Virus record (IMG/VR): IMGVR_UViG_3300031867_000039
Length of the DNA stretch: 64,000 bases
Source: an uncultured virus (IMG/VR IMGVR_UViG_3300031867_000039)
Lineage: Duplodnaviria > Heunggongvirae > Uroviricota > Caudoviricetes > Schitoviridae
Reading direction: 5' to 3' (one strand)
The position numbers were made by a program, and so were the translations under genes. Below are positions 1 through 64,000 of the stretch, piece by piece (positions within the stretch are counted from its first letter, which is position 1; every line of letters starts with the position of its first letter). Below the pieces are notes generated by a model. It saw only the letters and a list, made by a program, of their open reading frames with translations, ran no database searches and was not told the DNA's origin.

Positions 1-248
1 CTCCTAAGTAAAAGTAAAACCACCGTCTATAAATAGAGAGAACATGGAGCGAAGCGACATACTGAAAACAGATGCACACCCCTATAGGGGGGGGGATATG
101 CTGAAGCATGGAAGTAGACGGGATAAATAATACCTCTCTCTCAAATTATAATTTTTCCCTACGAGTTTTTGAATTTTAGACTCATATCTAAATATACCTA
201 TACAATACCTATATACGTTGTTACACTCATAATCACTAGGAGATTTTT

Positions 249-947
249 ATGGAACAACTATCATTACCTCAACTTAAATCCATAATACCTTCTTCCCTAA
301 GATCAGGTATTACACAAGAAATGCTGGATAGCATAAATAAAATCCTTACAGATGAGGGTATGGCTACAGCATTTAAAGAGAACCTAATATCATTTACCTC
401 CGTATTACAGGAAGGTAAATTCACTATTATGGAATATATCAATGCAGTTAAATATGTATCCTATAAAGCTATGGGAGATACTGCTAGAGTAGCTTATGCT
501 AAGACATTCCCTGAAAGATATGCTAGGTGGAAACAACAGGCATTAGAAGATAAACGTATAGCTTCTTATGTAAGTATATACAACCAAACCAAACTAGTAA
601 CCATGATTACAGAGAGGTTATTAGTTCCTTCTTGGATCTTAAACCAAGATGTATTTCAAGCTGCTATAAATACTCAAGCTCAACTTATGGTAGATCCAAA
701 AGTATCACCTATGGTTCGTACTAAAGCTGCAGATAGTTTATTGAATATACTTAAACGTCCTGAAACTCAAAAACTAGAATTACAGGTAACTCAGAAAGAG
801 TCTGATTCTATGATAGATTTACATGCATCTTTACGTGAGTTGGTTAATGCACAGAAAGAGGCTATTAAGTCTGGTTCATTCTCAGCTAAAGAAATAGCAG
901 AAAAACCATTAATAGTAGAAGGTACATATGAAGAAAAAGACAGTTGA
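249..947 (+). CDS. Terminase small subunit (N4 gp69-like)
   Basis: Directly upstream of and overlapping terL; N4-like segments (YINAVKYVSYK, FQAAINTQAQLM..SPMVRTKAADSLL); GGAG RBS. Confidence 0.8.
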   Translation: MEQLSLPQLKSIIPSSLRSGITQEMLDSINKILTDEGMATAFKENLISFTSVLQEGKFTIMEYINAVKYVSYKAMGDTARVAYAKTFPERYARWKQQALEDKRIASYVSIYNQTKLVTMITERLLVPSWILNQDVFQAAINTQAQLMVDPKVSPMVRTKAADSLLNILKRPETQKLELQVTQKESDSMIDLHASLRELVNAQKEAIKSGSFSAKEIAEKPLIVEGTYEEKDS

Positions 948-2505
948 TGATTACTTAAATGAAGTATCCTACAAAGATAATGATACTTATGTACCTAGTG
1001 ATTTCTCATTGATGTTTGTTAATTTAATTAAACAGATTAATGGTGGTGAAGGTGAAGAAAATAAGACACCTGTAGTACATTATAAGATGTTAGATAACTT
1101 AGTTAAACCTGGTAATGTTGTTAATCTATGTCACCGTGGTATAGCTAAAACTACATTATTTGGTGAGTATTTTATACCTATACTGGCTATTATTGAGAAG
1201 TTACCTAACTTTGGTGAAGTTAAATATGCCCTATATGTAACAGATTCTATAGATAATGGTGTTAGATCTATGCGTAAGAACCTAGAGTTTAGATATGAAA
1301 ATTCACCATTTCTAAAGAAATTCTTAAATGCTAAATTCACTGAAACATCTTGGGAGTTTACTAATCTTAATGGACATACTTTAGTTGTTGATGCATTTGG
1401 TGCTAAAACAGGTATCCGTGGTACTAAGAAACTAGGTACCCGTCCTCAGTTATTAATCCTTGATGATTTGCTATCTGATGATGATGCACGTTCACCTGTA
1501 GTCCTTAAAAGTGTCGAAGACACATTAACAAGGGCAATAAAATACGCCATGCACCCACATAATAAGATAGTATGGAGTGGTACACCATTCAATAAAAAGG
1601 ACCCATTATATAGGGCTGTAGAATCAGGTATTTATAATGTAAACGTATATCCTGTATGTGAGAAATATCCATGTAGTAGGGCTGAATTTCGTGGTTCATG
1701 GGAAGATCGTTTTACATATGAATATGTAAAGAGACAATATGATGAAGCTAAAGCATTAGGTGCTGTTAGTTCATTTAATCAGGAATTGATGTTACGTATT
1801 ATGAGTGATGAAGAAAGACTTGTATTAGATAGTGATATTATGTGGTATTCACGTAAGTTATTATTACAGAATATATCTAATTATAATTTCTATATAACTA
1901 CTGACTTTGCAGTATCAGATAAACAATCAGCAGACTTTTCTGTTATATCAGTATGGGCTTATAACAATAATGGTGATTTCTTTTGGGTCGATGGTATTGT
2001 TAAAAGGCAGTTAATGAATAAGAACTATGATGATTTATTTAGATTAGTTAGTACTTATAAACCACTACTAACAGGTATTGAAGTAACAGGTCAGCAGGGT
2101 GGTTTTATTTCAACTATAGTTGATATGATGCAGCAACGTAATATCTTCTTTAATCTAGCAGGTAAACAGGGTTCATTTGGTATTAGACCTGTTAAAGATA
2201 AATTAACTAGATTTAATGTTGTATTACCTTGGTTCAAATTACATAAGATATATTTTCCTAGAGAGTTAGAGGAAGATTCAAGAGTAGTAGAGTTTATGGA
2301 TGAATTAACTATGGCTTCCCCTACAGGATTTAAATCTAAACATGATGATGCTATAGATACTATTAGTATGTTAGGTGATATGTATAATCAGTTATTTAAA
2401 CCATCTGCAGACATAGAGATGAAGTATAATACCAGTACAGATACCTTTGATATAATAGATGCAACTGTTGAAGAAGATTCACCAATCCAATCATATATTG
2501 TATAA
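928..2505 (+). CDS. terL: Terminase large subunit (N4 gp68-like)
   Basis: CHRGIAKTT Walker A-like, LLILDD Walker B, GTP coupling motif, C-terminal nuclease acidic motifs TDFA and KHDDAID. Confidence 0.95.
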   Translation: MKKKTVDDYLNEVSYKDNDTYVPSDFSLMFVNLIKQINGGEGEENKTPVVHYKMLDNLVKPGNVVNLCHRGIAKTTLFGEYFIPILAIIEKLPNFGEVKYALYVTDSIDNGVRSMRKNLEFRYENSPFLKKFLNAKFTETSWEFTNLNGHTLVVDAFGAKTGIRGTKKLGTRPQLLILDDLLSDDDARSPVVLKSVEDTLTRAIKYAMHPHNKIVWSGTPFNKKDPLYRAVESGIYNVNVYPVCEKYPCSRAEFRGSWEDRFTYEYVKRQYDEAKALGAVSSFNQELMLRIMSDEERLVLDSDIMWYSRKLLLQNISNYNFYITTDFAVSDKQSADFSVISVWAYNNNGDFFWVDGIVKRQLMNKNYDDLFRLVSTYKPLLTGIEVTGQQGGFISTIVDMMQQRNIFFNLAGKQGSFGIRPVKDKLTRFNVVLPWFKLHKIYFPRELEEDSRVVEFMDELTMASPTGFKSKHDDAIDTISMLGDMYNQLFKPSADIEMKYNTSTDTFDIIDATVEEDSPIQSYIV

Positions 2506-2513
2506 GAGGTTAT

Positions 2514-3194
2514 ATGTTATTAGTAAGAGATGTAATTGATACACTTAGAAATGGAGAATTAGCTACAGTTTTTACAGAGTTTCCCTTAGAGGAAAATTAC
2601 GGTAAATTCTTCATAAATCTTAATAATGCTTTAACTTATTTATGTAATAGATTCTCAATAATTGAGAAACAACTCACATTGAAAAGATATGCTCATATAG
2701 CTCACTATAAGTTAGAAAAAAGATTCGCCAGAACTTCTGGTTCTACGGAACCTTATAAGTATATTCTGGATACTGAAGAAGAACCCTTTAAAGAGGATAT
2801 AATTCAGATAGAGAGAGCTTATGATGAATTTGGAACTCCTATTCCTTTGAATGATGCTGTTAATCCTCATTCCTGGTTTACTTCCAATAATTTGATTCAG
2901 ATCCCTAATACTCGCTTTACAGGGGAAATAGCTTTCTTTGTTTATAGAGCTTATCATCCTAGAGTACACGAATTAAATGATCAGTTATTTGTTCCTGAAA
3001 TCTTGTTGGATGCCATATGCTCATATATAACTTATAAGGTACATACCACAAGAACAGATCAGGAGAGTGTAGCTTTAGCTAATAATTTCTATCAGAAGTT
3101 TGAAGCTCAATGCTTGGCTTTTGAGCAAGATAACTCTTTAAGCACATCACATACTAATACAAATATTAAACCTAGATTAGGAGGTTGGGTATGA
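2514..3194 (+). CDS. Virion structural/adaptor protein (N4 gp67-like)
   Basis: Follows terL; LRNGEL N-terminus and GWV C-terminus typical of this N4-like family. Confidence 0.75.
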   Translation: MLLVRDVIDTLRNGELATVFTEFPLEENYGKFFINLNNALTYLCNRFSIIEKQLTLKRYAHIAHYKLEKRFARTSGSTEPYKYILDTEEEPFKEDIIQIERAYDEFGTPIPLNDAVNPHSWFTSNNLIQIPNTRFTGEIAFFVYRAYHPRVHELNDQLFVPEILLDAICSYITYKVHTTRTDQESVALANNFYQKFEAQCLAFEQDNSLSTSHTNTNIKPRLGGWV

Positions 3195-3919
3195 CAGACC
3201 CTTTAGTTAAAAATCCAGTTCCACCTGTGACTCCACCACCGGGACCACATCATCATTTTGGACCTCACCCACATCCACCATTACCTTATGGTGGTTTACC
3301 ACCTAGACCATGGTGGGGTCATCCACCTACATCAGAGATGTTATACCATCATCTAGGTAATGAGGGTTTTAGAATTGTAGAGTATATCTATGAGCATTTA
3401 GGAGATATGGAATATCTCATTTATTTGCTTGAATCTTTACAAGCCAGTGAACAGGAACCAGTAGAAGTAGAAATAGATCTGCCTCATAGATACACCTTTA
3501 AAACTGCAGATTATATAGTCTTTAAGGGAGATGAGGTTTCTGCAGAATTATCCGATTATCAGAAGATTAAACTCTCTAAAGACAGCTTATTAGAGTATGA
3601 ATATGAAGCTATTTCTTATAACTATGTTCAAGTTAAAGTACACCCTAAAGTAACTGTAATAAATAATGTTATTTATTACATCTTCCCTTTGGTAGATAAG
3701 GTTGCAACCATGAGTCCCAGGGAAATTTATGTAAGTATAGCTATAAATAAAGATTTACCTGGAATGAGTGAAGCAAAGCGTTCTCTCAATACTATAGATT
3801 CTGGTTTGTATTTCGAGCATGCAGAGCCTATAGACTGGGATTGGGTAGAAGCTTCTAATTGCCCTGTTACTGGTGAACAGGAGTTTACATATGGATATAT
3901 AGGAGATATGGTGTACTAA
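3185..3919 (+). CDS. Putative tail appendage protein with Pro/His-rich N-terminus
   Basis: Overlapping ORF in the tail cluster; PPPGPHHHFGPHPHPP leader. Confidence 0.45.
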   Translation: MGMTDPLVKNPVPPVTPPPGPHHHFGPHPHPPLPYGGLPPRPWWGHPPTSEMLYHHLGNEGFRIVEYIYEHLGDMEYLIYLLESLQASEQEPVEVEIDLPHRYTFKTADYIVFKGDEVSAELSDYQKIKLSKDSLLEYEYEAISYNYVQVKVHPKVTVINNVIYYIFPLVDKVATMSPREIYVSIAINKDLPGMSEAKRSLNTIDSGLYFEHAEPIDWDWVEASNCPVTGEQEFTYGYIGDMVY

Positions 3920-4461
3920 TGCTTATTAAAATAATGACTTTTGATAAGGCACCTAAAAAACGTAGGGAGAATGCTGAGAAATTAGCATTTCTCCTTAAAG
4001 CTCAAATCTATGTAGGTGGTACTGATACTCTTGATAACTTTATAAGTATTTGTAAATCTGTAGGAGAAGATGATCTGTTATATCTGGAAGATGATATAGA
4101 GATTTGTTCAAATTTCCTTACTAGAATAAAGAAAGCTATAGAGGCTTTTCCTAATAAGATGATTTCTTTCTTTTCCTGTAATCTAAAAGATTGTAAAGTT
4201 AGAGAAGTACCTTATACTTGGCATAAATTTTCTCAATGTCTGTATATCCCTAATAAAGTTGTGAAACAACTTCTTAAAGTTGCTCCTCAATTCAGAGAAA
4301 AGAGGTATAAAGATAATGATTGGGAAATAGTATTTTGTGAATTAAAAGGGACTTACATCAGGTATTTTCCCCATTTGGTTCAGCAATACGAATGGGAATC
4401 TACTATATTTGATATTATAGATCCTCGTTCCCCATTTTATGTAGGAGAAAGTAATGAGTAA
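3919..4461 (+). CDS. Glycosyltransferase-like protein (GT-A fold, GT25-like)
   Basis: LLYLEDD motif, followed by the CLYIP and PHLVQ segments seen in GT25-like enzymes. Confidence 0.5.
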   Translation: MLIKIMTFDKAPKKRRENAEKLAFLLKAQIYVGGTDTLDNFISICKSVGEDDLLYLEDDIEICSNFLTRIKKAIEAFPNKMISFFSCNLKDCKVREVPYTWHKFSQCLYIPNKVVKQLLKVAPQFREKRYKDNDWEIVFCELKGTYIRYFPHLVQQYEWESTIFDIIDPRSPFYVGESNE

Positions 4462-5941
4462 TAGAACACCATTTAATTTAACCATAGTATTGCCTCCTAA
4501 TAGGCAGTACTATGTTTCTTATTTCTATCCTTGTGATTATGGCAACAGTCATTCTGCTAGTAGTTGTAAATATAAATCTAATGTAACTACTGTATTAGAA
4601 GAAAGCTGGCATTCAGCAGATATTTACAATGAGTTTTGGAAAGATAATCCAACTAGAGGTGAACCAATAACAGGTAATATTTATAAAGTACCTTTTACTT
4701 TTGAATATGATGTTATTCTTAGCACATTAGCTTGTACTTATTTTATATTCTCTTGGTATGAAGGAAATGAATTAAAGTACTTTGTATATGCTATGAATAA
4801 GAATAATGCTCTAGGAGGTAATGCTTCCTATGCTCATGGAGAATTATTAGCACCTAATCTACTAACTGATGAAGATGGTAGTTTATTGGTTTATATTGGT
4901 TTCTTAACTGATTATGCAACATATGTATATGCTCCTGGTAGAAAAATATATAATCATGTTCTTGGTGTAGATGAAGCTTTAATTCAAGCATCTCAAACAG
5001 ATAAATGCATATTTAAAGGATCTGATTATTCAGATACCTATTATAATAATTTTCCTTATGAAGTACTTGTAAATGGCTATCATATATTTCATTATCCTAG
5101 TGGCATAATTTATGGAAATTATAATCTAAGAGATGGTTATAATGAAGGTTATAAAGTACCTGAATTAGTGGGTGCTGCAATTAAAGAACAATTTGGTAAT
5201 CCTTATTGGAGTCCTTATACAGATGACAAGGGTACTTCTAAAGATTATGCAATAATCTATCGTTTCAAATTCACTAGAACAGGTGATTCAGATCCTGATA
5301 GAACAATATTTAGAGTAATTAAACTTTCTTCTACAGGAGCACCTGGAGAGGGTATATCTATTTTTGGTGATATATGGATAGACCCTGAAACTAAAGAATT
5401 AAAAATACAATCTCATGTATTTTCTCCTTTTTTAAGGGTATTAAAACAATTACCTGATGATGCTCTATATTCATGGCATGAATTAGTTTTAACTTTTGAT
5501 GATTCTACATATGTTAAAGGTATTTATTTTGATGGAGAATACTTTAATTTAATAGAAATAGCAGGTGAAAGTGCTTGTAGTTCTTTTTTCCCTCAACACG
5601 TTGCAAGTTATCCTATAGCTGGTCTTAAAACTATATCTCACCCAAGCACTATAGAAAACTTTGATAGAATCATGAGTAAAGATAAAACTATGCTAGTGGA
5701 TTATATAGGTATTCATAGAAATACTGAGTTAGAACCATATGTAATGAAAGATAATTATTTTGATTACTATGAACCTATATTACCTGAGCCAGAACCTGAG
5801 CCAGAACCTGAACCAGAACCAGAACCCAAGCCTGAATCTGAAAAACCAAAGAATAATAAATACGCTGAATTATGGAGAGTTCTCTCATATTTCTTGTATC
5901 CAGTGCGAATAAATCATTTTCCATTTAAACATAGGAGATAA
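4454..5941 (+). CDS. Putative tail/receptor-binding protein, possible LamG/ConA-like domain, PE-repeat tail
   Basis: Tyr-rich beta-type sequence; WHELVLTFD..IYFDG resembles LamG; (PE)n linker near the C-terminus. Confidence 0.45.
   Translation: MSNRTPFNLTIVLPPNRQYYVSYFYPCDYGNSHSASSCKYKSNVTTVLEESWHSADIYNEFWKDNPTRGEPITGNIYKVPFTFEYDVILSTLACTYFIFSWYEGNELKYFVYAMNKNNALGGNASYAHGELLAPNLLTDEDGSLLVYIGFLTDYATYVYAPGRKIYNHVLGVDEALIQASQTDKCIFKGSDYSDTYYNNFPYEVLVNGYHIFHYPSGIIYGNYNLRDGYNEGYKVPELVGAAIKEQFGNPYWSPYTDDKGTSKDYAIIYRFKFTRTGDSDPDRTIFRVIKLSSTGAPGEGISIFGDIWIDPETKELKIQSHVFSPFLRVLKQLPDDALYSWHELVLTFDDSTYVKGIYFDGEYFNLIEIAGESACSSFFPQHVASYPIAGLKTISHPSTIENFDRIMSKDKTMLVDYIGIHRNTELEPYVMKDNYFDYYEPILPEPEPEPEPEPEPEPKPESEKPKNNKYAELWRVLSYFLYPVRINHFPFKHRR
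5783..5836 (+). repeat. Tandem CCWGAR hexamer repeat encoding (Pro-Glu)n
   Basis: cctgagccagaacctgagccagaacctgaaccagaaccagaacccaagcctgaa seen directly. Confidence 0.95.
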
Positions 5942-5943
5942 AT

Positions 5944-7095
5944 ATGTACGGTAAATTAGTACATCGACCACCTTTTGGTCATTGTTGTCATGCTCCTAGA
6001 CCTCCTTTTGGAGATCCTAGAGAAGTAGGTGAACGTTACTTAGGCCATCCTGAGTTAACGGATTATTGGATTAAACCTTATTTATTGGAAGCACTTAAAC
6101 ATTATCCTAGATTGGATGATTCTTGTGTAGTAGAGGGTCTATGGACTTTTGCTAATAGTATTTTACTTAAAAACTATAAGGCTGCTAAAAGAATTCCACC
6201 TACATTTGATGATCCAGAAGTTACACATAAGATTGCTTTCTTGGATAGGGACGATGTTGAATTAGGTGCTATTAAGTTTTGGAGGAAAGTTGACTCTACT
6301 TTTGGTATTGATATTAAGCTGGGTAATGCTGGTATATCTATTATTGGGGATAATGATAATCCTTCAGTGTCATTAGTTAATACACCTGTTAATGATGGTC
6401 CTAAAGAAATTGTAAATGTAGAATACCTTAATCAGGCATTAGTTCCATTTAATGATGCATTAAACGCATTGGCTGATAGAGTAGAAGTTTTAGAAGATTT
6501 ATATGAAGATCAAATAAAACCTATTGTTACAGACCCAGATGGTAATACTAGAGTTGTACATACAACTATTCATGCTGATCCATCTGATGCTAATCTACCT
6601 ACATGTGGTGCTGTATATCAGTATGGTAAAGGTATCTCTGATGCATTAAATCAAAGAATTGATAATCTACCTCCAGTTGTAGATATTGTGCAAGATGGTA
6701 ATATGAATCCTGTAACAAGTAATGCTGTTGCAGATGCGTTAGCAGGTATTAACAATGCATTAAATGGTCTTAGTTCTAGAATTAGTTCTATTGAAAATGA
6801 TGTAGCTAATTTAAAGAATTCAGGTGGTGGTTCAGGCGGTGATTCTGGACCTACTATCCAAGCAGTATGGTACGATGGCTATCGAGACGGTCCTGGAACA
6901 TATTCATCTACAGTCGGTAATACCTATCCAGGTGTTGAACTTTATTCACCTGATGATGTTTCCCCTAATGGGACTCCTATTGGGGGAGCTGGAAATTATA
7001 TATGTGTAACTGCAAGTTCATACTCTGTTAATAGCATAGATAGTTCTGGTCCACATTTTGGTGGAATTACTGTAGGTACATTTAGGAAAATATAA
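5944..7095 (+). CDS. Tail fibre protein
   Basis: Two coiled-coil segments (NDALNALADRV, NNALNGLSSRI), NPVTSNAV fibre motif, GGGSGG linker and Gly/Ser-rich tip domain. Confidence 0.65.
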   Translation: MYGKLVHRPPFGHCCHAPRPPFGDPREVGERYLGHPELTDYWIKPYLLEALKHYPRLDDSCVVEGLWTFANSILLKNYKAAKRIPPTFDDPEVTHKIAFLDRDDVELGAIKFWRKVDSTFGIDIKLGNAGISIIGDNDNPSVSLVNTPVNDGPKEIVNVEYLNQALVPFNDALNALADRVEVLEDLYEDQIKPIVTDPDGNTRVVHTTIHADPSDANLPTCGAVYQYGKGISDALNQRIDNLPPVVDIVQDGNMNPVTSNAVADALAGINNALNGLSSRISSIENDVANLKNSGGGSGGDSGPTIQAVWYDGYRDGPGTYSSTVGNTYPGVELYSPDDVSPNGTPIGGAGNYICVTASSYSVNSIDSSGPHFGGITVGTFRKI

Positions 7096-7106
7096 TAGGG
7101 GATTAT

Positions 7107-7424
7107 ATGTTAGTAGTACCTTGTGCTAAATCTGCTATGATTGATAAACAGATTAATCATGCTTATGAAGCTATTGCTCTTGTAGCTAAATACCTTAAAG
7201 AGGTACTACATGTAGCACATCATATGGATCTAGTTTATGACTCAGCACAAATAGTTAAACTTGGTTTAAATAAAAATGATATAGCTAAGTTACAGGAATT
7301 TAGTGCTGTAGTTAATAAACTAGAAGAATTAAATACTGTTATTGAACAGTTACAAATTAATATTAGTAATGCTGATAATGCAGCATTAACTAATGATGAA
7401 ATAGATGAATTTATGAACTCATAA
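7107..7424 (+). CDS. Tail fibre anchor segment (N4-like fibre N-terminal domain)
   Basis: IDKQINHAYEAIALVAKYL resembles the virion-attachment N-terminus of N4-like fibres; coiled coil follows. Confidence 0.55.
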   Translation: MLVVPCAKSAMIDKQINHAYEAIALVAKYLKEVLHVAHHMDLVYDSAQIVKLGLNKNDIAKLQEFSAVVNKLEELNTVIEQLQINISNADNAALTNDEIDEFMNS

Positions 7425-7434
7425 GGAGATTATT

Positions 7435-8013
7435 ATGACTACTAAATATGTTGATGGTCCTGGTTTACGTTATTTTAGAGATACTTATTGTTTAACTGCA
7501 ACACAGATTAATACTCTTATTCAGGCTGCATTTTCACAGTATAAACAAGATATATTCACTGTAGTATCAGCTTTACCTCAATCAGGACAGCAAGAAGGTA
7601 TTATGTATTTAGTACCTACTAATGACCCAACTAAATTAGATGGCTATATCTGGGAAATTGTGGATGATACAACTACTCCCCCTACATACGGCTGGAAACA
7701 ACCAGTTATAGGACAGGCTCAAATAGACCTTAGTAATTATTATACCAAGACTGAAACTGATACACTTTTAGCAGGTAAAGCAAGTTCTACTCACGTACAT
7801 GGTAACATCACAAATGATGGTAAATTAGCTACTGCAAGTAGAGTTGTAATCACAGATTCGCAAGGAAGTATTAATACAAGTTCCGTATCTGATACTGAAT
7901 TGGGTTATTTAAGCGGTACAACCTCAAATGTTCAAACGCAGTTAAACAGTAAACATGACGATACTAATCATGTACCTTTAACTAATGCAGAAATTGATCA
8001 AATTATGGTGTAA
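7435..8013 (+). CDS. Tail fibre segment
   Basis: IDLSNYYTKTETD, HVHGNI and ELGYLSGTTSNVQTQL are common phage fibre repeats; AGGAG RBS. Confidence 0.65.
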   Translation: MTTKYVDGPGLRYFRDTYCLTATQINTLIQAAFSQYKQDIFTVVSALPQSGQQEGIMYLVPTNDPTKLDGYIWEIVDDTTTPPTYGWKQPVIGQAQIDLSNYYTKTETDTLLAGKASSTHVHGNITNDGKLATASRVVITDSQGSINTSSVSDTELGYLSGTTSNVQTQLNSKHDDTNHVPLTNAEIDQIMV

Positions 8014-8016
8014 GTT

Positions 8017-8247
8017 ATGGCGCAAACAAAATATACGGACGGTTCCGGTGTAGCTGAGATATGGGCTAATATTAAAAACTATGTAGCATCTCAGTTATTA
8101 AGTAAACAAGACACTTTAGTTAGTGGTTCAAACATCAAAACTGTTAATAATCAATCTTTGCTAGGGAGTGGAAATGTTAGTTTTACACCGCCTACGTTTA
8201 GTTATGATAGCAGTACAGAAACATTGGAGATTCAGATAAATGGCTAA
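8017..8247 (+). CDS. Small tail fibre segment
   Basis: KQDTLVSGSNIKTVNNQSLLGSGN fibre motif. Confidence 0.6.
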   Translation: MAQTKYTDGSGVAEIWANIKNYVASQLLSKQDTLVSGSNIKTVNNQSLLGSGNVSFTPPTFSYDSSTETLEIQING

Positions 8248-8875
8248 TATTTCACATTTTACACAAACGGTTAATGGCGTATCAACAACCTATGATATAC
8301 ATGATGCGGGTGCAGTTCAAAAATCTGAAGTTGGGGATATTATTACCCATAACGCAAGCGAGTTTGCGCAAGTTGGTCACACTCACAGTATGTCAGATAT
8401 TGCTGATGTGCCAAGTGTTTTACCCATTGGTTCTTATATTCAGTTTGCGGGTAGTCAAGCACCTGCTGGATTCTTAGTATGCAATGGCGGTGCAATTTCA
8501 AGGACCACTTACAGTGCATTATTTGCGGTTATAGGTACTAAGTATGGTGAAGGTGATGGTTCAACTACTTTTAATTTGCCTAATTTAACAGATAGATTTT
8601 TACAAGGTAACACGACAGTAGGGGCAGTGAGGAATGCAGGACTGCCGAATATTACAGGGAGTATATATATTGGTCACACGGACAGAGCACCGTCATCGTA
8701 CACTAATGGATGCATAACTGTTGCATCATCAACACAAGAAGGTTTCAGCAGGACAGCCGCCACAATTTCAGCAACCGGTCTTGGTATATATGCCTCCAAT
8801 TCAAATTCCATTTATGGTAGTTCCTCAACCGTTCAGCCACCCGCTTTAACTTGCTTAATCTGTATAAAATACTAA
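8240..8875 (+). CDS. Tail fibre tip protein with phage tail-collar domain
   Basis: PIGSYIQFAG..APAGFLVCNGGAISRTTYSALFAVIGT..GDGSTTFNLP collar motif; GLPNITG; C-terminal CIKY. Confidence 0.9.
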   Translation: MANISHFTQTVNGVSTTYDIHDAGAVQKSEVGDIITHNASEFAQVGHTHSMSDIADVPSVLPIGSYIQFAGSQAPAGFLVCNGGAISRTTYSALFAVIGTKYGEGDGSTTFNLPNLTDRFLQGNTTVGAVRNAGLPNITGSIYIGHTDRAPSSYTNGCITVASSTQEGFSRTAATISATGLGIYASNSNSIYGSSSTVQPPALTCLICIKY

Positions 8876-8884
8876 GGAGAGACT

Positions 8885-9505
8885 ATGAAATTCTATCTAT
8901 ATGACGAAAAGACAAAGCAATTCATTAAAGAACAAGAAGGGTATTTAGACCCTTTAGAAACCAAAGCTCAAGGTAAGAACGTTTACTTAGTACCTCCTTT
9001 TTCTACCACAGAAAAACCGGATCTTACAAGTTTGAAAGATAATGAAATTCTAGTTTTTAAGGGCGACAAGTGGCAGATAGAACAAGAATTTTATGTAGGC
9101 AAGATTGTAGATTGTCAGGGTGAACGTGTGAGCAAATACGTTACTGACAATGACCTCACCTTTGAAAAATGCGATGATGGTTTTAAGATTGTAGAAAAAC
9201 CTGCACCTAAAGAAAAAACTCTTGAAGAACTTGTAAGACAAAGAATTGATGAAATCAAAGTCGCTGTTCAGAATGTGCTAGATGCTAAAGCACAAGAGTT
9301 AGATTATGATGATGGCTTTACATTGGCAACTTATGCAACATCTACTAACGAAAGGTATAAGAATCAAGCAAATCAATTTATCGCATGGAGAGATAACGTG
9401 TGGGATAAATGTTATGAAATTTTAAATGCTTTTCAAAGTGGTGAAATTGAAATGCCTACTGTTGAATATGTATTAGAAAGATTACCTAATTTGGAATGGG
9501 AATAA
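8885..9505 (+). CDS. Tail fibre assembly/chaperone protein
   Basis: Follows the collar gene; YLDPLE..YLVPPFSTTEKP N-terminus and FIAWRDNVW C-terminus typical of fibre-assembly proteins. Confidence 0.7.
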   Translation: MKFYLYDEKTKQFIKEQEGYLDPLETKAQGKNVYLVPPFSTTEKPDLTSLKDNEILVFKGDKWQIEQEFYVGKIVDCQGERVSKYVTDNDLTFEKCDDGFKIVEKPAPKEKTLEELVRQRIDEIKVAVQNVLDAKAQELDYDDGFTLATYATSTNERYKNQANQFIAWRDNVWDKCYEILNAFQSGEIEMPTVEYVLERLPNLEWE

Positions 9506-9708
9506 TATCAAATGATTAATTATTATGTTTTCTTATATGGTTCAGGTTATTCCTATAGTGACTGTACAACCATACCATATAAAAAGATGGATAAGTATAT
9601 ATTTATTTAATATAATACTTTTGAGAGTTGTTATGCAGTTAGTATAACTAACATAAATAGAGCTGTTATGCGCTTAGTTATAGCGGACCAGTTAACAGCC
9701 TTTTTTCT

Positions 9709-9730
9709 AGCCCACTTAATAGTGGGCTTT
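9709..9730. terminator. Hairpin terminator between convergent transcription units
   Basis: agcccact-taat-agtgggct followed by tt. Confidence 0.65.
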
Positions 9731-9738
9731 ACCTTAAT

Positions 9739-10059
9739 TCATATTGTTAATGTAATATCATTAAAACCAAAAATACTTAGGTATGCTGAAATCTTTGCTA
9801 CTATCTCTTTAATAGGTGTTTTTAAATAATTTATTATTTCATCTTCATGATAAAATCTACATACAAAATCCAAATCTTCAAATATTTGTATTGTAGCTAT
9901 TACTGTACCTGTAGATAATGTTATACGTAATGCTATATAGTGGCTTTGAACTTGAATATTACTAAGTAGTTTATAATTTTTATATAATTCATACTGAGGT
10001 ATTTCATATAATTCATCAGGGATATTTTTAATTATTTGTTCTATATCATTAATATTCAA
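9739..10059 (-). CDS. Paralogue-array protein 14 (unknown function)
   Basis: KNIPDELY ... AYLSIFGF. Confidence 0.85.
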   Translation of the reverse strand: MNINDIEQIIKNIPDELYEIPQYELYKNYKLLSNIQVQSHYIALRITLSTGTVIATIQIFEDLDFVCRFYHEDEIINYLKTPIKEIVAKISAYLSIFGFNDITLTI

Positions 10060-10060
10060 T

Positions 10061-10339
10061 TTAAAATTGCCTTATATTTACTTTATATCCAAGTAACTCA
10101 AAATAATTAATTAGTTTATTAGCTATATCTTTAGACATATCATCTTTAAACCAATCTAATATAGTTATACTGGTTTCATTATTTGGTTCAATAGTAATTG
10201 CTACTTTTTCAGAAAACATTCGAGGGTATTTATACTTTAATAAAATACTGTTATCTACAATAATACCTTTAACAAATCCTGTATAATATTCATTAGCATA
10301 TATATTTTTAGCATTATTTATTAATTCTAATATATCCAT
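10061..10339 (-). CDS. Paralogue-array protein 13
   Basis: LINNAKNIY ... NYFELLGY; start taken at MDILEL, just after the stop of the upstream gene. Confidence 0.8.
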   Translation of the reverse strand: MDILELINNAKNIYANEYYTGFVKGIIVDNSILLKYKYPRMFSEKVAITIEPNNETSITILDWFKDDMSKDIANKLINYFELLGYKVNIRQF

Positions 10340-10340
10340 A

Positions 10341-10613
10341 TTAAACCCATTTCTTGATATGAAATCCAAGTAAACTAAAGTATTCTTGTAATTGCTTTGT
10401 TATATTAAAAGCCCAATTATCAATTACAAGGGGTACTACATTAACATTATTAGTACCTTCCCAAAAGTTAATCTCTATTATATTTACATAATTAAAATCA
10501 TCATATCTTAAAAAATATGAGTACTTACCAAACCATTTATGTTCTGTAATATCTAAGAATCTATCATTAGAATAGATATCTTTAGCATTCTCAATCAGTT
10601 GTAAGTAACTCAT
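10341..10613 (-). CDS. Paralogue-array protein 12
   Basis: LIENAKDIY ... EYFSLLGF; close sister of 10061-10339. Confidence 0.85.
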   Translation of the reverse strand: MSYLQLIENAKDIYSNDRFLDITEHKWFGKYSYFLRYDDFNYVNIIEINFWEGTNNVNVVPLVIDNWAFNITKQLQEYFSLLGFHIKKWV

Positions 10614-10622
10614 ATTTATATC

Positions 10623-10979
10623 CTATTTATTTAAAATACTAATAATGCTTTGTTTATCTTCATCAGACATTACATCAATCTTCTGTCTTAATAATTTAAC
10701 TAGCTTGTTATTAACAGGTACATTACCAGTATGAACTACTTGGAATTCTTCTGATATACCATTACGACCCATAAACTGCTTTAAATAACCTATATCTAAG
10801 TCATATACTTTAGCTAGTTTATTAATTATAGGTTCACTTAATTCTCTTTTACCTGCTTCTATGTTGGATAAATGACAGCTAGATATTCCTATAGCTTTTG
10901 CCATATCTTTCTGTCTAATTAAATGATCTACACGATATTTACGAATATATACACCAAATTCTGTTAATTGCATTTTCAT
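10623..10979 (-). CDS. XRE-family helix-turn-helix DNA-binding protein
   Basis: FGVYIRKYR..QKDMAKAIGISSCHLSNIEAGKR. Confidence 0.9.
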   Translation of the reverse strand: MKMQLTEFGVYIRKYRVDHLIRQKDMAKAIGISSCHLSNIEAGKRELSEPIINKLAKVYDLDIGYLKQFMGRNGISEEFQVVHTGNVPVNNKLVKLLRQKIDVMSDEDKQSIISILNK

Positions 10980-10990
10980 CTTTTTACGTC

Positions 10991-11305
10991 CTATAAATAA
11001 AAATCTCTTTTTAAACCAAATACTGAGAAATAAGCTATCATTTTCTCTCCTATCTTACTGTATATAGCTGGTAGCTCTTGTCTTGGTTTATGTATTACAT
11101 GAACCAGATTAAAAGTATCCTCTCTCCAATCTACAATACAATCTATATCTATGTTTTGGTTATTACCCTTATACATAAATTTTTTACGTAGTTCTCGTAA
11201 AGATCGTATTTCATAACTTTCAATTTTAGTTGGGGATATACCATCTAATGTATAAATATCTTCTGGCATATTCTCTAATATCTTAATTGCTTCCTCTTTA
11301 GTCAT
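10991..11305 (-). CDS. Paralogue-array protein 11
   Basis: ENMPEDIY ... AYFSVFGL. Confidence 0.85.
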   Translation of the reverse strand: MTKEEAIKILENMPEDIYTLDGISPTKIESYEIRSLRELRKKFMYKGNNQNIDIDCIVDWREDTFNLVHVIHKPRQELPAIYSKIGEKMIAYFSVFGLKRDFYL

Positions 11306-11307
11306 AG

Positions 11308-11616
11308 TTAAGGTCCTATATATGTAAATCCCATTAGTATAAGATAATGTTTATATATACTAAGTGCTTCTGTTACTTTGCAATTAATATAAGCACTACG
11401 ATGTCCATTATCAAAATAAGTATATTGCATAGTTAAGAACTTATCATTATGTTGGATTAATATATCAGCTACAGCCATTTTATTGATAAATAGGTTAATC
11501 TCAGCCCATATATCTCTACCATCTCTTTTAACTTGTAATGATGTAGTTATACTAAAACCATCAAAATAAACCTTTGGTAGATTTTTATAAACCTTTCTAA
11601 TTTCTTTTTCTGTCAT
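11308..11616 (-). CDS. Paralogue-array protein 10
   Basis: KNLPKVYF ... HYLILMGF. Confidence 0.85.
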   Translation of the reverse strand: MTEKEIRKVYKNLPKVYFDGFSITTSLQVKRDGRDIWAEINLFINKMAVADILIQHNDKFLTMQYTYFDNGHRSAYINCKVTEALSIYKHYLILMGFTYIGP

Positions 11617-11918
11617 GATGTTTGTGTCCTTACTTCTACTAAACCAAATAAATTGAAATAGGCTGATATCTTTTTATGGATATTATTAAAGATTTTACAA
11701 CCATCATCATTTATATTGGTTAAAAAGGAATAAATTAAATATGCATTATTAGATGCAAATAGGGAAAAGGTAAATATCTTAGAATGTTTATACCATACAT
11801 TCAAAGTAACTGAATCTATCCTATCCGTATACATATCTGTATACATTTGCACATAACTATCCTTTAATAGTTCTTTAGGTATGTCTTCAACTATACCTAT
11901 TAATTCATTTATTCCCAT
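11613..11918 (-). CDS. Paralogue-array protein 9
   Basis: EDIPKELL ... AYFNLFGL. Confidence 0.85.
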   Translation of the reverse strand: MGINELIGIVEDIPKELLKDSYVQMYTDMYTDRIDSVTLNVWYKHSKIFTFSLFASNNAYLIYSFLTNINDDGCKIFNNIHKKISAYFNLFGLVEVRTQTS

Positions 11919-12282
11919 CTAATGTTATCCACCGTAAAAACATATTGCTATTACCTAAATTTACATTTTCTTTTAGACCTATTAACTTTAAATAGGTTGT
12001 ACATTTATCTTGGATATCTTGTATATCTATAACCTTAATATTTTCTGGTAATCTATTTGCAAATGACACTATATGTACTGTAAATGTTTTATCTGGATAA
12101 GCCTCAATACATAACAATGGTGGTAATCCATTATCAGTTTTAAAACCTACCATTAAACAATAACCACTATAGTATTTGCTCAATGATCTAGCACTATATG
12201 TAATTTCATCATTACTAAATACATCTTCAGGTATGCTATATAAGATTTTCCTAATCTCTTTCATTTTATTAAAATTTGCCAT
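11905..12282 (-). CDS. Paralogue-array protein 8
   Basis: YSIPEDVF ... TYLKLIGL; ATG at 12282 preceded by GAGGGA. Confidence 0.85.
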   Translation of the reverse strand: MANFNKMKEIRKILYSIPEDVFSNDEITYSARSLSKYYSGYCLMVGFKTDNGLPPLLCIEAYPDKTFTVHIVSFANRLPENIKVIDIQDIQDKCTTYLKLIGLKENVNLGNSNMFLRWITLDGNK

Positions 12283-12457
12283 ATTCCCTCTATACAATCT
12301 ATAAGTGTTGGTTTATAATATACACATATTAAGAATTTGGTACGTAACAGATTATTAATATCACGTATAGGTAACAACAGTAATATTTAATTGTGGCGGT
12401 ATAAATATTACTTAGTAATTACGCTATACACCCTCACTTCGATATAGCCAAACGCTT

Positions 12458-12476
12458 ACCCCCGCAAGGGGGTTTT
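12458..12476 (+). terminator. Plus-strand intrinsic terminator-like hairpin inside a minus-strand cluster
   Basis: accccc-gcaa-gggggt followed by T run; GNRA loop. Confidence 0.55.
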
Positions 12477-12826
12477 CATTTATAGAAATCATCCTCTAAA
12501 TTAAAACCTGTTATTTTAAGGTAGCTACATATTCTATTAACTGTATCTTGTATTATCTTAGGTAAGGAACTTATTAATCCACCTGATAAAGTACTATTTT
12601 TTATATAGAAGAAATCATCTGTATATACACGTACACTAAATGCATCATGTTCTTTAAAAAGAACATCTACTATATACGTAGACATATCAGTACCACCATC
12701 AAATTGTAAACCAACTTTTATACCACTTAGATTATCTTCAAAATATACTTTTAATAGGTTATATAATATTGCTGGATCATTTGATAATGACTTTAAAACA
12801 AATACCTTTAATTCATTCTCTGTCAT
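12476..12826 (-). CDS. Paralogue-array protein 7
   Basis: MTENEL start; SYLKITGF C-terminal motif. Confidence 0.8.
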   Translation of the reverse strand: MTENELKVFVLKSLSNDPAILYNLLKVYFEDNLSGIKVGLQFDGGTDMSTYIVDVLFKEHDAFSVRVYTDDFFYIKNSTLSGGLISSLPKIIQDTVNRICSYLKITGFNLEDDFYK

Positions 12827-13143
12827 AATTCTTTAAATCCCATTAATGTTAGATAAGTTGCAATCCTCTTTTTAACTAGTTCATAACACTTTATATGAAG
12901 TTTAGTTTCACTACCTATCTGACTAATTACACAATTAAATGTACCATTTACCAGTAATTCTATACAAATAGTAGCATTCTTATATAACCCAGATAATGAT
13001 TCATACCTAATTATAAATACAATACTATCACTATGTTCTTGTAAGTAAGGTATACCATTAAACCTTATATTTCTATGGCATAACTTAGTAAAAGGTATAT
13101 TCTCTTTTATTTGTTTTAATTCATTTATGCTATATTTCATCAT
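12823..13143 (-). CDS. Paralogue-array protein 6
   Basis: ENIPFTKL ... TYLTLMGF. Confidence 0.85.
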   Translation of the reverse strand: MMKYSINELKQIKENIPFTKLCHRNIRFNGIPYLQEHSDSIVFIIRYESLSGLYKNATICIELLVNGTFNCVISQIGSETKLHIKCYELVKKRIATYLTLMGFKEL

Positions 13144-13465
13144 CTGTGTATAGCCCCATTAATTTTAAATAGTTAATTAATTTATAACATATATCTTGCA
13201 AGAACCCTGCAGGACAATCTTTTGGTTCATGCATAGTACCTTGATATCTTACTTTAATAGCAAAGTACCATGAATTACCCTTTGTATGAGTTATATGTAC
13301 ATATATATTATTTAAATCATACATAGGATGATAGTGATACTCTACTACTTGAGAAGCATATCCGTAATTCATAAAATAAATGTTATTTGGTTCAATATCA
13401 TTTAGTGAGTATATTTCTTTTGGTATGTTTCTTAGTATTTCCATTCGTGGATCTAAGTAGTGCAT
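13130..13465 (-). CDS. Paralogue-array protein 5
   Basis: RNIPKEIY ... NYLKLMGL; start placed at MHYLD (uncertain). Confidence 0.8.
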   Translation of the reverse strand: MHYLDPRMEILRNIPKEIYSLNDIEPNNIYFMNYGYASQVVEYHYHPMYDLNNIYVHITHTKGNSWYFAIKVRYQGTMHEPKDCPAGFLQDICYKLINYLKLMGLYTDDEI

Positions 13466-13823
13466 CTTTAATTGCCCCTGACATCTTTTGTAATAAGCCA
13501 GCATCAGTAAACTCCAAATCTTTTATATGAAACGATGGAATCGTTGAAGACTGTTCATACATAGTAGCTCTCTTTTCCTTTAATCCGAGTAAATCCATAT
13601 AAGCTCGTAGTCTATCAGCTAATAGCTTTATTTCATTATTTATATAGTCTGAATAAATAGTATATCTATATTCATCACCATATAGCTTTATAGCTACTAC
13701 ACACTCTCCTTGGTACATAAACCATATTGAATCTTGGTTTGGATCATACTTTAATTTAATTGGATAATTAGGAATATTATATATATCAGTAGGCATACTT
13801 TTTAATAAATCTTTAGTTCTCAT
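13398..13823 (-). CDS. Paralogue-array protein 4 with C-terminal extension
   Basis: KSMPTDIY ... AYMDLLGL followed by ~55 extra aa. Confidence 0.8.
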   Translation of the reverse strand: MRTKDLLKSMPTDIYNIPNYPIKLKYDPNQDSIWFMYQGECVVAIKLYGDEYRYTIYSDYINNEIKLLADRLRAYMDLLGLKEKRATMYEQSSTIPSFHIKDLEFTDAGLLQKMSGAIKDALLRSTNGNTKKHTKRNILTK

Positions 13824-13832
13824 ATAACACCT

Positions 13833-14153
13833 TTAACATTTTAAATATTTAATTCCCATCATAGTAAAATATACACCTAACTTCTTATAGAACTTATATT
13901 CCTTACCAACTAAGTCATCTGCTAAATCTAAAGATATACTATTTAATGCATCTGCATTTTGAACTGTTTTATAACAAGCATAATAAAAATGAAATGCAGC
14001 TTTTTGACTAAGTAAATCCGCTGAATAACATTTAAAGTCTCTAGTATTATTAGTTTTATTTATTCTTACTTTTAATTGTTCACCCTCAAATACTAATAGT
14101 TCTTTAGGTATATTAAGCATTAAAGATTTAAATTCTTTGAATGAGAGACTCAT
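13833..14153 (-). CDS. Paralogue-array protein 3
   Basis: LNIPKELL ... VYFTMMGI. Confidence 0.85.
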   Translation of the reverse strand: MSLSFKEFKSLMLNIPKELLVFEGEQLKVRINKTNNTRDFKCYSADLLSQKAAFHFYYACYKTVQNADALNSISLDLADDLVGKEYKFYKKLGVYFTMMGIKYLKC

Positions 14154-14442
14154 AGGTATACCCCATTAAATTAAGCCAAGTATCTAGTTTCTTTAATTTA
14201 TCAGGTAAATGATATGATACCCACATACCTTCAACAAATTGAACACTATATTTACCATCTTTAATAATTAATTTTAAATAAGTAGCTGCGAACATAGTTG
14301 CTGAGTAATATGCAAAAATCTCTATTTGAGGTATATAACTTTTATCTACTATAGCAAGTCTTCTTAATTTTTTATTATGTAATTTAAAGTATCTTACAGG
14401 TATATTTAAATCTTTTAATCTAACTACATTCTGTTTTATCAT
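14128..14442 (-). CDS. Paralogue-array protein 2
   Basis: LNIPVRYF ... TWLNLMGY. Confidence 0.85.
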   Translation of the reverse strand: MIKQNVVRLKDLNIPVRYFKLHNKKLRRLAIVDKSYIPQIEIFAYYSATMFAATYLKLIIKDGKYSVQFVEGMWVSYHLPDKLKKLDTWLNLMGYTYESLIQRI

Positions 14443-14762
14443 TTTTTCTTTTTCCTGCCTAATCCAAACATATCCAAAAAGGTAGTTAATCTATCCCTCA
14501 TTTCTGGATCTCCTTGGATAATAAACTTATTAGTATTGAATTTAACTATTAAAAGTAACGTATCACACTCGTAATCATTACGTAATATATACTTAACTTC
14601 TATAGCTTGTGGATCATTTTCTGAAATGTATGTAGTATATGTACATGATGTATATTTACTATTATCAGTAAATAATTCAGTAGGTATATTATCAATAAGT
14701 CTACATGCATTATAGAATTTACTGTTAAAAGTTAAATTAGAACCTTTTAACATCATTCTCAT
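14439..14762 (-). CDS. Paralogue-array protein 1
   Basis: DNIPTELF ... TFLDMFGL. Confidence 0.85.
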   Translation of the reverse strand: MRMMLKGSNLTFNSKFYNACRLIDNIPTELFTDNSKYTSCTYTTYISENDPQAIEVKYILRNDYECDTLLLIVKFNTNKFIIQGDPEMRDRLTTFLDMFGLGRKKKK

Positions 14763-15112
14763 AATTCAGTAATCCCTAATTTAAATTTATCATTTAAGTA
14801 CTTAGCTAATAAATGTCTATGACAGAAGTTACCTGGTTTTTCCCAACATAATAAAACTACATCTTTATCTAAACCTTGTAACCCTTTAACTATTGGTTCT
14901 AAATTCCTAGAGTCTAATAAAGCTATATATTTCTTATAATATTCAGCCTCATCAATCTTTCTGGTTTTATATTCATTAAGTAATTCCCATGTTGGCATAA
15001 ATTCACGTATCTGATAATCTACAGTAAATCTTGCCGGAATACTTAATGAAATACTCATCTTAATAAAATTATTAAAACCCTTACCATTTGCGTAATAACT
15101 TGTATAAATCAT
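14759..15112 (-). CDS. DUF488-like protein
   Basis: MIYTSYY start with GAGGT RBS; LLCWEKPGNFCHRHLLA motif. Confidence 0.75.
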   Translation of the reverse strand: MIYTSYYANGKGFNNFIKMSISLSIPARFTVDYQIREFMPTWELLNEYKTRKIDEAEYYKKYIALLDSRNLEPIVKGLQGLDKDVVLLCWEKPGNFCHRHLLAKYLNDKFKLGITEL

Positions 15113-15159
15113 ATTTACCTCGTTGAATAAAAAATCATATGAGTGCTGAAAGCACAAAT

Positions 15160-15183
15160 AAAAAACCCTGTATAGAACAGGGT
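15160..15183 (-). terminator. Intrinsic terminator
   Basis: Minus strand accctgt-tctat-acagggt followed by T run. Confidence 0.8.
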
Positions 15184-15197
15184 AGAAAAAGAAATAG

Positions 15198-15395
15198 TTA
15201 ATTACTTTTACGTAGATATAGCGTTAATGCAATAGTACATAAGTCTACTATATTTTGGTCTTTTGGTTTAGTTATGAATTGAAAACCACGATCCATTAGA
15301 TTCTGCATTAACACTTCATTTGATATATCTTTTGGATATAAGAATGTAGTATTTTCTTTAATATGTTTTAATAGTTCATCTAGCTTATCTTCCAT
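15198..15395 (-). CDS. Hypothetical protein
   Basis: MEDKL start with GGAG RBS, overlapping the upstream gene end. Confidence 0.7.
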   Translation of the reverse strand: MEDKLDELLKHIKENTTFLYPKDISNEVLMQNLMDRGFQFITKPKDQNIVDLCTIALTLYLRKSN

Positions 15396-15630
15396 TATAT
15401 AATCTCCATGCATGTAGACAAGCTACTGAAAGATGGTATAGATTCTCTTCCCATTCTTTCATATTCTTAGCATTAGCTAATTCTTCATATTCCATTTTAA
15501 TAATGGCATTAGCACCATCAATATTATTAGGATATTTATTCCATGTACTTGGTTTATGTTCATCTACTTCGTGACACTTGTGCATGAATTCAATATCCTC
15601 TGGTTCATCTCTCTTAGTAATAATTAACAT
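15385..15630 (-). CDS. Hypothetical protein
   Basis: MLIITK start with GGAG RBS just after the terminator. Confidence 0.7.
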   Translation of the reverse strand: MLIITKRDEPEDIEFMHKCHEVDEHKPSTWNKYPNNIDGANAIIKMEYEELANAKNMKEWEENLYHLSVACLHAWRLYNGR

Positions 15631-15641
15631 AAGATACTCCG

Positions 15642-15664
15642 AAAAAGGGTTCCGAAGAACCCTT
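15642..15664 (-). terminator. Intrinsic terminator with cUUCGg loop
   Basis: Minus strand aagggttc-ttcg-gaaccctt followed by ttt. Confidence 0.85.
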
Positions 15665-15691
15665 AAAACACGAGGAAATACACATGACAAG

Positions 15692-16354
15692 TTAACCGGC
15701 AGTAGTTGTAGTCTTCAACTGACTAACAATACTTTGAGTCTGCTCAAGGATATTTACCTTAGATTTAGCATCTGCTAAAGCACCTGCAATATATTCAGTC
15801 TGAATCTGTCTCTGCAGTTCTCTATTAGCACAACCCTCTTTATCAATAGCTTTAAGCAGTTCATTATGCTGCTGAGTAAGCTGTAGTGCTAACTGCTGCT
15901 GAGACAGTCTAGCTTCATATCCCTGATTTGTAATATTCTGGTTTACTCCTGCTATAGCCTGAGCTAGGTTAGCACCTAATCCCATAATAGCAGCAGTAAA
16001 GTCTGTACCTATCTTGGCAATACCTAACTGAGTATTACCCTGACCCTGTACATTAGCTAAATTTGCCTGGTAGATAGCATTATTAGTATCTCTACCATTA
16101 GAGTTAATAGCTTCTGTAGTAGTCTGTGCTGCACTGTTTACAGCCTGTTGTGTAGCTAATCCATTACTTACAGCTTGAGACTGAATAGCACTGAGCTGAT
16201 TAGCAACATAAGTATTATTGTTACCGCCTCCAAATCCATTTCCATTCATTCCCTGACCAAACCAAGAACCAATTAAACCACCAAATCCAGCTCCTAAAGC
16301 AGGACCACCAAACCCATTGTTAGTATCTACATAGGTGTGTTCAACATCACTCAT
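15692..16354 (-). CDS. Gly/Asn/Gln-rich hypothetical protein with C-terminal coiled coil
   Basis: AAGGAG RBS before MSDVEH; own terminator; CAG-rich codon usage like the capsid gene. Confidence 0.8.
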   Translation of the reverse strand: MSDVEHTYVDTNNGFGGPALGAGFGGLIGSWFGQGMNGNGFGGGNNNTYVANQLSAIQSQAVSNGLATQQAVNSAAQTTTEAINSNGRDTNNAIYQANLANVQGQGNTQLGIAKIGTDFTAAIMGLGANLAQAIAGVNQNITNQGYEARLSQQQLALQLTQQHNELLKAIDKEGCANRELQRQIQTEYIAGALADAKSKVNILEQTQSIVSQLKTTTTAG

Positions 16355-16559
16355 AAATATCTCCTTATAAAAGTGTTTAACCACATATTCATTTTAATGT
16401 GGTTTAATGAGATATTATGTAAATTAATATTGAATTATTATTTACTTAAATACCAATCATATAGGTATGGTATGTTGGTTTATTGGTTCTTAATAAGCTA
16501 TAGCAAGAAATGCTAGAAATAACTCATATAGATTTAAGACATAAAATTTTTAATATAAA

Positions 16560-16808
16560 TTATTTTAATGTTTCTTTCTTTGTCTCCAATTTTTCTATTT
16601 CTTCTTTAAGATTTTCTAAACGATCTCTAACAGATCTAATTTGATAGTCATAATCAGATATCCTATCCCTTAAATTCTCTTTTTCATTACTTAACAACAT
16701 TATATAGAGTCTAAAGAAAATAGCTGCAATTATAGCTACAATAATTACTGCTGCTAAAATCCAAGTCATTATTATGATATATTCAGGAATTAAGGATGCC
16801 ATCTTCAT
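16560..16808 (-). CDS. Membrane-anchored coiled-coil hypothetical protein
   Basis: One hydrophobic segment followed by a heptad-rich region. Confidence 0.7.
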   Translation of the reverse strand: MKMASLIPEYIIIMTWILAAVIIVAIIAAIFFRLYIMLLSNEKENLRDRISDYDYQIRSVRDRLENLKEEIEKLETKKETLK

Positions 16809-17022
16809 CTATCTCCTTTTGTTCTTCTATTAACAATACTTCCATAGTAGTCTTCTTGGTTTTAGAGTCATGCCATTCATGTAGATATACATCTTCTATA
16901 TTATGCTGTTCATTACATTTATAGAATGTCTCAAACTCTAACTTAACAGTTAAATTACCACCATCTACATCTGGTAGATTTTTAATCTTTTGTAGTTCGC
17001 TTATTAATTCGTTTACTGTCAT
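16783..17022 (-). CDS. Hypothetical protein (MTVxELIxxL phage family)
   Basis: MTVNELISELQK start with GGGAG RBS. Confidence 0.7.
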   Translation of the reverse strand: MTVNELISELQKIKNLPDVDGGNLTVKLEFETFYKCNEQHNIEDVYLHEWHDSKTKKTTMEVLLIEEQKEIDEDGILNS

Positions 17023-17230
17023 TGGTTCTCCCCTTTTTCTCATCTTTTACAATTTGAAGCAATATAGATAAATAGTAATGATATCTCTTCCAAGTAGATG
17101 CCTCTAAAGCAAATTGACTTACCCTTCCTATATCTATCTTAAATTCAAGTTTATCTATATCATCTTTAAGTTGTTCTATGAGTATATCTAAATCCTTATT
17201 ACTCATCTTTTGAAGGTTATGCATCTTCAT
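16982..17230 (-). CDS. Hypothetical protein
   Basis: Coupled ORF in the minus-strand operon. Confidence 0.6.
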   Translation of the reverse strand: MKMHNLQKMSNKDLDILIEQLKDDIDKLEFKIDIGRVSQFALEASTWKRYHYYLSILLQIVKDEKKGRTNDSKRINKRTTKD

Positions 17231-17508
17231 TTCTCTTTTCTTTTATTGGATTTCTCAATTAACTTCTGTTGCCACGGTTCAAATTCATTAATATGACCAC
17301 TAATTAACTGTTTCCTATATTCTTTTGCATAGAATATACATCTTTCCCATTGATACTTATACATCTTTAATTTATGTAGGGTTTCTGGTTTTACCTTATC
17401 ATTTAGCATCTTGGTTTCAAGATGTAATAACTTACGCCTAAATGCATCAATATCATTTGATACTCTATTAATAATTACTTTAACATCTTCTGCCATTAGA
17501 ATTCCCAC
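17227..17508 (-). CDS. Hypothetical protein
   Basis: Coupled ORF in the minus-strand operon. Confidence 0.65.
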   Translation of the reverse strand: MGILMAEDVKVIINRVSNDIDAFRRKLLHLETKMLNDKVKPETLHKLKMYKYQWERCIFYAKEYRKQLISGHINEFEPWQQKLIEKSNKRKEK

Positions 17509-17828
17509 CCATTTAAATGTAAATACTCAATAAATCTATTTCTAGCTTTTTTACTTACTGTAGAAGTAGATCCATATAAAGCATGATACATTATACGTGA
17601 CCATTTATCATTACTTGAATGTAACCATATACTTATAGTAACAGGTGTTATAAACCCTGTTTTTTTATTTCTATACTCAAAAAAGATAACTAAAGTATTA
17701 CCATAATTTTCTTTTTCCCAACCACTATAATACCTTAGATGAATTACTTCTTGTGTTCTTGTGTCAAATATCTGTTTAAATAATTCTAAATTACAGATAC
17801 TAGATAAATCTCTTATTGTTGCTTTCAT
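17496..17828 (-). CDS. Outlying member of the paralogue family (probable)
   Basis: 110 aa, GAGG RBS, ends EYLHLNGWEF matching the Y-L-x-L-x-G motif. Confidence 0.65.
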   Translation of the reverse strand: MKATIRDLSSICNLELFKQIFDTRTQEVIHLRYYSGWEKENYGNTLVIFFEYRNKKTGFITPVTISIWLHSSNDKWSRIMYHALYGSTSTVSKKARNRFIEYLHLNGWEF

Positions 17829-17839
17829 TTATACCTCAT

Positions 17840-17864
17840 AAAAAAGCCCCTAATACTAGGGGCT
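17840..17864 (-). terminator. Intrinsic terminator
   Basis: Minus strand agccccta-gtat-taggggct followed by T run. Confidence 0.8.
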
Positions 17865-17895
17865 AACTACTTTTACTTTATGGAAAAAATTCTAT

Positions 17896-17912
17896 AAAAG
17901 GGGTGAAACCCC
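17896..17912 (-). terminator. Short terminator-like hairpin after the ThyX-like gene
   Basis: Minus strand ggggt-ttc-acccc-tttt. Confidence 0.55.
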
Positions 17913-18503
17913 CTAAGAAAGAGCAGAAACAAATTCCTTTACATAAGGGAGATCCATTAATGCATCACATAACTTATGCCATTCCCTTAGTTTATGGTTC
18001 TTCCTCTGATGGATTATATTCAATACATTCTCATAACTCATAGTAACGCTAGAACCATAAATAGCACCACTAGGTAACATAGAACGTAATTCATCGAACG
18101 TATCAGGGTCTTTTGTTTCATTATATCTTTCTCTTAACTCATTCAAATCATCAATTCTCATATTCCATGCTAATGTATCTTTAGAATGTTCAAACTGATC
18201 TAATCTAAATGGTTCTTTTAAACCTGTATGCATAAAGGAAGTACTGTTTCTAGTAGTACCTATCTTATAGGTATCAAATTCAGCCCACCAGTACATAGGA
18301 GCATCTATATACAATGATACAAATATCTGTCTTAAAAACTTCCTATGTTCAGTACCACCTCTAATTAACTTACATGCTAATGCTAAATCTTTAGGACCTA
18401 TTTCATCTAAAGTAGAGTCTGATTTATTCCAGCTCTTTAATGGATTTCTCATACCAGAAATAGCAGGTAATATATTATATACACCTTCAACAATTATCTT
18501 CAT
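17913..18503 (-). CDS. ThyX-like (flavin-dependent thymidylate synthase-like) protein
   Basis: HRKFLRQI..APMYWWAEFDTYK..STSFMH..RSMLP..QRKNH pattern of divergent phage ThyX-fold proteins. Confidence 0.6.
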   Translation of the reverse strand: MKIIVEGVYNILPAISGMRNPLKSWNKSDSTLDEIGPKDLALACKLIRGGTEHRKFLRQIFVSLYIDAPMYWWAEFDTYKIGTTRNSTSFMHTGLKEPFRLDQFEHSKDTLAWNMRIDDLNELRERYNETKDPDTFDELRSMLPSGAIYGSSVTMSYENVLNIIHQRKNHKLREWHKLCDALMDLPYVKEFVSALS

Positions 18504-18634
18504 ACGTCATTCATATCCTTGTTTACCTTAAATACTGTTATTAGCCATAAAGCTATAAACCATAATAACTTGTATAATGGATCAATATCTAAGAATATCA
18601 AAAGTCCAAAATTAATTACACCGAACCATAACAT
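18500..18634 (-). CDS. Small 44-aa hydrophobic membrane protein (not in ORF track)
   Basis: MLWFGVINFGLLIFLDIDPLYKLLWFIALWLITVFKVNKDMNDV; GGAG RBS; ATGA overlap with the ThyX-like start. Confidence 0.7.
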   Translation of the reverse strand: MLWFGVINFGLLIFLDIDPLYKLLWFIALWLITVFKVNKDMNDV

Positions 18635-18647
18635 AAAAAAACTCCAA

Positions 18648-18663
18648 TGTGATATAAATCACA
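18648..18663. promoter_or_regulatory. CRP-type operator palindrome TGTGA-N6-TCACA
   Basis: tgtga-tataaa-tcaca in an intergenic gap. Confidence 0.5.
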
Positions 18664-18693
18664 CTAGAGTATATAATGTTTTATTAATTAAAG

Positions 18694-18915
18694 CTACTCA
18701 GTCGTACTTATTAGCTTGTTTAAATACCACCTAGCTTTCTGTAAGTCCTCTATACCATTCTTATGTTTATATCTCCATAAATACTTAATTACATTACCAT
18801 ACAGAAATCCTTCTACACCTTGTAGATTATTCTGTTTAGATAATTCTTCAATTACATCAATACATTCATATTTACCAAATGTATAATGTTCTGGTTTCTC
18901 TACATTATCACTCAT
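18694..18915 (-). CDS. DUF3310 family protein (T7 gp1.7-like nucleotide kinase domain)
   Basis: VEKPEHY..ECID..GNVIKYLWRYKHKNGIEDLQKARWY. Confidence 0.9.
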   Translation of the reverse strand: MSDNVEKPEHYTFGKYECIDVIEELSKQNNLQGVEGFLYGNVIKYLWRYKHKNGIEDLQKARWYLNKLISTTE

Positions 18916-18973
18916 TTCTCTACTTAAACCACCATTAATATAATAAAAAATAAAATAATTATTAATATTTCTT

Positions 18974-19444
18974 TCATTGTTTACACCACTCCAATAATGA
19001 ATTATACCTAACAGCTAATTGGTCACATTCGTTTCCGATAGCCATACTTTCTTTAACCTTTCTGAGTAGATCGGTTTCTGTGTAACATCTAGTATTGGAT
19101 TTAGGCTTGGTTTCTTTGGACACTCTTGTACTGCTTGTATCGGTGTGCTGCAAGCAGTCAGGGACGAAAGTATTAGAAAGAGTGTTACCAGCAATAAGAA
19201 CCTTATCATACTCCTCTTTAAGAAGTTGTATCTTATCTTGGTAGTCTTGGATAATTCCATTTTCCTTCTCCTTATATAATCTTTCTTGGTTCAATATAGC
19301 TTTTAAGTTACTAGTCTGTAGTTGGTTTAATGTAGCTTTATATTCACTATCAGCAGTACTATAACCTTTATAATAACTAAATACTCCTACAGCTATATAT
19401 GAACATATCCCTATAGAAAATATTAATGGTTTACTTATCAGCAT
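18974..19444 (-). CDS. i-spanin (Rz-like)
   Basis: N-terminal TM, coiled coil, C-terminal Cys; contains an embedded lipoprotein ORF. Confidence 0.75.
   Translation of the reverse strand: MLISKPLIFSIGICSYIAVGVFSYYKGYSTADSEYKATLNQLQTSNLKAILNQERLYKEKENGIIQDYQDKIQLLKEEYDKVLIAGNTLSNTFVPDCLQHTDTSSTRVSKETKPKSNTRCYTETDLLRKVKESMAIGNECDQLAVRYNSLLEWCKQ
19015..19209 (-). CDS. o-spanin (Rz1-like lipoprotein) embedded in the i-spanin
   Basis: MIRFLLLVTLFLILSSLTAC lipobox, Pro-rich mature region, GAGGAG RBS, alternate frame. Confidence 0.8.
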   Translation of the reverse strand: MIRFLLLVTLFLILSSLTACSTPIQAVQECPKKPSLNPILDVTQKPIYSERLKKVWLSETNVTN

Positions 19445-19655
19445 TAACTCTTTCCCAAGTATCACATTGACGCATAGCCATTAGTAATCTATAGTCTGCA
19501 TCATTCTCTTCAAAAGCATCAAAAGGTTTACCATCTTTTGCATACTCAATATCTAATTCAATAGTTATTTTAACTCTCCAACCTTTAAAGTTTTTAGACT
19601 TTAATTCAATCTCACCTTCAGTTGGAACAAATGTAAAATAATCTTGTATTCTCAT
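19431..19655 (-). CDS. Hypothetical protein
   Basis: GGAG RBS, ATGA overlap with the resolvase. Confidence 0.7.
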   Translation of the reverse strand: MRIQDYFTFVPTEGEIELKSKNFKGWRVKITIELDIEYAKDGKPFDAFEENDADYRLLMAMRQCDTWERVNADK

Positions 19656-20071
19656 AATTCTCCCTCAATAGTTACATTAATTCTTGGATTAGTTCTATCA
19701 TATTCACCTATCTTACCTATAACCATAGGTACAACCTTAAAATTATCATCAGTAATAATACCATTTACTACTAAAGCATCTTCAAAGAATTTATCAATAA
19801 TAGATACAGTATTCATTACATCAAATGAATGTCTATCACCTCTATGTACTTCATAGGTAATAGATATAATTCTTTTTAATTTGGGTAATTGTTCTATTTG
19901 TGGTTTTATTAAATCTGTATATGCCTGCTTATAGTTATTTCTTTGTACATCTCCCCACTTAAAAGCATTGTTCATACTTAAAAATACATTCTTCTTTTTA
20001 CGTACACCAACTATTAATTTGATTGGTATATCTAATTTTAATATAGTATGTGACATTACCCTATACCTCAT
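19652..20071 (-). CDS. RusA-like Holliday junction resolvase
   Basis: FDVMN..DKFFEDAL..GIITDDN..PRINVTI. Confidence 0.8.
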   Translation of the reverse strand: MRYRVMSHTILKLDIPIKLIVGVRKKKNVFLSMNNAFKWGDVQRNNYKQAYTDLIKPQIEQLPKLKRIISITYEVHRGDRHSFDVMNTVSIIDKFFEDALVVNGIITDDNFKVVPMVIGKIGEYDRTNPRINVTIEGEL

Positions 20072-20108
20072 ATAAAATATAGCATATATTACACCACTAG
20101 AGGTTTAT

Positions 20109-20819
20109 ATGAAATACGTAATGGTCACATCTAAGAAAGATATTGAACAATATCAAAATCAACTACCAAATTTAGTAATAATTAAGAAAACTAGAAATTT
20201 AATGTATTCCTTATCCAAATTAAAAGATGATGTAATATTAATTAAATATGGTGCTAAATTATGTAACAGATTTAGATATAGAGCAAAGGAAAATATCTCT
20301 TATCTTGGTTCAGATAAAGTTATAAGTTTCTTTAATTTCACTGCTCTACGAAGAATACATAAACCTATTCAAGCTCATTTTCTTAAAGACATAATAGCTC
20401 TATATATACCTCAACATTACATCAAAGAAATAAACGAAAATACACCTAGTAAATGGAAAACAGAAAAACGTATAGGTAAGTACTTAGATTCTATAGAAGT
20501 ACCTATATATCCTGTATCCCCTTCTTTGGCTCAATGGGAAGCTAAACCATCTATTTGGTTCATTGAAGATATAATACACCCATTCAACCTTATCTATGTA
20601 CCTGAACTATTACCATATAAATATGATTTTTTATCTACAACATTTTTATTATCTAAAATATCAGGTACAGTAACCAAAAAAGAACTTAAAAAATGGGATA
20701 ATAAACTATATGATTTAAGTATTATGCCACCTAAACCATTAAAACAAGATAAAGCTATTATTAAAGCAGCACGTAAAATGAATTGTCCTACCATACCTAT
20801 TCTTGTTCAAAAGACCTAA
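20109..20819 (+). CDS. Degenerate glycosyltransferase-like paralogue of 3919-4461
   Basis: Colinear motifs shared with 3919-4461 but no EDD motif; GAGG RBS. Confidence 0.5.
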   Translation: MKYVMVTSKKDIEQYQNQLPNLVIIKKTRNLMYSLSKLKDDVILIKYGAKLCNRFRYRAKENISYLGSDKVISFFNFTALRRIHKPIQAHFLKDIIALYIPQHYIKEINENTPSKWKTEKRIGKYLDSIEVPIYPVSPSLAQWEAKPSIWFIEDIIHPFNLIYVPELLPYKYDFLSTTFLLSKISGTVTKKELKKWDNKLYDLSIMPPKPLKQDKAIIKAARKMNCPTIPILVQKT

Positions 20820-20853
20820 TTAAAATATAATAGCTGTAACCAAGGAGACCATT

Positions 20854-21303
20854 ATGGATGTTACAGATATTTTAATTAAAGAAGAAGGTTTTAAGGATAC
20901 TCCATATTACTGCAGTGAGAAGTATCCTACAATAGGTATTGGATTTAAATTAGGACCTAAGAATACCCCATTACATTATTATGACTTTAAAATCTCAAAA
21001 GAAGTAGCGAAGCTACTGTTACAAGAACGTATAGATGAAATCAAAGAACAGTTAAGTAAATACGATTGGTATAATAACTGTAATGAAGATCGTAAAGCTA
21101 TTCTAATCTCTATGGCTTATCAACTTGGATTAAAAGGATTATTAACATTTACTAATACATTAGCATATGTAGCTAAAGGTGATTATAATTCTGCTAGTGT
21201 TAATATGCTTAAATCTAAGTGGTCATTACAAACCCCTAATAGAGCTAGAAGGCATGCTACAGTAATGCGTACTGGTTCATTAGCATCTGCTTATAAGGGG
21301 TAA
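20854..21303 (+). CDS. Endolysin, T4-type lysozyme (GH24)
   Basis: E-x8-C-x5-T triad (EGFKDTPYYCSEKYPTIG), MAYQLG, SKW..QTPNRA. Confidence 0.92.
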   Translation: MDVTDILIKEEGFKDTPYYCSEKYPTIGIGFKLGPKNTPLHYYDFKISKEVAKLLLQERIDEIKEQLSKYDWYNNCNEDRKAILISMAYQLGLKGLLTFTNTLAYVAKGDYNSASVNMLKSKWSLQTPNRARRHATVMRTGSLASAYKG

Positions 21304-21306
21304 GCT

Positions 21307-21579
21307 ATGGAAACAGTGAATAAATACCTCTTATCTATATTCATTTCTATTAGTGGTTTCTTCCTTGTAAATACCTATAGTGACTATAAAACATTAATTA
21401 AAACTATACAGGATATAGGTACACAACAAGTAATCATAGAGCAAAGAATTAAAACCTTAAATGAAAATCTAAAAGCTAAAGAACAACTTGAAAAGACTCT
21501 TGAAGCTAATCAAGAATTACTTAGTCTTCGTATTAAAGATCTTGAAGTTAGGTTTGCTCGTTTGGAGAAATCAAAATGA
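21307..21579 (+). CDS. Membrane-anchored coiled-coil protein (possible holin/lysis accessory)
   Basis: Single N-terminal TM, next to the endolysin. Confidence 0.5.
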   Translation: METVNKYLLSIFISISGFFLVNTYSDYKTLIKTIQDIGTQQVIIEQRIKTLNENLKAKEQLEKTLEANQELLSLRIKDLEVRFARLEKSK

Positions 21580-22133
21580 TTCATAATATGGTTCAATCAA
21601 CATATACAGCAGCACAATTAACAGGTATCTTAATAACTCCTACTAATCAGAATATGATAGAAACAGGTATTAAGGTATCTACAATATCTCATGGTATTAC
21701 TGCTAAAGATATGGATGAGATAGTCTTTACAGACTATCAGGGTAGATATTCATTCTTTCTTGTAGAAGGTGAATATGAGATATTTGTTAATTACCATAAG
21801 AATTGGAAATCCTATGGTAAGTTAGAAATATTCCCTGAAGATAAGAACAAGGTATATGATATACAGACCCTTGTAGATCGTTATGATAAGATGCATAGTG
21901 ATGCACCATCTTGGGATAAAGAGAAGTTTAAACACTATATGTTATCTTTTGTTTATCCTGTAGGTAGTATATATACATCTCTAGTTAATAAATCACCTGC
22001 TGAATTATTAGGTGGTGAATGGGAATTACTTCCTGCTAAAGTAGAATATGGTGGATCTGTAAATATAAAACCACCATATGTAAATATAAAACTACCATAT
22101 ATAACTGTTTATTTGTTTAAACGAATTAAGTAG
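21576..22133 (+). CDS. Minimal tail-fibre/baseplate-like protein
   Basis: Stf-like N-terminal segment TDYQGRYSF..GEYEI; C-terminal YPVGSIY..P..LLGGEWE..PYITVYLFKR motif. Confidence 0.6.
   Translation: MIHNMVQSTYTAAQLTGILITPTNQNMIETGIKVSTISHGITAKDMDEIVFTDYQGRYSFFLVEGEYEIFVNYHKNWKSYGKLEIFPEDKNKVYDIQTLVDRYDKMHSDAPSWDKEKFKHYMLSFVYPVGSIYTSLVNKSPAELLGGEWELLPAKVEYGGSVNIKPPYVNIKLPYITVYLFKRIK
22058..22099 (+). repeat. 21-bp tandem duplication (VNIKPPY/VNIKLPY)
   Basis: tgtaaatataaaaccaccata followed by tgtaaatataaaactaccata. Confidence 0.9.
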
Positions 22134-22571
22134 TTATCTACCAGTACCACCAAAACCAGTATCACCTCTACCTGTTTGAGATAACTCATCAGATAGTTCA
22201 ATTTTAACTTTATTAAAGGGGACTATTATAGCTTGTAATAGTCTCTCTCCTCTTTTATAAGATATAGCATCTCCAAAGAAATTTTTATCATGTACATCAA
22301 CTACAAGATGTGCAATCCATTCACCTCTATAATCTGCATCAATAACACCTACAGTATTTCTTAATGCAATTCCTTTCATACCTGCACTAGATCTAGGTAA
22401 CAATAAAGCTACATGTCCTTCAGGTACTTCTGCTGCAAATCCAAGATTAATTACATTATCTGATCCAACATTTAATGTAATATCTTGCTGTAAATATATA
22501 TCTAATCCACCTGAATATTCTCTCTTATATTCTGGTTTAATGAAGTCTTTTACTAATGGTTTTATACGCAT
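22134..22571 (-). CDS. dut: dUTPase (trimeric)
   Basis: GGLD, PRSS, GVIDADYRGE, ERLLQ, RGDTGFGGTG motifs. Confidence 0.95.
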   Translation of the reverse strand: MRIKPLVKDFIKPEYKREYSGGLDIYLQQDITLNVGSDNVINLGFAAEVPEGHVALLLPRSSAGMKGIALRNTVGVIDADYRGEWIAHLVVDVHDKNFFGDAISYKRGERLLQAIIVPFNKVKIELSDELSQTGRGDTGFGGTGR

Positions 22572-22689
22572 AATTGGTCCTTAAAAATAATATATAAATT
22601 ACATAATATTGTACGTAAAAATTAACTGTGCTACAGTTACGCTAAATTTAGCTTATTTAATTATATTTACTAAACTAAGATAGAGCAAT

Positions 22690-25077
22690 ATGAGCAGTTT
22701 AAATAATGTTATTAAGTCTACTAGAGGTTATCCAAAATTAACTAAATGGAAGAATGAACCTACTGTGGATGATTTACGTAATGATTTACGTGAAGCTCAA
22801 CCTGCATATGATGTACATTGTTCTAAAGTTAATCATTGGTTAGATGTATTAAATCCTAAACCATTTATTACAAAAGATCCGTCTAAATCTACTGTACAGT
22901 CTAAATTATCTCGTAAACAATCTGAATGGATTTATGCGGCTCTTTCAGAACCTTTCTTATCCACACCTGATATTTTCAAAGTTAAACCTATTTCGTTTGA
23001 GGATACACTCGCTGCCGAACAAAACCAATTAGTATTAAATAATCAGTTTAATACTAAGTTAAATAAGGTTAAGTTTATTGATGACCTTATTAGAACTACA
23101 GTTGATGAAGGTACAGCTATAGTACGTGTAGGTTGGAATTACTCAGAGACTACCATTGAGAAGAATATCCCTGTATATCAAATTGTACCTTATACCCCTG
23201 AGATGGATATAAAGGGATTTACAATGGATAGTATCAATAAGCTAATGAAACTTTGGGAAGATCCTGTGGGTAAGAAAGCTATTCCTGATGAATGGTTACA
23301 GGCTACTCAAGTAAATGTAGCTATGCATACTCAGATAGAACAGATGCAAGCTCAAATACAGCAGATGGTTCAACAAGCAGAAGAAGCAGGTACACCTATT
23401 CCACCTGAACAGATATCTGCTATGCAAGCTCAGATACCACCATTCACACCTGTATATCCTATGCGTGTGAAGTCAGAAATGACTGAAGTACCCGTAGTTA
23501 CAAATGAACCAACATTAAAGGTATGTAAATATACAGATATTATTATTGATCCATCTTGTAAAGAAGATTTATCAACTGCAGAATTTGTTATTTATAGATT
23601 TGAAACTTCTATAGCTGAATTAAAAGCTGCTGGTAAATATAAGAACTTAGATAAAATTATTATTGATGATTTACCACCTAATGATGTTATGGAAGATATT
23701 AACGAAGACGTTAATAGTGGATTTAATTTTAAGGATGAAGCTAGAAAACGTATCGTTGCATATGAATATTGGGGTAATTGGGATATCAACAAGAATAAGA
23801 CTACCAAACCTATAGTTGCTACTTGGGTTGGTAATATTATGATTCAGTGTGAAGAAAATCCATTCCCAGATGGTGAAGTTCCTTTTGTATTATTTAGATA
23901 TTTACCTGTAGCTAGAGAAATATTTGGTGAACCTAACTCAACATTGCTCGAAGATAACCAAAATATTACAGGTGCATTAATGCGTGGTGCTATTGACTTA
24001 TTAGCTAAATCAGCTAATAGCCAGACAGGTATAGCTAAAGGTGCATTGGATAAGTTAAATAAATCCAGATTTGATAAAGGTATGGATTATGAATTTAATA
24101 TGAATGTAGATCCAAGAATGGCTATATTCCAACACACATTTCCTGAATTACCTCAATCTGTTTTAACTATGTTACAGATCCAACAGTCTGAAGCAGAAGC
24201 TATATCAGGTATTAGAGCATTTGCTACTAGTGCTGTAGATTCTAATCAACAGCAAGTAGCTGCACAAGTAAGAGGTGCATTAGATGCTGCATCTAAACGT
24301 GAAATGGGTATATTACGTAGAATCATAGATGGAATGATTAAAGTAGCTAGGAAGATTATAGCTATGAATGGTGAGTTCCTATCTGAATATGAAGTATTAC
24401 GTATTACTAATGGTGACTTTGTTACTATACGTAGAGATGATTTACCTGGTAATTTTGATTTAGAGATTGACATATCTACTAATGAACAAGATGATGTAAA
24501 AGCTCAAGAATTAGCATTTATGTTACAGACTCTTGGACAGGATATGGATACTCCTATGCGTAATCTTATTCTTTCAGGTATAGCTAAATTACGTAAGATG
24601 CCTGAATTAGCTAAACGTATAGAAACCTATGAACCAAAACCAGATCCAGTAGCATTAGAGATACAGCAGGAACAACTTAAAAATTGGAAGTTGTTAAATA
24701 CTAAATTACAGATGGAATGTCAGAAGTTACAAGCTGATGCTCAGTTATCTTTAGCTAGAGCACAAGCTGAACAGTCTAATGCTTATAATTCAGGTATGAC
24801 TGCTCCTATTGATGCACAACTTAAACAAGCTCAAGCAGAACAGTTACATGCTAAGTCCTTAAAGGATAACTTGGATTTCTATGAACAGAAGACAGGTATT
24901 ACACATGAAAGAGAGATGGCTAAACAGCAAGCACAAGCACAAGCTAATCTTGATAGAGATGTAAAGAAAGCACTATTAGCTGATAATTTACGTACTAGAG
25001 CAAGACAGAAAGCTAATGTAGGTGATACTGTACAGTCTGAAGATTTTAATCCTGATGATATTATTAACGCACTTTAA
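22690..25077 (+). CDS. Portal protein (N4 gp59-like)
   Basis: KLTKWKNEPT, RKQSEW.Y.ALSEPFL, AYEYWG.WDI, KAQELAFMLQT. Confidence 0.93.
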   Translation: MSSLNNVIKSTRGYPKLTKWKNEPTVDDLRNDLREAQPAYDVHCSKVNHWLDVLNPKPFITKDPSKSTVQSKLSRKQSEWIYAALSEPFLSTPDIFKVKPISFEDTLAAEQNQLVLNNQFNTKLNKVKFIDDLIRTTVDEGTAIVRVGWNYSETTIEKNIPVYQIVPYTPEMDIKGFTMDSINKLMKLWEDPVGKKAIPDEWLQATQVNVAMHTQIEQMQAQIQQMVQQAEEAGTPIPPEQISAMQAQIPPFTPVYPMRVKSEMTEVPVVTNEPTLKVCKYTDIIIDPSCKEDLSTAEFVIYRFETSIAELKAAGKYKNLDKIIIDDLPPNDVMEDINEDVNSGFNFKDEARKRIVAYEYWGNWDINKNKTTKPIVATWVGNIMIQCEENPFPDGEVPFVLFRYLPVAREIFGEPNSTLLEDNQNITGALMRGAIDLLAKSANSQTGIAKGALDKLNKSRFDKGMDYEFNMNVDPRMAIFQHTFPELPQSVLTMLQIQQSEAEAISGIRAFATSAVDSNQQQVAAQVRGALDAASKREMGILRRIIDGMIKVARKIIAMNGEFLSEYEVLRITNGDFVTIRRDDLPGNFDLEIDISTNEQDDVKAQELAFMLQTLGQDMDTPMRNLILSGIAKLRKMPELAKRIETYEPKPDPVALEIQQEQLKNWKLLNTKLQMECQKLQADAQLSLARAQAEQSNAYNSGMTAPIDAQLKQAQAEQLHAKSLKDNLDFYEQKTGITHEREMAKQQAQAQANLDRDVKKALLADNLRTRARQKANVGDTVQSEDFNPDDIINAL

Positions 25078-25088
25078 AGGAATATAAA

Positions 25089-25385
25089 ATGACAGAAGTT
25101 AATATTGAAGATACTAAGAAAGATGTAGCATTATCTGAAGCATTTCAGAGACTATGCAAGAATAGAGATTTTAAATATCTTATTCTTGAAGTATATCTGA
25201 AAGAATATGCTTTACAGTTGGTTCAGCTTAAATCTGGTCAGGCAGCTATTAGAGATAAAACTCTTATGGAATTATTTGATACAAGATTAGCTGCTACTGG
25301 TTCACTTAAACAGTGGTTTGATTCTATTGTAGCTGCTGGTGAGAATGCTAAAGAAGTATTGGCTCAGATTGAGAGAGGTGAATAA
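25089..25385 (+). CDS. N4 gp58-like protein
   Basis: Synteny; RL..NRDFKYLILE.YL motif. Confidence 0.7.
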   Translation: MTEVNIEDTKKDVALSEAFQRLCKNRDFKYLILEVYLKEYALQLVQLKSGQAAIRDKTLMELFDTRLAATGSLKQWFDSIVAAGENAKEVLAQIERGE

Positions 25386-26419
25386 TGCCTACAGATGAAA
25401 CCCAAATGGAAGAACAGGAAAATACTCAGCCTCTAGTAACATCTAATGAGGAAGTAGACGGTTTAATTGGTGAGATGTCTGATGAAGATATTCTTAATGC
25501 ATCTCCAGACCAAATTGATAAATTCTTGGAAGCTCGTAGTAACTTTAATTCAAATCATGATGATGAAAGTCAGCAGGTTGAAACTAACGATACTGCAAAT
25601 GAGCCAAAAGAGTCTTCTGATGATAAGACAGAAGATAATTCAAATCCAACACTAGGAACTGTAAAGATTAATGGGAAAGATATCCCATTGAACTCAATGG
25701 AAGATGTTCAACAGCTTATTCAAGCTGGAACTAAATACAACACCTTATCCAATAAGTTAAGACCTGTACAGAGAATAGCTAGGATGCTAGAGAAGAATGG
25801 TTTCTTATCAGATGACCAAGTTAATTTTGCTATCAACTTATTAAAAGGTAACAAGAGTGCTATTAGTAAGTTATGTAAAGATAACAATATTGATATTTAC
25901 TCAGATCTTGATCCAGATGCTGAATATGTCGAACAGTCATATAAGGTAACTGATAAAGAACTCGAAGTAAAACAGACATTAGATGAATTAGAAGCTGAAG
26001 CTAGTTACACTGATACTGTACATGCTATTACTTCTATGGATAAGGCATCACAAGCTAAATTTTATGCTAATCCTGAATTAATTCGTAGTCTGAGTGAACA
26101 GGTCAAATCAGGTGACTATGCTACTATTCAGCAGGAGATTGAACGTCAAAGAGCACTAGGTTATATTGGTCCTCAAGATGATTTTACTACCTATTATACA
26201 GTTGGTAAGCAAATGTATTTTGATGGTAAATTAAAGATGTCTCCAAATAATGCTGAAACTAAAAAAGCATCTGAAGCTAAAGTACAGAAAAAGAAATCCT
26301 CTGCATCTGTACCTAAATCAAAGGATACTTCTAAGACAGCATTATCAGATATAGATATCTATAATATGTCTGATGAAGAGATTTTAAAACTTGACTTAAA
26401 TAAACTAAACATAAGGTGA
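25385..26419 (+). CDS. N4 gp57-like scaffold (often annotated tape measure)
   Basis: Acidic N-terminus with MSDEDIL/MSDEEIL at both ends; directly before the capsid gene. Confidence 0.8.
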   Translation: MPTDETQMEEQENTQPLVTSNEEVDGLIGEMSDEDILNASPDQIDKFLEARSNFNSNHDDESQQVETNDTANEPKESSDDKTEDNSNPTLGTVKINGKDIPLNSMEDVQQLIQAGTKYNTLSNKLRPVQRIARMLEKNGFLSDDQVNFAINLLKGNKSAISKLCKDNNIDIYSDLDPDAEYVEQSYKVTDKELEVKQTLDELEAEASYTDTVHAITSMDKASQAKFYANPELIRSLSEQVKSGDYATIQQEIERQRALGYIGPQDDFTTYYTVGKQMYFDGKLKMSPNNAETKKASEAKVQKKKSSASVPKSKDTSKTALSDIDIYNMSDEEILKLDLNKLNIR

Positions 26420-26423
26420 TATT

Positions 26424-27686
26424 ATGCCAACATATGAAAATCCACATTTATATAATGACCCTGCCGGTTATCGTACAGGTACTCCTGCACCATCTACCAT
26501 TGGTGTACAGTTAGTAGATTTCTTGTTTATCAAGAAAGCTCTTGCTGAACAGTCAAAGGAGATTGTGTTCTCTAATATGTCCTCTACCATTGAGATTCCA
26601 AAACATACAGGTACTGCTATTAAGCGTTATGTTGATGTTTTGATGCTTGATGATAAGAACGTAAACGATCAGGGTATTGATGCTCTGGGTCAGCATGGTG
26701 CATTGTCTAAGAACCCTAATGGTAACCTCTATGGTTCTTCTAGGGATATTGGTGTTATCTCTGATAGATTGCCTGTTCTTGGTGAACTTGGTGGTCGTGT
26801 AAACCGTGTAGGTTTCAAGAGACTTACTATTCAGGGTACAATGCAGAAGTATGGTTTCTTCTATGAATTTTCTAATGATGCTCTGAACTTTGATACTCAG
26901 GCTGATTTACTGCAGAGTATGTCAAGAGAAGCTGTACGTGGTGCTACTCAGTTGCAGGAAGCTATGCTTCAGAAAGATCTGCTAGATAACTGTGGTACTG
27001 TTTATGTACCTGGTACTGGTTTTGCTGACTGGGATACTGATACTACTACTTCCCTGAAAGCTACTGTTAATGCTTCATCTATTCCTACCTATAAGGATTT
27101 CATGAAGTTTAAATTGATGCTTGATGATCTGCGTGTACCCGGTTCTACTTCTATGTTTACTGGTACTCGTTATATTGATACTAAGACTATTCCTAGTGCT
27201 AGATTTGCATTTATTTCTAATGCTCTTCTTCCTACTTTGGAACAGATTAAGGATTTCAATAACAATCCAGCATGGGTTCCTGTAGAACAGTATGCAGCAG
27301 GTGGTTATACTCATCCTAAAGAAGTTGGTAAGATTGGTAACTTCAGATTTATTGTAGTTCCTGAAGGTCAGTATTGGGCTGGTGCAGGTGCTGCAACTGA
27401 TACTACTACATCAGGTTCTACTGATGGTAACTACAGAGCAACTGATGGTAAGTTTGATGTATATCCAATTCTTGTAATTGGTGATGATGCATTTACTACT
27501 ATTGGTTTCCAGACTTCAGGAAAAGATGGTAAGATTAAGGTAATGACTAAGATGCCTGGTATTGAAACTGCATCCTTTGATGATCCATATGGTTCAAGAG
27601 GATTTACCTCTATGCAGTGGTGGTATGGTTTCTTGGCTCAGAGACCTGAAAGATTAGCATGTATGTATACTGTTGCTGAACTGTAG
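26424..27686 (+). CDS. Major capsid protein (N4 gp56-like)
   Basis: DDKNVNDQGIDA, GNLYGSSRDIG, GGRVNRVGF, DPYG..GF.S.QWWYG. Confidence 0.96.
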   Translation: MPTYENPHLYNDPAGYRTGTPAPSTIGVQLVDFLFIKKALAEQSKEIVFSNMSSTIEIPKHTGTAIKRYVDVLMLDDKNVNDQGIDALGQHGALSKNPNGNLYGSSRDIGVISDRLPVLGELGGRVNRVGFKRLTIQGTMQKYGFFYEFSNDALNFDTQADLLQSMSREAVRGATQLQEAMLQKDLLDNCGTVYVPGTGFADWDTDTTTSLKATVNASSIPTYKDFMKFKLMLDDLRVPGSTSMFTGTRYIDTKTIPSARFAFISNALLPTLEQIKDFNNNPAWVPVEQYAAGGYTHPKEVGKIGNFRFIVVPEGQYWAGAGAATDTTTSGSTDGNYRATDGKFDVYPILVIGDDAFTTIGFQTSGKDGKIKVMTKMPGIETASFDDPYGSRGFTSMQWWYGFLAQRPERLACMYTVAEL

Positions 27687-27709
27687 TAATTAACTTTATA
27701 ACTTTATGG

Positions 27710-27739
27710 TCTTCCTCCTTATATAGGGGGAAGATTTTT
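27710..27739 (+). terminator. Intrinsic terminator after the capsid gene
   Basis: tcttcctcct-tatat-agggggaaga-ttttt. Confidence 0.8.
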
Positions 27740-27750
27740 AGGAGCATAAA

Positions 27751-28227
27751 ATGACAACCAGAAATGAACTCAAAGCTAAATGTGATGAATTAGGTATTGC
27801 TTATAAGAATAATACACCTACTGCTACTTTGGATCAGTGGATTAAAGAAAAAGAAGCAGGTAAACCATTATCTGATGAAGAAACACCTATTCAGAAAGCT
27901 ACTAGACTTATTAGATGTCAGATTGTTAATAACAATCCAAATAAACAGAACCTTGAGGGTGAACTGATTACTGTATGTTTCAGTTTTATGCCTAAGATTT
28001 CTAGGTTTGTACCATTTAATAAAGAAGCTACTCATATTGAGAATGCCATTTATAAATATCTCTTAACCAAGAAATACAACTTACCTGTTATTGATGATAA
28101 GGGTAATATTAAGTTAAGAGAACTTAATGAATACACCATTACTAAACTTCCTCCATTGACTGAAGCAGAACTTAAAGCACTTGCTAAAGCTCAGTCTGTG
28201 CGTAATAACGAAGAGGAAGGTAAGTAA
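27751..28227 (+). CDS. N4 gp55-like protein
   Basis: LK.KCDELGI, A.RLIRC.I.N.NP, LPPLT..EL..LA..Q. Confidence 0.8.
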   Translation: MTTRNELKAKCDELGIAYKNNTPTATLDQWIKEKEAGKPLSDEETPIQKATRLIRCQIVNNNPNKQNLEGELITVCFSFMPKISRFVPFNKEATHIENAIYKYLLTKKYNLPVIDDKGNIKLRELNEYTITKLPPLTEAELKALAKAQSVRNNEEEGK

Positions 28228-29081
28228 TGGATATATCTCAGATTCTGCTTACTGACGATATAATCAGTAAATTAACTACACCTGATAAAGATGTAAAAGA
28301 TTTTAACCTACATTCAGAATTACTTACTGAAGGTATTGGTACTTTATCAGGTAAAGGTGCTTTTGATGAACTCATGAAAGCTGTTGATGAACATCTTACT
28401 AGAGAATATAAAGCACAGAGAATTACTGGTTCTATGTACAGTACCTTGTATGCACAAGCTCTTACTGCAGCAATGCAGACAGCATCACAATATGCTATAC
28501 AAGGTTCTTCTGCTTATTGGCAGGCTAAGATAGCTGAAGCTTCTTATAGAAAGGCAGAAGCTGAGATACTTAAAGCTCTTGCAGATATTGAATATGCACG
28601 TCTACAAACGGAAATTGCTAAGAAAGATCTTGAACTCAAGGAAAAGGAACTTACTCTTAAAGAGAAAGAAATTGATAACATGAAGTATCAAGCATGGTCT
28701 TCCTTACAGCGTGTATTAACCGAACAAGCAGAAACCCAAGATAAGATAGGTAAAATTAATCCTAATAATGTAGGTGATCCAGTATCTATCTTTACTCCTA
28801 CTGTTGATGTAGCTGGTTCTTCTGGTGCAGCTAAAGCATTCCAAAATAAACAGACTAGTGAACTTGAACGTACTGCTGTTCGTTCTTTAGCAGAACATTA
28901 TAAATCTACATTTGATACTAACCAGACTTCTCTTAGTGATCTTAAACCATATGCCTTTGGTTATAATGGTTCAAGAGTAAAAGCTGTAGAGAATTTATTA
29001 TTATCTAAGTTTGGATTAGACGGTCCTGCTATAGACCAACAGCATCCAGAAAGTTCTGAATCAGATAGAGAGACTGAATAA
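28227..29081 (+). CDS. N4 gp54-like structural protein
   Basis: G.G.FD.LM..V..HL..EY...RITG..Y motif; TEQAET.D. Confidence 0.8.
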   Translation: MDISQILLTDDIISKLTTPDKDVKDFNLHSELLTEGIGTLSGKGAFDELMKAVDEHLTREYKAQRITGSMYSTLYAQALTAAMQTASQYAIQGSSAYWQAKIAEASYRKAEAEILKALADIEYARLQTEIAKKDLELKEKELTLKEKEIDNMKYQAWSSLQRVLTEQAETQDKIGKINPNNVGDPVSIFTPTVDVAGSSGAAKAFQNKQTSELERTAVRSLAEHYKSTFDTNQTSLSDLKPYAFGYNGSRVKAVENLLLSKFGLDGPAIDQQHPESSESDRETE

Positions 29082-31309
29082 TGGGATTTTGGGGCAGTAA
29101 AAAAGAACGTAGTAGAGCTTGTATTGGTTTACTGGATGAATCTAATGCTGCCTATTCCATAGGTACAGCTTCTGTTATAGCTGCTTCTGACTATAAGTGT
29201 AAGTTTATGGATGCTTATTTAGAACTTGCACAAAAGAGTTTATATACCAAACTTGTTAATGCTCAGAAATGGGCTAAGAAACACTTTCCATGGGGTTTAT
29301 TGGATTCTAATAATCATACAGAATATACTGTAAATAAACCCCTACTACAAGCATATTTACAACAAGAAAATCCTATAGAAATAGTAACAGCATCTGTTGG
29401 TTCAGCAGATCCATTAATGCTTGGATTAAATGAGATAATATCTCAATATCCTCAATATGATCCAGTAACTAAATCTATAACAATAGATGAAATTGTATAT
29501 ACCTTTAATGGAGCTACTACATCAGGTGATACTATTTCTATAGAGTTTTATGCTGATGATGAACATACCATTACTGTAAATGCTACAGGTAATTATAGAG
29601 GTACATATCTATATGTAGCTTATACAGAATTAGAGGAAACCAAATACTTTATTCAAGATATAACTAATAATGTACCTCCATATGTAACAGCTAAGAATAA
29701 ATCATATTCTTCTGATTATTTCTTTATAGTTCCATTTAGATTACATGAACAACGTCTTAAAAAGCTATCACATGATAACCCTAATGAATTTCTTAATCTT
29801 TATAATAAGAGTAAACAGTTAATTAAGAAATTAGGGTATGACTTAGAATTAATTGATTCTAGGTTACATGATTTTAAAGATAAACCAAAGAAGGATGATG
29901 GTTCTACTCAAGGTGAACTAGGTAAAATGGATGAAGGATACATCTATTTTGGTGTACCTATTTCTGGTTCAGCTATAGAGATAAATGAGTATATATTTAA
30001 GTATTGTCTATACTTACATAAAATCAATTCTACTAAGGTTGTAATGGGTAGCTATACATGGAATGATGGTATCCATTTACAAGATTATTTATCAGGTGTT
30101 AATGTAGATTGGTCAGATGTAATAATTGATTATATTAATCATAATGGTAAACCAAACACTTACTATAAAGAAAGTAGTGGTGATGATTTTATCATTATGA
30201 AACAGTTAACCAAAACTAGAGCCAAGAGAATAACAGTTAAATCATTTACTATTACAGATATTATATGTAATGAATACTGTACTACCCATTATGTAAGTGA
30301 TGCTTTAAAACATACAGAAACTAGAGATGAATTATTCCTTATACCATTATGTAAATCTGTATTAATGGATATGGGATTCTCAAGACGTAACCAAGTATGT
30401 TTACACGCATTACGTGTAGTTTTGGATTATCATGAGAAGAAGAGTAAATCATTCTCAGAAAGTAAGATATTTAAAATGGTTGTAATGTCTTTATATGCAC
30501 CAATATTCTTTAGTGTAGCCCCTCTTACTACTTCTGTTGGATATTCTCAAGGTATGTTCCAATTACTTACAAATAAAAATCCAACAGGTTTAGCTAAAAC
30601 ATTAATGAGGTTAAGCTTTAAAATACATAATATTGCAACTAAGGTTAATAATATAGTTATGATACCTGTTAAAACCTTATTTAAAGTATTAGGGCCTAAA
30701 CTTGGTTTAATCGTATTAATTATAATTATTATTATAGTAACCATTCTCACATTCGGTGCTGGAACAGCACCTGCTATAAGTGCTACTACAACTGCTACAG
30801 CTACAGGTACAGCAACTACAGCAGCTACAGCAACTGCTACTGTTGCAGCTAATACTGCAGCAAGTACCGCAGCTATGACTTCTTTAGAAGCTGCTGCTGC
30901 TGTAGGTACTACTGCTGGTACTGCAGCAAGCACTGCATGGTCTTCATGGATGGCTACTGCTGTTATATCTGTTGCTAAACAAGGATATGACCAAGCATTA
31001 AATGATGATTTAGTTAAACGTAATAAGAAATATATGAATGCATTATCTAGTTTAAAACAACAATATGAAAATGCATACCAAGAGAGTTTAACTGATAATC
31101 TATATAACTTTAATGTTAGTTATTATACGGGTAAGAATTTAGTAATAGCTAGTATGCGTAATAACTTATTAGTATCACCTCAATATTATGAACACTTAAT
31201 AGATGCAGACTCTTTAACACAAGATAGTCAATCCCTATTAGATAATATTATTAATCCGTATAATATGGATCAAATACTTAACAAAGCCTTAGAGATGGTG
31301 ACAGTATGA
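29081..31309 (+). CDS. N4 gp53-like structural protein
   Basis: MGFWGSKK start, YIYFGV, LIPL; C-terminal hydrophobic and Ala/Thr-rich segment; synteny. Confidence 0.7.
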   Translation: MGFWGSKKERSRACIGLLDESNAAYSIGTASVIAASDYKCKFMDAYLELAQKSLYTKLVNAQKWAKKHFPWGLLDSNNHTEYTVNKPLLQAYLQQENPIEIVTASVGSADPLMLGLNEIISQYPQYDPVTKSITIDEIVYTFNGATTSGDTISIEFYADDEHTITVNATGNYRGTYLYVAYTELEETKYFIQDITNNVPPYVTAKNKSYSSDYFFIVPFRLHEQRLKKLSHDNPNEFLNLYNKSKQLIKKLGYDLELIDSRLHDFKDKPKKDDGSTQGELGKMDEGYIYFGVPISGSAIEINEYIFKYCLYLHKINSTKVVMGSYTWNDGIHLQDYLSGVNVDWSDVIIDYINHNGKPNTYYKESSGDDFIIMKQLTKTRAKRITVKSFTITDIICNEYCTTHYVSDALKHTETRDELFLIPLCKSVLMDMGFSRRNQVCLHALRVVLDYHEKKSKSFSESKIFKMVVMSLYAPIFFSVAPLTTSVGYSQGMFQLLTNKNPTGLAKTLMRLSFKIHNIATKVNNIVMIPVKTLFKVLGPKLGLIVLIIIIIIVTILTFGAGTAPAISATTTATATGTATTAATATATVAANTAASTAAMTSLEAAAAVGTTAGTAASTAWSSWMATAVISVAKQGYDQALNDDLVKRNKKYMNALSSLKQQYENAYQESLTDNLYNFNVSYYTGKNLVIASMRNNLLVSPQYYEHLIDADSLTQDSQSLLDNIINPYNMDQILNKALEMVTV

Positions 31310-32004
31310 GTAATTTAGATGATATAACTAAAAGAATAGGTAATACAGTTAATAAAGTAAAAGCTGCATCTGAACCATCAGAGAAACCAGAATGGCTATA
31401 TGATGTAGCAGATAATGCAACCCTTCCTGGAAGAGCACTTAATGAAGGTGGTGCAAATTTGTGGGAATACCTTGCAGGTAATCAGTATGGTAATGAAGCT
31501 GCAGGTACTTTAGCTGGATTAGCTCCATTCTTACTTTTTAAGAAATATCCTTTAGGTGTAATAGGCGGTTATGTAGCACCTAATGTATTTAATAGTACTT
31601 TACATGAACCAGCTATTGAAGCTAAATTATCGGGTAAAAATGTATCAAATGTTGATGTAGCTACTAATTTAGCTAATGCAATAGCAGATCTACATCCAGC
31701 TATGTTTGTACCTAAAATGGCAGCAGATGTATTAAAAAATCCTGTAGCATCAAATTGGCATGATGCAGGTTTACTATTAGCTAATGTACCTAAATTTAAT
31801 ATATTTAATCCTTATAACTTAGCTGCTAATTATGGTGAAGATAAAGTTATTACAAAATATGTAGACGATAAGTATGATGACTATAAACGTAATTTAAAGT
31901 ATGCATGGGAAAATGATAAAAAAGCTTTACCATTTGTAGCTAGTGCTGGTTTATTGGATTATGCTATTCGTAGTTTATTTAGTAACAGGTTACAAAATTT
32001 TTAA
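31306..32004 (+). CDS. Hypothetical (putative ejection) protein
   Basis: Ala/Gly-rich, no Cys seen, lies in the ejection-protein region. Confidence 0.55.
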   Translation: MSNLDDITKRIGNTVNKVKAASEPSEKPEWLYDVADNATLPGRALNEGGANLWEYLAGNQYGNEAAGTLAGLAPFLLFKKYPLGVIGGYVAPNVFNSTLHEPAIEAKLSGKNVSNVDVATNLANAIADLHPAMFVPKMAADVLKNPVASNWHDAGLLLANVPKFNIFNPYNLAANYGEDKVITKYVDDKYDDYKRNLKYAWENDKKALPFVASAGLLDYAIRSLFSNRLQNF

Positions 32005-32013
32005 GGAGTTTAT

Positions 32014-33612
32014 ATGAGTGGTGTAAAGGTTGTAAAATCTGGTGGCAGAAATAAAAAGAGCGAATCAGGTAAAAATGATAAATCAAATAAACCTAAAGGC
32101 ATAGATGCTGAAGTTGCTCAAGATGATATAGCACGTAGAATTGATGAGGATAATCCAGAGAAACCTTTATCTGAGAATTCTTCTAAGCCAGAAGAAAAAC
32201 AAACTGGAACAGCTACAAATGAGGGATTCTTAAAAGGGTTACAAAATGCAGCTAAAGATGGGGAAGAAACTTCTAATAAAAAAGCAGAACCAACTAACGA
32301 AGAAACTATTAAATCTTTAATGGATAGGGCACTTAAAGCTGAAAAGCAAGCTCAAGCTTATAAAGATCGTATAACTGAATTAGAAAAAAATGTTAAAGAT
32401 ACTTCAGAAGCAAAAGCTAAAGAAGAACCACAAGTAAATAATTCAGGAACTACTGAAGAAACTGTTACACCTGAAACTAAAACTAATAGTGAACCACAAG
32501 CTACTCAAGAACCTGCAAAAGAAGCTAATACTACATCAGGTACAGGTGAAGCTACTGCAGATAACATGATGACGCCTGAAGATGCTTATAATTATTTTAA
32601 AAATAAGGATAATTATGAGAAAGCTTCTAATGTTTTTGAAACACCAAGTTTTAATGAGTATATAGATAATACTACTGGTAAATGGATACCTAGAGGTTAC
32701 TTTGATGCTTTTAATGCAAAGGATGGTATTAATCCTAAGAAATTTACCTTTGAACATTTTAAAGCAAAAATTCCTGAAGATTTAAGTAAGAAATTAACTT
32801 CAGCAGAAGCTACAGAAGAATTAGCAAGAAGGAATGCAGCTTTAAAATCTTATGAGGATGAATATAAAAAGTTTAATACTGGTTTTCAAGCTTATTTACG
32901 TAAACACCCTAAATTAGCAAATGCATTAAAATGGGGTTTATTTGGTGCTGCCGGAGAAGGTGCAGTTGAATTTGGTAAATGGCTTAATGAGACATATATG
33001 GCTGGTCAGAATGATAAAGATGAACTTCAGAATACTGAAGATTGGTTAAATAATTATGATGATGACCTAGAATATCCTGGTTCAAATAATGATAATAATA
33101 ATAGTCCTGAGAATATTGCTGCACAATTAAAAGGTGCAGATGAGTCTACAGAAACACCTGAAGATAATTCAGGTACTATAGAGCAAGCTATTGCAGAACA
33201 AACACCAGCAGGTAATGTAGAACCAGAGAATCCACAGGTAGCAGCTAATGCAGTTACTTCTACAAATACTAAAGCTAATAATGCACCAGCTAGTACTGCT
33301 AAATCAGCACCTACTCAAGATCTTCCACCTGTAGTAACTAGAGATGCTCCACCTGCTAATCCTGATTCAAGCGGTATGACATATTCTCAATTAGTTGAAA
33401 TGGGTCAAGCACCTCAAGCAGGGTCTATGACATATAATGCTAATAACCCTGATATGGTTACTGCTAATTTAATTAATGCTATGAATCAAAACCCTCAAGC
33501 TGGTTCAGATGCTATTGGATATGGTGATTTATATGATCAGAACTTTATAGATTTTTGGGCTAAACGTAATCCTAATTTAGCTTATGCTGTTAGTCAAGGA
33601 AGGAAATCATAG
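32014..33612 (+). CDS. Hypothetical largely disordered (putative ejection) protein
   Basis: E/K/N/T-rich low complexity with one Gly-rich amphipathic segment; AGGAG RBS. Confidence 0.6.
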   Translation: MSGVKVVKSGGRNKKSESGKNDKSNKPKGIDAEVAQDDIARRIDEDNPEKPLSENSSKPEEKQTGTATNEGFLKGLQNAAKDGEETSNKKAEPTNEETIKSLMDRALKAEKQAQAYKDRITELEKNVKDTSEAKAKEEPQVNNSGTTEETVTPETKTNSEPQATQEPAKEANTTSGTGEATADNMMTPEDAYNYFKNKDNYEKASNVFETPSFNEYIDNTTGKWIPRGYFDAFNAKDGINPKKFTFEHFKAKIPEDLSKKLTSAEATEELARRNAALKSYEDEYKKFNTGFQAYLRKHPKLANALKWGLFGAAGEGAVEFGKWLNETYMAGQNDKDELQNTEDWLNNYDDDLEYPGSNNDNNNSPENIAAQLKGADESTETPEDNSGTIEQAIAEQTPAGNVEPENPQVAANAVTSTNTKANNAPASTAKSAPTQDLPPVVTRDAPPANPDSSGMTYSQLVEMGQAPQAGSMTYNANNPDMVTANLINAMNQNPQAGSDAIGYGDLYDQNFIDFWAKRNPNLAYAVSQGRKS

Positions 33613-33621
33613 GAGAATATT

Positions 33622-34086
33622 ATGAATGATTTTGCAAGTATTTTTAAAACACTATCCCCTGATAATCAGAATCAGTTCCTGAAGTTTCTATCTGAGATGG
33701 GTAATAAAGCTACAGGACCTCAACAGGAAGCTTTCGCTAAGATGTTTACGGGTTTAACATCACCTGATACTAATATGCAACAGCCTAATTTCTTTGGTGG
33801 TAGTTTAGGTTGGAATGCATTAGCACCTAACGCTAATCCTTCATTTTTTGATAAAATGATGGGGTATTCTCAGAATGGTCAGAATTATGCTGGTTGGGGT
33901 ATGCCTGTATTACAGGGTATTGAGAATATTGCATCTGCATGGCAGGCATATAACCAGTATAAAGCAGGTAGAGATTTACAGAGAGATCAGTTCAACTTAG
34001 AGAAAACCAAATACAACAATGCTTATGACAATCTGATGGAAGATAGACGTATCAGAGCTGCATCAAGAGCATCAGCTAATAGCTAG
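33622..34086 (+). CDS. N4 gp52-like ejection protein
   Basis: GWG.P.LQG....AWQAYNQYK..R..F......Y....EDRR.R motif. Confidence 0.75.
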   Translation: MNDFASIFKTLSPDNQNQFLKFLSEMGNKATGPQQEAFAKMFTGLTSPDTNMQQPNFFGGSLGWNALAPNANPSFFDKMMGYSQNGQNYAGWGMPVLQGIENIASAWQAYNQYKAGRDLQRDQFNLEKTKYNNAYDNLMEDRRIRAASRASANS

Positions 34087-34095
34087 GAGATATTT

Positions 34096-36390
34096 ATGCC
34101 ATTACCAGGAACAGATAATTTACCTACCTTTGATCCAAAAACTCAAGGTGAGCATACAGGCTTTAATGAAATGCTTGCTTTAATGAAATTGCAGCAACAG
34201 AATAATCAATTTGCTGCAAAACAACAACAGCAAGATATGTCTATGTTATTAAGAGCTATGGGTAGTCCTTCTGGTAATGCTAGTTGGATTGGTCATACTG
34301 CTATGCCTCAACAACCTACCTTTGCACCAAGACAAGGTATGTTCTCGGGTATTTTATCTGACCCATGGCATCAATATTTAGCTCAGAAAGAGTATGAAGT
34401 AAGACGTGATAGAGCTATAGCTAATCAGATGGATGAATTATATCGTAGAGATAATAATGATAGATTTGATCAACTATTAGCTCTCATGCAAGCTAAAGGT
34501 ACTCCAGAACAAGCAACAACTAATGGTACTACTAGTGAATCTACAACAGATAATGGTACATCAGCAAAAGAAAAACCTAAATCTTCCAGAGATGTTTTAA
34601 TAAGTAGATTTAGACAGTTTGCTGGTTTGGATAATAAAGACAGTGAAGCTACTATGGGTCTTGATGATGCTCTTGAACAAGCAGCAGCTTCTGTAAGAGC
34701 TGACCCAGAATTTATTAATGCTTTATACAGAGAAGGTTATTCACCATCATCTATTGAAACAATTAAGAATAATCCTCTTGCTCATTATGGTTGGGATAAG
34801 ACTAAAGATTATAAAGAACCTTTAACTAAACATAATTTTGGAAATCCTTATGGTATGGCTTTAGCAGAGGGTTTAAGTAATTCTAGTGGTTATGATAAGG
34901 ATGACCCAGTTCATCAAGCAACTTATAACATACTAAATAGTATGAATAGTGATTTAGTAGAACAACATAAAGAATGGGAACCATTATATAGAGGGATTTT
35001 ACGTGAATTAAATATACCTATTACTTCAGCTAATTTATCTAACTTTGAGAAAGAGTTAGCTGCTAGTGCTATTAATTGGGCATATAGTCAACCTGATGTG
35101 GATTTAGATTCACTTAAAACATTTGCTAAAGATGGTGATTGGGAACATTGGTGGTCTACTCTTACTAATAATAGTAAAGCTAATATATCTAAAACTTTTA
35201 AGTTCTTTAAAGATAATATCAGAACTTCTGATATTAAAAATCGCGCAGACATAGATAATATGTTTAAAGAATATAATGTGGCATATGATAATGCTGGATC
35301 TGCAAATGTATTTAAAAATTTAGGTATCATTAACCCTAACGATTACGAAAAACTTAGACGTAGATATGATACACTCACTAACTATAATCCAATGGAATAT
35401 ATAGCTATGAGTGAATTAACTAGAACTAATGGTATAACAGATGCTAGAAGATTACTTGGTGGATTTACACCAGTTAAAGATTTAAATGGAAATGTAGGAT
35501 CTAATGTATATTCTGATATAATGGCTAAATTAACTGATCGAAACAGCATATTAAATAATACAAAAATGCAGAAATACTTTGAAGATCCAAACAATTTTAG
35601 ACGTTTCCTGGAGTCCTCATATTTCTATGGTTTAAGGAATAGATATACTTCAAGTGGTAAACAAGAAGACAAAGCTAAATTAACTGCATTAGACAATGAA
35701 ATTACAACAATAACTGATCAGTTCTATAAAGCTAGATTACCTGAGTCAACTAATAGAGATAATGTAACTAAAAATATTAAAACAAGATTAGCTAAGAGTT
35801 TTGATGATAATGCAAGTTTCTTTACAAATGCTCCTAATGATAAAGGTGAATTAATTACTGATTTATTAGCTGGTGCTGAAGGTTATAAGGATGAAGTATT
35901 TCCTGATTCTAATGGTAAAGGTGTATATCTCCTTGGTGTAAATAACGGTTATTGGAAGTTACCTGAAGCCCAAATAGGTAAGAAGTTCTCTGAATTACCT
36001 GCAACAGTGCAGAATGATGGGTATGTGCATCAATTAGAGGCTATTCAATCTTTTTGGAATAAAGTAACTCAAAGATTGCATAGTAATGATTTAAAACCAT
36101 ATATTAAAGGTATGTCCAAACAGGATTTAGATGAAGTTACTGCATTAATAACATCTTCAGCATACCGTGGAGATTCTACAAAAGAGAGCCTATTAATAGA
36201 TGCTTTTAAATCAGCTCAAAAAGCTGCAGGTAATGATAAAATTACACCTTTCTTAGTTTACCAAAAATATGTTGCTCACCTAGCCAATAGATATAAAGCT
36301 AGGGGTAAAGTATCTAATATGTCTGTAGTAAAATCCAGATTTAATAATGTAAAAAAAGCATATGATGCTTACAAAAATAAAACCAAGTAA
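34096..36390 (+). CDS. N4 gp51-position ejection protein, possible C-terminal lysozyme-like domain
   Basis: Directly upstream of the vRNAP; Q-rich N-terminus; EGYKDEVFPD motif. Confidence 0.6.
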   Translation: MPLPGTDNLPTFDPKTQGEHTGFNEMLALMKLQQQNNQFAAKQQQQDMSMLLRAMGSPSGNASWIGHTAMPQQPTFAPRQGMFSGILSDPWHQYLAQKEYEVRRDRAIANQMDELYRRDNNDRFDQLLALMQAKGTPEQATTNGTTSESTTDNGTSAKEKPKSSRDVLISRFRQFAGLDNKDSEATMGLDDALEQAAASVRADPEFINALYREGYSPSSIETIKNNPLAHYGWDKTKDYKEPLTKHNFGNPYGMALAEGLSNSSGYDKDDPVHQATYNILNSMNSDLVEQHKEWEPLYRGILRELNIPITSANLSNFEKELAASAINWAYSQPDVDLDSLKTFAKDGDWEHWWSTLTNNSKANISKTFKFFKDNIRTSDIKNRADIDNMFKEYNVAYDNAGSANVFKNLGIINPNDYEKLRRRYDTLTNYNPMEYIAMSELTRTNGITDARRLLGGFTPVKDLNGNVGSNVYSDIMAKLTDRNSILNNTKMQKYFEDPNNFRRFLESSYFYGLRNRYTSSGKQEDKAKLTALDNEITTITDQFYKARLPESTNRDNVTKNIKTRLAKSFDDNASFFTNAPNDKGELITDLLAGAEGYKDEVFPDSNGKGVYLLGVNNGYWKLPEAQIGKKFSELPATVQNDGYVHQLEAIQSFWNKVTQRLHSNDLKPYIKGMSKQDLDEVTALITSSAYRGDSTKESLLIDAFKSAQKAAGNDKITPFLVYQKYVAHLANRYKARGKVSNMSVVKSRFNNVKKAYDAYKNKTK

Positions 36391-36426
36391 AGGTATCGTA
36401 AGGTAATTATTTATAAGGATTAAAAA

Positions 36427-39400
36427 ATGACTGATAACTATGATCAAAGTGCTGTAACTCAAGTTCCTGCAGAAGTATCTAGCAATGGTGAACAAGATAT
36501 TCTAAATAAATTTAGAAGTTATGATGAATTAAAAGCTACTGTCCATGATTTACCTTTTAGTGAATTTGCTGGAAGGTATGCTCCAAATAATTATGAAGCA
36601 GCTAGTCGTATTTATGGTCAAGTATCAAGACAGCTTTATGAGCAGTCAAGGTTTAACGAATCTATTTATGATAAACGTATTGAACCACAAGATCCTGATA
36701 CTTATGCACACTTTGATACTAATACTTTATCAGGTAAAGTACTTGATGCTGTCTTTGGTGATACTTCTAAAGAGAGCATGAATAATAGCTTTATTAAATC
36801 ATTACTTGTTAGTAATGCTATTAACAGTACTGCTAGTGTATCTAATGCTTATCATGACTTTATTAATATGTTTGGTGCTAATTCGGGTAGGTATAATACT
36901 ACTCCTGAAGAAGAACAAGAGAGACAGAAAACTAGACAGTTAATTGAAGATACTGCTAAACGTATGCCTTATGGTGTTAGTCCTGAAACCAAGAATGCTA
37001 TGGTTGAAATTAAAGTTAAGCAAGATAAGGTTAAAGCACTAGAAGATGAGTTATCTAAGGAAACAGATCCAAAGAGACAGAAAGAATTAGAAGCAGAGAT
37101 TAATGCTCTTAGATTATCTCCTGAAGAAATGGAACTTACTAAAGATCCAGTATTTAAACAGGTTAATCAGTTAGAAGAATCTATTAATCTATATAATAGA
37201 TTATCTTCCTTATCACAGGCTGATAGTGATTTCTGGGGATTAAATCAGTTTAAGTATAATAATGCTATAGAGAAACCAGAATCATTAAAAGACCATATCT
37301 TTAAAATTAATAAGATGTTAGCTGATACTTCTGGTTTATTGGCTGAATCAGCTTTAGTTGGTGGTGCTATAGGTAAAGGTGCATCTTTAGTTAGGGGTGC
37401 TTTATCAAGAGGTCTTGGATTAGGTTCTAAATCTATTTTTGCAGGTGAAAATGCAGCATCATTATCTGGTTTTAAATTATTTGATCCAAAAACATGGTCA
37501 CCGGCTACTTTAGCTATTAGACGTGGTAATAAAGTAATTCCTGCAGTACTTAAAGGTGTTAAAGAACTAGGTGTTAGTACTGCTGCTGTATTACCTTTAT
37601 CCTTAGAAGAAGCTGCAGAAAATAGAGTAGATACTATTAACAACTTACTCAATAATGGTTTAGCTCCTGGATTATCTACAGGTGAAGAAAGATGGATGTT
37701 GGCTGCTGCATTAATTAATGATGTAGGTACAGCTATGTTACCTAAAATGCCTGTATTACCTAAAGCATTACGTGGTTCTGCTACTGAAGTAGCTGCATCA
37801 AGAATATATAATAATATTAAAACTAAATGGCCTGATATATCTGCACAAGCATTTGAAAAAGCATTTAAATCAGGTACATCCCTTACTAAATCTGTTAGAG
37901 CTGCAATAGCTGCAGAGTCTATGAAAGTATTAGCTGAAGCAGGTAAAGATGGTATTACTAAATCAGGTGCTAAAGCTATTGGTAATTTCATAGGTAATCT
38001 GACCCAAGATAGTATTGCCCTTGGTTTAACTACATTTGTACAGCAGGCTATTAAAGACTTTGCATCTGCAGGTTATTTACGTTCAGGTGACTTTGTAGAG
38101 AACTGGGTAGATTATCTTAGTGGTGGTGATTATAGACGTAACCTACAAGAGTCTTTTGAAGCTGGTTTAATGGCTATTCCTTTAGCTGCTCCTAGTGCTT
38201 CAGGTAGATTTAAGAAAGATATTGATAACTTATCCAAGTATTCTACTGAATTAAAGAAACAAGCTTATTTAAATGCTAATCTATGGTCTAGTGATGAAAC
38301 TGTAGAATATGATAAGATCCAAGATATTCTTAATAAGCCAAGAGTAGATCAAGAAACTTATAGTAATAACATTAAAGAAATCAGTGAAGCTGTATCTAAT
38401 AACGATATAGATTCTATTGTTAATAAAACAGGATTATCAAGAGAATTTGTATCTACAGTGTTGGAAACATCAACACCAAAAGATGCTATTGTTGGCTTTA
38501 CTGATTTCTTAGGTGTTACTGATACTAAAGCCAAGAAGTTAGAAGAACATCAAGCAGAATTAATTAACCAAGCTAAAGAAAAGAGAGATACAGATAGTAT
38601 CCTTGGTAAAGGTGTACGTACTGATTCTTCATATACTGTAAATAATGCTAAGAGATTATTTAAAGATATTACTAAACTTGGTTCAATGTCTAATAATAAA
38701 GCTGCTTTAGGTGAATTGATCCAAACATACCAACAGGTACAGAATGGTACTATGGGGGCTAAAGAGATTGGTTCTGTATTACAGAAATATGCTCATTTAC
38801 CTGAAGTACGTGTATTGGATTCTATGTTACGTAGAACTTCTAATCTAGCTTTTAAAGATGCAGATATTGTAGCTAATTTAGATAGACTAGCTAATAAGTA
38901 TTTAAAGACTCCTACTAGAGATAACACCAAACTTAAAGATAGTCCTATGGATTTAATATTTGGTGTAGATACTGGTAAAGCTGATAAATTCTGGGAATTC
39001 GCTGCATCAGGTAAATTATCTCCAGAAGACTTACTTAAAATGGATGCAGCTGATGAAGCTGAAGAACAACGTTTAGAATCTATTAAAAACCAAACTAATG
39101 GTGCAGAGATTACCTCTAAACAAGAACTTATTAAAGCTCGTAGAAAAGCTTATAAGAAACTCATTAAATGGAATAATGATATTAATGCTGTATCCAATAA
39201 CCTCTCAGAAGTTTTAAAACCAGCTAAAGAATATGCACAAAAGAATAATATCCCATTAAGTGAATTAGGTACTGTAATTGATAAATTCTTTAATAATGCA
39301 AAAGATGAAAAGAAGAAAGGCTTATTCAATCATTTAACAGATATCTTCAGATATTACACTAATAATGATGTAGGTAATTTATTACAGTCATTACATCAGT

Positions 39401-42400
39401 TAGGTACTTTTATTAATTCACAATCACCTGAAGTAAAAGGTGTTAATTATAATGGTAAATTAGTAGATAGGATTGCTGCTGAACATGAATTAATGAAAAT
39501 AGTAACCAAACAGTTCTTAGAAACTAATGGTTTAATTAAGGATATTGAAGCTAGTGCTAAAGTAAATAACATTACTGGTCCTATTATCTTAGCTGAATTA
39601 GAGCATATTAAAGGACTGTATGAAGGTGTTAATACTACTTATGATCAGTTTATAAAGGATAATGCTGCTTTAGTATCTACTTTTACTACTGCTGCTACTT
39701 CTAATTCTACTAATAACGCTGAAGAGCGTAGTAATACAGAATCTAGTGATTCTAATAATGTTGCAGATGATGTAGAAATTAATTTAGGTGAACAGAATAA
39801 AGAACAAGAACAGGAACAAGCATCTGCTCAATCTGAACCAAAAGTACAAGTTGCAGATGATAAAGAAGAAACTATTGAGGATATAGTAAATAATGCTGAA
39901 TCTGAACCAACATCGCAACAGCAAGGACAAGAAGTACAGAATGTAGAACAACCTGTTGCACAAGAACAGGCTCCAGAACTTATAGAAGATGCTAATAATC
40001 CTTTAAGTGATTCTACTACTGCTGCAGTTAATGCTGCTATTACTATTAACTCATCTACACAGAATTTTGATAATGTAGTTGCAAATAATAATACTAGTGC
40101 TGATAGAGGTGTTAATACACAACAGCAAAGAACTAATGGAAATACTAATAGAAATAACCAAGAGTTATATACTGAATTTTCAAACCATTATTTTAAAGAA
40201 GAACCTGCTTTATTAAGACCTAGTAGAAATGATCCAAATAAACGTGAAATCCCTAATACTGTAACTAACCTTATATCTGGTTTATCAAAAACTGGATTAA
40301 GGGTTAATTTTGTACCAGTAAGTGAAGATATTGCTAAAAGTAATGATGAATTCTATATTTTTAAACGTAATCCTCAAAGTGATGGTAGTGAACAACTTAG
40401 TGTTAATTGGATTGGTTTAAGTAAACTTGTTCCATTTAACTTAATTAAATATACAGCAGATTATATAGCTAAAAAACCTGCTGATGAAATTATTAAGGTT
40501 GCTCTTCCTGTTGGTATTGATGCTATTGGATATAATGATAATAATGGCAAACATATTGTAAATTTTAGAATTCGTGAAACAACATTTGAAATACAATCAC
40601 CGCAAGACTACTATAATGCAAAATACTATTTATTAAATTTCTTACAATATGTTTATCCTAATATCTCAAAAAGTAGATTTGTTAATATTGGTGATATAAG
40701 ACCTGCTGTATTAAATGCAGTTAATGCTATGCATACTGATGCTAAAGAAGCATTTATTAAAATTGTACAAAAATCTAAAAGTAGTAAAAAGAAAGCACCT
40801 ACAAAAAACCCACTATTTCAGGTAAAAGCTAGTTCTTTTGGTTCAACATTAGGGAAACTGTTTGAAAATAAAGAACCACAAATAGTTACAAATCTTACTT
40901 TAGATAAGATTGTTAATGATGGTTCTAAATTTGCTGGTTTCTTAGATTTAACTAGACCTGTTGATAAAACTGATACTGACCCTAATAGTATTATAAAAAG
41001 AACTGATTTAGGACCATTAATCAGTTTTGCTGAAAAAAACAATATGATCGGTAATTCATTTGCTAATATATATGCAGCATATATGCAGGCTACTGGTCAT
41101 GGAAATGATATAGATGCAAGTATCCTGAGCAGTAAGGACTATAACAGTAAATTACAAGTACAAGTAGCAGCAAGAAATGAATTAGCTGCTATACCATATT
41201 TAATTGCTCATAACTACTTCCCTACTAGTCAAATAAAAGTTAAAGATACTAATACATACAGTAGTATTTGGGAACATCCAGAAGATAAATTAGATAAATG
41301 GCAATCTAGGTTTAAGAAATTATTTGACCCATTTGTATGGGTTCATACACATGAGGGTGCAAAATTATTTAAAGAATCATTACCTTCTGGTGTTGTAGTA
41401 GATGATTTTGCAACAACTGTTAATAACCTTACTGCATTTACTTATGGTCAGGTAACTCAAGCTTATGCTAATTCTGTACAGCATACTATACAACCTAATC
41501 AGAATGTGCAGCAAAAGGTTAATACTGTTAATAATACTGTTACTCCTACTCCTACTACTAACAATAGTAATAATACTGATGTACAAGATACACCAGTAGT
41601 AGAACAACCTACAGTAAATAATACGCAAGAGCATAATTTAACTAATTCAACTACTGATTTGGTTAATGCTACTTATTCCCTTAATCAGCAAAATATTCCA
41701 AAAGTGGTAACAGAGTTAACTACAAATAAACCAAAAAAAGAACTTAAAGAATATCAAGATGCTGTTGATAGTAATGTAGCTATTGATCAACGTGAATCAC
41801 AAGATCCAACACAGGCTAATGAACCTCAAGCTATTAGTGATGCTGATATGGCTGATGATGGTACTACTATACCTAGTGCAGAAGAAAATACAGAAATGCA
41901 AACACCAGAGTCTGTATCATTAGGTAGAGTAGCTTTAGATAAACTTATCTTACCTCCATCTGCAAATGCAACATCAGAAGATTGTGTTAATGGTTTACTT
42001 GATGACACTGAATTAGGCAAAACTAATAAAGCTGTAGGCACATTACAGGAACTTTATAATAAGTCAGAAGATAAAAGCCAAATCAAAGATGTACTAAAGA
42101 GGGGTAGAGAAGGTTTTATTAAAATAAGACAAATCTTAGCTAATAGTGATAAAGAAACTAAAAATATAGTTAAAGGAAATACTGTTAGGATTAAAAATCC
42201 AGAGGTATTACTTACTACAAATGATATTGTTAATATAGCATACGATGTTAGAGGTGTTCCAGCAGAAAACCGTGAATTTGTAAGTAAAAACCAATATTTA
42301 AGTAGTATTTTATTTAAGGATATTGACTCTGAAGATAAAGATGCAAAATCAGCCATAATTAATGAATTTGCTAGCAGACTTAGATTAAGGAATGTTAATA

Positions 42401-45400
42401 ATGCTGAGATTACTGATAATGATGTTTACAAAAAATTAAGTGAACTTAAATTTAGAGTATCTTTAAAACCATCTAAGGAACTTTCACAGAATTTTGCAAA
42501 TACCTTAGATTTAACAGAAGATTCATTTTTACTTAATTATTTAGGTACTGATGGTGAAGTAGATGATAATAAAGTTAATAGTTTCTTTAATAATATTGAA
42601 AACCAACTTACTACATATATCTTTACTAATTTAGCAAATGAAGGTTCTTCTGTAGATATTGGTACTCTAATGCGTTATTCAGGATTACCTGCTGAGAAAT
42701 CTAATGCAGAACATATGAGTGCTATTCTCAAGAAATATGGACCTGAATTATTAAGTGCATTAAAAGATGGTGGACTTGTTGGACCTATTTCTGCATTTAG
42801 TAGAAAATTAGGTAAGTACTTATATAGTTCTTTGGATAAAAGTGCATTCCCTAAAGACTTTAAACTAAATGAAACTGAATTAGAATTATTTAAAATGTAT
42901 CTTGGTAGTTTAGGTACTAAGATACTTACAGATTCTGGTTTATTAATTAAAGCAGATGATATACAAAATGCTGATAATCTTTATAAGGTTAATGTATCTA
43001 AAAAAAATGCTAATGGTGTTAGATATAATTCTGCAGTAGTAAATGGTAAGATTCAGAAAGTACAGGTTGATCCAACAGAATTAGATAAAGTAAAAGAGTT
43101 TAATAAACTTGATAAAAAGCATGTATTTACTAAATACATACTTGGTAATGCTTATGCAGAAAAGCATGTATCCTATGATGGTTCATATAAAGTACCTAAG
43201 TATACAGAACACGGTATGGAAATACCTAGAAGTATGCGTAATGCTTTAAATAAATACATGCAAACTGGTTATGCTATAGATAAGAGTATTGTTGGTTACT
43301 TTACTAGAGATTTAAATTCTCTTTTATATTTAGAAGGCGATAATACATTAAAGTATAATAATAAAGAATTAACTGTTAGAGATTTCTTTACATTATGGTT
43401 ATCTGATTATTCAACTGATGAAGCATTCCAAGATTTTGCACATAAAGCTATGAATGAGTGCAAAATACTGAAACGATTAAATGTATTTTTAAATATCAAA
43501 GATCCAAGAAATTACTTTGAGACTACTGGATTCTCTGTTGTAGCTCATAACAGATCAGTAATTAAAGAGTTACTTGGATTAAATGATAGTATTGATGCTT
43601 GGAATTCTAATAAAGCTAAAATACAGGAAGAGATTGATGCATTAACTGATGAAACTAAAAAGAAATATAAAAATCAGTATTTATTAGCACATCATGAAGA
43701 AATACTATCAGATGATAGTAATTATTCTTTTGCTTGGTTCCCAATTAATCCAGGTGTTAACTATCGTGCTTTCCAGAATGGTATTGAAATTAATCCAGTA
43801 GCAAGTAAAGAATTTACTAGATATTTAATGTATCGTTCTCCTAATGTGTTAGAGTCTGGATTTATTAAGAATGATAAGGTTAATGGTGGTACAGCTCAAC
43901 ATATTATTGCTTATTCTATTCTTCAGAACTTTGACCAAAAACCAGAGAAGAAGATTGCTCCAAAGGATTTCCAGAAGAAAGCTCAAGAACTTCTTAAAAA
44001 GATAGAATGTCCAGCTTTAAAAGAGATTATTTTAGACTATCAAAAGAATGGTTCTTTTACCTTTACAAATGGTGATTTATGGGCTGATTTGCTTAAACAT
44101 ATTGAAGATCAAAAGCTTGAATTAGAACATACTATACAAATCTTTAATATTGTTAAAACCATAGCACAATTTGCTGATGACAAAGGAAATATCCAGTATG
44201 GTGAACATACTCTATTTGTTATTAATGATAAAAAGATAACTAACTATGTATTAGCTGAAACTGATGGTATCACTAATGGTGCTGCTATTGGTTTAGTTAC
44301 TACCCTTGGTTTATTAGACCCAACTATGACTGAAGCTGTTAATGAGCTAATAACTAAAGCAGATTGGGAAAACTTAAATCGTATTGGTATATTCAAAAAA
44401 GGTTCTACTATAGAGAGTGTTAATCAGTTCTATTTTAATGAAGATGGATCTAAGAAAAAGAATGCTCGTGATATGTATGAGAACCTTATTGATAAGTTTA
44501 AACTAAATGGTATTACTTCTAATAATGGTAGACCACTTATTCATGGATACGATTGCAATAACTTACTTAGATTAGTATTTATTACTAAATATGGTGTATT
44601 TGATAAAGACTTTAAAGCTAAATATAAGCAAGTCTACTTTGATGCTAAAAAGGGTATTATAGATAAGTATCCAGATATTACAAATGAGCAGTTAAAGGAA
44701 TTTAATACATATATCCTAACAGGTGAAAATATTACTTTAGATGATAAAACTTTTAGACATATATATGAAAGTATATTTAAGAGTGTATTAGAACGTAATG
44801 ATACTAAGTATCCATTTATGACCTTTAACTATGCAGCAGGTGTAGATGCTATTACTAAAGACCTATTAATGAATAGATTAATACCTGTAGCATTAGAACA
44901 TTTAGCTGAAGCATTAAAGAATAGTCAAGATACAGAACATACTCTTGCAAAGTTTATTGAAGATACTCTTGAATATTGTACGGATAATAAAACATTAACT
45001 ATACATGAAGATATTGCTGATACTTTACTTGATCCAAGCAATAGAAATTCTAATGAAAAGTTTAATGAGTTTAAGGAAAAGCTTAAAAAAGCTAATTTAT
45101 ATTTTAACAAGGAAGAGCTTAAAACTTTTAGACAGTATGCTAATACACAGTTCCTTAATGAACAGGCAAGAGAAGATACTAAAAAGTATTTAACGCTATC
45201 CTTTAAGAATAAACGCTATATAGGTATATATAATGAATTTAATAAAATTAGAAATAATTCTATTAAAAATGGTGTAATTAATATTACCCCTGATAAAGTA
45301 AGTGCTAAACTCATTGATGATTTACTGCATCTAATGGTTCCTGGATTTACTGCTATAATGGGTCAACCATTATTTGATACTATGATGAATGAATTCCCTC

Positions 45401-48400
45401 AAGTTAAATTCATTAATAGTACTGCAACTGCAGTATTTCCTATAATGATTAAAACTATAGAAGATATAAAGCGAGATGCTTTACAAAAGTTATTTAAACA
45501 TTATGGTGTAACATCTTATAAGCATTTACCAGATGCAGCTAAAGAAGCTTATACTAAGTTTGTAAATAACTTTGATAAAAGTTATAAATCACCTTTAGGT
45601 GGTAGTTTCCCTATAGCACGTAAATTAGTTCAACAGGATTTAAGTAGAGGTGGTATAGGTTTCGGTGGTATATACTCATCACTTAGTTCTATTGATGAAG
45701 AAGTAAATGGTGCTGCAGCTATGGTTGATGGTGTTCAATCTGCTGATAGTAGTGTAGCTACCTATGCTAAATTAGAGGTTGGTGGTATCTTCCTTGATAT
45801 TTATGATGCTAACCATACTAATTCACTTAGAACCAGTGAAATCTGTAGAGCCCAAAATGCAGGATTCTCTTTAGTTACTATATTAAGTAAATCAGGTATC
45901 TTATATGCTACTAGAGATGTATTTAAAGCTTTTACTAATATGGATAACTATAAATTCTCTGTAACTGATGCTGAAACAGGTGAAACTGTTGATTTTGATT
46001 TATCAGATGAGTTTGATAAATACCTAGCTACTGGTATTGCTAAAGCAACTCTTGGTGAACGTATTGCAGATAGAAATTACAATAATCCACCATCAAATAT
46101 ATTAAGGGCTTATGCTGAGACTTATTCACAATCAACTATAAACTATGATGATATATCTAAAGATGAAAATATAACTAATAGTATTAATGTTAATATCTTT
46201 AAGAATACTCATTCTATTAGTAAACTTGAAGGTATTACAGCTAGAACTGTAGATAAAATTACTGATCCTACTGTTCAAGCAGCTGTTGAAGAATATACAG
46301 ATAACCCAGGATCTTTCTCATTTGTTATTCCTGAATTCTTGGATAAAAAACATCAAGTATTTTTATCTATGAACCAGTACTATAGTGCTTTACAACAAAT
46401 ACTTGAAAACCAAGATAAAGCAGACTTATATAAAGGATTAGCTGAAAATGCAAAAGAACGTTTATTAACAGTACTTGCAAATAATAACATAACTGAAAAT
46501 AGTGCAAATAAAGTTATTGAAGCTATAGAGGGTTATAGTAATAACTCTAATGATCCAAGATATAAAGCTATCGTAAACGGATTAGGTAGATATGCTGGTA
46601 CAGAAGCTTTCTTATTTGGTTATGAAGATAAAGACACTAAAAAGAGAATTAGGTTCTCTGATGATCCTTTAGTTAAAGAGATCTTATTTAATAATGAGGA
46701 TTCAGAAGAATACCAAGCATTTAAGATAAAACCATATGATAAATGGAAACATGGTGATTTATTTAGAATGAGTCCATTACCATTCTTAGAGAAAGCTATT
46801 AGTATTCATGAAAAAGCTATTGATCAGTTATTAGAAAATGATGTTATTGTATCCCAATACAATATGGGATCTGACGGTGAATATGTAATAGATAAGGGAT
46901 CTAATTTATATAATCCAACAGATTTTGCATCTATTAAAGAGTCTCTAAAGACTGTTAATAAACCAGTTACATTTAAAGAAGATGGACGATTAAAGTTTAA
47001 ATCTATAGCTGGTTTAGATGAAAATAGTTTTAATGAAACACTCTTAAAGTATTTAGATAATACATTTAAATTAAAGAAATACAGTAAAGAGAATTTAGAT
47101 GCAGTACTTAGTCCTAAACATTGGATTTCTAAATCTGTTAGAGATATGGTATATGATTTCTTTAAAGATAATGGTACTGTACAGAGTGTAAATGATGATT
47201 ATGCTTTATTAAGAGCTTTATCACAATATCGTAAAAATGAACAAGCTATTCTTGAAAATGCTTTAGTACATCTTTTACGTAGTGCTTATGGATATGTAGA
47301 TAAAGGATTTGAATATCAAACCAGATATGCTTTAAAGACTTTAGATGCATTACAATCTGTAAGTGGTGATATAGCAGCAACTAAAGATACTTTAATGTAT
47401 TACTTCTCACAAGTATCTGATCTTACTAATAAGTATATAAGATACTCATTAGCACAAGGTATGCTAGTAAAAGAAGATATTGATTCTGCTGGTTCAGAAA
47501 CCATTGATCCACAAACAGTAGAGAATGTTAGATCTACACTTGAAATCAGTGAAGATAATGTAACTAGTGTATTTGATGGATTAGGTTCTGCAGAGTCTGT
47601 AGAAATGAATGGGCATAACTATAGATTATGTTCACAAGAACATTCTCAATATCTTCGTGGTCATGTACGTGATGCTGCTAAAGCTATACGTAAATTTACT
47701 ATGATCCAAGGTACTACAGATGCTATTAGTCATGGTTCTGCAAACCAAGCAAGAGATAGAGAAGGTAGAGTAACTCAAAGAATAATTAAGATATTCAAAG
47801 GTATTGTACCTCCATCTCAAGCTGGTTTACCTTACTCTATGCAGGAACTTATGGCTCATGAAATGGATCACTTAATTTGGTGGTCTTTAGATAATGCAGA
47901 TCCTTTATATCAGGAATTACGTACTATTTTCTATAGATTTAGAAATGCATATCAGAACCATCCTGAAGCATTTATGCTTAATAAAGGATTAACACCTAAT
48001 ACTGCAGAATATAGAGCTGAATACAATGCAGCAGTAAGACGTATGGAATACATACTTGGTATAGGTGAAAATGCATCTGAAGATCCAATAAGGGAGTTTG
48101 CTACATTTGCATTAACCAATGAAAGTATGCGAAGCATACTCTCTCAAGTACCTGGTGAATCTACTGAAAGTAATAAACCATTAACTAACTTTATTAGAAT
48201 GATAGGTGATTTATTCCTTAAAGTTATTAATAAGATATTTGGTAAGGTAGATAATAATAAATATAAACGTACTGATAATCTATTAGCTAATGTAGAAGCT
48301 ATTCGTAGAGTTGTTATGGAACGTATGGGTTCATATAGAGAAATAACAAGATTAAATGAATTAGCATCTACAGTACATCATAAGTTTGATGCAGGTGATT

Positions 48401-51048
48401 TACAGTTAAGACAGGTAGTAAATAGATTTAATCCACAGAATAAGATTAATAGATTTATGGCTACTGATTTTGGTTCTAAACTTAAATCATCTAAATTCTT
48501 AGGTGAATTAGTTAGTGAGTTAAATATGGATGATACACCACAATCATTAAAACGTAGTGTATTAAAGAGTATGATTGACCATGTAGCTAAAATCAATAAG
48601 AAACGTCAACAGCAAATAGCTGTAGATACTAAGTACCTTAATGATTCATTTAAATATAAACCAACAACAATAGTATCCAAAGCTATTACAGAAGGTTTAT
48701 TACGTACTGATATTCAGACCTTATATGATGGTACTCAAGCAAGTATGGATTATATAAGAAATGTAATAGGTAATGCTGAATTTAGAAATGCTGAATTAGA
48801 GAGACATAAAGCTATCTTAGCTATGCAGACCCATAATGGTAATAATTTAGGTGCTTTCTTTATTAATTCATGTAATTCATTAGCTAACTTTATGGTTACT
48901 GGTAATTACTTATATGATTTCTGTAATCACTCTAATACATATCAGATAGCTAGATTATGGGGTCATTCAAGTAATCAGGTAATTAAAGATCCAAATGTAA
49001 TTAATCAGTATCAAGGTGCTCTTAATACTTATACTACATTAAAGGCTATTAGCTTATTACCTCAAGAAACACTTGATGTATTACATGAATCTATGGAACA
49101 AGAGTTCTTAGCTGATAATATTAATAATGGATATACTACCCTTATTAAATATCATGAAAATGCACTACGTAAAGGTTTCAGTGAAATTAATGATACTGAA
49201 GCTGTAGCTCAGATGCATAAAGGTTACTTAAAGGATAGATTTAATCCATATTATAGAGTAATTAAGGTATACAATGAGAATGACTATAAAGACCTCTTAA
49301 AGAAAGGTTTTAAAGAGTTCACTCCACCTAATGCTTTAAGTAATCCTGATGGTATCTATAAGAAATATATGTATAACACTATAGCTTCACCTAATACTTA
49401 TGTATCTGGTGCTGTAGCATCTATTGATGTTAAAGCTAGAGGTTATACAGTATTTGCTACAGATCCATCAAATAAGGTAGTGGATTATAATTCTGTTAAA
49501 CGTATTAAAGCTAATCAGTATATTAACAATAAACAAAGAGAAAGAGCTTTATTTGAAACCATTACAGACTATGCATATAAGAATGATAATCCAACATTAA
49601 ATACAGTATTTAATGGATATGGCACTATTATGGATTTACAAGAAAGTTTATCTAAGGATATTAAAGATAATGTACTTGATAGATCTAATGATTTTGCTGA
49701 TGCATTAGCTAGAACCAGTGCTGCATATACAGAAATCCAAGAATCAGCTAAATTGAATGAAGCATTATTTAGAGTATTAATTAATGATGCTAATACTAAT
49801 TTAGGTAATGTTAAAGAAGAAGAAATCATTAGAATAGGACCTAATGAAGATGGTCTTGGATTAAAGGCATATGCTAATTTACCTTTAGTTACTAAGAGGT
49901 TCTTATTTGATAACTACATATCTGAAAGAGGTTCTTTACCTATAAGAAAATCTGTATTTAATCAGGTATTTGGATTTAAAGAAAAGACCTTAGTAACTCT
50001 AATGGATAAAGAAGAAGTATTTAATAAGTTTGATTTACCATTCAAAGGTTTACATTCATTTATTAATACTTTACTTGGTAATAAGGTTGGTATGCACTTT
50101 GGTGGTTATTGGAGATTATTAACAGCATTAGGTAAGGATACTGTAGTTATTAAGAATTTCTTAACTACCTTTGATAATATCCGTTCTAATGTGATGTTAT
50201 TACTTCATAATGGTGTACCATTAGCTGATATCCTTAAATCTCATATAGAAGGTTATAAGTATATTGCTAACTATAAGTATAACTTATCACAGCAAGCTAA
50301 CTTAATTAATGACTTAACCTTTAAGGATTTAACTGATCCAGAAAGAGCAGAGATACAGCGTAAACTTAATATGGTGACTGCAGATTTAGAGTCTAACCCT
50401 ATGTATAACATATTAAAACGTGGTGCATTAACTACTATTGAAGGTGATGAATCTCAGCAAGATTATGCAATACTTGGTAAACGTGTAGGTAAAATGTTAC
50501 AAGATTATCATGATACATTAATTAATAGTAATAACAGTATGGCTGTATTTATGAGAAATGCATTGATGTTACATGGTTCTACATTCTATCAGATAGCTAA
50601 TGATTTTGCTTCAGGTTCAGATGCTATTGCTAAATGGATTATGTATAAGAATGACCCAAGAAGTAATGGTAATGCTATAAGTAAGGAAGAAGCATTCTTA
50701 GATGCTTCAGAATTATTTGTGAACTATGATTTGCCTACTAATGAATGGATTCATTGGGCTAATCAAGTAGGTATTATGAACTTTACTAAGTTTATGTTTA
50801 GAATATGTAGACCTTTAATCAAGTTATTTGGTGAACATCCTGCTAGAGTATTAACATATTTAGCACTTAAAACTACTTTAGGTGCATTAGGTTTCAGGAT
50901 GTTCAGCTTTGATGCATATAATGCTGCAGCATGGAATCCACAAAAGTGGGTCAATAAACTTGGTCAAGGTCTACAAGGTGGTATGGTAAGTTCTTCTATT
51001 ATAGAAGAATTACCTATCGTAAATGTAGCTCATGCTATAACACATTAA
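36427..51048 (+). CDS. Virion-encapsidated single-subunit RNA polymerase (N4 gp50-like), 4873 aa
   Basis: Motif A ETDGITNG, motif B R...K.P....NY.AG, motif C IYDA; HEMDH; C-terminal FVNYD..G...FTKF..RI; synteny. Confidence 0.93.
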   Translation: MTDNYDQSAVTQVPAEVSSNGEQDILNKFRSYDELKATVHDLPFSEFAGRYAPNNYEAASRIYGQVSRQLYEQSRFNESIYDKRIEPQDPDTYAHFDTNTLSGKVLDAVFGDTSKESMNNSFIKSLLVSNAINSTASVSNAYHDFINMFGANSGRYNTTPEEEQERQKTRQLIEDTAKRMPYGVSPETKNAMVEIKVKQDKVKALEDELSKETDPKRQKELEAEINALRLSPEEMELTKDPVFKQVNQLEESINLYNRLSSLSQADSDFWGLNQFKYNNAIEKPESLKDHIFKINKMLADTSGLLAESALVGGAIGKGASLVRGALSRGLGLGSKSIFAGENAASLSGFKLFDPKTWSPATLAIRRGNKVIPAVLKGVKELGVSTAAVLPLSLEEAAENRVDTINNLLNNGLAPGLSTGEERWMLAAALINDVGTAMLPKMPVLPKALRGSATEVAASRIYNNIKTKWPDISAQAFEKAFKSGTSLTKSVRAAIAAESMKVLAEAGKDGITKSGAKAIGNFIGNLTQDSIALGLTTFVQQAIKDFASAGYLRSGDFVENWVDYLSGGDYRRNLQESFEAGLMAIPLAAPSASGRFKKDIDNLSKYSTELKKQAYLNANLWSSDETVEYDKIQDILNKPRVDQETYSNNIKEISEAVSNNDIDSIVNKTGLSREFVSTVLETSTPKDAIVGFTDFLGVTDTKAKKLEEHQAELINQAKEKRDTDSILGKGVRTDSSYTVNNAKRLFKDITKLGSMSNNKAALGELIQTYQQVQNGTMGAKEIGSVLQKYAHLPEVRVLDSMLRRTSNLAFKDADIVANLDRLANKYLKTPTRDNTKLKDSPMDLIFGVDTGKADKFWEFAASGKLSPEDLLKMDAADEAEEQRLESIKNQTNGAEITSKQELIKARRKAYKKLIKWNNDINAVSNNLSEVLKPAKEYAQKNNIPLSELGTVIDKFFNNAKDEKKKGLFNHLTDIFRYYTNNDVGNLLQSLHQLGTFINSQSPEVKGVNYNGKLVDRIAAEHELMKIVTKQFLETNGLIKDIEASAKVNNITGPIILAELEHIKGLYEGVNTTYDQFIKDNAALVSTFTTAATSNSTNNAEERSNTESSDSNNVADDVEINLGEQNKEQEQEQASAQSEPKVQVADDKEETIEDIVNNAESEPTSQQQGQEVQNVEQPVAQEQAPELIEDANNPLSDSTTAAVNAAITINSSTQNFDNVVANNNTSADRGVNTQQQRTNGNTNRNNQELYTEFSNHYFKEEPALLRPSRNDPNKREIPNTVTNLISGLSKTGLRVNFVPVSEDIAKSNDEFYIFKRNPQSDGSEQLSVNWIGLSKLVPFNLIKYTADYIAKKPADEIIKVALPVGIDAIGYNDNNGKHIVNFRIRETTFEIQSPQDYYNAKYYLLNFLQYVYPNISKSRFVNIGDIRPAVLNAVNAMHTDAKEAFIKIVQKSKSSKKKAPTKNPLFQVKASSFGSTLGKLFENKEPQIVTNLTLDKIVNDGSKFAGFLDLTRPVDKTDTDPNSIIKRTDLGPLISFAEKNNMIGNSFANIYAAYMQATGHGNDIDASILSSKDYNSKLQVQVAARNELAAIPYLIAHNYFPTSQIKVKDTNTYSSIWEHPEDKLDKWQSRFKKLFDPFVWVHTHEGAKLFKESLPSGVVVDDFATTVNNLTAFTYGQVTQAYANSVQHTIQPNQNVQQKVNTVNNTVTPTPTTNNSNNTDVQDTPVVEQPTVNNTQEHNLTNSTTDLVNATYSLNQQNIPKVVTELTTNKPKKELKEYQDAVDSNVAIDQRESQDPTQANEPQAISDADMADDGTTIPSAEENTEMQTPESVSLGRVALDKLILPPSANATSEDCVNGLLDDTELGKTNKAVGTLQELYNKSEDKSQIKDVLKRGREGFIKIRQILANSDKETKNIVKGNTVRIKNPEVLLTTNDIVNIAYDVRGVPAENREFVSKNQYLSSILFKDIDSEDKDAKSAIINEFASRLRLRNVNNAEITDNDVYKKLSELKFRVSLKPSKELSQNFANTLDLTEDSFLLNYLGTDGEVDDNKVNSFFNNIENQLTTYIFTNLANEGSSVDIGTLMRYSGLPAEKSNAEHMSAILKKYGPELLSALKDGGLVGPISAFSRKLGKYLYSSLDKSAFPKDFKLNETELELFKMYLGSLGTKILTDSGLLIKADDIQNADNLYKVNVSKKNANGVRYNSAVVNGKIQKVQVDPTELDKVKEFNKLDKKHVFTKYILGNAYAEKHVSYDGSYKVPKYTEHGMEIPRSMRNALNKYMQTGYAIDKSIVGYFTRDLNSLLYLEGDNTLKYNNKELTVRDFFTLWLSDYSTDEAFQDFAHKAMNECKILKRLNVFLNIKDPRNYFETTGFSVVAHNRSVIKELLGLNDSIDAWNSNKAKIQEEIDALTDETKKKYKNQYLLAHHEEILSDDSNYSFAWFPINPGVNYRAFQNGIEINPVASKEFTRYLMYRSPNVLESGFIKNDKVNGGTAQHIIAYSILQNFDQKPEKKIAPKDFQKKAQELLKKIECPALKEIILDYQKNGSFTFTNGDLWADLLKHIEDQKLELEHTIQIFNIVKTIAQFADDKGNIQYGEHTLFVINDKKITNYVLAETDGITNGAAIGLVTTLGLLDPTMTEAVNELITKADWENLNRIGIFKKGSTIESVNQFYFNEDGSKKKNARDMYENLIDKFKLNGITSNNGRPLIHGYDCNNLLRLVFITKYGVFDKDFKAKYKQVYFDAKKGIIDKYPDITNEQLKEFNTYILTGENITLDDKTFRHIYESIFKSVLERNDTKYPFMTFNYAAGVDAITKDLLMNRLIPVALEHLAEALKNSQDTEHTLAKFIEDTLEYCTDNKTLTIHEDIADTLLDPSNRNSNEKFNEFKEKLKKANLYFNKEELKTFRQYANTQFLNEQAREDTKKYLTLSFKNKRYIGIYNEFNKIRNNSIKNGVINITPDKVSAKLIDDLLHLMVPGFTAIMGQPLFDTMMNEFPQVKFINSTATAVFPIMIKTIEDIKRDALQKLFKHYGVTSYKHLPDAAKEAYTKFVNNFDKSYKSPLGGSFPIARKLVQQDLSRGGIGFGGIYSSLSSIDEEVNGAAAMVDGVQSADSSVATYAKLEVGGIFLDIYDANHTNSLRTSEICRAQNAGFSLVTILSKSGILYATRDVFKAFTNMDNYKFSVTDAETGETVDFDLSDEFDKYLATGIAKATLGERIADRNYNNPPSNILRAYAETYSQSTINYDDISKDENITNSINVNIFKNTHSISKLEGITARTVDKITDPTVQAAVEEYTDNPGSFSFVIPEFLDKKHQVFLSMNQYYSALQQILENQDKADLYKGLAENAKERLLTVLANNNITENSANKVIEAIEGYSNNSNDPRYKAIVNGLGRYAGTEAFLFGYEDKDTKKRIRFSDDPLVKEILFNNEDSEEYQAFKIKPYDKWKHGDLFRMSPLPFLEKAISIHEKAIDQLLENDVIVSQYNMGSDGEYVIDKGSNLYNPTDFASIKESLKTVNKPVTFKEDGRLKFKSIAGLDENSFNETLLKYLDNTFKLKKYSKENLDAVLSPKHWISKSVRDMVYDFFKDNGTVQSVNDDYALLRALSQYRKNEQAILENALVHLLRSAYGYVDKGFEYQTRYALKTLDALQSVSGDIAATKDTLMYYFSQVSDLTNKYIRYSLAQGMLVKEDIDSAGSETIDPQTVENVRSTLEISEDNVTSVFDGLGSAESVEMNGHNYRLCSQEHSQYLRGHVRDAAKAIRKFTMIQGTTDAISHGSANQARDREGRVTQRIIKIFKGIVPPSQAGLPYSMQELMAHEMDHLIWWSLDNADPLYQELRTIFYRFRNAYQNHPEAFMLNKGLTPNTAEYRAEYNAAVRRMEYILGIGENASEDPIREFATFALTNESMRSILSQVPGESTESNKPLTNFIRMIGDLFLKVINKIFGKVDNNKYKRTDNLLANVEAIRRVVMERMGSYREITRLNELASTVHHKFDAGDLQLRQVVNRFNPQNKINRFMATDFGSKLKSSKFLGELVSELNMDDTPQSLKRSVLKSMIDHVAKINKKRQQQIAVDTKYLNDSFKYKPTTIVSKAITEGLLRTDIQTLYDGTQASMDYIRNVIGNAEFRNAELERHKAILAMQTHNGNNLGAFFINSCNSLANFMVTGNYLYDFCNHSNTYQIARLWGHSSNQVIKDPNVINQYQGALNTYTTLKAISLLPQETLDVLHESMEQEFLADNINNGYTTLIKYHENALRKGFSEINDTEAVAQMHKGYLKDRFNPYYRVIKVYNENDYKDLLKKGFKEFTPPNALSNPDGIYKKYMYNTIASPNTYVSGAVASIDVKARGYTVFATDPSNKVVDYNSVKRIKANQYINNKQRERALFETITDYAYKNDNPTLNTVFNGYGTIMDLQESLSKDIKDNVLDRSNDFADALARTSAAYTEIQESAKLNEALFRVLINDANTNLGNVKEEEIIRIGPNEDGLGLKAYANLPLVTKRFLFDNYISERGSLPIRKSVFNQVFGFKEKTLVTLMDKEEVFNKFDLPFKGLHSFINTLLGNKVGMHFGGYWRLLTALGKDTVVIKNFLTTFDNIRSNVMLLLHNGVPLADILKSHIEGYKYIANYKYNLSQQANLINDLTFKDLTDPERAEIQRKLNMVTADLESNPMYNILKRGALTTIEGDESQQDYAILGKRVGKMLQDYHDTLINSNNSMAVFMRNALMLHGSTFYQIANDFASGSDAIAKWIMYKNDPRSNGNAISKEEAFLDASELFVNYDLPTNEWIHWANQVGIMNFTKFMFRICRPLIKLFGEHPARVLTYLALKTTLGALGFRMFSFDAYNAAAWNPQKWVNKLGQGLQGGMVSSSIIEELPIVNVAHAITH

Positions 51049-51332
51049 CCTAAGATTTGGTTAACTGATGTAGGTTGTCCAAATATATTCTTAGGTGTGC
51101 TGGTAAGCTCTGTAGTAGGGCTTACTGGTTTAGATTCCTGTTGAGCTGGTTCAGGTGTTTTGTCATTTTTAACTTGTTCTGGTTCAACAGTTTCCTTTTT
51201 AGTATCACCAATAACAATTTCAAATGAATTACTCTTGGTTTCCTTTACCTTTAAATTAATAGATACATTATTTGCTTTAGCAAAATCATTTAACGCTTTT
51301 TCAATATCACTTACTTCAAATACTAATTTCAT
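51045..51332 (-). CDS. Conserved-type N4-like hypothetical protein
   Basis: DIEKAL N-terminus with P/E/T-rich tail; position after SSB. Confidence 0.6.
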   Translation of the reverse strand: MKLVFEVSDIEKALNDFAKANNVSINLKVKETKSNSFEIVIGDTKKETVEPEQVKNDKTPEPAQQESKPVSPTTELTSTPKNIFGQPTSVNQILG

Positions 51333-51364
51333 AATAATTAATTCCTATAAATAAATAAATAAAT

Positions 51365-51389
51365 AAAAAAGCCCTATTTCTAGGGCTTT
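51365..51389 (-). terminator. Intrinsic terminator after SSB
   Basis: Minus strand aaagcccta-gaaa-tagggcttt followed by T run. Confidence 0.85.
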
Positions 51390-51425
51390 GGTTTCTTACA
51401 TACATAGAAGGAGTAATGGCAAAAA

Positions 51426-52142
51426 TTACTGTTTCATCTGAGCAAAAATAGATGTTGTTGGTGCAGTAGGTGCTGCATTAGCAGGTGTACCTGTAGTAGT
51501 TGGTTCAATCCAAGGTACAGTAGGTTCTTTAGTAAGTCTCTGTACATGTTTACCCAAATACTTAGATTTCCAAGTGTGAATAAATTCTGCTGCTGTACCT
51601 TTAACCATCTCTGAATGAGTTCTACCATCTTCAGAGAAGTACTTATCAACCATATTGGTATCCTTAGTAGCAGTAGTCCATACCCAGTCACCACCTTGGT
51701 TCTGTTTACGGTTTACAGTAGCTTTAAGTAAACCAACTTTAATCTTCTTACCAATTAAAGATACAGCTACCTGACGTTTAACCAACTGTTCACCTTGGAA
51801 TGAATTAATCTTAATATCCTTTTCTTCAAATGGAATATCAGCTAATTCAACACCACTAGCTACATAGCAGAATGCATTCATCTTTAAGAAACCAGATAGC
51901 AATTTAGTTGGGTCATTTTTCCATGTATTAGTACCATTAACATTTAATACAGTTTCTTCATCAGTAATGGTAGTACCATTTACATCAAGTTGTACAATCA
52001 ATTTCTGTGATTTACTTGTTGGTTTAGTACTTGGCTGCAAATAAGCACATACAATCTTAGCATCATAAACTGCTGATTCTAATAACTGTCTACCTGCTTT
52101 ATCTTCTTCAACTGCATTTGCACTTTTAACAAAAATACTCAT
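51426..52142 (-). CDS. Single-stranded DNA-binding protein (N4 gp45-like)
   Basis: LES.VYDA.I..AY, N..DK.F, Ala/Pro tail ending SIF; synteny. Confidence 0.8.
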   Translation of the reverse strand: MSIFVKSANAVEEDKAGRQLLESAVYDAKIVCAYLQPSTKPTSKSQKLIVQLDVNGTTITDEETVLNVNGTNTWKNDPTKLLSGFLKMNAFCYVASGVELADIPFEEKDIKINSFQGEQLVKRQVAVSLIGKKIKVGLLKATVNRKQNQGGDWVWTTATKDTNMVDKYFSEDGRTHSEMVKGTAAEFIHTWKSKYLGKHVQRLTKEPTVPWIEPTTTGTPANAAPTAPTTSIFAQMKQ

Positions 52143-52160
52143 AATTAATTAATGTCCTCT

Positions 52161-52874
52161 TTATTTCTTGTAAAATTCTTCTAACTTATTAAATACATAC
52201 TGTGCGTTATTATCAATATAAACTTCACTTATATCGAATAAACCATCAGGTGATTTAATACTCTCTTTGGTAGAGTCTTTAGTAAGCATTGTCTGGAAGA
52301 CGTGTTTACATCCTTTAAACTCATCTGTAGGTGTTACCTTTAAGTAGTTATTAGTAGGTAACTTACTTAAATCTACCACCTTGGTATAAAGAACAGTAGT
52401 AAAGTAACTCTCTACACCGTTATTTTTACCTATAGCTCCTTTAACACTTACTTTGGTTTCTGAAACCATATCCTGTTCATTGTAGGTTGTCCCTACATGA
52501 GCTAATACAATAACATTTTTAGTACATTTATTCAAATAGTCTAAACATAATGTTCTAATAAATTCACCATAACTAGCCCAACCTTTCATGGTATTTTGTG
52601 CAGTATTAACTCTCTTAGATTCAAACATATCCATAAGGAATGTTAATGAGTCAATAACTACAGTATGAATTTGAGGCATAGTCTCTACCCCTGCTAAAGC
52701 CTCAAACACTTGTTCTGGTTCAGTTACAGTTAACTCCATAAATTTTGCATTAAACGGTAAAGGTTTACCTTCACAATTAAGATACAAAACACCTTCAGGA
52801 TTATCCAAATACTTTAAGCATGTGGATTTACCTGTACCTGATTTACCACAAATTAATACACTTTTCTCTTTCAT
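52161..52874 (-). CDS. AAA-family ATPase (N4 gp44/Sak4-like)
   Basis: GKSGTGKS Walker A, VVIDSLTFLMD, LAH. Confidence 0.88.
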   Translation of the reverse strand: MKEKSVLICGKSGTGKSTCLKYLDNPEGVLYLNCEGKPLPFNAKFMELTVTEPEQVFEALAGVETMPQIHTVVIDSLTFLMDMFESKRVNTAQNTMKGWASYGEFIRTLCLDYLNKCTKNVIVLAHVGTTYNEQDMVSETKVSVKGAIGKNNGVESYFTTVLYTKVVDLSKLPTNNYLKVTPTDEFKGCKHVFQTMLTKDSTKESIKSPDGLFDISEVYIDNNAQYVFNKLEEFYKK

Positions 52875-52882
52875 TTATTTAC

Positions 52883-55045
52883 CTATACAATAGACTTCAT
52901 AATAGTATTATCAATTTCAGACTCTTTTAATGGTGACTCTATTTTAGAGTTTAGATCTTTAACTCTGGTTTCAATCTCAATGAGTTCTTTACCCATATCC
53001 TTTAGAACCAAAGCATACCTATGCAATAGACTATTTCTACTTCCCTCTTTCATGTTAGATATGAACCAACGTTCAAGATTACCTAAATTCTTATCACTTA
53101 ACTTGTTATAAGCATCATTAAATTTAATATTTTTAACTGTCTTAGGTATCATAGGTCTTGGATCAAACAATACACCATCATTATAAAAGAATAGTCCATT
53201 ATTCCCTTTCCAAGCTCTACATCTATCATGAGTTACTTCATCAAGTTCAAATGGTAACCATTTAAAGACATTCTTCATAAATTCCTGATACTCATCTTTT
53301 CCCATAGACAGAGTATATTTCATTGGAAGAACAATCCTAAAACGATCACCATTACCCTCTATTTGATGCCTTTTAGTTGTATGTATAAAATACGTAAACT
53401 CACTCAAGAGCTTACGTACTACATCTAATTGCACATTATGGTCGCAGTCTAATACCAGCAGATTGAACTGTTCTTGGACATGCGCTTCATCCCTGTAACC
53501 ATGCGTGTTGATGTTCTCACTAGTGATGAAATCGCTGAGATGATGGTTACACCAATAGTAAGCACTCTGGCAACAGAGTTGATCAAGTTTATTAAAAGGT
53601 GCATATTCGTTCAAATACCCCTGAGTTATGTTAGTACTATACGATAGTATAACTTCATTAAGATTAGTCTCAGGTAAGCAGACTGCAGATAAAAACTCTA
53701 CTCCATCATCAATAGAATATCGTTTTATCGCTATATTATTATCATAACCCCAAGCAGAAGCTAATGCTAACAAATCATTCTGTTTCTGTTTAGCTTGTGG
53801 ATAATAAGGAAGTTCACTCAAATCAGCGTGTGTTAATGGTTTCTTTGCATTAGCAATATACTTAGCTAATTTAACATATGGTTTATCCCTCTTTAAGAGT
53901 TGTGCAAAGCACTCACCACTGTCTTCAGCTAATTGTATTGCTGCAAGTATATGGTCTTTTGTAACTTCAGTTGAACCATCAACAAAAGCATAAGCTCCTG
54001 CAAGTTTTAATACTTTATAATACCTATGCTCTAACTCGTTTCTTTGGTTTTCTTCGTTATTATTGAACTTTTTAGCTACCTCTTGACAATAGCTCCTATA
54101 CTCAATTAATAATAATGTATTCTCCTTACTTAAACTAAGATCTTTATTTCTGTTAGTACTATCAGCCAATTTACCAAAATCATTACTAATATCTTCTATG
54201 TCTTTTGTAACGGTTGAATTAGTAACTCTTTCGTAAATTTCCTCTGGTGTTAGAGCAAGACTAGTTTTATCTCCAGTAGCAAAGAAACTTCTTCTAGCAT
54301 ATCCAGTCCTTAGATATTCAAGAATTAGCTTTTCATTCAATGCACCATCGAATAATCTTCCTGGTTCACCAAACAACAACATATTACAAGGAACAGGATC
54401 ATCCCTTTCCTCTGCTCTTTGATTTTCTGCTGTATTCTTTGTTATTTTCTGTTTCAGTCTACCTTTATCAAAGATAACCAAACCATCAATAAGTAATTCA
54501 TCTAAATTTGTAATTACAGAACCAAGTTCATCACATATAAATGATAATGCACCTATACCTGCCATCTGAGCTTTAGTACGTACCTGTTTAAATGCAGCAC
54601 TAGTACCACTATCAAAACTATATGGCATAGCTCCATAACTTCTAAATTCTTTAAGTAATTCCCTTAATGCCTCTTCTCTTACAATACCTGTATCCAAAGA
54701 GATTTGATTAGCACATTCAGTCATAGTTATATTAGCTACTTCATTAAAAGTTATTTTAAACTTTCTAATAAACTTATCTAATATATTCTCTTCAAGAAAT
54801 CCTGTTGCTAATCCTTTACCTGCACCTGATTGCATGAAACACATGCAATACATATTTACAGGTGTTCTACCACCATAGAAATCACTTAATATATTACATC
54901 TCATATTAGATGCCATCTGAGAAAAGTAAAACCCTATAAGTGTTCTAAAATAAGTTTTAGCATTATTATTTAAGGTTTTACTTTCAAGTACATTAAGTAA
55001 TTTCTCTGTAAGTGGATGATAAGGAAACTTTTGATTAAAATCCAT
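52883..55045 (-). CDS. DNA primase (N4 gp43-like)
   Basis: SGAGKG, DELGS, GYARRSFF, LVLDCD, TTKRH, RFRIVLP, EGSRN PriCT-like C-terminus. Confidence 0.88.
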   Translation of the reverse strand: MDFNQKFPYHPLTEKLLNVLESKTLNNNAKTYFRTLIGFYFSQMASNMRCNILSDFYGGRTPVNMYCMCFMQSGAGKGLATGFLEENILDKFIRKFKITFNEVANITMTECANQISLDTGIVREEALRELLKEFRSYGAMPYSFDSGTSAAFKQVRTKAQMAGIGALSFICDELGSVITNLDELLIDGLVIFDKGRLKQKITKNTAENQRAEERDDPVPCNMLLFGEPGRLFDGALNEKLILEYLRTGYARRSFFATGDKTSLALTPEEIYERVTNSTVTKDIEDISNDFGKLADSTNRNKDLSLSKENTLLLIEYRSYCQEVAKKFNNNEENQRNELEHRYYKVLKLAGAYAFVDGSTEVTKDHILAAIQLAEDSGECFAQLLKRDKPYVKLAKYIANAKKPLTHADLSELPYYPQAKQKQNDLLALASAWGYDNNIAIKRYSIDDGVEFLSAVCLPETNLNEVILSYSTNITQGYLNEYAPFNKLDQLCCQSAYYWCNHHLSDFITSENINTHGYRDEAHVQEQFNLLVLDCDHNVQLDVVRKLLSEFTYFIHTTKRHQIEGNGDRFRIVLPMKYTLSMGKDEYQEFMKNVFKWLPFELDEVTHDRCRAWKGNNGLFFYNDGVLFDPRPMIPKTVKNIKFNDAYNKLSDKNLGNLERWFISNMKEGSRNSLLHRYALVLKDMGKELIEIETRVKDLNSKIESPLKESEIDNTIMKSIV

Positions 55046-55981
55046 TTAAACCCCCATCATTGATTTATACTGAGAACATAAATCTCTACCTTTACAAAAT
55101 CTGCAAGCTACTGGTTCACCTTTACGTTCTTTAACAATACCTTTACCACGTTCATTAAGGCATTTATAAGCCTCTACAGAAGTATCAAATACTTTAGTAG
55201 CTCTCTTACTGTCTGGATTTGCATAATAAGCAAATGTACTTGGTTTAAACTGTAATTCCTCTGCAGTACAGAATGGAATATCTTTCTCATCAGAGTCATA
55301 GTACTTATTTAATCTTGTTATCTTATCCAAAACATAAGTAGTTACATATGTCTGAGAATGTAAATCTATCTTCTGTTCAAGTACTTTAGCTTTAGGATAT
55401 CCTGGTGTATTTACCTTACTTTCTTGCCAGTTCTTGAAGATAAAGTTAATAGCTATTGTATCTTCTGTAATAAGTGGTGAAAGCCACCTATAAATACTTC
55501 CTTGCATACGATAGTCATTAGTCTTACAACCAGTTTCATAAGTATATGTACCAGTAGTTTTGAAATCAATAAGCTGTCCATTAAATACCATATCAAACTG
55601 ACCTGTTACAGTCCAGTCTAATACTTTCTTCTCTATACGTTGTTCAAGATATACAGGTATATCACCATCATGTACTTCTGTTGGATTAATCTTAATAGCA
55701 TTAATAGTCTTATCTGAATAACCTAATACTTTAAGATTTTCCTTATAGTTATTAGTCCATGCATGTTCTATAGCAGAATGAATAGCAGTACCTACTGCTG
55801 CATCTATCCTATCTATTACATCTTCTTCACTATTTGTAGATGCTCTTCTACTTAATAATATCTGTCTTACAGACTTTAATAAGGTAGTAGCTGATATAGA
55901 TTTATCTTCATTACTACCTGTATATTCATTATTTACAGCCCATACACTTAATGCTACGGGTACTTCATACTGATTTAACAT
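55046..55981 (-). CDS. PD-(D/E)XK exonuclease (N4 gp42-like)
   Basis: GTAIH, TGQFD..LIDFKT, QGSIY, C-terminal CxxC..C cluster. Confidence 0.88.
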   Translation of the reverse strand: MLNQYEVPVALSVWAVNNEYTGSNEDKSISATTLLKSVRQILLSRRASTNSEEDVIDRIDAAVGTAIHSAIEHAWTNNYKENLKVLGYSDKTINAIKINPTEVHDGDIPVYLEQRIEKKVLDWTVTGQFDMVFNGQLIDFKTTGTYTYETGCKTNDYRMQGSIYRWLSPLITEDTIAINFIFKNWQESKVNTPGYPKAKVLEQKIDLHSQTYVTTYVLDKITRLNKYYDSDEKDIPFCTAEELQFKPSTFAYYANPDSKRATKVFDTSVEAYKCLNERGKGIVKERKGEPVACRFCKGRDLCSQYKSMMGV

Positions 55982-55997
55982 TTAAACCCCAAAGAAT

Positions 55998-56028
55998 AAA
56001 AAAGAGAGATTATAGTATCTCCCTTTTT
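55998..56028 (-). terminator. Intrinsic (possibly bidirectional) terminator
   Basis: Minus strand aaaaagggagat-actata-atctctc-tttttt. Confidence 0.7.
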
Positions 56029-56047
56029 ATAAAAAATTTAAACTGTT

Positions 56048-56485
56048 TTATTTATTAGTTAATGTTTTTTGTTTTTCCCAACTACCTTGACTTGATCCAA
56101 GCCAAAATGCCACTGCAGTGCTGAAAGCACCACTAACAGTACCTGCAATCATTATTAATACCTGTCCATAAGCCTCAGATGGTGGAATAAGAAATAAAGC
56201 TAAGAACATACCACATACCATTAGAGCCAAGACAAAGGTTAATGCACTAGGCATCCAATGACCTGTCATTTTGGTTTTAGTTATAGCTTTAAAATCAAGT
56301 AAACTGGATTCTAGTTTATATAACTGAGCCATATTAGTATCATCTGATAATACTTCTAATACTTGTTCTTCATCAGTTATATCTACTTTTAAGATACTTT
56401 CTAATAGTTTCTTACCACTAGCAGTATCTAATAAAGAAGCTACATTAGGTGTAGCTTCTAATTTAGTTTTAATACTGTTACACAT
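56048..56485 (-). CDS. Putative holin / two-TM membrane protein
   Basis: Two C-terminal TM segments ending FWLGSSQGS, a pattern common in phage holin-like proteins; AGGAG RBS. Confidence 0.55.
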   Translation of the reverse strand: MCNSIKTKLEATPNVASLLDTASGKKLLESILKVDITDEEQVLEVLSDDTNMAQLYKLESSLLDFKAITKTKMTGHWMPSALTFVLALMVCGMFLALFLIPPSEAYGQVLIMIAGTVSGAFSTAVAFWLGSSQGSWEKQKTLTNK

Positions 56486-56517
56486 ATAATCTCCTTATTG
56501 GTAACAGTACTATAAAG

Positions 56518-56895
56518 TTAATCTACTCTTTTTACAAGGTATGACTGTATCAGAGCTGTGATCTTATCATTACCTAAAGTAAATCTAACATATCCACAAG
56601 GTAATGGTTCACCATACAATTCGGTTTCAGCTAAAGCCAACAAGATACATAAATAATCTTTAACAGTACAACCACGAACAGTAAAGGTAATCTTAGTAAA
56701 ATCACCTGCAGTCAGTTCTTCTAAGTGTTTCTGTTTAAGTTTATATCTATGAATTTCTTTAGGTTCTTCTTCCTTAACTTTTTCTTTTGGTTCAGGACCT
56801 TTACGAAGTTCCTCTAACTCAGCTTTTAAATTGCTAATCTCTTTATTCATTGAATCCAAGATTTTGCTTAATTGAATTTTTGTAGATCTATCCAC
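56518..56895 (-). CDS. Hypothetical protein
   Basis: Coupled to the polymerase C-part; N-terminal coiled coil. Confidence 0.65.
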   Translation of the reverse strand: MDRSTKIQLSKILDSMNKEISNLKAELEELRKGPEPKEKVKEEEPKEIHRYKLKQKHLEELTAGDFTKITFTVRGCTVKDYLCILLALAETELYGEPLPCGYVRFTLGNDKITALIQSYLVKRVD

Positions 56896-57610
56896 GATTT
56901 TTCTTCTCCAACTGTAATAACTTAATTAAATCATCTTTACTAATATCATTAGGTATAGTTACTGGATGTGCCCAGTCAGGATAAAATAAATCAAGTTCAC
57001 CACCTAAATGTACTTTATCATGTGCTATATCACTAGCATCCTGCCACTTCATAGCTTTACCTAAAATCTTATTTAAATAACATATAGCATCAAGATTATC
57101 TCGCACTATATAATATGAAGCATCATGTATTTGTGCTACTGGTAATATGTCATACTTATAAGGGCTATTCCATACTTGCTCCATTACTTCACATACTGCT
57201 CTACAATTAAGTAATCCCCATGATTGTCCTAATGCATTACCTGCTGTTTTAGCATCTTTAGCTGCTCTAGCAGATGTCTTATTAGTATTAAGGATACTCT
57301 CTTTAAGAACAGGTGTACGTAATCTTAAACCAAAAGCACAAGTAACATATCCATCTTTACATGCTCCATCAAGACGAGTATTAACATACTCATCCGCTAC
57401 CTTATATAATTCATGATATGTATTATATATTCGTTTAGCTTCTTCCTCCGTAGCTATACCACACTCTTCCATAAGAGCTTTAAATGTACCACCGTAAGTA
57501 AGTGCAAATGTAGCACTCTTACTGTCCTGTCTTAGATTTTTATGTTTTTGTTTTATAGAATTTATTATACCTATATGGTATTCTTGTTGTGATATTTCTC
57601 TAATCTTCAT
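56888..57610 (-). CDS. Family A DNA polymerase, C-terminal part
   Basis: Motif B RQDSKSATFALTYG, GNALGQS, motif C QIHDA. Confidence 0.92.
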   Translation of the reverse strand: MKIREISQQEYHIGIINSIKQKHKNLRQDSKSATFALTYGGTFKALMEECGIATEEEAKRIYNTYHELYKVADEYVNTRLDGACKDGYVTCAFGLRLRTPVLKESILNTNKTSARAAKDAKTAGNALGQSWGLLNCRAVCEVMEQVWNSPYKYDILPVAQIHDASYYIVRDNLDAICYLNKILGKAMKWQDASDIAHDKVHLGGELDLFYPDWAHPVTIPNDISKDDLIKLLQLEKKNRG

Positions 57611-57717
57611 AATAGTATCAATAAAATTAATATTGCTAACCAGTATTTCGGTATTGTTATAGTATGTTTATTATCACAACTTTTAATGACATTGTTAAGT
57701 TCATTCTTAAATGTCAT
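57607..57717 (-). CDS. Small 36-aa protein with hydrophobic C-terminus (not in ORF track)
   Basis: MTFKNELNNVIKSCDNKHTITIPKYWLAILILLILL; ATGA overlaps at both ends. Confidence 0.6.
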   Translation of the reverse strand: MTFKNELNNVIKSCDNKHTITIPKYWLAILILLILL

Positions 57718-57908
57718 TTAACCCAAACCTTATCATATCTATCAGGTAACACATCACAATTTGTTGTAGTACCATCCATATATACTACACGTACACATTG
57801 TTTTGTCTCCCATGAATATTCAACTTCAGGTGTATTAAGAGCTGTGATAAAACAAAAAGCCAAAAAACCACAAACTGCAATAAATGCAAATAAATCAAAT
57901 TTAGACAT
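57714..57908 (-). CDS. Small membrane/secreted hypothetical protein
   Basis: N-terminal hydrophobic segment; P.V.YSW....CV.V....C..LP..Y...WV. Confidence 0.7.
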   Translation of the reverse strand: MSKFDLFAFIAVCGFLAFCFITALNTPEVEYSWETKQCVRVVYMDGTTTNCDVLPDRYDKVWVK

Positions 57909-58086
57909 GATAATATAAATCCCTGTAAAAATCTTCTAATTCTTCCATATTATAGATATCTCTATGCATTTGACCTGAAGTAATAAAGACTACAGATTTA
58001 AATCTAAATTCACTATAGTCTTTAATATCAGCTTTTATTTTTAACTTAATCTGACGCATTTGCAATTTCCTCATTAACGTCTGCAA
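57901..58086 (-). CDS. Hypothetical protein
   Basis: Coupled ORF; exact start uncertain. Confidence 0.55.
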   Translation of the reverse strand: MQTLMRKLQMRQIKLKIKADIKDYSEFRFKSVVFITSGQMHRDIYNMEELEDFYRDLYYHV

Positions 58087-58558
58087 AACATTTATCTAAA
58101 GTATCTTTAAGTACTGGAAATCTCTTATATAAACCATCAGTTGAAGTACAACTACGTAAAGCCACTTCTAAGCATTCTTGAAACTTATCATAAAGCTCTT
58201 TCCTTTTAGCATATAACGATTCAGTCTTAGCTGCATAACTAAAATACTCTTCAGCCTCTTTAGGTGCTAAATCTTTAAAACCAAATCTAACACCAAAATC
58301 ACTATATACATGATAGTAACTACCATTTATACTAATAGAATATCCATCTGGTTTAAGCTGCAATACTTCAGTTAAGAATTGTTCATGTCCTTTATATTTA
58401 TTCTTAATTAATATATTTAAAGTATTACAAAATTCTTCTTCTGTTACACCAAAGTAATCATGAGGTGCTTTAATAATAGCATCCTTTAATAACTTATCTC
58501 TCATATACTCTTTAAGTGTATATCTGATATTACTAATTAATTCTTTAGTCAAACGCAT
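58046..58558 (-). CDS. Hypothetical protein (possibly Nmad5-like)
   Basis: MRLTKEL start and C-terminal T...L..RFP pattern; family call weak. Confidence 0.55.
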   Translation of the reverse strand: MRLTKELISNIRYTLKEYMRDKLLKDAIIKAPHDYFGVTEEEFCNTLNILIKNKYKGHEQFLTEVLQLKPDGYSISINGSYYHVYSDFGVRFGFKDLAPKEAEEYFSYAAKTESLYAKRKELYDKFQECLEVALRSCTSTDGLYKRFPVLKDTLDKCFADVNEEIANASD

Positions 58559-60558
58559 AATTTTTTATACTCCTCATCATATTCAGATAAGTACTTAACA
58601 TTACCCTCATCATCAATAACTTCATAGAACTTACCACCTTTATTAAGATACTCTAACTTCTCTGTAATATCTGGCATAAGATGTTTATAATAACTGTACG
58701 CTCTTAGACAATGACCATCAAAAGCGTCAAATTCATAATTCTTAGAAACGCTGAAAGCGTCAGAAGAAACATCTTTAAAGGTCTGATAAAGACTATCACC
58801 TGTATAAGTAACACCATTATATTCAATAGTATCATCACTACCTATATACTTGGTTTCACCATTAATAACTACCTTATAGTTAATACCTGGTATATAAACC
58901 TTTAACTTTTCTGGATCTTTAGTAAGTAATGCAGATATATGATCTTCTAATGAAGAAAAATCTGAACCACAAAATACAAATCCATCAGGTGCTTTAAAAC
59001 ACTTCTTAAATGGTTTAGCCCATACAGTACCAGTAGCAGGTAAATTCTGTAAGTTAGGACTACTACTACTTAATCTACCTGATACAGTACCACCTATATT
59101 AAAATTACCATATAATCTATTATTAACAGATGATTCCATAGCAGGTATGAAGTTATTCATAATCTGCATAGCACAAGATAGTTCTATTAATTTATCCATT
59201 AATACTTTCTGATCTTCATTACAATAACTTCTTAAATCCATAATTACATCTTTCTCTGTAGATGGTTGTTTGGATTCAGTATATTTAATAATAGGTAGTT
59301 TCATTACTGTATAGAGTAATACACGTAATTGAACAGAACTTCTTAGATTAATCTTAAAATCAATAGATGTCTTCTTCTTGGTTTTTAATTTAGCATTAAC
59401 TTTATCTAATGCCTCTTTATATAGGATTCTTTCTGCATCTTTTACTTCATCAAATAACAATAAAGTATTATGAGCATCATCAATAGCTATTTGTAGTTTC
59501 TCTTTTAATTTAGCTACTTCATTCATATCCATATATAAACCATTAAGTTCTGTATGGGTTAATACCTTTTGAGTAGGTAATAACAACTCACGATATAGTT
59601 TCTCCTGCTTATCTTGAACCATAATAGGATAATATTTATTATATACATACCATGTAGCACATACATCTTTTAGGTTATATTCTAATTCAGTCTTAGTATC
59701 TACTTTGGATATATCACCTATATCTTCTAATGCATATTTACCTGTATATTCAAATGCTAAATCCTTTAATTTATATGATGGTTTACCTGTAGAATTAAGT
59801 GCTAGATATGCAATTATCTTAGTATCATCTATGTTCTTATACATAGTGTGTAAACCATACTGTAAACCTACTTGGTCATTTATATCTTTCATAAATAACT
59901 CATATATAAGTACTTTCACATCAAATGAGGCATTATGGAATATTAATGTACCTTTATAGGTTTCAAAGAATTGTTTTAATTTCTTCTTATCTTTTACTGT
60001 AAATGCAATACCACCATGCATATCAGTACCAAATGCAATAGAAACCAAACCACAATTATGGAATTTTAATCCATTAGTTTCTATATCTACTGTCAATTTA
60101 TCATAAGATAATAAATCAAATAGATGTTCATCTGTATAATCTGCATGGGTAATAATATTATTAACTTTAGTATTAGCATTATTTAAACAAGCTATACTTG
60201 TTTTTAACTTATTCATTAGTGATGGGTCATACTTAAATGCTAGATAATTTAATCCAAGAATAACAGTAAATCTACTATCTAATTTACAAGGGTATCTCTT
60301 ACCAAAGCAATATTCAGTAGATTTCTCACCTGTTAATACCTTAAAATATCCTGCATCACATACAAATAATTCATCAATACCTTGATTAGCTAATTGAGGT
60401 AATAGATTCTCTATATATGTTTTAGCTTCCTTTACGTTAAAGTTCTTACTTGAATAATAGAGTCCCTGACACATACAGTTAGGAACACCATTATTAAAAT
60501 AATAATACTGTATATTCTCCATATACAATAAACTATTTTTAATTAACAAGCATAACAT
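58549..60558 (-). CDS. Family A DNA polymerase, N-terminal part (3'-5' exonuclease through motif A)
   Basis: DIET, FHNASFD, YNLKD exo motifs; GTVSGRLSSSSPNLQN; GSDFSSLED; DGHCLRAYSY. Confidence 0.93.
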   Translation of the reverse strand: MLCLLIKNSLLYMENIQYYYFNNGVPNCMCQGLYYSSKNFNVKEAKTYIENLLPQLANQGIDELFVCDAGYFKVLTGEKSTEYCFGKRYPCKLDSRFTVILGLNYLAFKYDPSLMNKLKTSIACLNNANTKVNNIITHADYTDEHLFDLLSYDKLTVDIETNGLKFHNCGLVSIAFGTDMHGGIAFTVKDKKKLKQFFETYKGTLIFHNASFDVKVLIYELFMKDINDQVGLQYGLHTMYKNIDDTKIIAYLALNSTGKPSYKLKDLAFEYTGKYALEDIGDISKVDTKTELEYNLKDVCATWYVYNKYYPIMVQDKQEKLYRELLLPTQKVLTHTELNGLYMDMNEVAKLKEKLQIAIDDAHNTLLLFDEVKDAERILYKEALDKVNAKLKTKKKTSIDFKINLRSSVQLRVLLYTVMKLPIIKYTESKQPSTEKDVIMDLRSYCNEDQKVLMDKLIELSCAMQIMNNFIPAMESSVNNRLYGNFNIGGTVSGRLSSSSPNLQNLPATGTVWAKPFKKCFKAPDGFVFCGSDFSSLEDHISALLTKDPEKLKVYIPGINYKVVINGETKYIGSDDTIEYNGVTYTGDSLYQTFKDVSSDAFSVSKNYEFDAFDGHCLRAYSYYKHLMPDITEKLEYLNKGGKFYEVIDDEGNVKYLSEYDEEYKKLCV

Positions 60559-61793
60559 TAGCGTAATCTCCCATAATATAAATATATCTTCTCTTTAGCT
60601 CTGGATGCAGCTACATAGAACAATCTACTTCTAAGTGCCGGATCTACTATTGGTTTACCATATTTAGTTGTAGCGTATAAATCCTCTATATTGATAAATA
60701 CCTTATCATATGTAGAACCTTGAGCAGAATATATAGTAGCTGACTGACAGAACCTTAATTTAAGAACATTCTCACAAAAACATGCATATTCATAAAAATC
60801 ATGTTTCTTAGCACATTTCTTATATAACTCTTTAACTACTGATTCATATTGATCTGGATTATAGAAAGTCTTATATCTACCACTAGCATCTGTAAATGTT
60901 ACATAACACATACCACTTTCAGGTGCATTCTGAATAGTAGATATAGTCTTAATTTCCTCTACATATGTTTTTCTACTCATAGGTGTAGATGGTAATGCAC
61001 TTTTACAAACAACTAAATCACCCTCTTGTATATAGTTAGGTTGGTTCTTTAAGCTACGTAATGCACCATTCATTAAATCCACACATTTATTAGTATGACC
61101 CAAGATACGATCATTCTCTCCCATAGATAAGAATACATCAGCAATATCTTCATTACGTACTATCTGTATATTCTCAGATGGTTGAATACTCATAATGAAA
61201 TTATCAATGGTAGGACAATCAATATGATCTCTACAATCCATAATTAACTGCTTAACATCTTCATGATTAAATCTAATTAATTCAGTTAATTCTACCTGTG
61301 GGATATCTGTATTAAAGATATTAAAAGTACTATTTACAGGCGGTAGTTGGTTCTTATCACCTACATAAATAATCTTATTCTTCTTCTCTAAAATATCTGA
61401 CTGTATAAATTCATATAGATCATCACCTATCATAGAACATTCATCAATAAAGAATATATTACCTGAGATATTAGGAATACCTTGTCTACGTAATACATCA
61501 TTACCTGTAGATGTATCTTTCTGTGGTTTAATCATAAGAATACTATGAATAGTCCTACCATTAATCAATCTACTAGCTTTATTAGTAGTAGCTGTATTAA
61601 CTATCTTCTTATATGGGATTTCAAATCCCATTTTATTAAGTGCATCTATTTCTTTTAGTATTCCTGTTAAATCCTGAAGTAAATAAGACTTACCAGTTCC
61701 AGGTGAACCAGTAAGTATTATCTCTTTCTGATGTGGATCTAGTATGAAATTAGCTAGTAGTTCTCTAGCATTTTTTTGTTGCTCTGTCAGCAT
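60558..61793 (-). CDS. SF1 (Dda/RecD-like) DNA helicase
   Basis: GSPGTGKS, TIHS, IDECSM, GDKNQLPPV, AQGSTY, YVAASRA. Confidence 0.92.
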   Translation of the reverse strand: MLTEQQKNARELLANFILDPHQKEIILTGSPGTGKSYLLQDLTGILKEIDALNKMGFEIPYKKIVNTATTNKASRLINGRTIHSILMIKPQKDTSTGNDVLRRQGIPNISGNIFFIDECSMIGDDLYEFIQSDILEKKNKIIYVGDKNQLPPVNSTFNIFNTDIPQVELTELIRFNHEDVKQLIMDCRDHIDCPTIDNFIMSIQPSENIQIVRNEDIADVFLSMGENDRILGHTNKCVDLMNGALRSLKNQPNYIQEGDLVVCKSALPSTPMSRKTYVEEIKTISTIQNAPESGMCYVTFTDASGRYKTFYNPDQYESVVKELYKKCAKKHDFYEYACFCENVLKLRFCQSATIYSAQGSTYDKVFINIEDLYATTKYGKPIVDPALRSRLFYVAASRAKEKIYLYYGRLR

Positions 61794-63009
61794 AGATTAC
61801 TTTTCCTACATAATCAAAGTTTGGATTATCAATAATAACCCAGATTATATCATCTCTAGGTGGTTTTGCATCTTCCCAAAACATACCATCAGTGAAGGTA
61901 AATACAAGGTCAGTATCCTCACAATCCTTAAATACAGGTTTGATGTCAGTACCACCTCTACCCTCTATAGGAAGTTCCGAAGGGAACTCATCTTCTCTGT
62001 AGATCTCAATAGGTGTATGTAATCTAGTATCAAAAGGAATAACTTTAATTAGCTCTGGATTAAGGATATCCCTAATACCACTTATTTCAGCTAAATACTC
62101 TGTTATTTCCTCAGAAGATACTGAACCAGATACATCAATATAGATTTTTACAGATTGATTACATGCATTCTTAGATAATCTACCTGGAAGATATACACTT
62201 GGATAATGCTTATTACGATGAGTAAAAGAATAACCCTCTCTTACTAATTGACATAGATAATCCTGTAAGTGAGATTTCCAATCTATCTTTGGTTCAAGAA
62301 TGTTTTTAATTAATTCCTTAATTTCAGCACAACTTAAACCAGCAGCAGATTTCTCTCCAACCATTCTAGCAGTTTCAACAGCTCTAATAATGGTTTGTTG
62401 GATTTGTTCTTTACCATCATTACCACCTGGAGTCTGTCTAACATCTTTACCAAAGATATCTTTCAAACCATTTGAACCATCAGAATTACCTTGTTGGTTC
62501 TGATCTTGGTTTCCATTACCACCATTACTATTTGAATCACCTTGGCATTGTTTACAGTTACCTTGTTGTGGTTGGTTCTTACCTTGTTTCTTACATTTCT
62601 TCATCAGAATGTCATAGACTTGTTCTGTAGTCATACCTGCATATTTCTGGTCAATTAAACCATCAGCAGGCATCTTACCTAAATCAGAACTCTTCTTTAA
62701 TTCTGCATTAATAACGTAATCACCTGCAATATTCCATAAGTCTGGATCTCTATCACCCAGTCTTACAGTATGCATGAGAGCTACATGCATAGTCTCATGT
62801 GCAAGTAAGAATACCCTTTCATCTTTAGATAACTTACTAAAGAACTCTTTATTAATTAATATATGTTTACCATCAGTACAAGCTGTATCAATTTCATCAC
62901 TATACTGAGTTTCCATAGAATAAAAAATGGTGCTTAGAAAAGCACCACCCTTTAATGTAAAATTAATCTTAGCTTGTACTAATATCTTATCAGATGTTTT
63001 CTGCGACAT
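61765..63009 (-). CDS. Metallopeptidase-like + vWA domain protein (DUF2201 type; N4 gp25-like)
   Basis: TACTDG, HETMH, WNIAGDYVIN, DVSGS MIDAS, GGTD, FTDG. Confidence 0.88.
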   Translation of the reverse strand: MSQKTSDKILVQAKINFTLKGGAFLSTIFYSMETQYSDEIDTACTDGKHILINKEFFSKLSKDERVFLLAHETMHVALMHTVRLGDRDPDLWNIAGDYVINAELKKSSDLGKMPADGLIDQKYAGMTTEQVYDILMKKCKKQGKNQPQQGNCKQCQGDSNSNGGNGNQDQNQQGNSDGSNGLKDIFGKDVRQTPGGNDGKEQIQQTIIRAVETARMVGEKSAAGLSCAEIKELIKNILEPKIDWKSHLQDYLCQLVREGYSFTHRNKHYPSVYLPGRLSKNACNQSVKIYIDVSGSVSSEEITEYLAEISGIRDILNPELIKVIPFDTRLHTPIEIYREDEFPSELPIEGRGGTDIKPVFKDCEDTDLVFTFTDGMFWEDAKPPRDDIIWVIIDNPNFDYVGKVIYADRATKKC

Positions 63010-64000
63010 ATTTACCTGCCTCTATACAAACACCACTGCATAATCTTAACTCATTAGCTTTAGGACCTGTTAAAGCCATTCTAAACAATACAGTTAATAA
63101 CTCAGGTGGTAAACCTTTGCTATATGTAATGATAGGCTGCCAATTATTCTTATCCATTCTATGAGCCAACAATGCAGTCATGTAATAACATTCACCTGTT
63201 GTTTGAGGTACTCTAGTACCTGTAGGATCTTTAATGATTTCTTCAAACTTAGGTAACTTAGCACCTAATTGCTGGAAAGCATTAAATTCAATAGCTGGAC
63301 CTTGACCAACAGTACCTGCCATAACCTTAAATAAACCATCAAGATTAGGTGTATCTTTGATAATGTCACTAAGCATATGCCATGTTCTAGGACATGGATA
63401 AGTAACATCAGTACTATTAGTATCAAACTTCCAGAGTAAATCCTTTCTCTGCTGTAAGAAACCTATAATTCTATAATCAATTTCATTCTTATAAGCCCAG
63501 TTCATCCATTGATCTATATCTGGTTCAATAAATAAATGAATTAATCGTGACTGTAATGCACTAGATAGTTTATTAACAATAGCTTTATCTGTAGATAAAT
63601 TACCTGCAGCTACCATATAACAATTATCATTTAATACATTATTACCTACTTCTCTATCCAAAAGAATACGATATGCAGCAGCTTGTACATCTCTACCAGC
63701 ACTATTTAATTCATCAAAGAATAATAACCAACCATTATATCCCTCTGGTACTGGTTCACCCTGTAAAGGAAAGTATTTAAGTGGTTTATAATCACACTTA
63801 GATCCATCTAAGAAAGGAAATCCAAGTAATTCAGTTGGTTCTACCTGAGATAATCTAATATCAATTACCTTTAATTTATAGAAATTAGCTACTGCTTTCA
63901 CAATATCAGATTTACCTATACCAGGTGAACCCTGTAAGAAAGGAACTCTCTTACCTTTCATAATAGCTATAATATTCTTAACTGCTTCATCTGTATTACT
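62990..64000 (-). CDS. MoxR-like AAA ATPase (N4 gp24-like), 5'-truncated by the window edge
   Basis: GSPGIGKS, FFDELNSA, AAGN, PRTW; frame stays open to base 64000. Confidence 0.88.
   Translation of the reverse strand, partial: SNTDEAVKNIIAIMKGKRVPFLQGSPGIGKSDIVKAVANFYKLKVIDIRLSQVEPTELLGFPFLDGSKCDYKPLKYFPLQGEPVPEGYNGWLLFFDELNSAGRDVQAAAYRILLDREVGNNVLNDNCYMVAAGNLSTDKAIVNKLSSALQSRLIHLFIEPDIDQWMNWAYKNEIDYRIIGFLQQRKDLLWKFDTNSTDVTYPCPRTWHMLSDIIKDTPNLDGLFKVMAGTVGQGPAIEFNAFQQLGAKLPKFEEIIKDPTGTRVPQTTGECYYMTALLAHRMDKNNWQPIITYSKGLPPELLTVLFRMALTGPKANELRLCSGVCIEAGKYVAENI

Follow-up and report, generated by a model that had tools for sequence, protein, structure and literature searches.

New anti-defence and host-takeover proteins come mainly from the accessory regions of phages and have mostly been found singly. 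Anti-defence operons often carry an HTH regulator, as in the anti-CRISPR/Aca arrangement, and to our knowledge the known ones hold unrelated genes, not 14 paralogues. The gp70/gp71 arrays of N4 and its relatives consist of small, tandem, fast-diverging and uncharacterised paralogues, and are placed beyond gp68/gp69 at the right genome end. In bacteria, the T7SS immunity genes esaG form strings of non-identical copies at polymorphic toxin loci (PMC9484751); the tandem paralogues are numerous and diverged, keep some segments conserved, and are gained and lost between close strains.

Here we describe one small scaffold that three phage lineages keep in diverged form, at 7 to 15 copies per genome, and that has a confident predicted fold, no known relatives and signs of rapid change in single copies. 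The array lies on the minus strand at positions 9739-14762 of the window, the 64,000-nucleotide stretch of viral DNA that was analysed, and is made of 15 consecutive packed ORFs, namely 14 family copies and one unrelated HTH_3/XRE gene. The features are given below in the direction of transcription.

17496..17828, minus strand: probable 15th copy, outside the array; family HMM E 0.006, 11.5 bits, 0/1000 shuffles as high; same predicted fold order
15165..15183, minus strand: terminator-like hairpin and T-run, immediately ahead of the DUF488 gene (sequence scan)
14759..15157, minus strand: DUF488-N3a gene (family-library match), first in the transcription unit with the upstream block
14439..14762, minus strand: family copy 14, first in transcription order; leave-one-out HMM E 1.8e-4, rank 1; start overlaps the DUF488 stop by 4 nt
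14128..14442, minus strand: family copy 13; leave-one-out E 2.3e-3, rank 1; 16.2 bits, 0/1000 shuffles as high
13833..14153, minus strand: family copy 12; leave-one-out E 6.5e-3, rank 1; 14.8 bits, 0/1000 shuffles as high
13398..13823, minus strand: family copy 11; leave-one-out E 2.9e-5; ~55-aa C-terminal tail, overlapping the next gene and also present in orthologue P0117
13130..13465, minus strand: family copy 10; leave-one-out E 5.5e-8; ATG 13465 backed by the L002 orthologue (longest ORF extends to 13504)
12823..13143, minus strand: family copy 9; leave-one-out E 3e-7
12476..12826, minus strand: family copy 8, final gene of the upstream block; leave-one-out E 3.7e-3, rank 1
12458..12473, minus strand: GC-rich hairpin immediately 3' of the copy 8 stop, without a T-run after it
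12283..12475, minus strand: inter-block spacer with inverted repeats 12326-12361 and 12379-12389/12402-12412; candidate promoter/operator
11905..12282, minus strand: family copy 7; leave-one-out E 9.5e-9; ATG 12282 matches orthologue starts; C-terminal tail conserved
11613..11918, minus strand: family copy 6; leave-one-out E 5.5e-7
11308..11616, minus strand: family copy 5, marginal by sequence; rank 14/875; 11.1 bits, 3/1000 shuffles as high; C-terminal motif present
10991..11305, minus strand: family copy 4, structure-modelled; leave-one-out E 3e-9; pLDDT 86.2, pTM 0.79
10623..10979, minus strand: XRE/HTH_3 DNA-binding protein, non-family, between copies 4 and 3; Pfam HTH_3 E 7.6e-11
10341..10613, minus strand: family copy 3; leave-one-out E 6.5e-4; dN/dS 1.17 vs L001
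10061..10339, minus strand: family copy 2; leave-one-out E 2.8e-3, rank 1; ATG 10339 as in the L003 orthologue (longest ORF extends to 10369)
9739..10059, minus strand: family copy 1, last in the array; leave-one-out E 1e-9; missing from L001 and L004

As called, the family copies are 90-141 aa long (~100 aa typical), and SD-like sequences and 4-nt start/stop overlaps connect the array genes. The first-pass annotation had described 14 consecutive ORFs in two blocks of seven with a spacer of 180-190 bp. Seven copies were indeed found in each block, and the gap between them is 178 bp (12298-12475), or 193 bp if copy 7 begins at ATG 12282, as its orthologues do; the run, however, holds 15 ORFs, the HTH gene having been overlooked. 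A gap of 11 nt separates this gene from copy 4 on its upstream side and one of 9 nt from copy 3 on its downstream side, and the spacer with the inverted repeats is upstream of the block that contains it. The HTH gene is 98-100% identical in the close relatives L001 and L002 and has no counterpart in L005 or L006. As a structured RNA the spacer was not notable (fold z-score -1.58), and the window gave no Rfam match and no tRNAs. Sigma-70-like promoters were not in excess (57 found vs 80 expected).

The array is placed between tail-fibre genes, which end at 9505, and RusA, lysis and portal genes. Its strand is opposite to that of the tail genes; array and tail-fibre genes meet 3' end to 3' end in the window and likewise in L005 and L006. 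In L006, genes for primase, Sak4, SSB and RusA precede the array on its own strand. The DUF488 gene preceding the array matches PADLOC candidate defence components.

With the N4 gp70/gp71 arrays the locus shares the tandem arrangement of small, fast-diverging paralogues of unknown function, but the position differs, the copy number here is two to three times higher, and kinship was rejected, as hhalign with a 50-sequence family alignment gave a probability of 0.2% against each protein. Like anti-CRISPR/Aca operons, it strings together small accessory genes, with an XRE-type HTH gene among them and inverted repeats in a spacer; on the other hand, L005 and L006 have arrays without the HTH gene, and the copies match no known anti-defence family. 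The resemblance to esaG strings lies in the many diverged tandem copies, the conserved segments, and the gain and loss of genes between close strains. Unlike those strings, this array is in a lytic-type phage rather than a bacterial genome and has no toxin partner in the window; it also lacks the long identical tracts that would mark recent recombination between copies, and neither the Pfam scans nor Foldseek linked it to such immunity proteins.

The C-terminal motif [YWF][LFM]xxxG[FLYI] was present in 14/14 copies, compared with 5/174 other window ORFs of at least 40 aa and 727/20,000 shuffles. The N-terminal motif [NSD][IML]Px[ED][LIV][YFL] was present in 8/14 copies, 0/174 other window ORFs and 18/20,000 shuffles, and the two combined in 0/20,000 shuffles; both patterns are those given on first pass. 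Pairwise phmmer connected just 6/14 copies, whereas jackhmmer seeded with copy 4 recruited 12/14 along with 0/700 shuffled decoys and no other window ORF. Leave-one-out HMMs ranked 13/14 copies first among 875 non-training sequences (E 1e-9 to 6.5e-3), the exception being copy 5, which ranked 14 and whose 11.1 bits were obtained with the larger family profile. Mean column identity was 20% over the 14 copies and 14% over 50 family members. A single glycine was invariant in both alignments, indels were located between strands in both, and the pI ranged from 4.4 to 9.8 across 36 members. Judged by sequence, the copies are a homologous small-protein family without a named family, whose scaffold was multiplied by duplication, as the first-pass annotation had proposed. 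The ORF at 17496-17828, the top-scoring non-member with the family HMM, is probably a 15th copy outside the array and had also been missed. ORF 16783-17043 was rejected as an extra member, with 1.6 bits and 234/1000 shuffles as high.

Scans of the copies against Pfam, PHROGs, NCBIfam and PADLOC assigned no family, and 0/14 copies matched a PHROG at E 0.01 or better. When 50 members were scanned singly against Pfam at E up to 10, no family recurred and none was matched by more than two members; SUKH/SMI1-KNR4 and the other Pfam immunity families gave no match. The Pfam Tad2 model likewise matched neither the copies nor any of the 50 members. The best hit in a profile search of PDB sequences had an E of only 0.33, and family-library and BFVD structure searches detected no homology to known anti-defence proteins. 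No description of this family was found in the portions of the literature that the search covered.

Folds were predicted for 2/15 proteins, one of the two with the family alignment. The AlphaFold model of copy 4 has a helix, four strands and a helix; that of 17496-17828, built from its own orthologues alone (pLDDT 80.4), has the same element order, and 19 of the best 50 PDB neighbours are common to both models. In both, the two terminal helices coincide with the conserved ends and the variable middles are beta-strand, in agreement with the shared fold and beta-strand-like middles expected earlier. We propose that each copy would form a single compact domain with a four-stranded antiparallel sheet, the terminal helices probably packing on one sheet face as its core and not serving as docking arms. 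Conservation of these helices because they make up the fold core is a simpler reading than the docking suggested on first pass, which the two models do not favour. Foldseek returned no match at E 0.001 or better against PDB and BFVD, and the ESM Atlas gave no usable match. The nearest folds, all weaker than that threshold, were KA1 domains and the KA1-like domains of TUT1 and METTL16; the neighbours considered also include Crl, a sigma-S binding factor, and the Aha1 N-terminal domain, likewise below Foldseek significance. Among the structure matches listed, no SUKH or SMI1-KNR4 structure was recognised, which does not by itself exclude that fold. None of 7998 scored candidates was a longer fused form, which is weak evidence against such forms.

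The family is rare: a search of 1.84 billion representative proteins gave only 20 matches. Arrays of 15 and 7 copies were found on two other N4-like viral contigs, compared with 14-15 in the window phage, and copies are less than 45% identical between the three lineages. Reading frames are intact across many metagenome contigs. Neither blastn of the array nor tblastn of two copies matched any of 50,697 phage records, and copy 1 and P0126 as queries found nothing in viral contigs. L011 and L012, more distant contigs reached via a conserved neighbour gene, contained no family members in the fetched parts. Note that the family alignment was too divergent to serve as a query for related loci.

The array turns over faster than its flanking genes. 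Compared with L005, the window has flanking genes at 37-93% identity, whereas BLASTP counterparts (E<1e-5) exist for only 2/14 copies, at 27% and, for the copy 2 orthologue, 42%. Among near-identical relatives, copy 3 is 77% identical and the adjoining HTH gene 98%, copy 4 is 83% identical and its neighbours 95-100%, and copy 1 is absent from the close relatives L001 and L004. The dN/dS was 0.04-0.68 in 11/12 window-vs-relative comparisons, and between close relatives the majority of copies show plain purifying selection; together with the SD-like sequences and start/stop overlaps, these values indicate that the array genes are real. The sole value above 1, for copy 3 vs L001, comes from a single pair with ~20 changes. 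In that pair, 18/21 differences fall within residues 36-73, so that the pattern of conserved ends and variable middle noted earlier between copies also holds between orthologues. In the tree, copies from the three phages are interleaved (12 changes are needed for the window label vs 11.1 with shuffled labels), from which we conclude that the family is old; its copies are highly diverged and few are one-to-one orthologues among the three arrays. The tree is close to saturation, with a median terminal branch of 1.96 and only 5/32 inner branches well supported. No long repeats pointing to recent gene conversion between copies were found, and direct repeats were only 18-53 nt long at about 65-86% identity.

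Our tentative explanation, to which we assign a probability of about 0.4, is that the array is a repertoire of small soluble intracellular binders for phage-host conflict. The pI spread, the indels between strands and the mid-protein differences between orthologues suggest a variable surface on a shared core. The tail-fibre junction in all three phages, the DUF488 gene and, in this lineage, the embedded HTH regulator suggest a conflict-type setting. Helix capping would fall to the conserved N-I-P and to the invariant glycine that follows Y-L-x-L-x, and the core helices would leave the strands, loops and opposite sheet face free to vary. Each copy might recognise a host protein of its own, the likeliest candidates being parts of defence systems or other host factors, and the set of copies would follow changes of host through gain, loss and diversification. 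They may be produced before or alongside replication functions, a timing taken from the L006 synteny only. Binding, targets, timing and conflict role are all inferred, and an anti-defence or host-takeover role is our best guess. Against this explanation speak the lack of homology to known anti-defence proteins in the searches made and the plain purifying selection on most copies. We regard as doubtful the stronger version, in which the family would be a new superfamily of anti-defence proteins that comes as a library of 14-15 specificities per genome, each neutralising a different host defence or factor.

It is unlikely that the array consists of largely dispensable, duplicated orphan genes with little function. 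The lack of a known domain, the few database matches and the loss of copies in relatives would be expected of such genes, but the dN/dS values, the intact frames and the retention of arrays in three lineages despite low copy identity argue against it; if the array were dispensable, it would show how long orphan duplications persist in lytic phages. Rather unlikely, too, is a special case of the binder repertoire in which the copies are immunity-type neutralisers of abortive-infection, toxin-antitoxin or competitor toxins. Such genes typically occur as diverged paralogues in tandem strings, as esaG illustrates (PMC9484751), and the fast turnover agrees, whereas no toxin gene lies near the array in the window, and neither the Pfam immunity scan nor Foldseek produced a match.

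The KA1-type neighbours raise the idea of nucleic-acid or lipid binders acting on the phage's own processes, given that the TUT1 and METTL16 domains bind U6 RNA; we consider this role improbable. A KA1 domain has a basic surface that binds acidic phospholipids; a basic patch common to all members is unlikely with such a pI range. Assembly into a hetero-oligomer, or homo-oligomers, through the conserved helices is very unlikely, even though the terminal motifs are shared and translational coupling in two operon-like blocks favours co-expression. Both models place the conserved ends within one compact domain, and the hetero-oligomer suggested on first pass, if obligate, fits poorly because an obligate complex should keep its part set, whereas copy number varies from 7 to 15, one-to-one orthologues are few and copy 1 is missing in close relatives. 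Also very unlikely are accessory factors of the adjacent tail-fibre/host-range module, e.g., chaperones or adaptors. The array abuts the tail-fibre genes in all three phages, and L001 and L004, which have lost copy 1, also have the adjacent tail genes swapped. However, fibre chaperones usually follow their fibre gene immediately and are encoded on its strand, while this array runs opposite to the tail genes and, in L006, together with replication-type genes, and 14 chaperones for a few fibres are implausible.

If the stronger version of the binder repertoire is the true reading, array content would set host range intracellularly, as the adjacent tail fibres do externally. Copies that bind different host targets would provide a ready-made natural inhibitor set and a compact scaffold for binder engineering, and would be a case of phages widening their intracellular host range. 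The window phage itself is uncultured, low-GC and N4-like, with the array in the accessory part of a lytic-type genome; part of this genome probably lies beyond the ~64 kb window, and related contigs are 72-74 kb long.

The region from 9739 to 14762 was packed with 15 minus-strand ORFs, comprising 14 copies of a family of ~100-aa proteins (copies 1-14, numbered from 9739 upward) and one unrelated XRE/HTH_3 gene. The first-pass annotation had described 14 consecutive family ORFs; the 14 copies were confirmed, but their run is interrupted by the XRE/HTH_3 ORF. The arrangement in two blocks of seven copies held, with a spacer of 178-193 bp and with the HTH gene lying in the downstream block (copies 1-7). 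The elements accompanying the copies were as follows.

15165-15183, minus strand: terminator-like hairpin and T-run, preceding the DUF488 gene
14759-15157, minus strand: DUF488-N3a gene, heading the upstream block (copies 8-14) and translationally coupled to the first array copy
12458-12473, minus strand: GC hairpin, directly following copy 8
12379-12412: inverted repeat in the spacer, 11-nt perfect arms 12 nt apart
12326-12361: inverted repeat in the spacer, 18-nt arms with 83% complementarity
10623-10979, minus strand: XRE/HTH_3 protein (E 7.6e-11)

All 14 copies carried the C-terminal pattern, which also occurred in 5 of 174 other ORFs of the window and in 727 of 20,000 shuffles; the N-terminal pattern was present in 8 of the 14 copies, in 0 of the 174 ORFs and in 18 of the 20,000 shuffles. 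No shuffle among the 20,000 carried both. The array genes were tightly coupled, with several 4-nt overlaps, and the codon of the C-terminal motif glycine often lay 10-20 nt before the next start, giving an SD-like G-run (purine run); such a role may add a nucleotide- or RNA-level constraint to part of the conservation of this motif. The predicted RNA fold of the spacer was not unusual (z -1.58), and its inverted repeats may serve as operators to which the HTH protein of the downstream block binds.

Copy 11 has a C-terminal tail of ~55 aa (13398-13560, minus strand), which extends 68-107 nt into the start of copy 10 in a different reading frame and is retained in the orthologue P0117. A different extra tail, ending W-I-T-L, is common to copy 7 (11905-11960, minus strand) and the member at 8010-8402 (tail 8340-8402) of L005, a viral contig; this tail is the mark of a subfamily with an added element.

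Identity to the first copy was 14-26%, the mean column identity over the 14 copies was 20%, and pairwise phmmer connected only 6 copies. Despite this divergence, profile methods clearly supported the proposed single duplicated family. Specifically, jackhmmer started from copy 4 (10991-11305) recruited 12 of the 14 copies without picking up any of 700 decoys or any further ORF of the window, and leave-one-out HMMs placed the left-out copy first of 875 sequences in 13 of 14 cases. The exception was 11308-11616 (copy 5), at rank 14; with a larger profile, built without this copy and its orthologue, it scored 11.1 bits, a value reached by 3 of 1000 shuffles, and it is probably a family member as judged by sequence. 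The top-scoring non-member in the window was 17496-17828 (minus strand; E 0.006, 0 of 1000 shuffles), which ends in a variant of the family C-terminal motif and sits 2.7 kb upstream of the array, with unrelated genes in between. Its orthologues comprise 31 database proteins, 77-97% identical.

The AlphaFold2 model of 10991-11305, for which the family alignment of 39 sequences was the input, had a pLDDT of 86.2 and a pTM of 0.79, with a helix at residues 3-11, strands at 27-33, 38-46, 51-59 and 64-71, and a helix at 80-95. The protein at 17496-17828 was modelled from 14 of its own 31 orthologues, leaving out family sequences, and gave helices at 5-11 and 14-21, four strands and a helix at 93-105 (pLDDT 80.4). 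Both modelled proteins thus show a helix, four strands and a helix, as expected if the fold is shared between copies. Among 48,161 PDB representatives, 19 of the best 50 neighbours were common to the two models; together with the same order of elements, this supports one fold and 17496-17828 as a probable 15th copy. In the predicted fold, each of the two conserved ends is a helix of a compact domain, with the invariant glycine coming after the C-terminal helix. We infer from the predicted secondary structure that the motif residues are buried in the core.

That the copies belong to no named family was borne out: Pfam, PHROGs, NCBIfam and PADLOC contained no family for them, no weak Pfam match recurred over 50 members, PDB sequences gave no match (best E 0.33), Foldseek against PDB and BFVD returned nothing at E 0.001 or better, and no description was found in the literature at the level of titles and abstracts. 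Kinship to N4 gp70 and gp71 was rejected (hhalign probability 0.2% for each). When 1.84 billion representative proteins were scanned in full with the HMM, only 20 matched at E 0.001 or better; a word-indexed search gave 111. By BLASTP, every one of these proteins was assigned to a copy present in the window (26-100% identity). No GenBank phage carried the family by blastn of the array or tblastn of two copies. Arrays were present on two viral contigs, L005 (28 kb; 15 members, of which 12 form a tandem run and 3 are scattered) and L006 (67 kb; 7 members, possibly with a weak eighth), so that copy number, at 14 plus a probable 15th in the window, varies among phages. The copies form a genuine and new orphan family, and their array is unusually large; it is one instance of a feature that recurs in N4-like phages, where small, rapidly evolving accessory proteins are encoded in tandem.

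In a maximum-likelihood tree of 35 members from three phages, copies of the phages interleaved (12 changes of the window label vs 11.1 for shuffled labels), and only a few cross-phage pairings were well supported, namely 10061 and its L005 partner (at 11186), and 13130 and its partners in L005 (at 9977) and L006 (at 10001). The median terminal branch was 1.96, near saturation. Nucleotide repeats between copies were only 18-53 nt long at about 65-86% identity, giving no sign of recent gene conversion. The duplications are old.

The array is evolving far more quickly than the genes around it. In a comparison of the window with L005, flanking genes were 37-93% identical, whereas only 2 of 14 copies had a counterpart at E<1e-5 (27% and 42%). 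Among near-identical relatives, single copies are hot spots of sequence change. Copy 3 was 77% identical in L001, where the adjoining HTH gene was 98% and copy 2 96% identical, and copy 4 was 83% identical in L002, where its neighbours were 95-100% identical; the differences in both fell mid-protein. The dN/dS was 0.04-0.68 in 11 of 12 pairs; the value of 1.17 for copy 3 comes from one pair with about 20 changes and is only suggestive. Over 36 members, the pI ranged from 4.4 to 9.8. The close relatives L001 and L004 lacked copy 1 and had unrelated ORFs (215 aa and 694 aa) in place of the adjacent tail genes, while L003 retained both copy 1 and those genes (window 9739-10059 and 8240-9505); it seems that the end of the array and the tail-fibre cassette are exchanged jointly.

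A 10.3-kb block of minus-strand genes (20071 to 9739) contains the array; it opens with a RusA-like resolvase gene, and its end meets, tail to tail, plus-strand tail-fibre genes stopping at 9505. No promoter was identified for this block. L006 is N4-like too (primase 42%, Sak4 42% and terminase 61% identical to those of the window), and its array lies downstream of, and co-directional with, primase, Sak4, SSB and RusA, converging on tail-fibre and terminase genes. From this gene order, we therefore infer that the window's minus-strand block is part of the replication-side (pre-late) gene set.

The data are consistent with a conserved scaffold that has diversified at its surface and is maintained as a repertoire of many copies; this earlier suggestion agrees with the predicted fold, the mid-protein differences and the pI range. 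Because of the fast turnover, the site beside a host-range module, the DUF488 gene and the embedded HTH gene, the copies may bind varied host targets in phage-host conflict, to which we give a probability of roughly 40%. The first-pass annotation had alternatively viewed the copies as subunits of a hetero-oligomer, a proposal now weakened, given that the sets of copies vary between phages and that the conserved helices, in the models, likely serve as core.

The DUF488-N3a gene matches the PADLOC candidate defence components PDC-M45C (E 2.2e-14) and PDC-M19A, and its likelier start is an internal ATG, 15 codons in. Beyond it lies an overlapping pair of small genes (15198-15690, minus strand; 71 aa and 101 aa; phrog_9157), 64-91% conserved in L005 and L006. 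The L006 counterpart (6309-6696) is encoded on the strand opposite to that of the array, indicating rearrangement around the array.

The window spans the greater part of the genome of an N4-like phage that is uncultured and low in GC (about 26-36%); related metagenome contigs are as long as 72-74 kb. PHROG matches included the large terminase, major head protein, primase, DNA polymerase, Sak4-like protein, SSB, portal (phrog_1216, E 2.6e-213) and, in a 4873-aa ORF, the virion RNA polymerase (phrog_2206, E 1.4e-110). No Rfam matches or tRNAs were found within the window. The major head protein was at most 48% identical to those of isolated phages, the closest being Erwinia, Vibrio and Acinetobacter phages, which are N4-like. 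The virion RNA polymerase of N4 has ~3500 aa; in the window ORF (36427-51048, plus strand), the match covers mainly residues 3679-4822, leaving the first ~3600 residues largely unassigned. The DNA polymerase looks split across 56888-60558 (minus strand), with 58549-60558 matching phrog_17 positions 519-1036, 56888-57610 matching positions 1057-1250, and ORFs without assignment (e.g., 58046-58558) between the two pieces.
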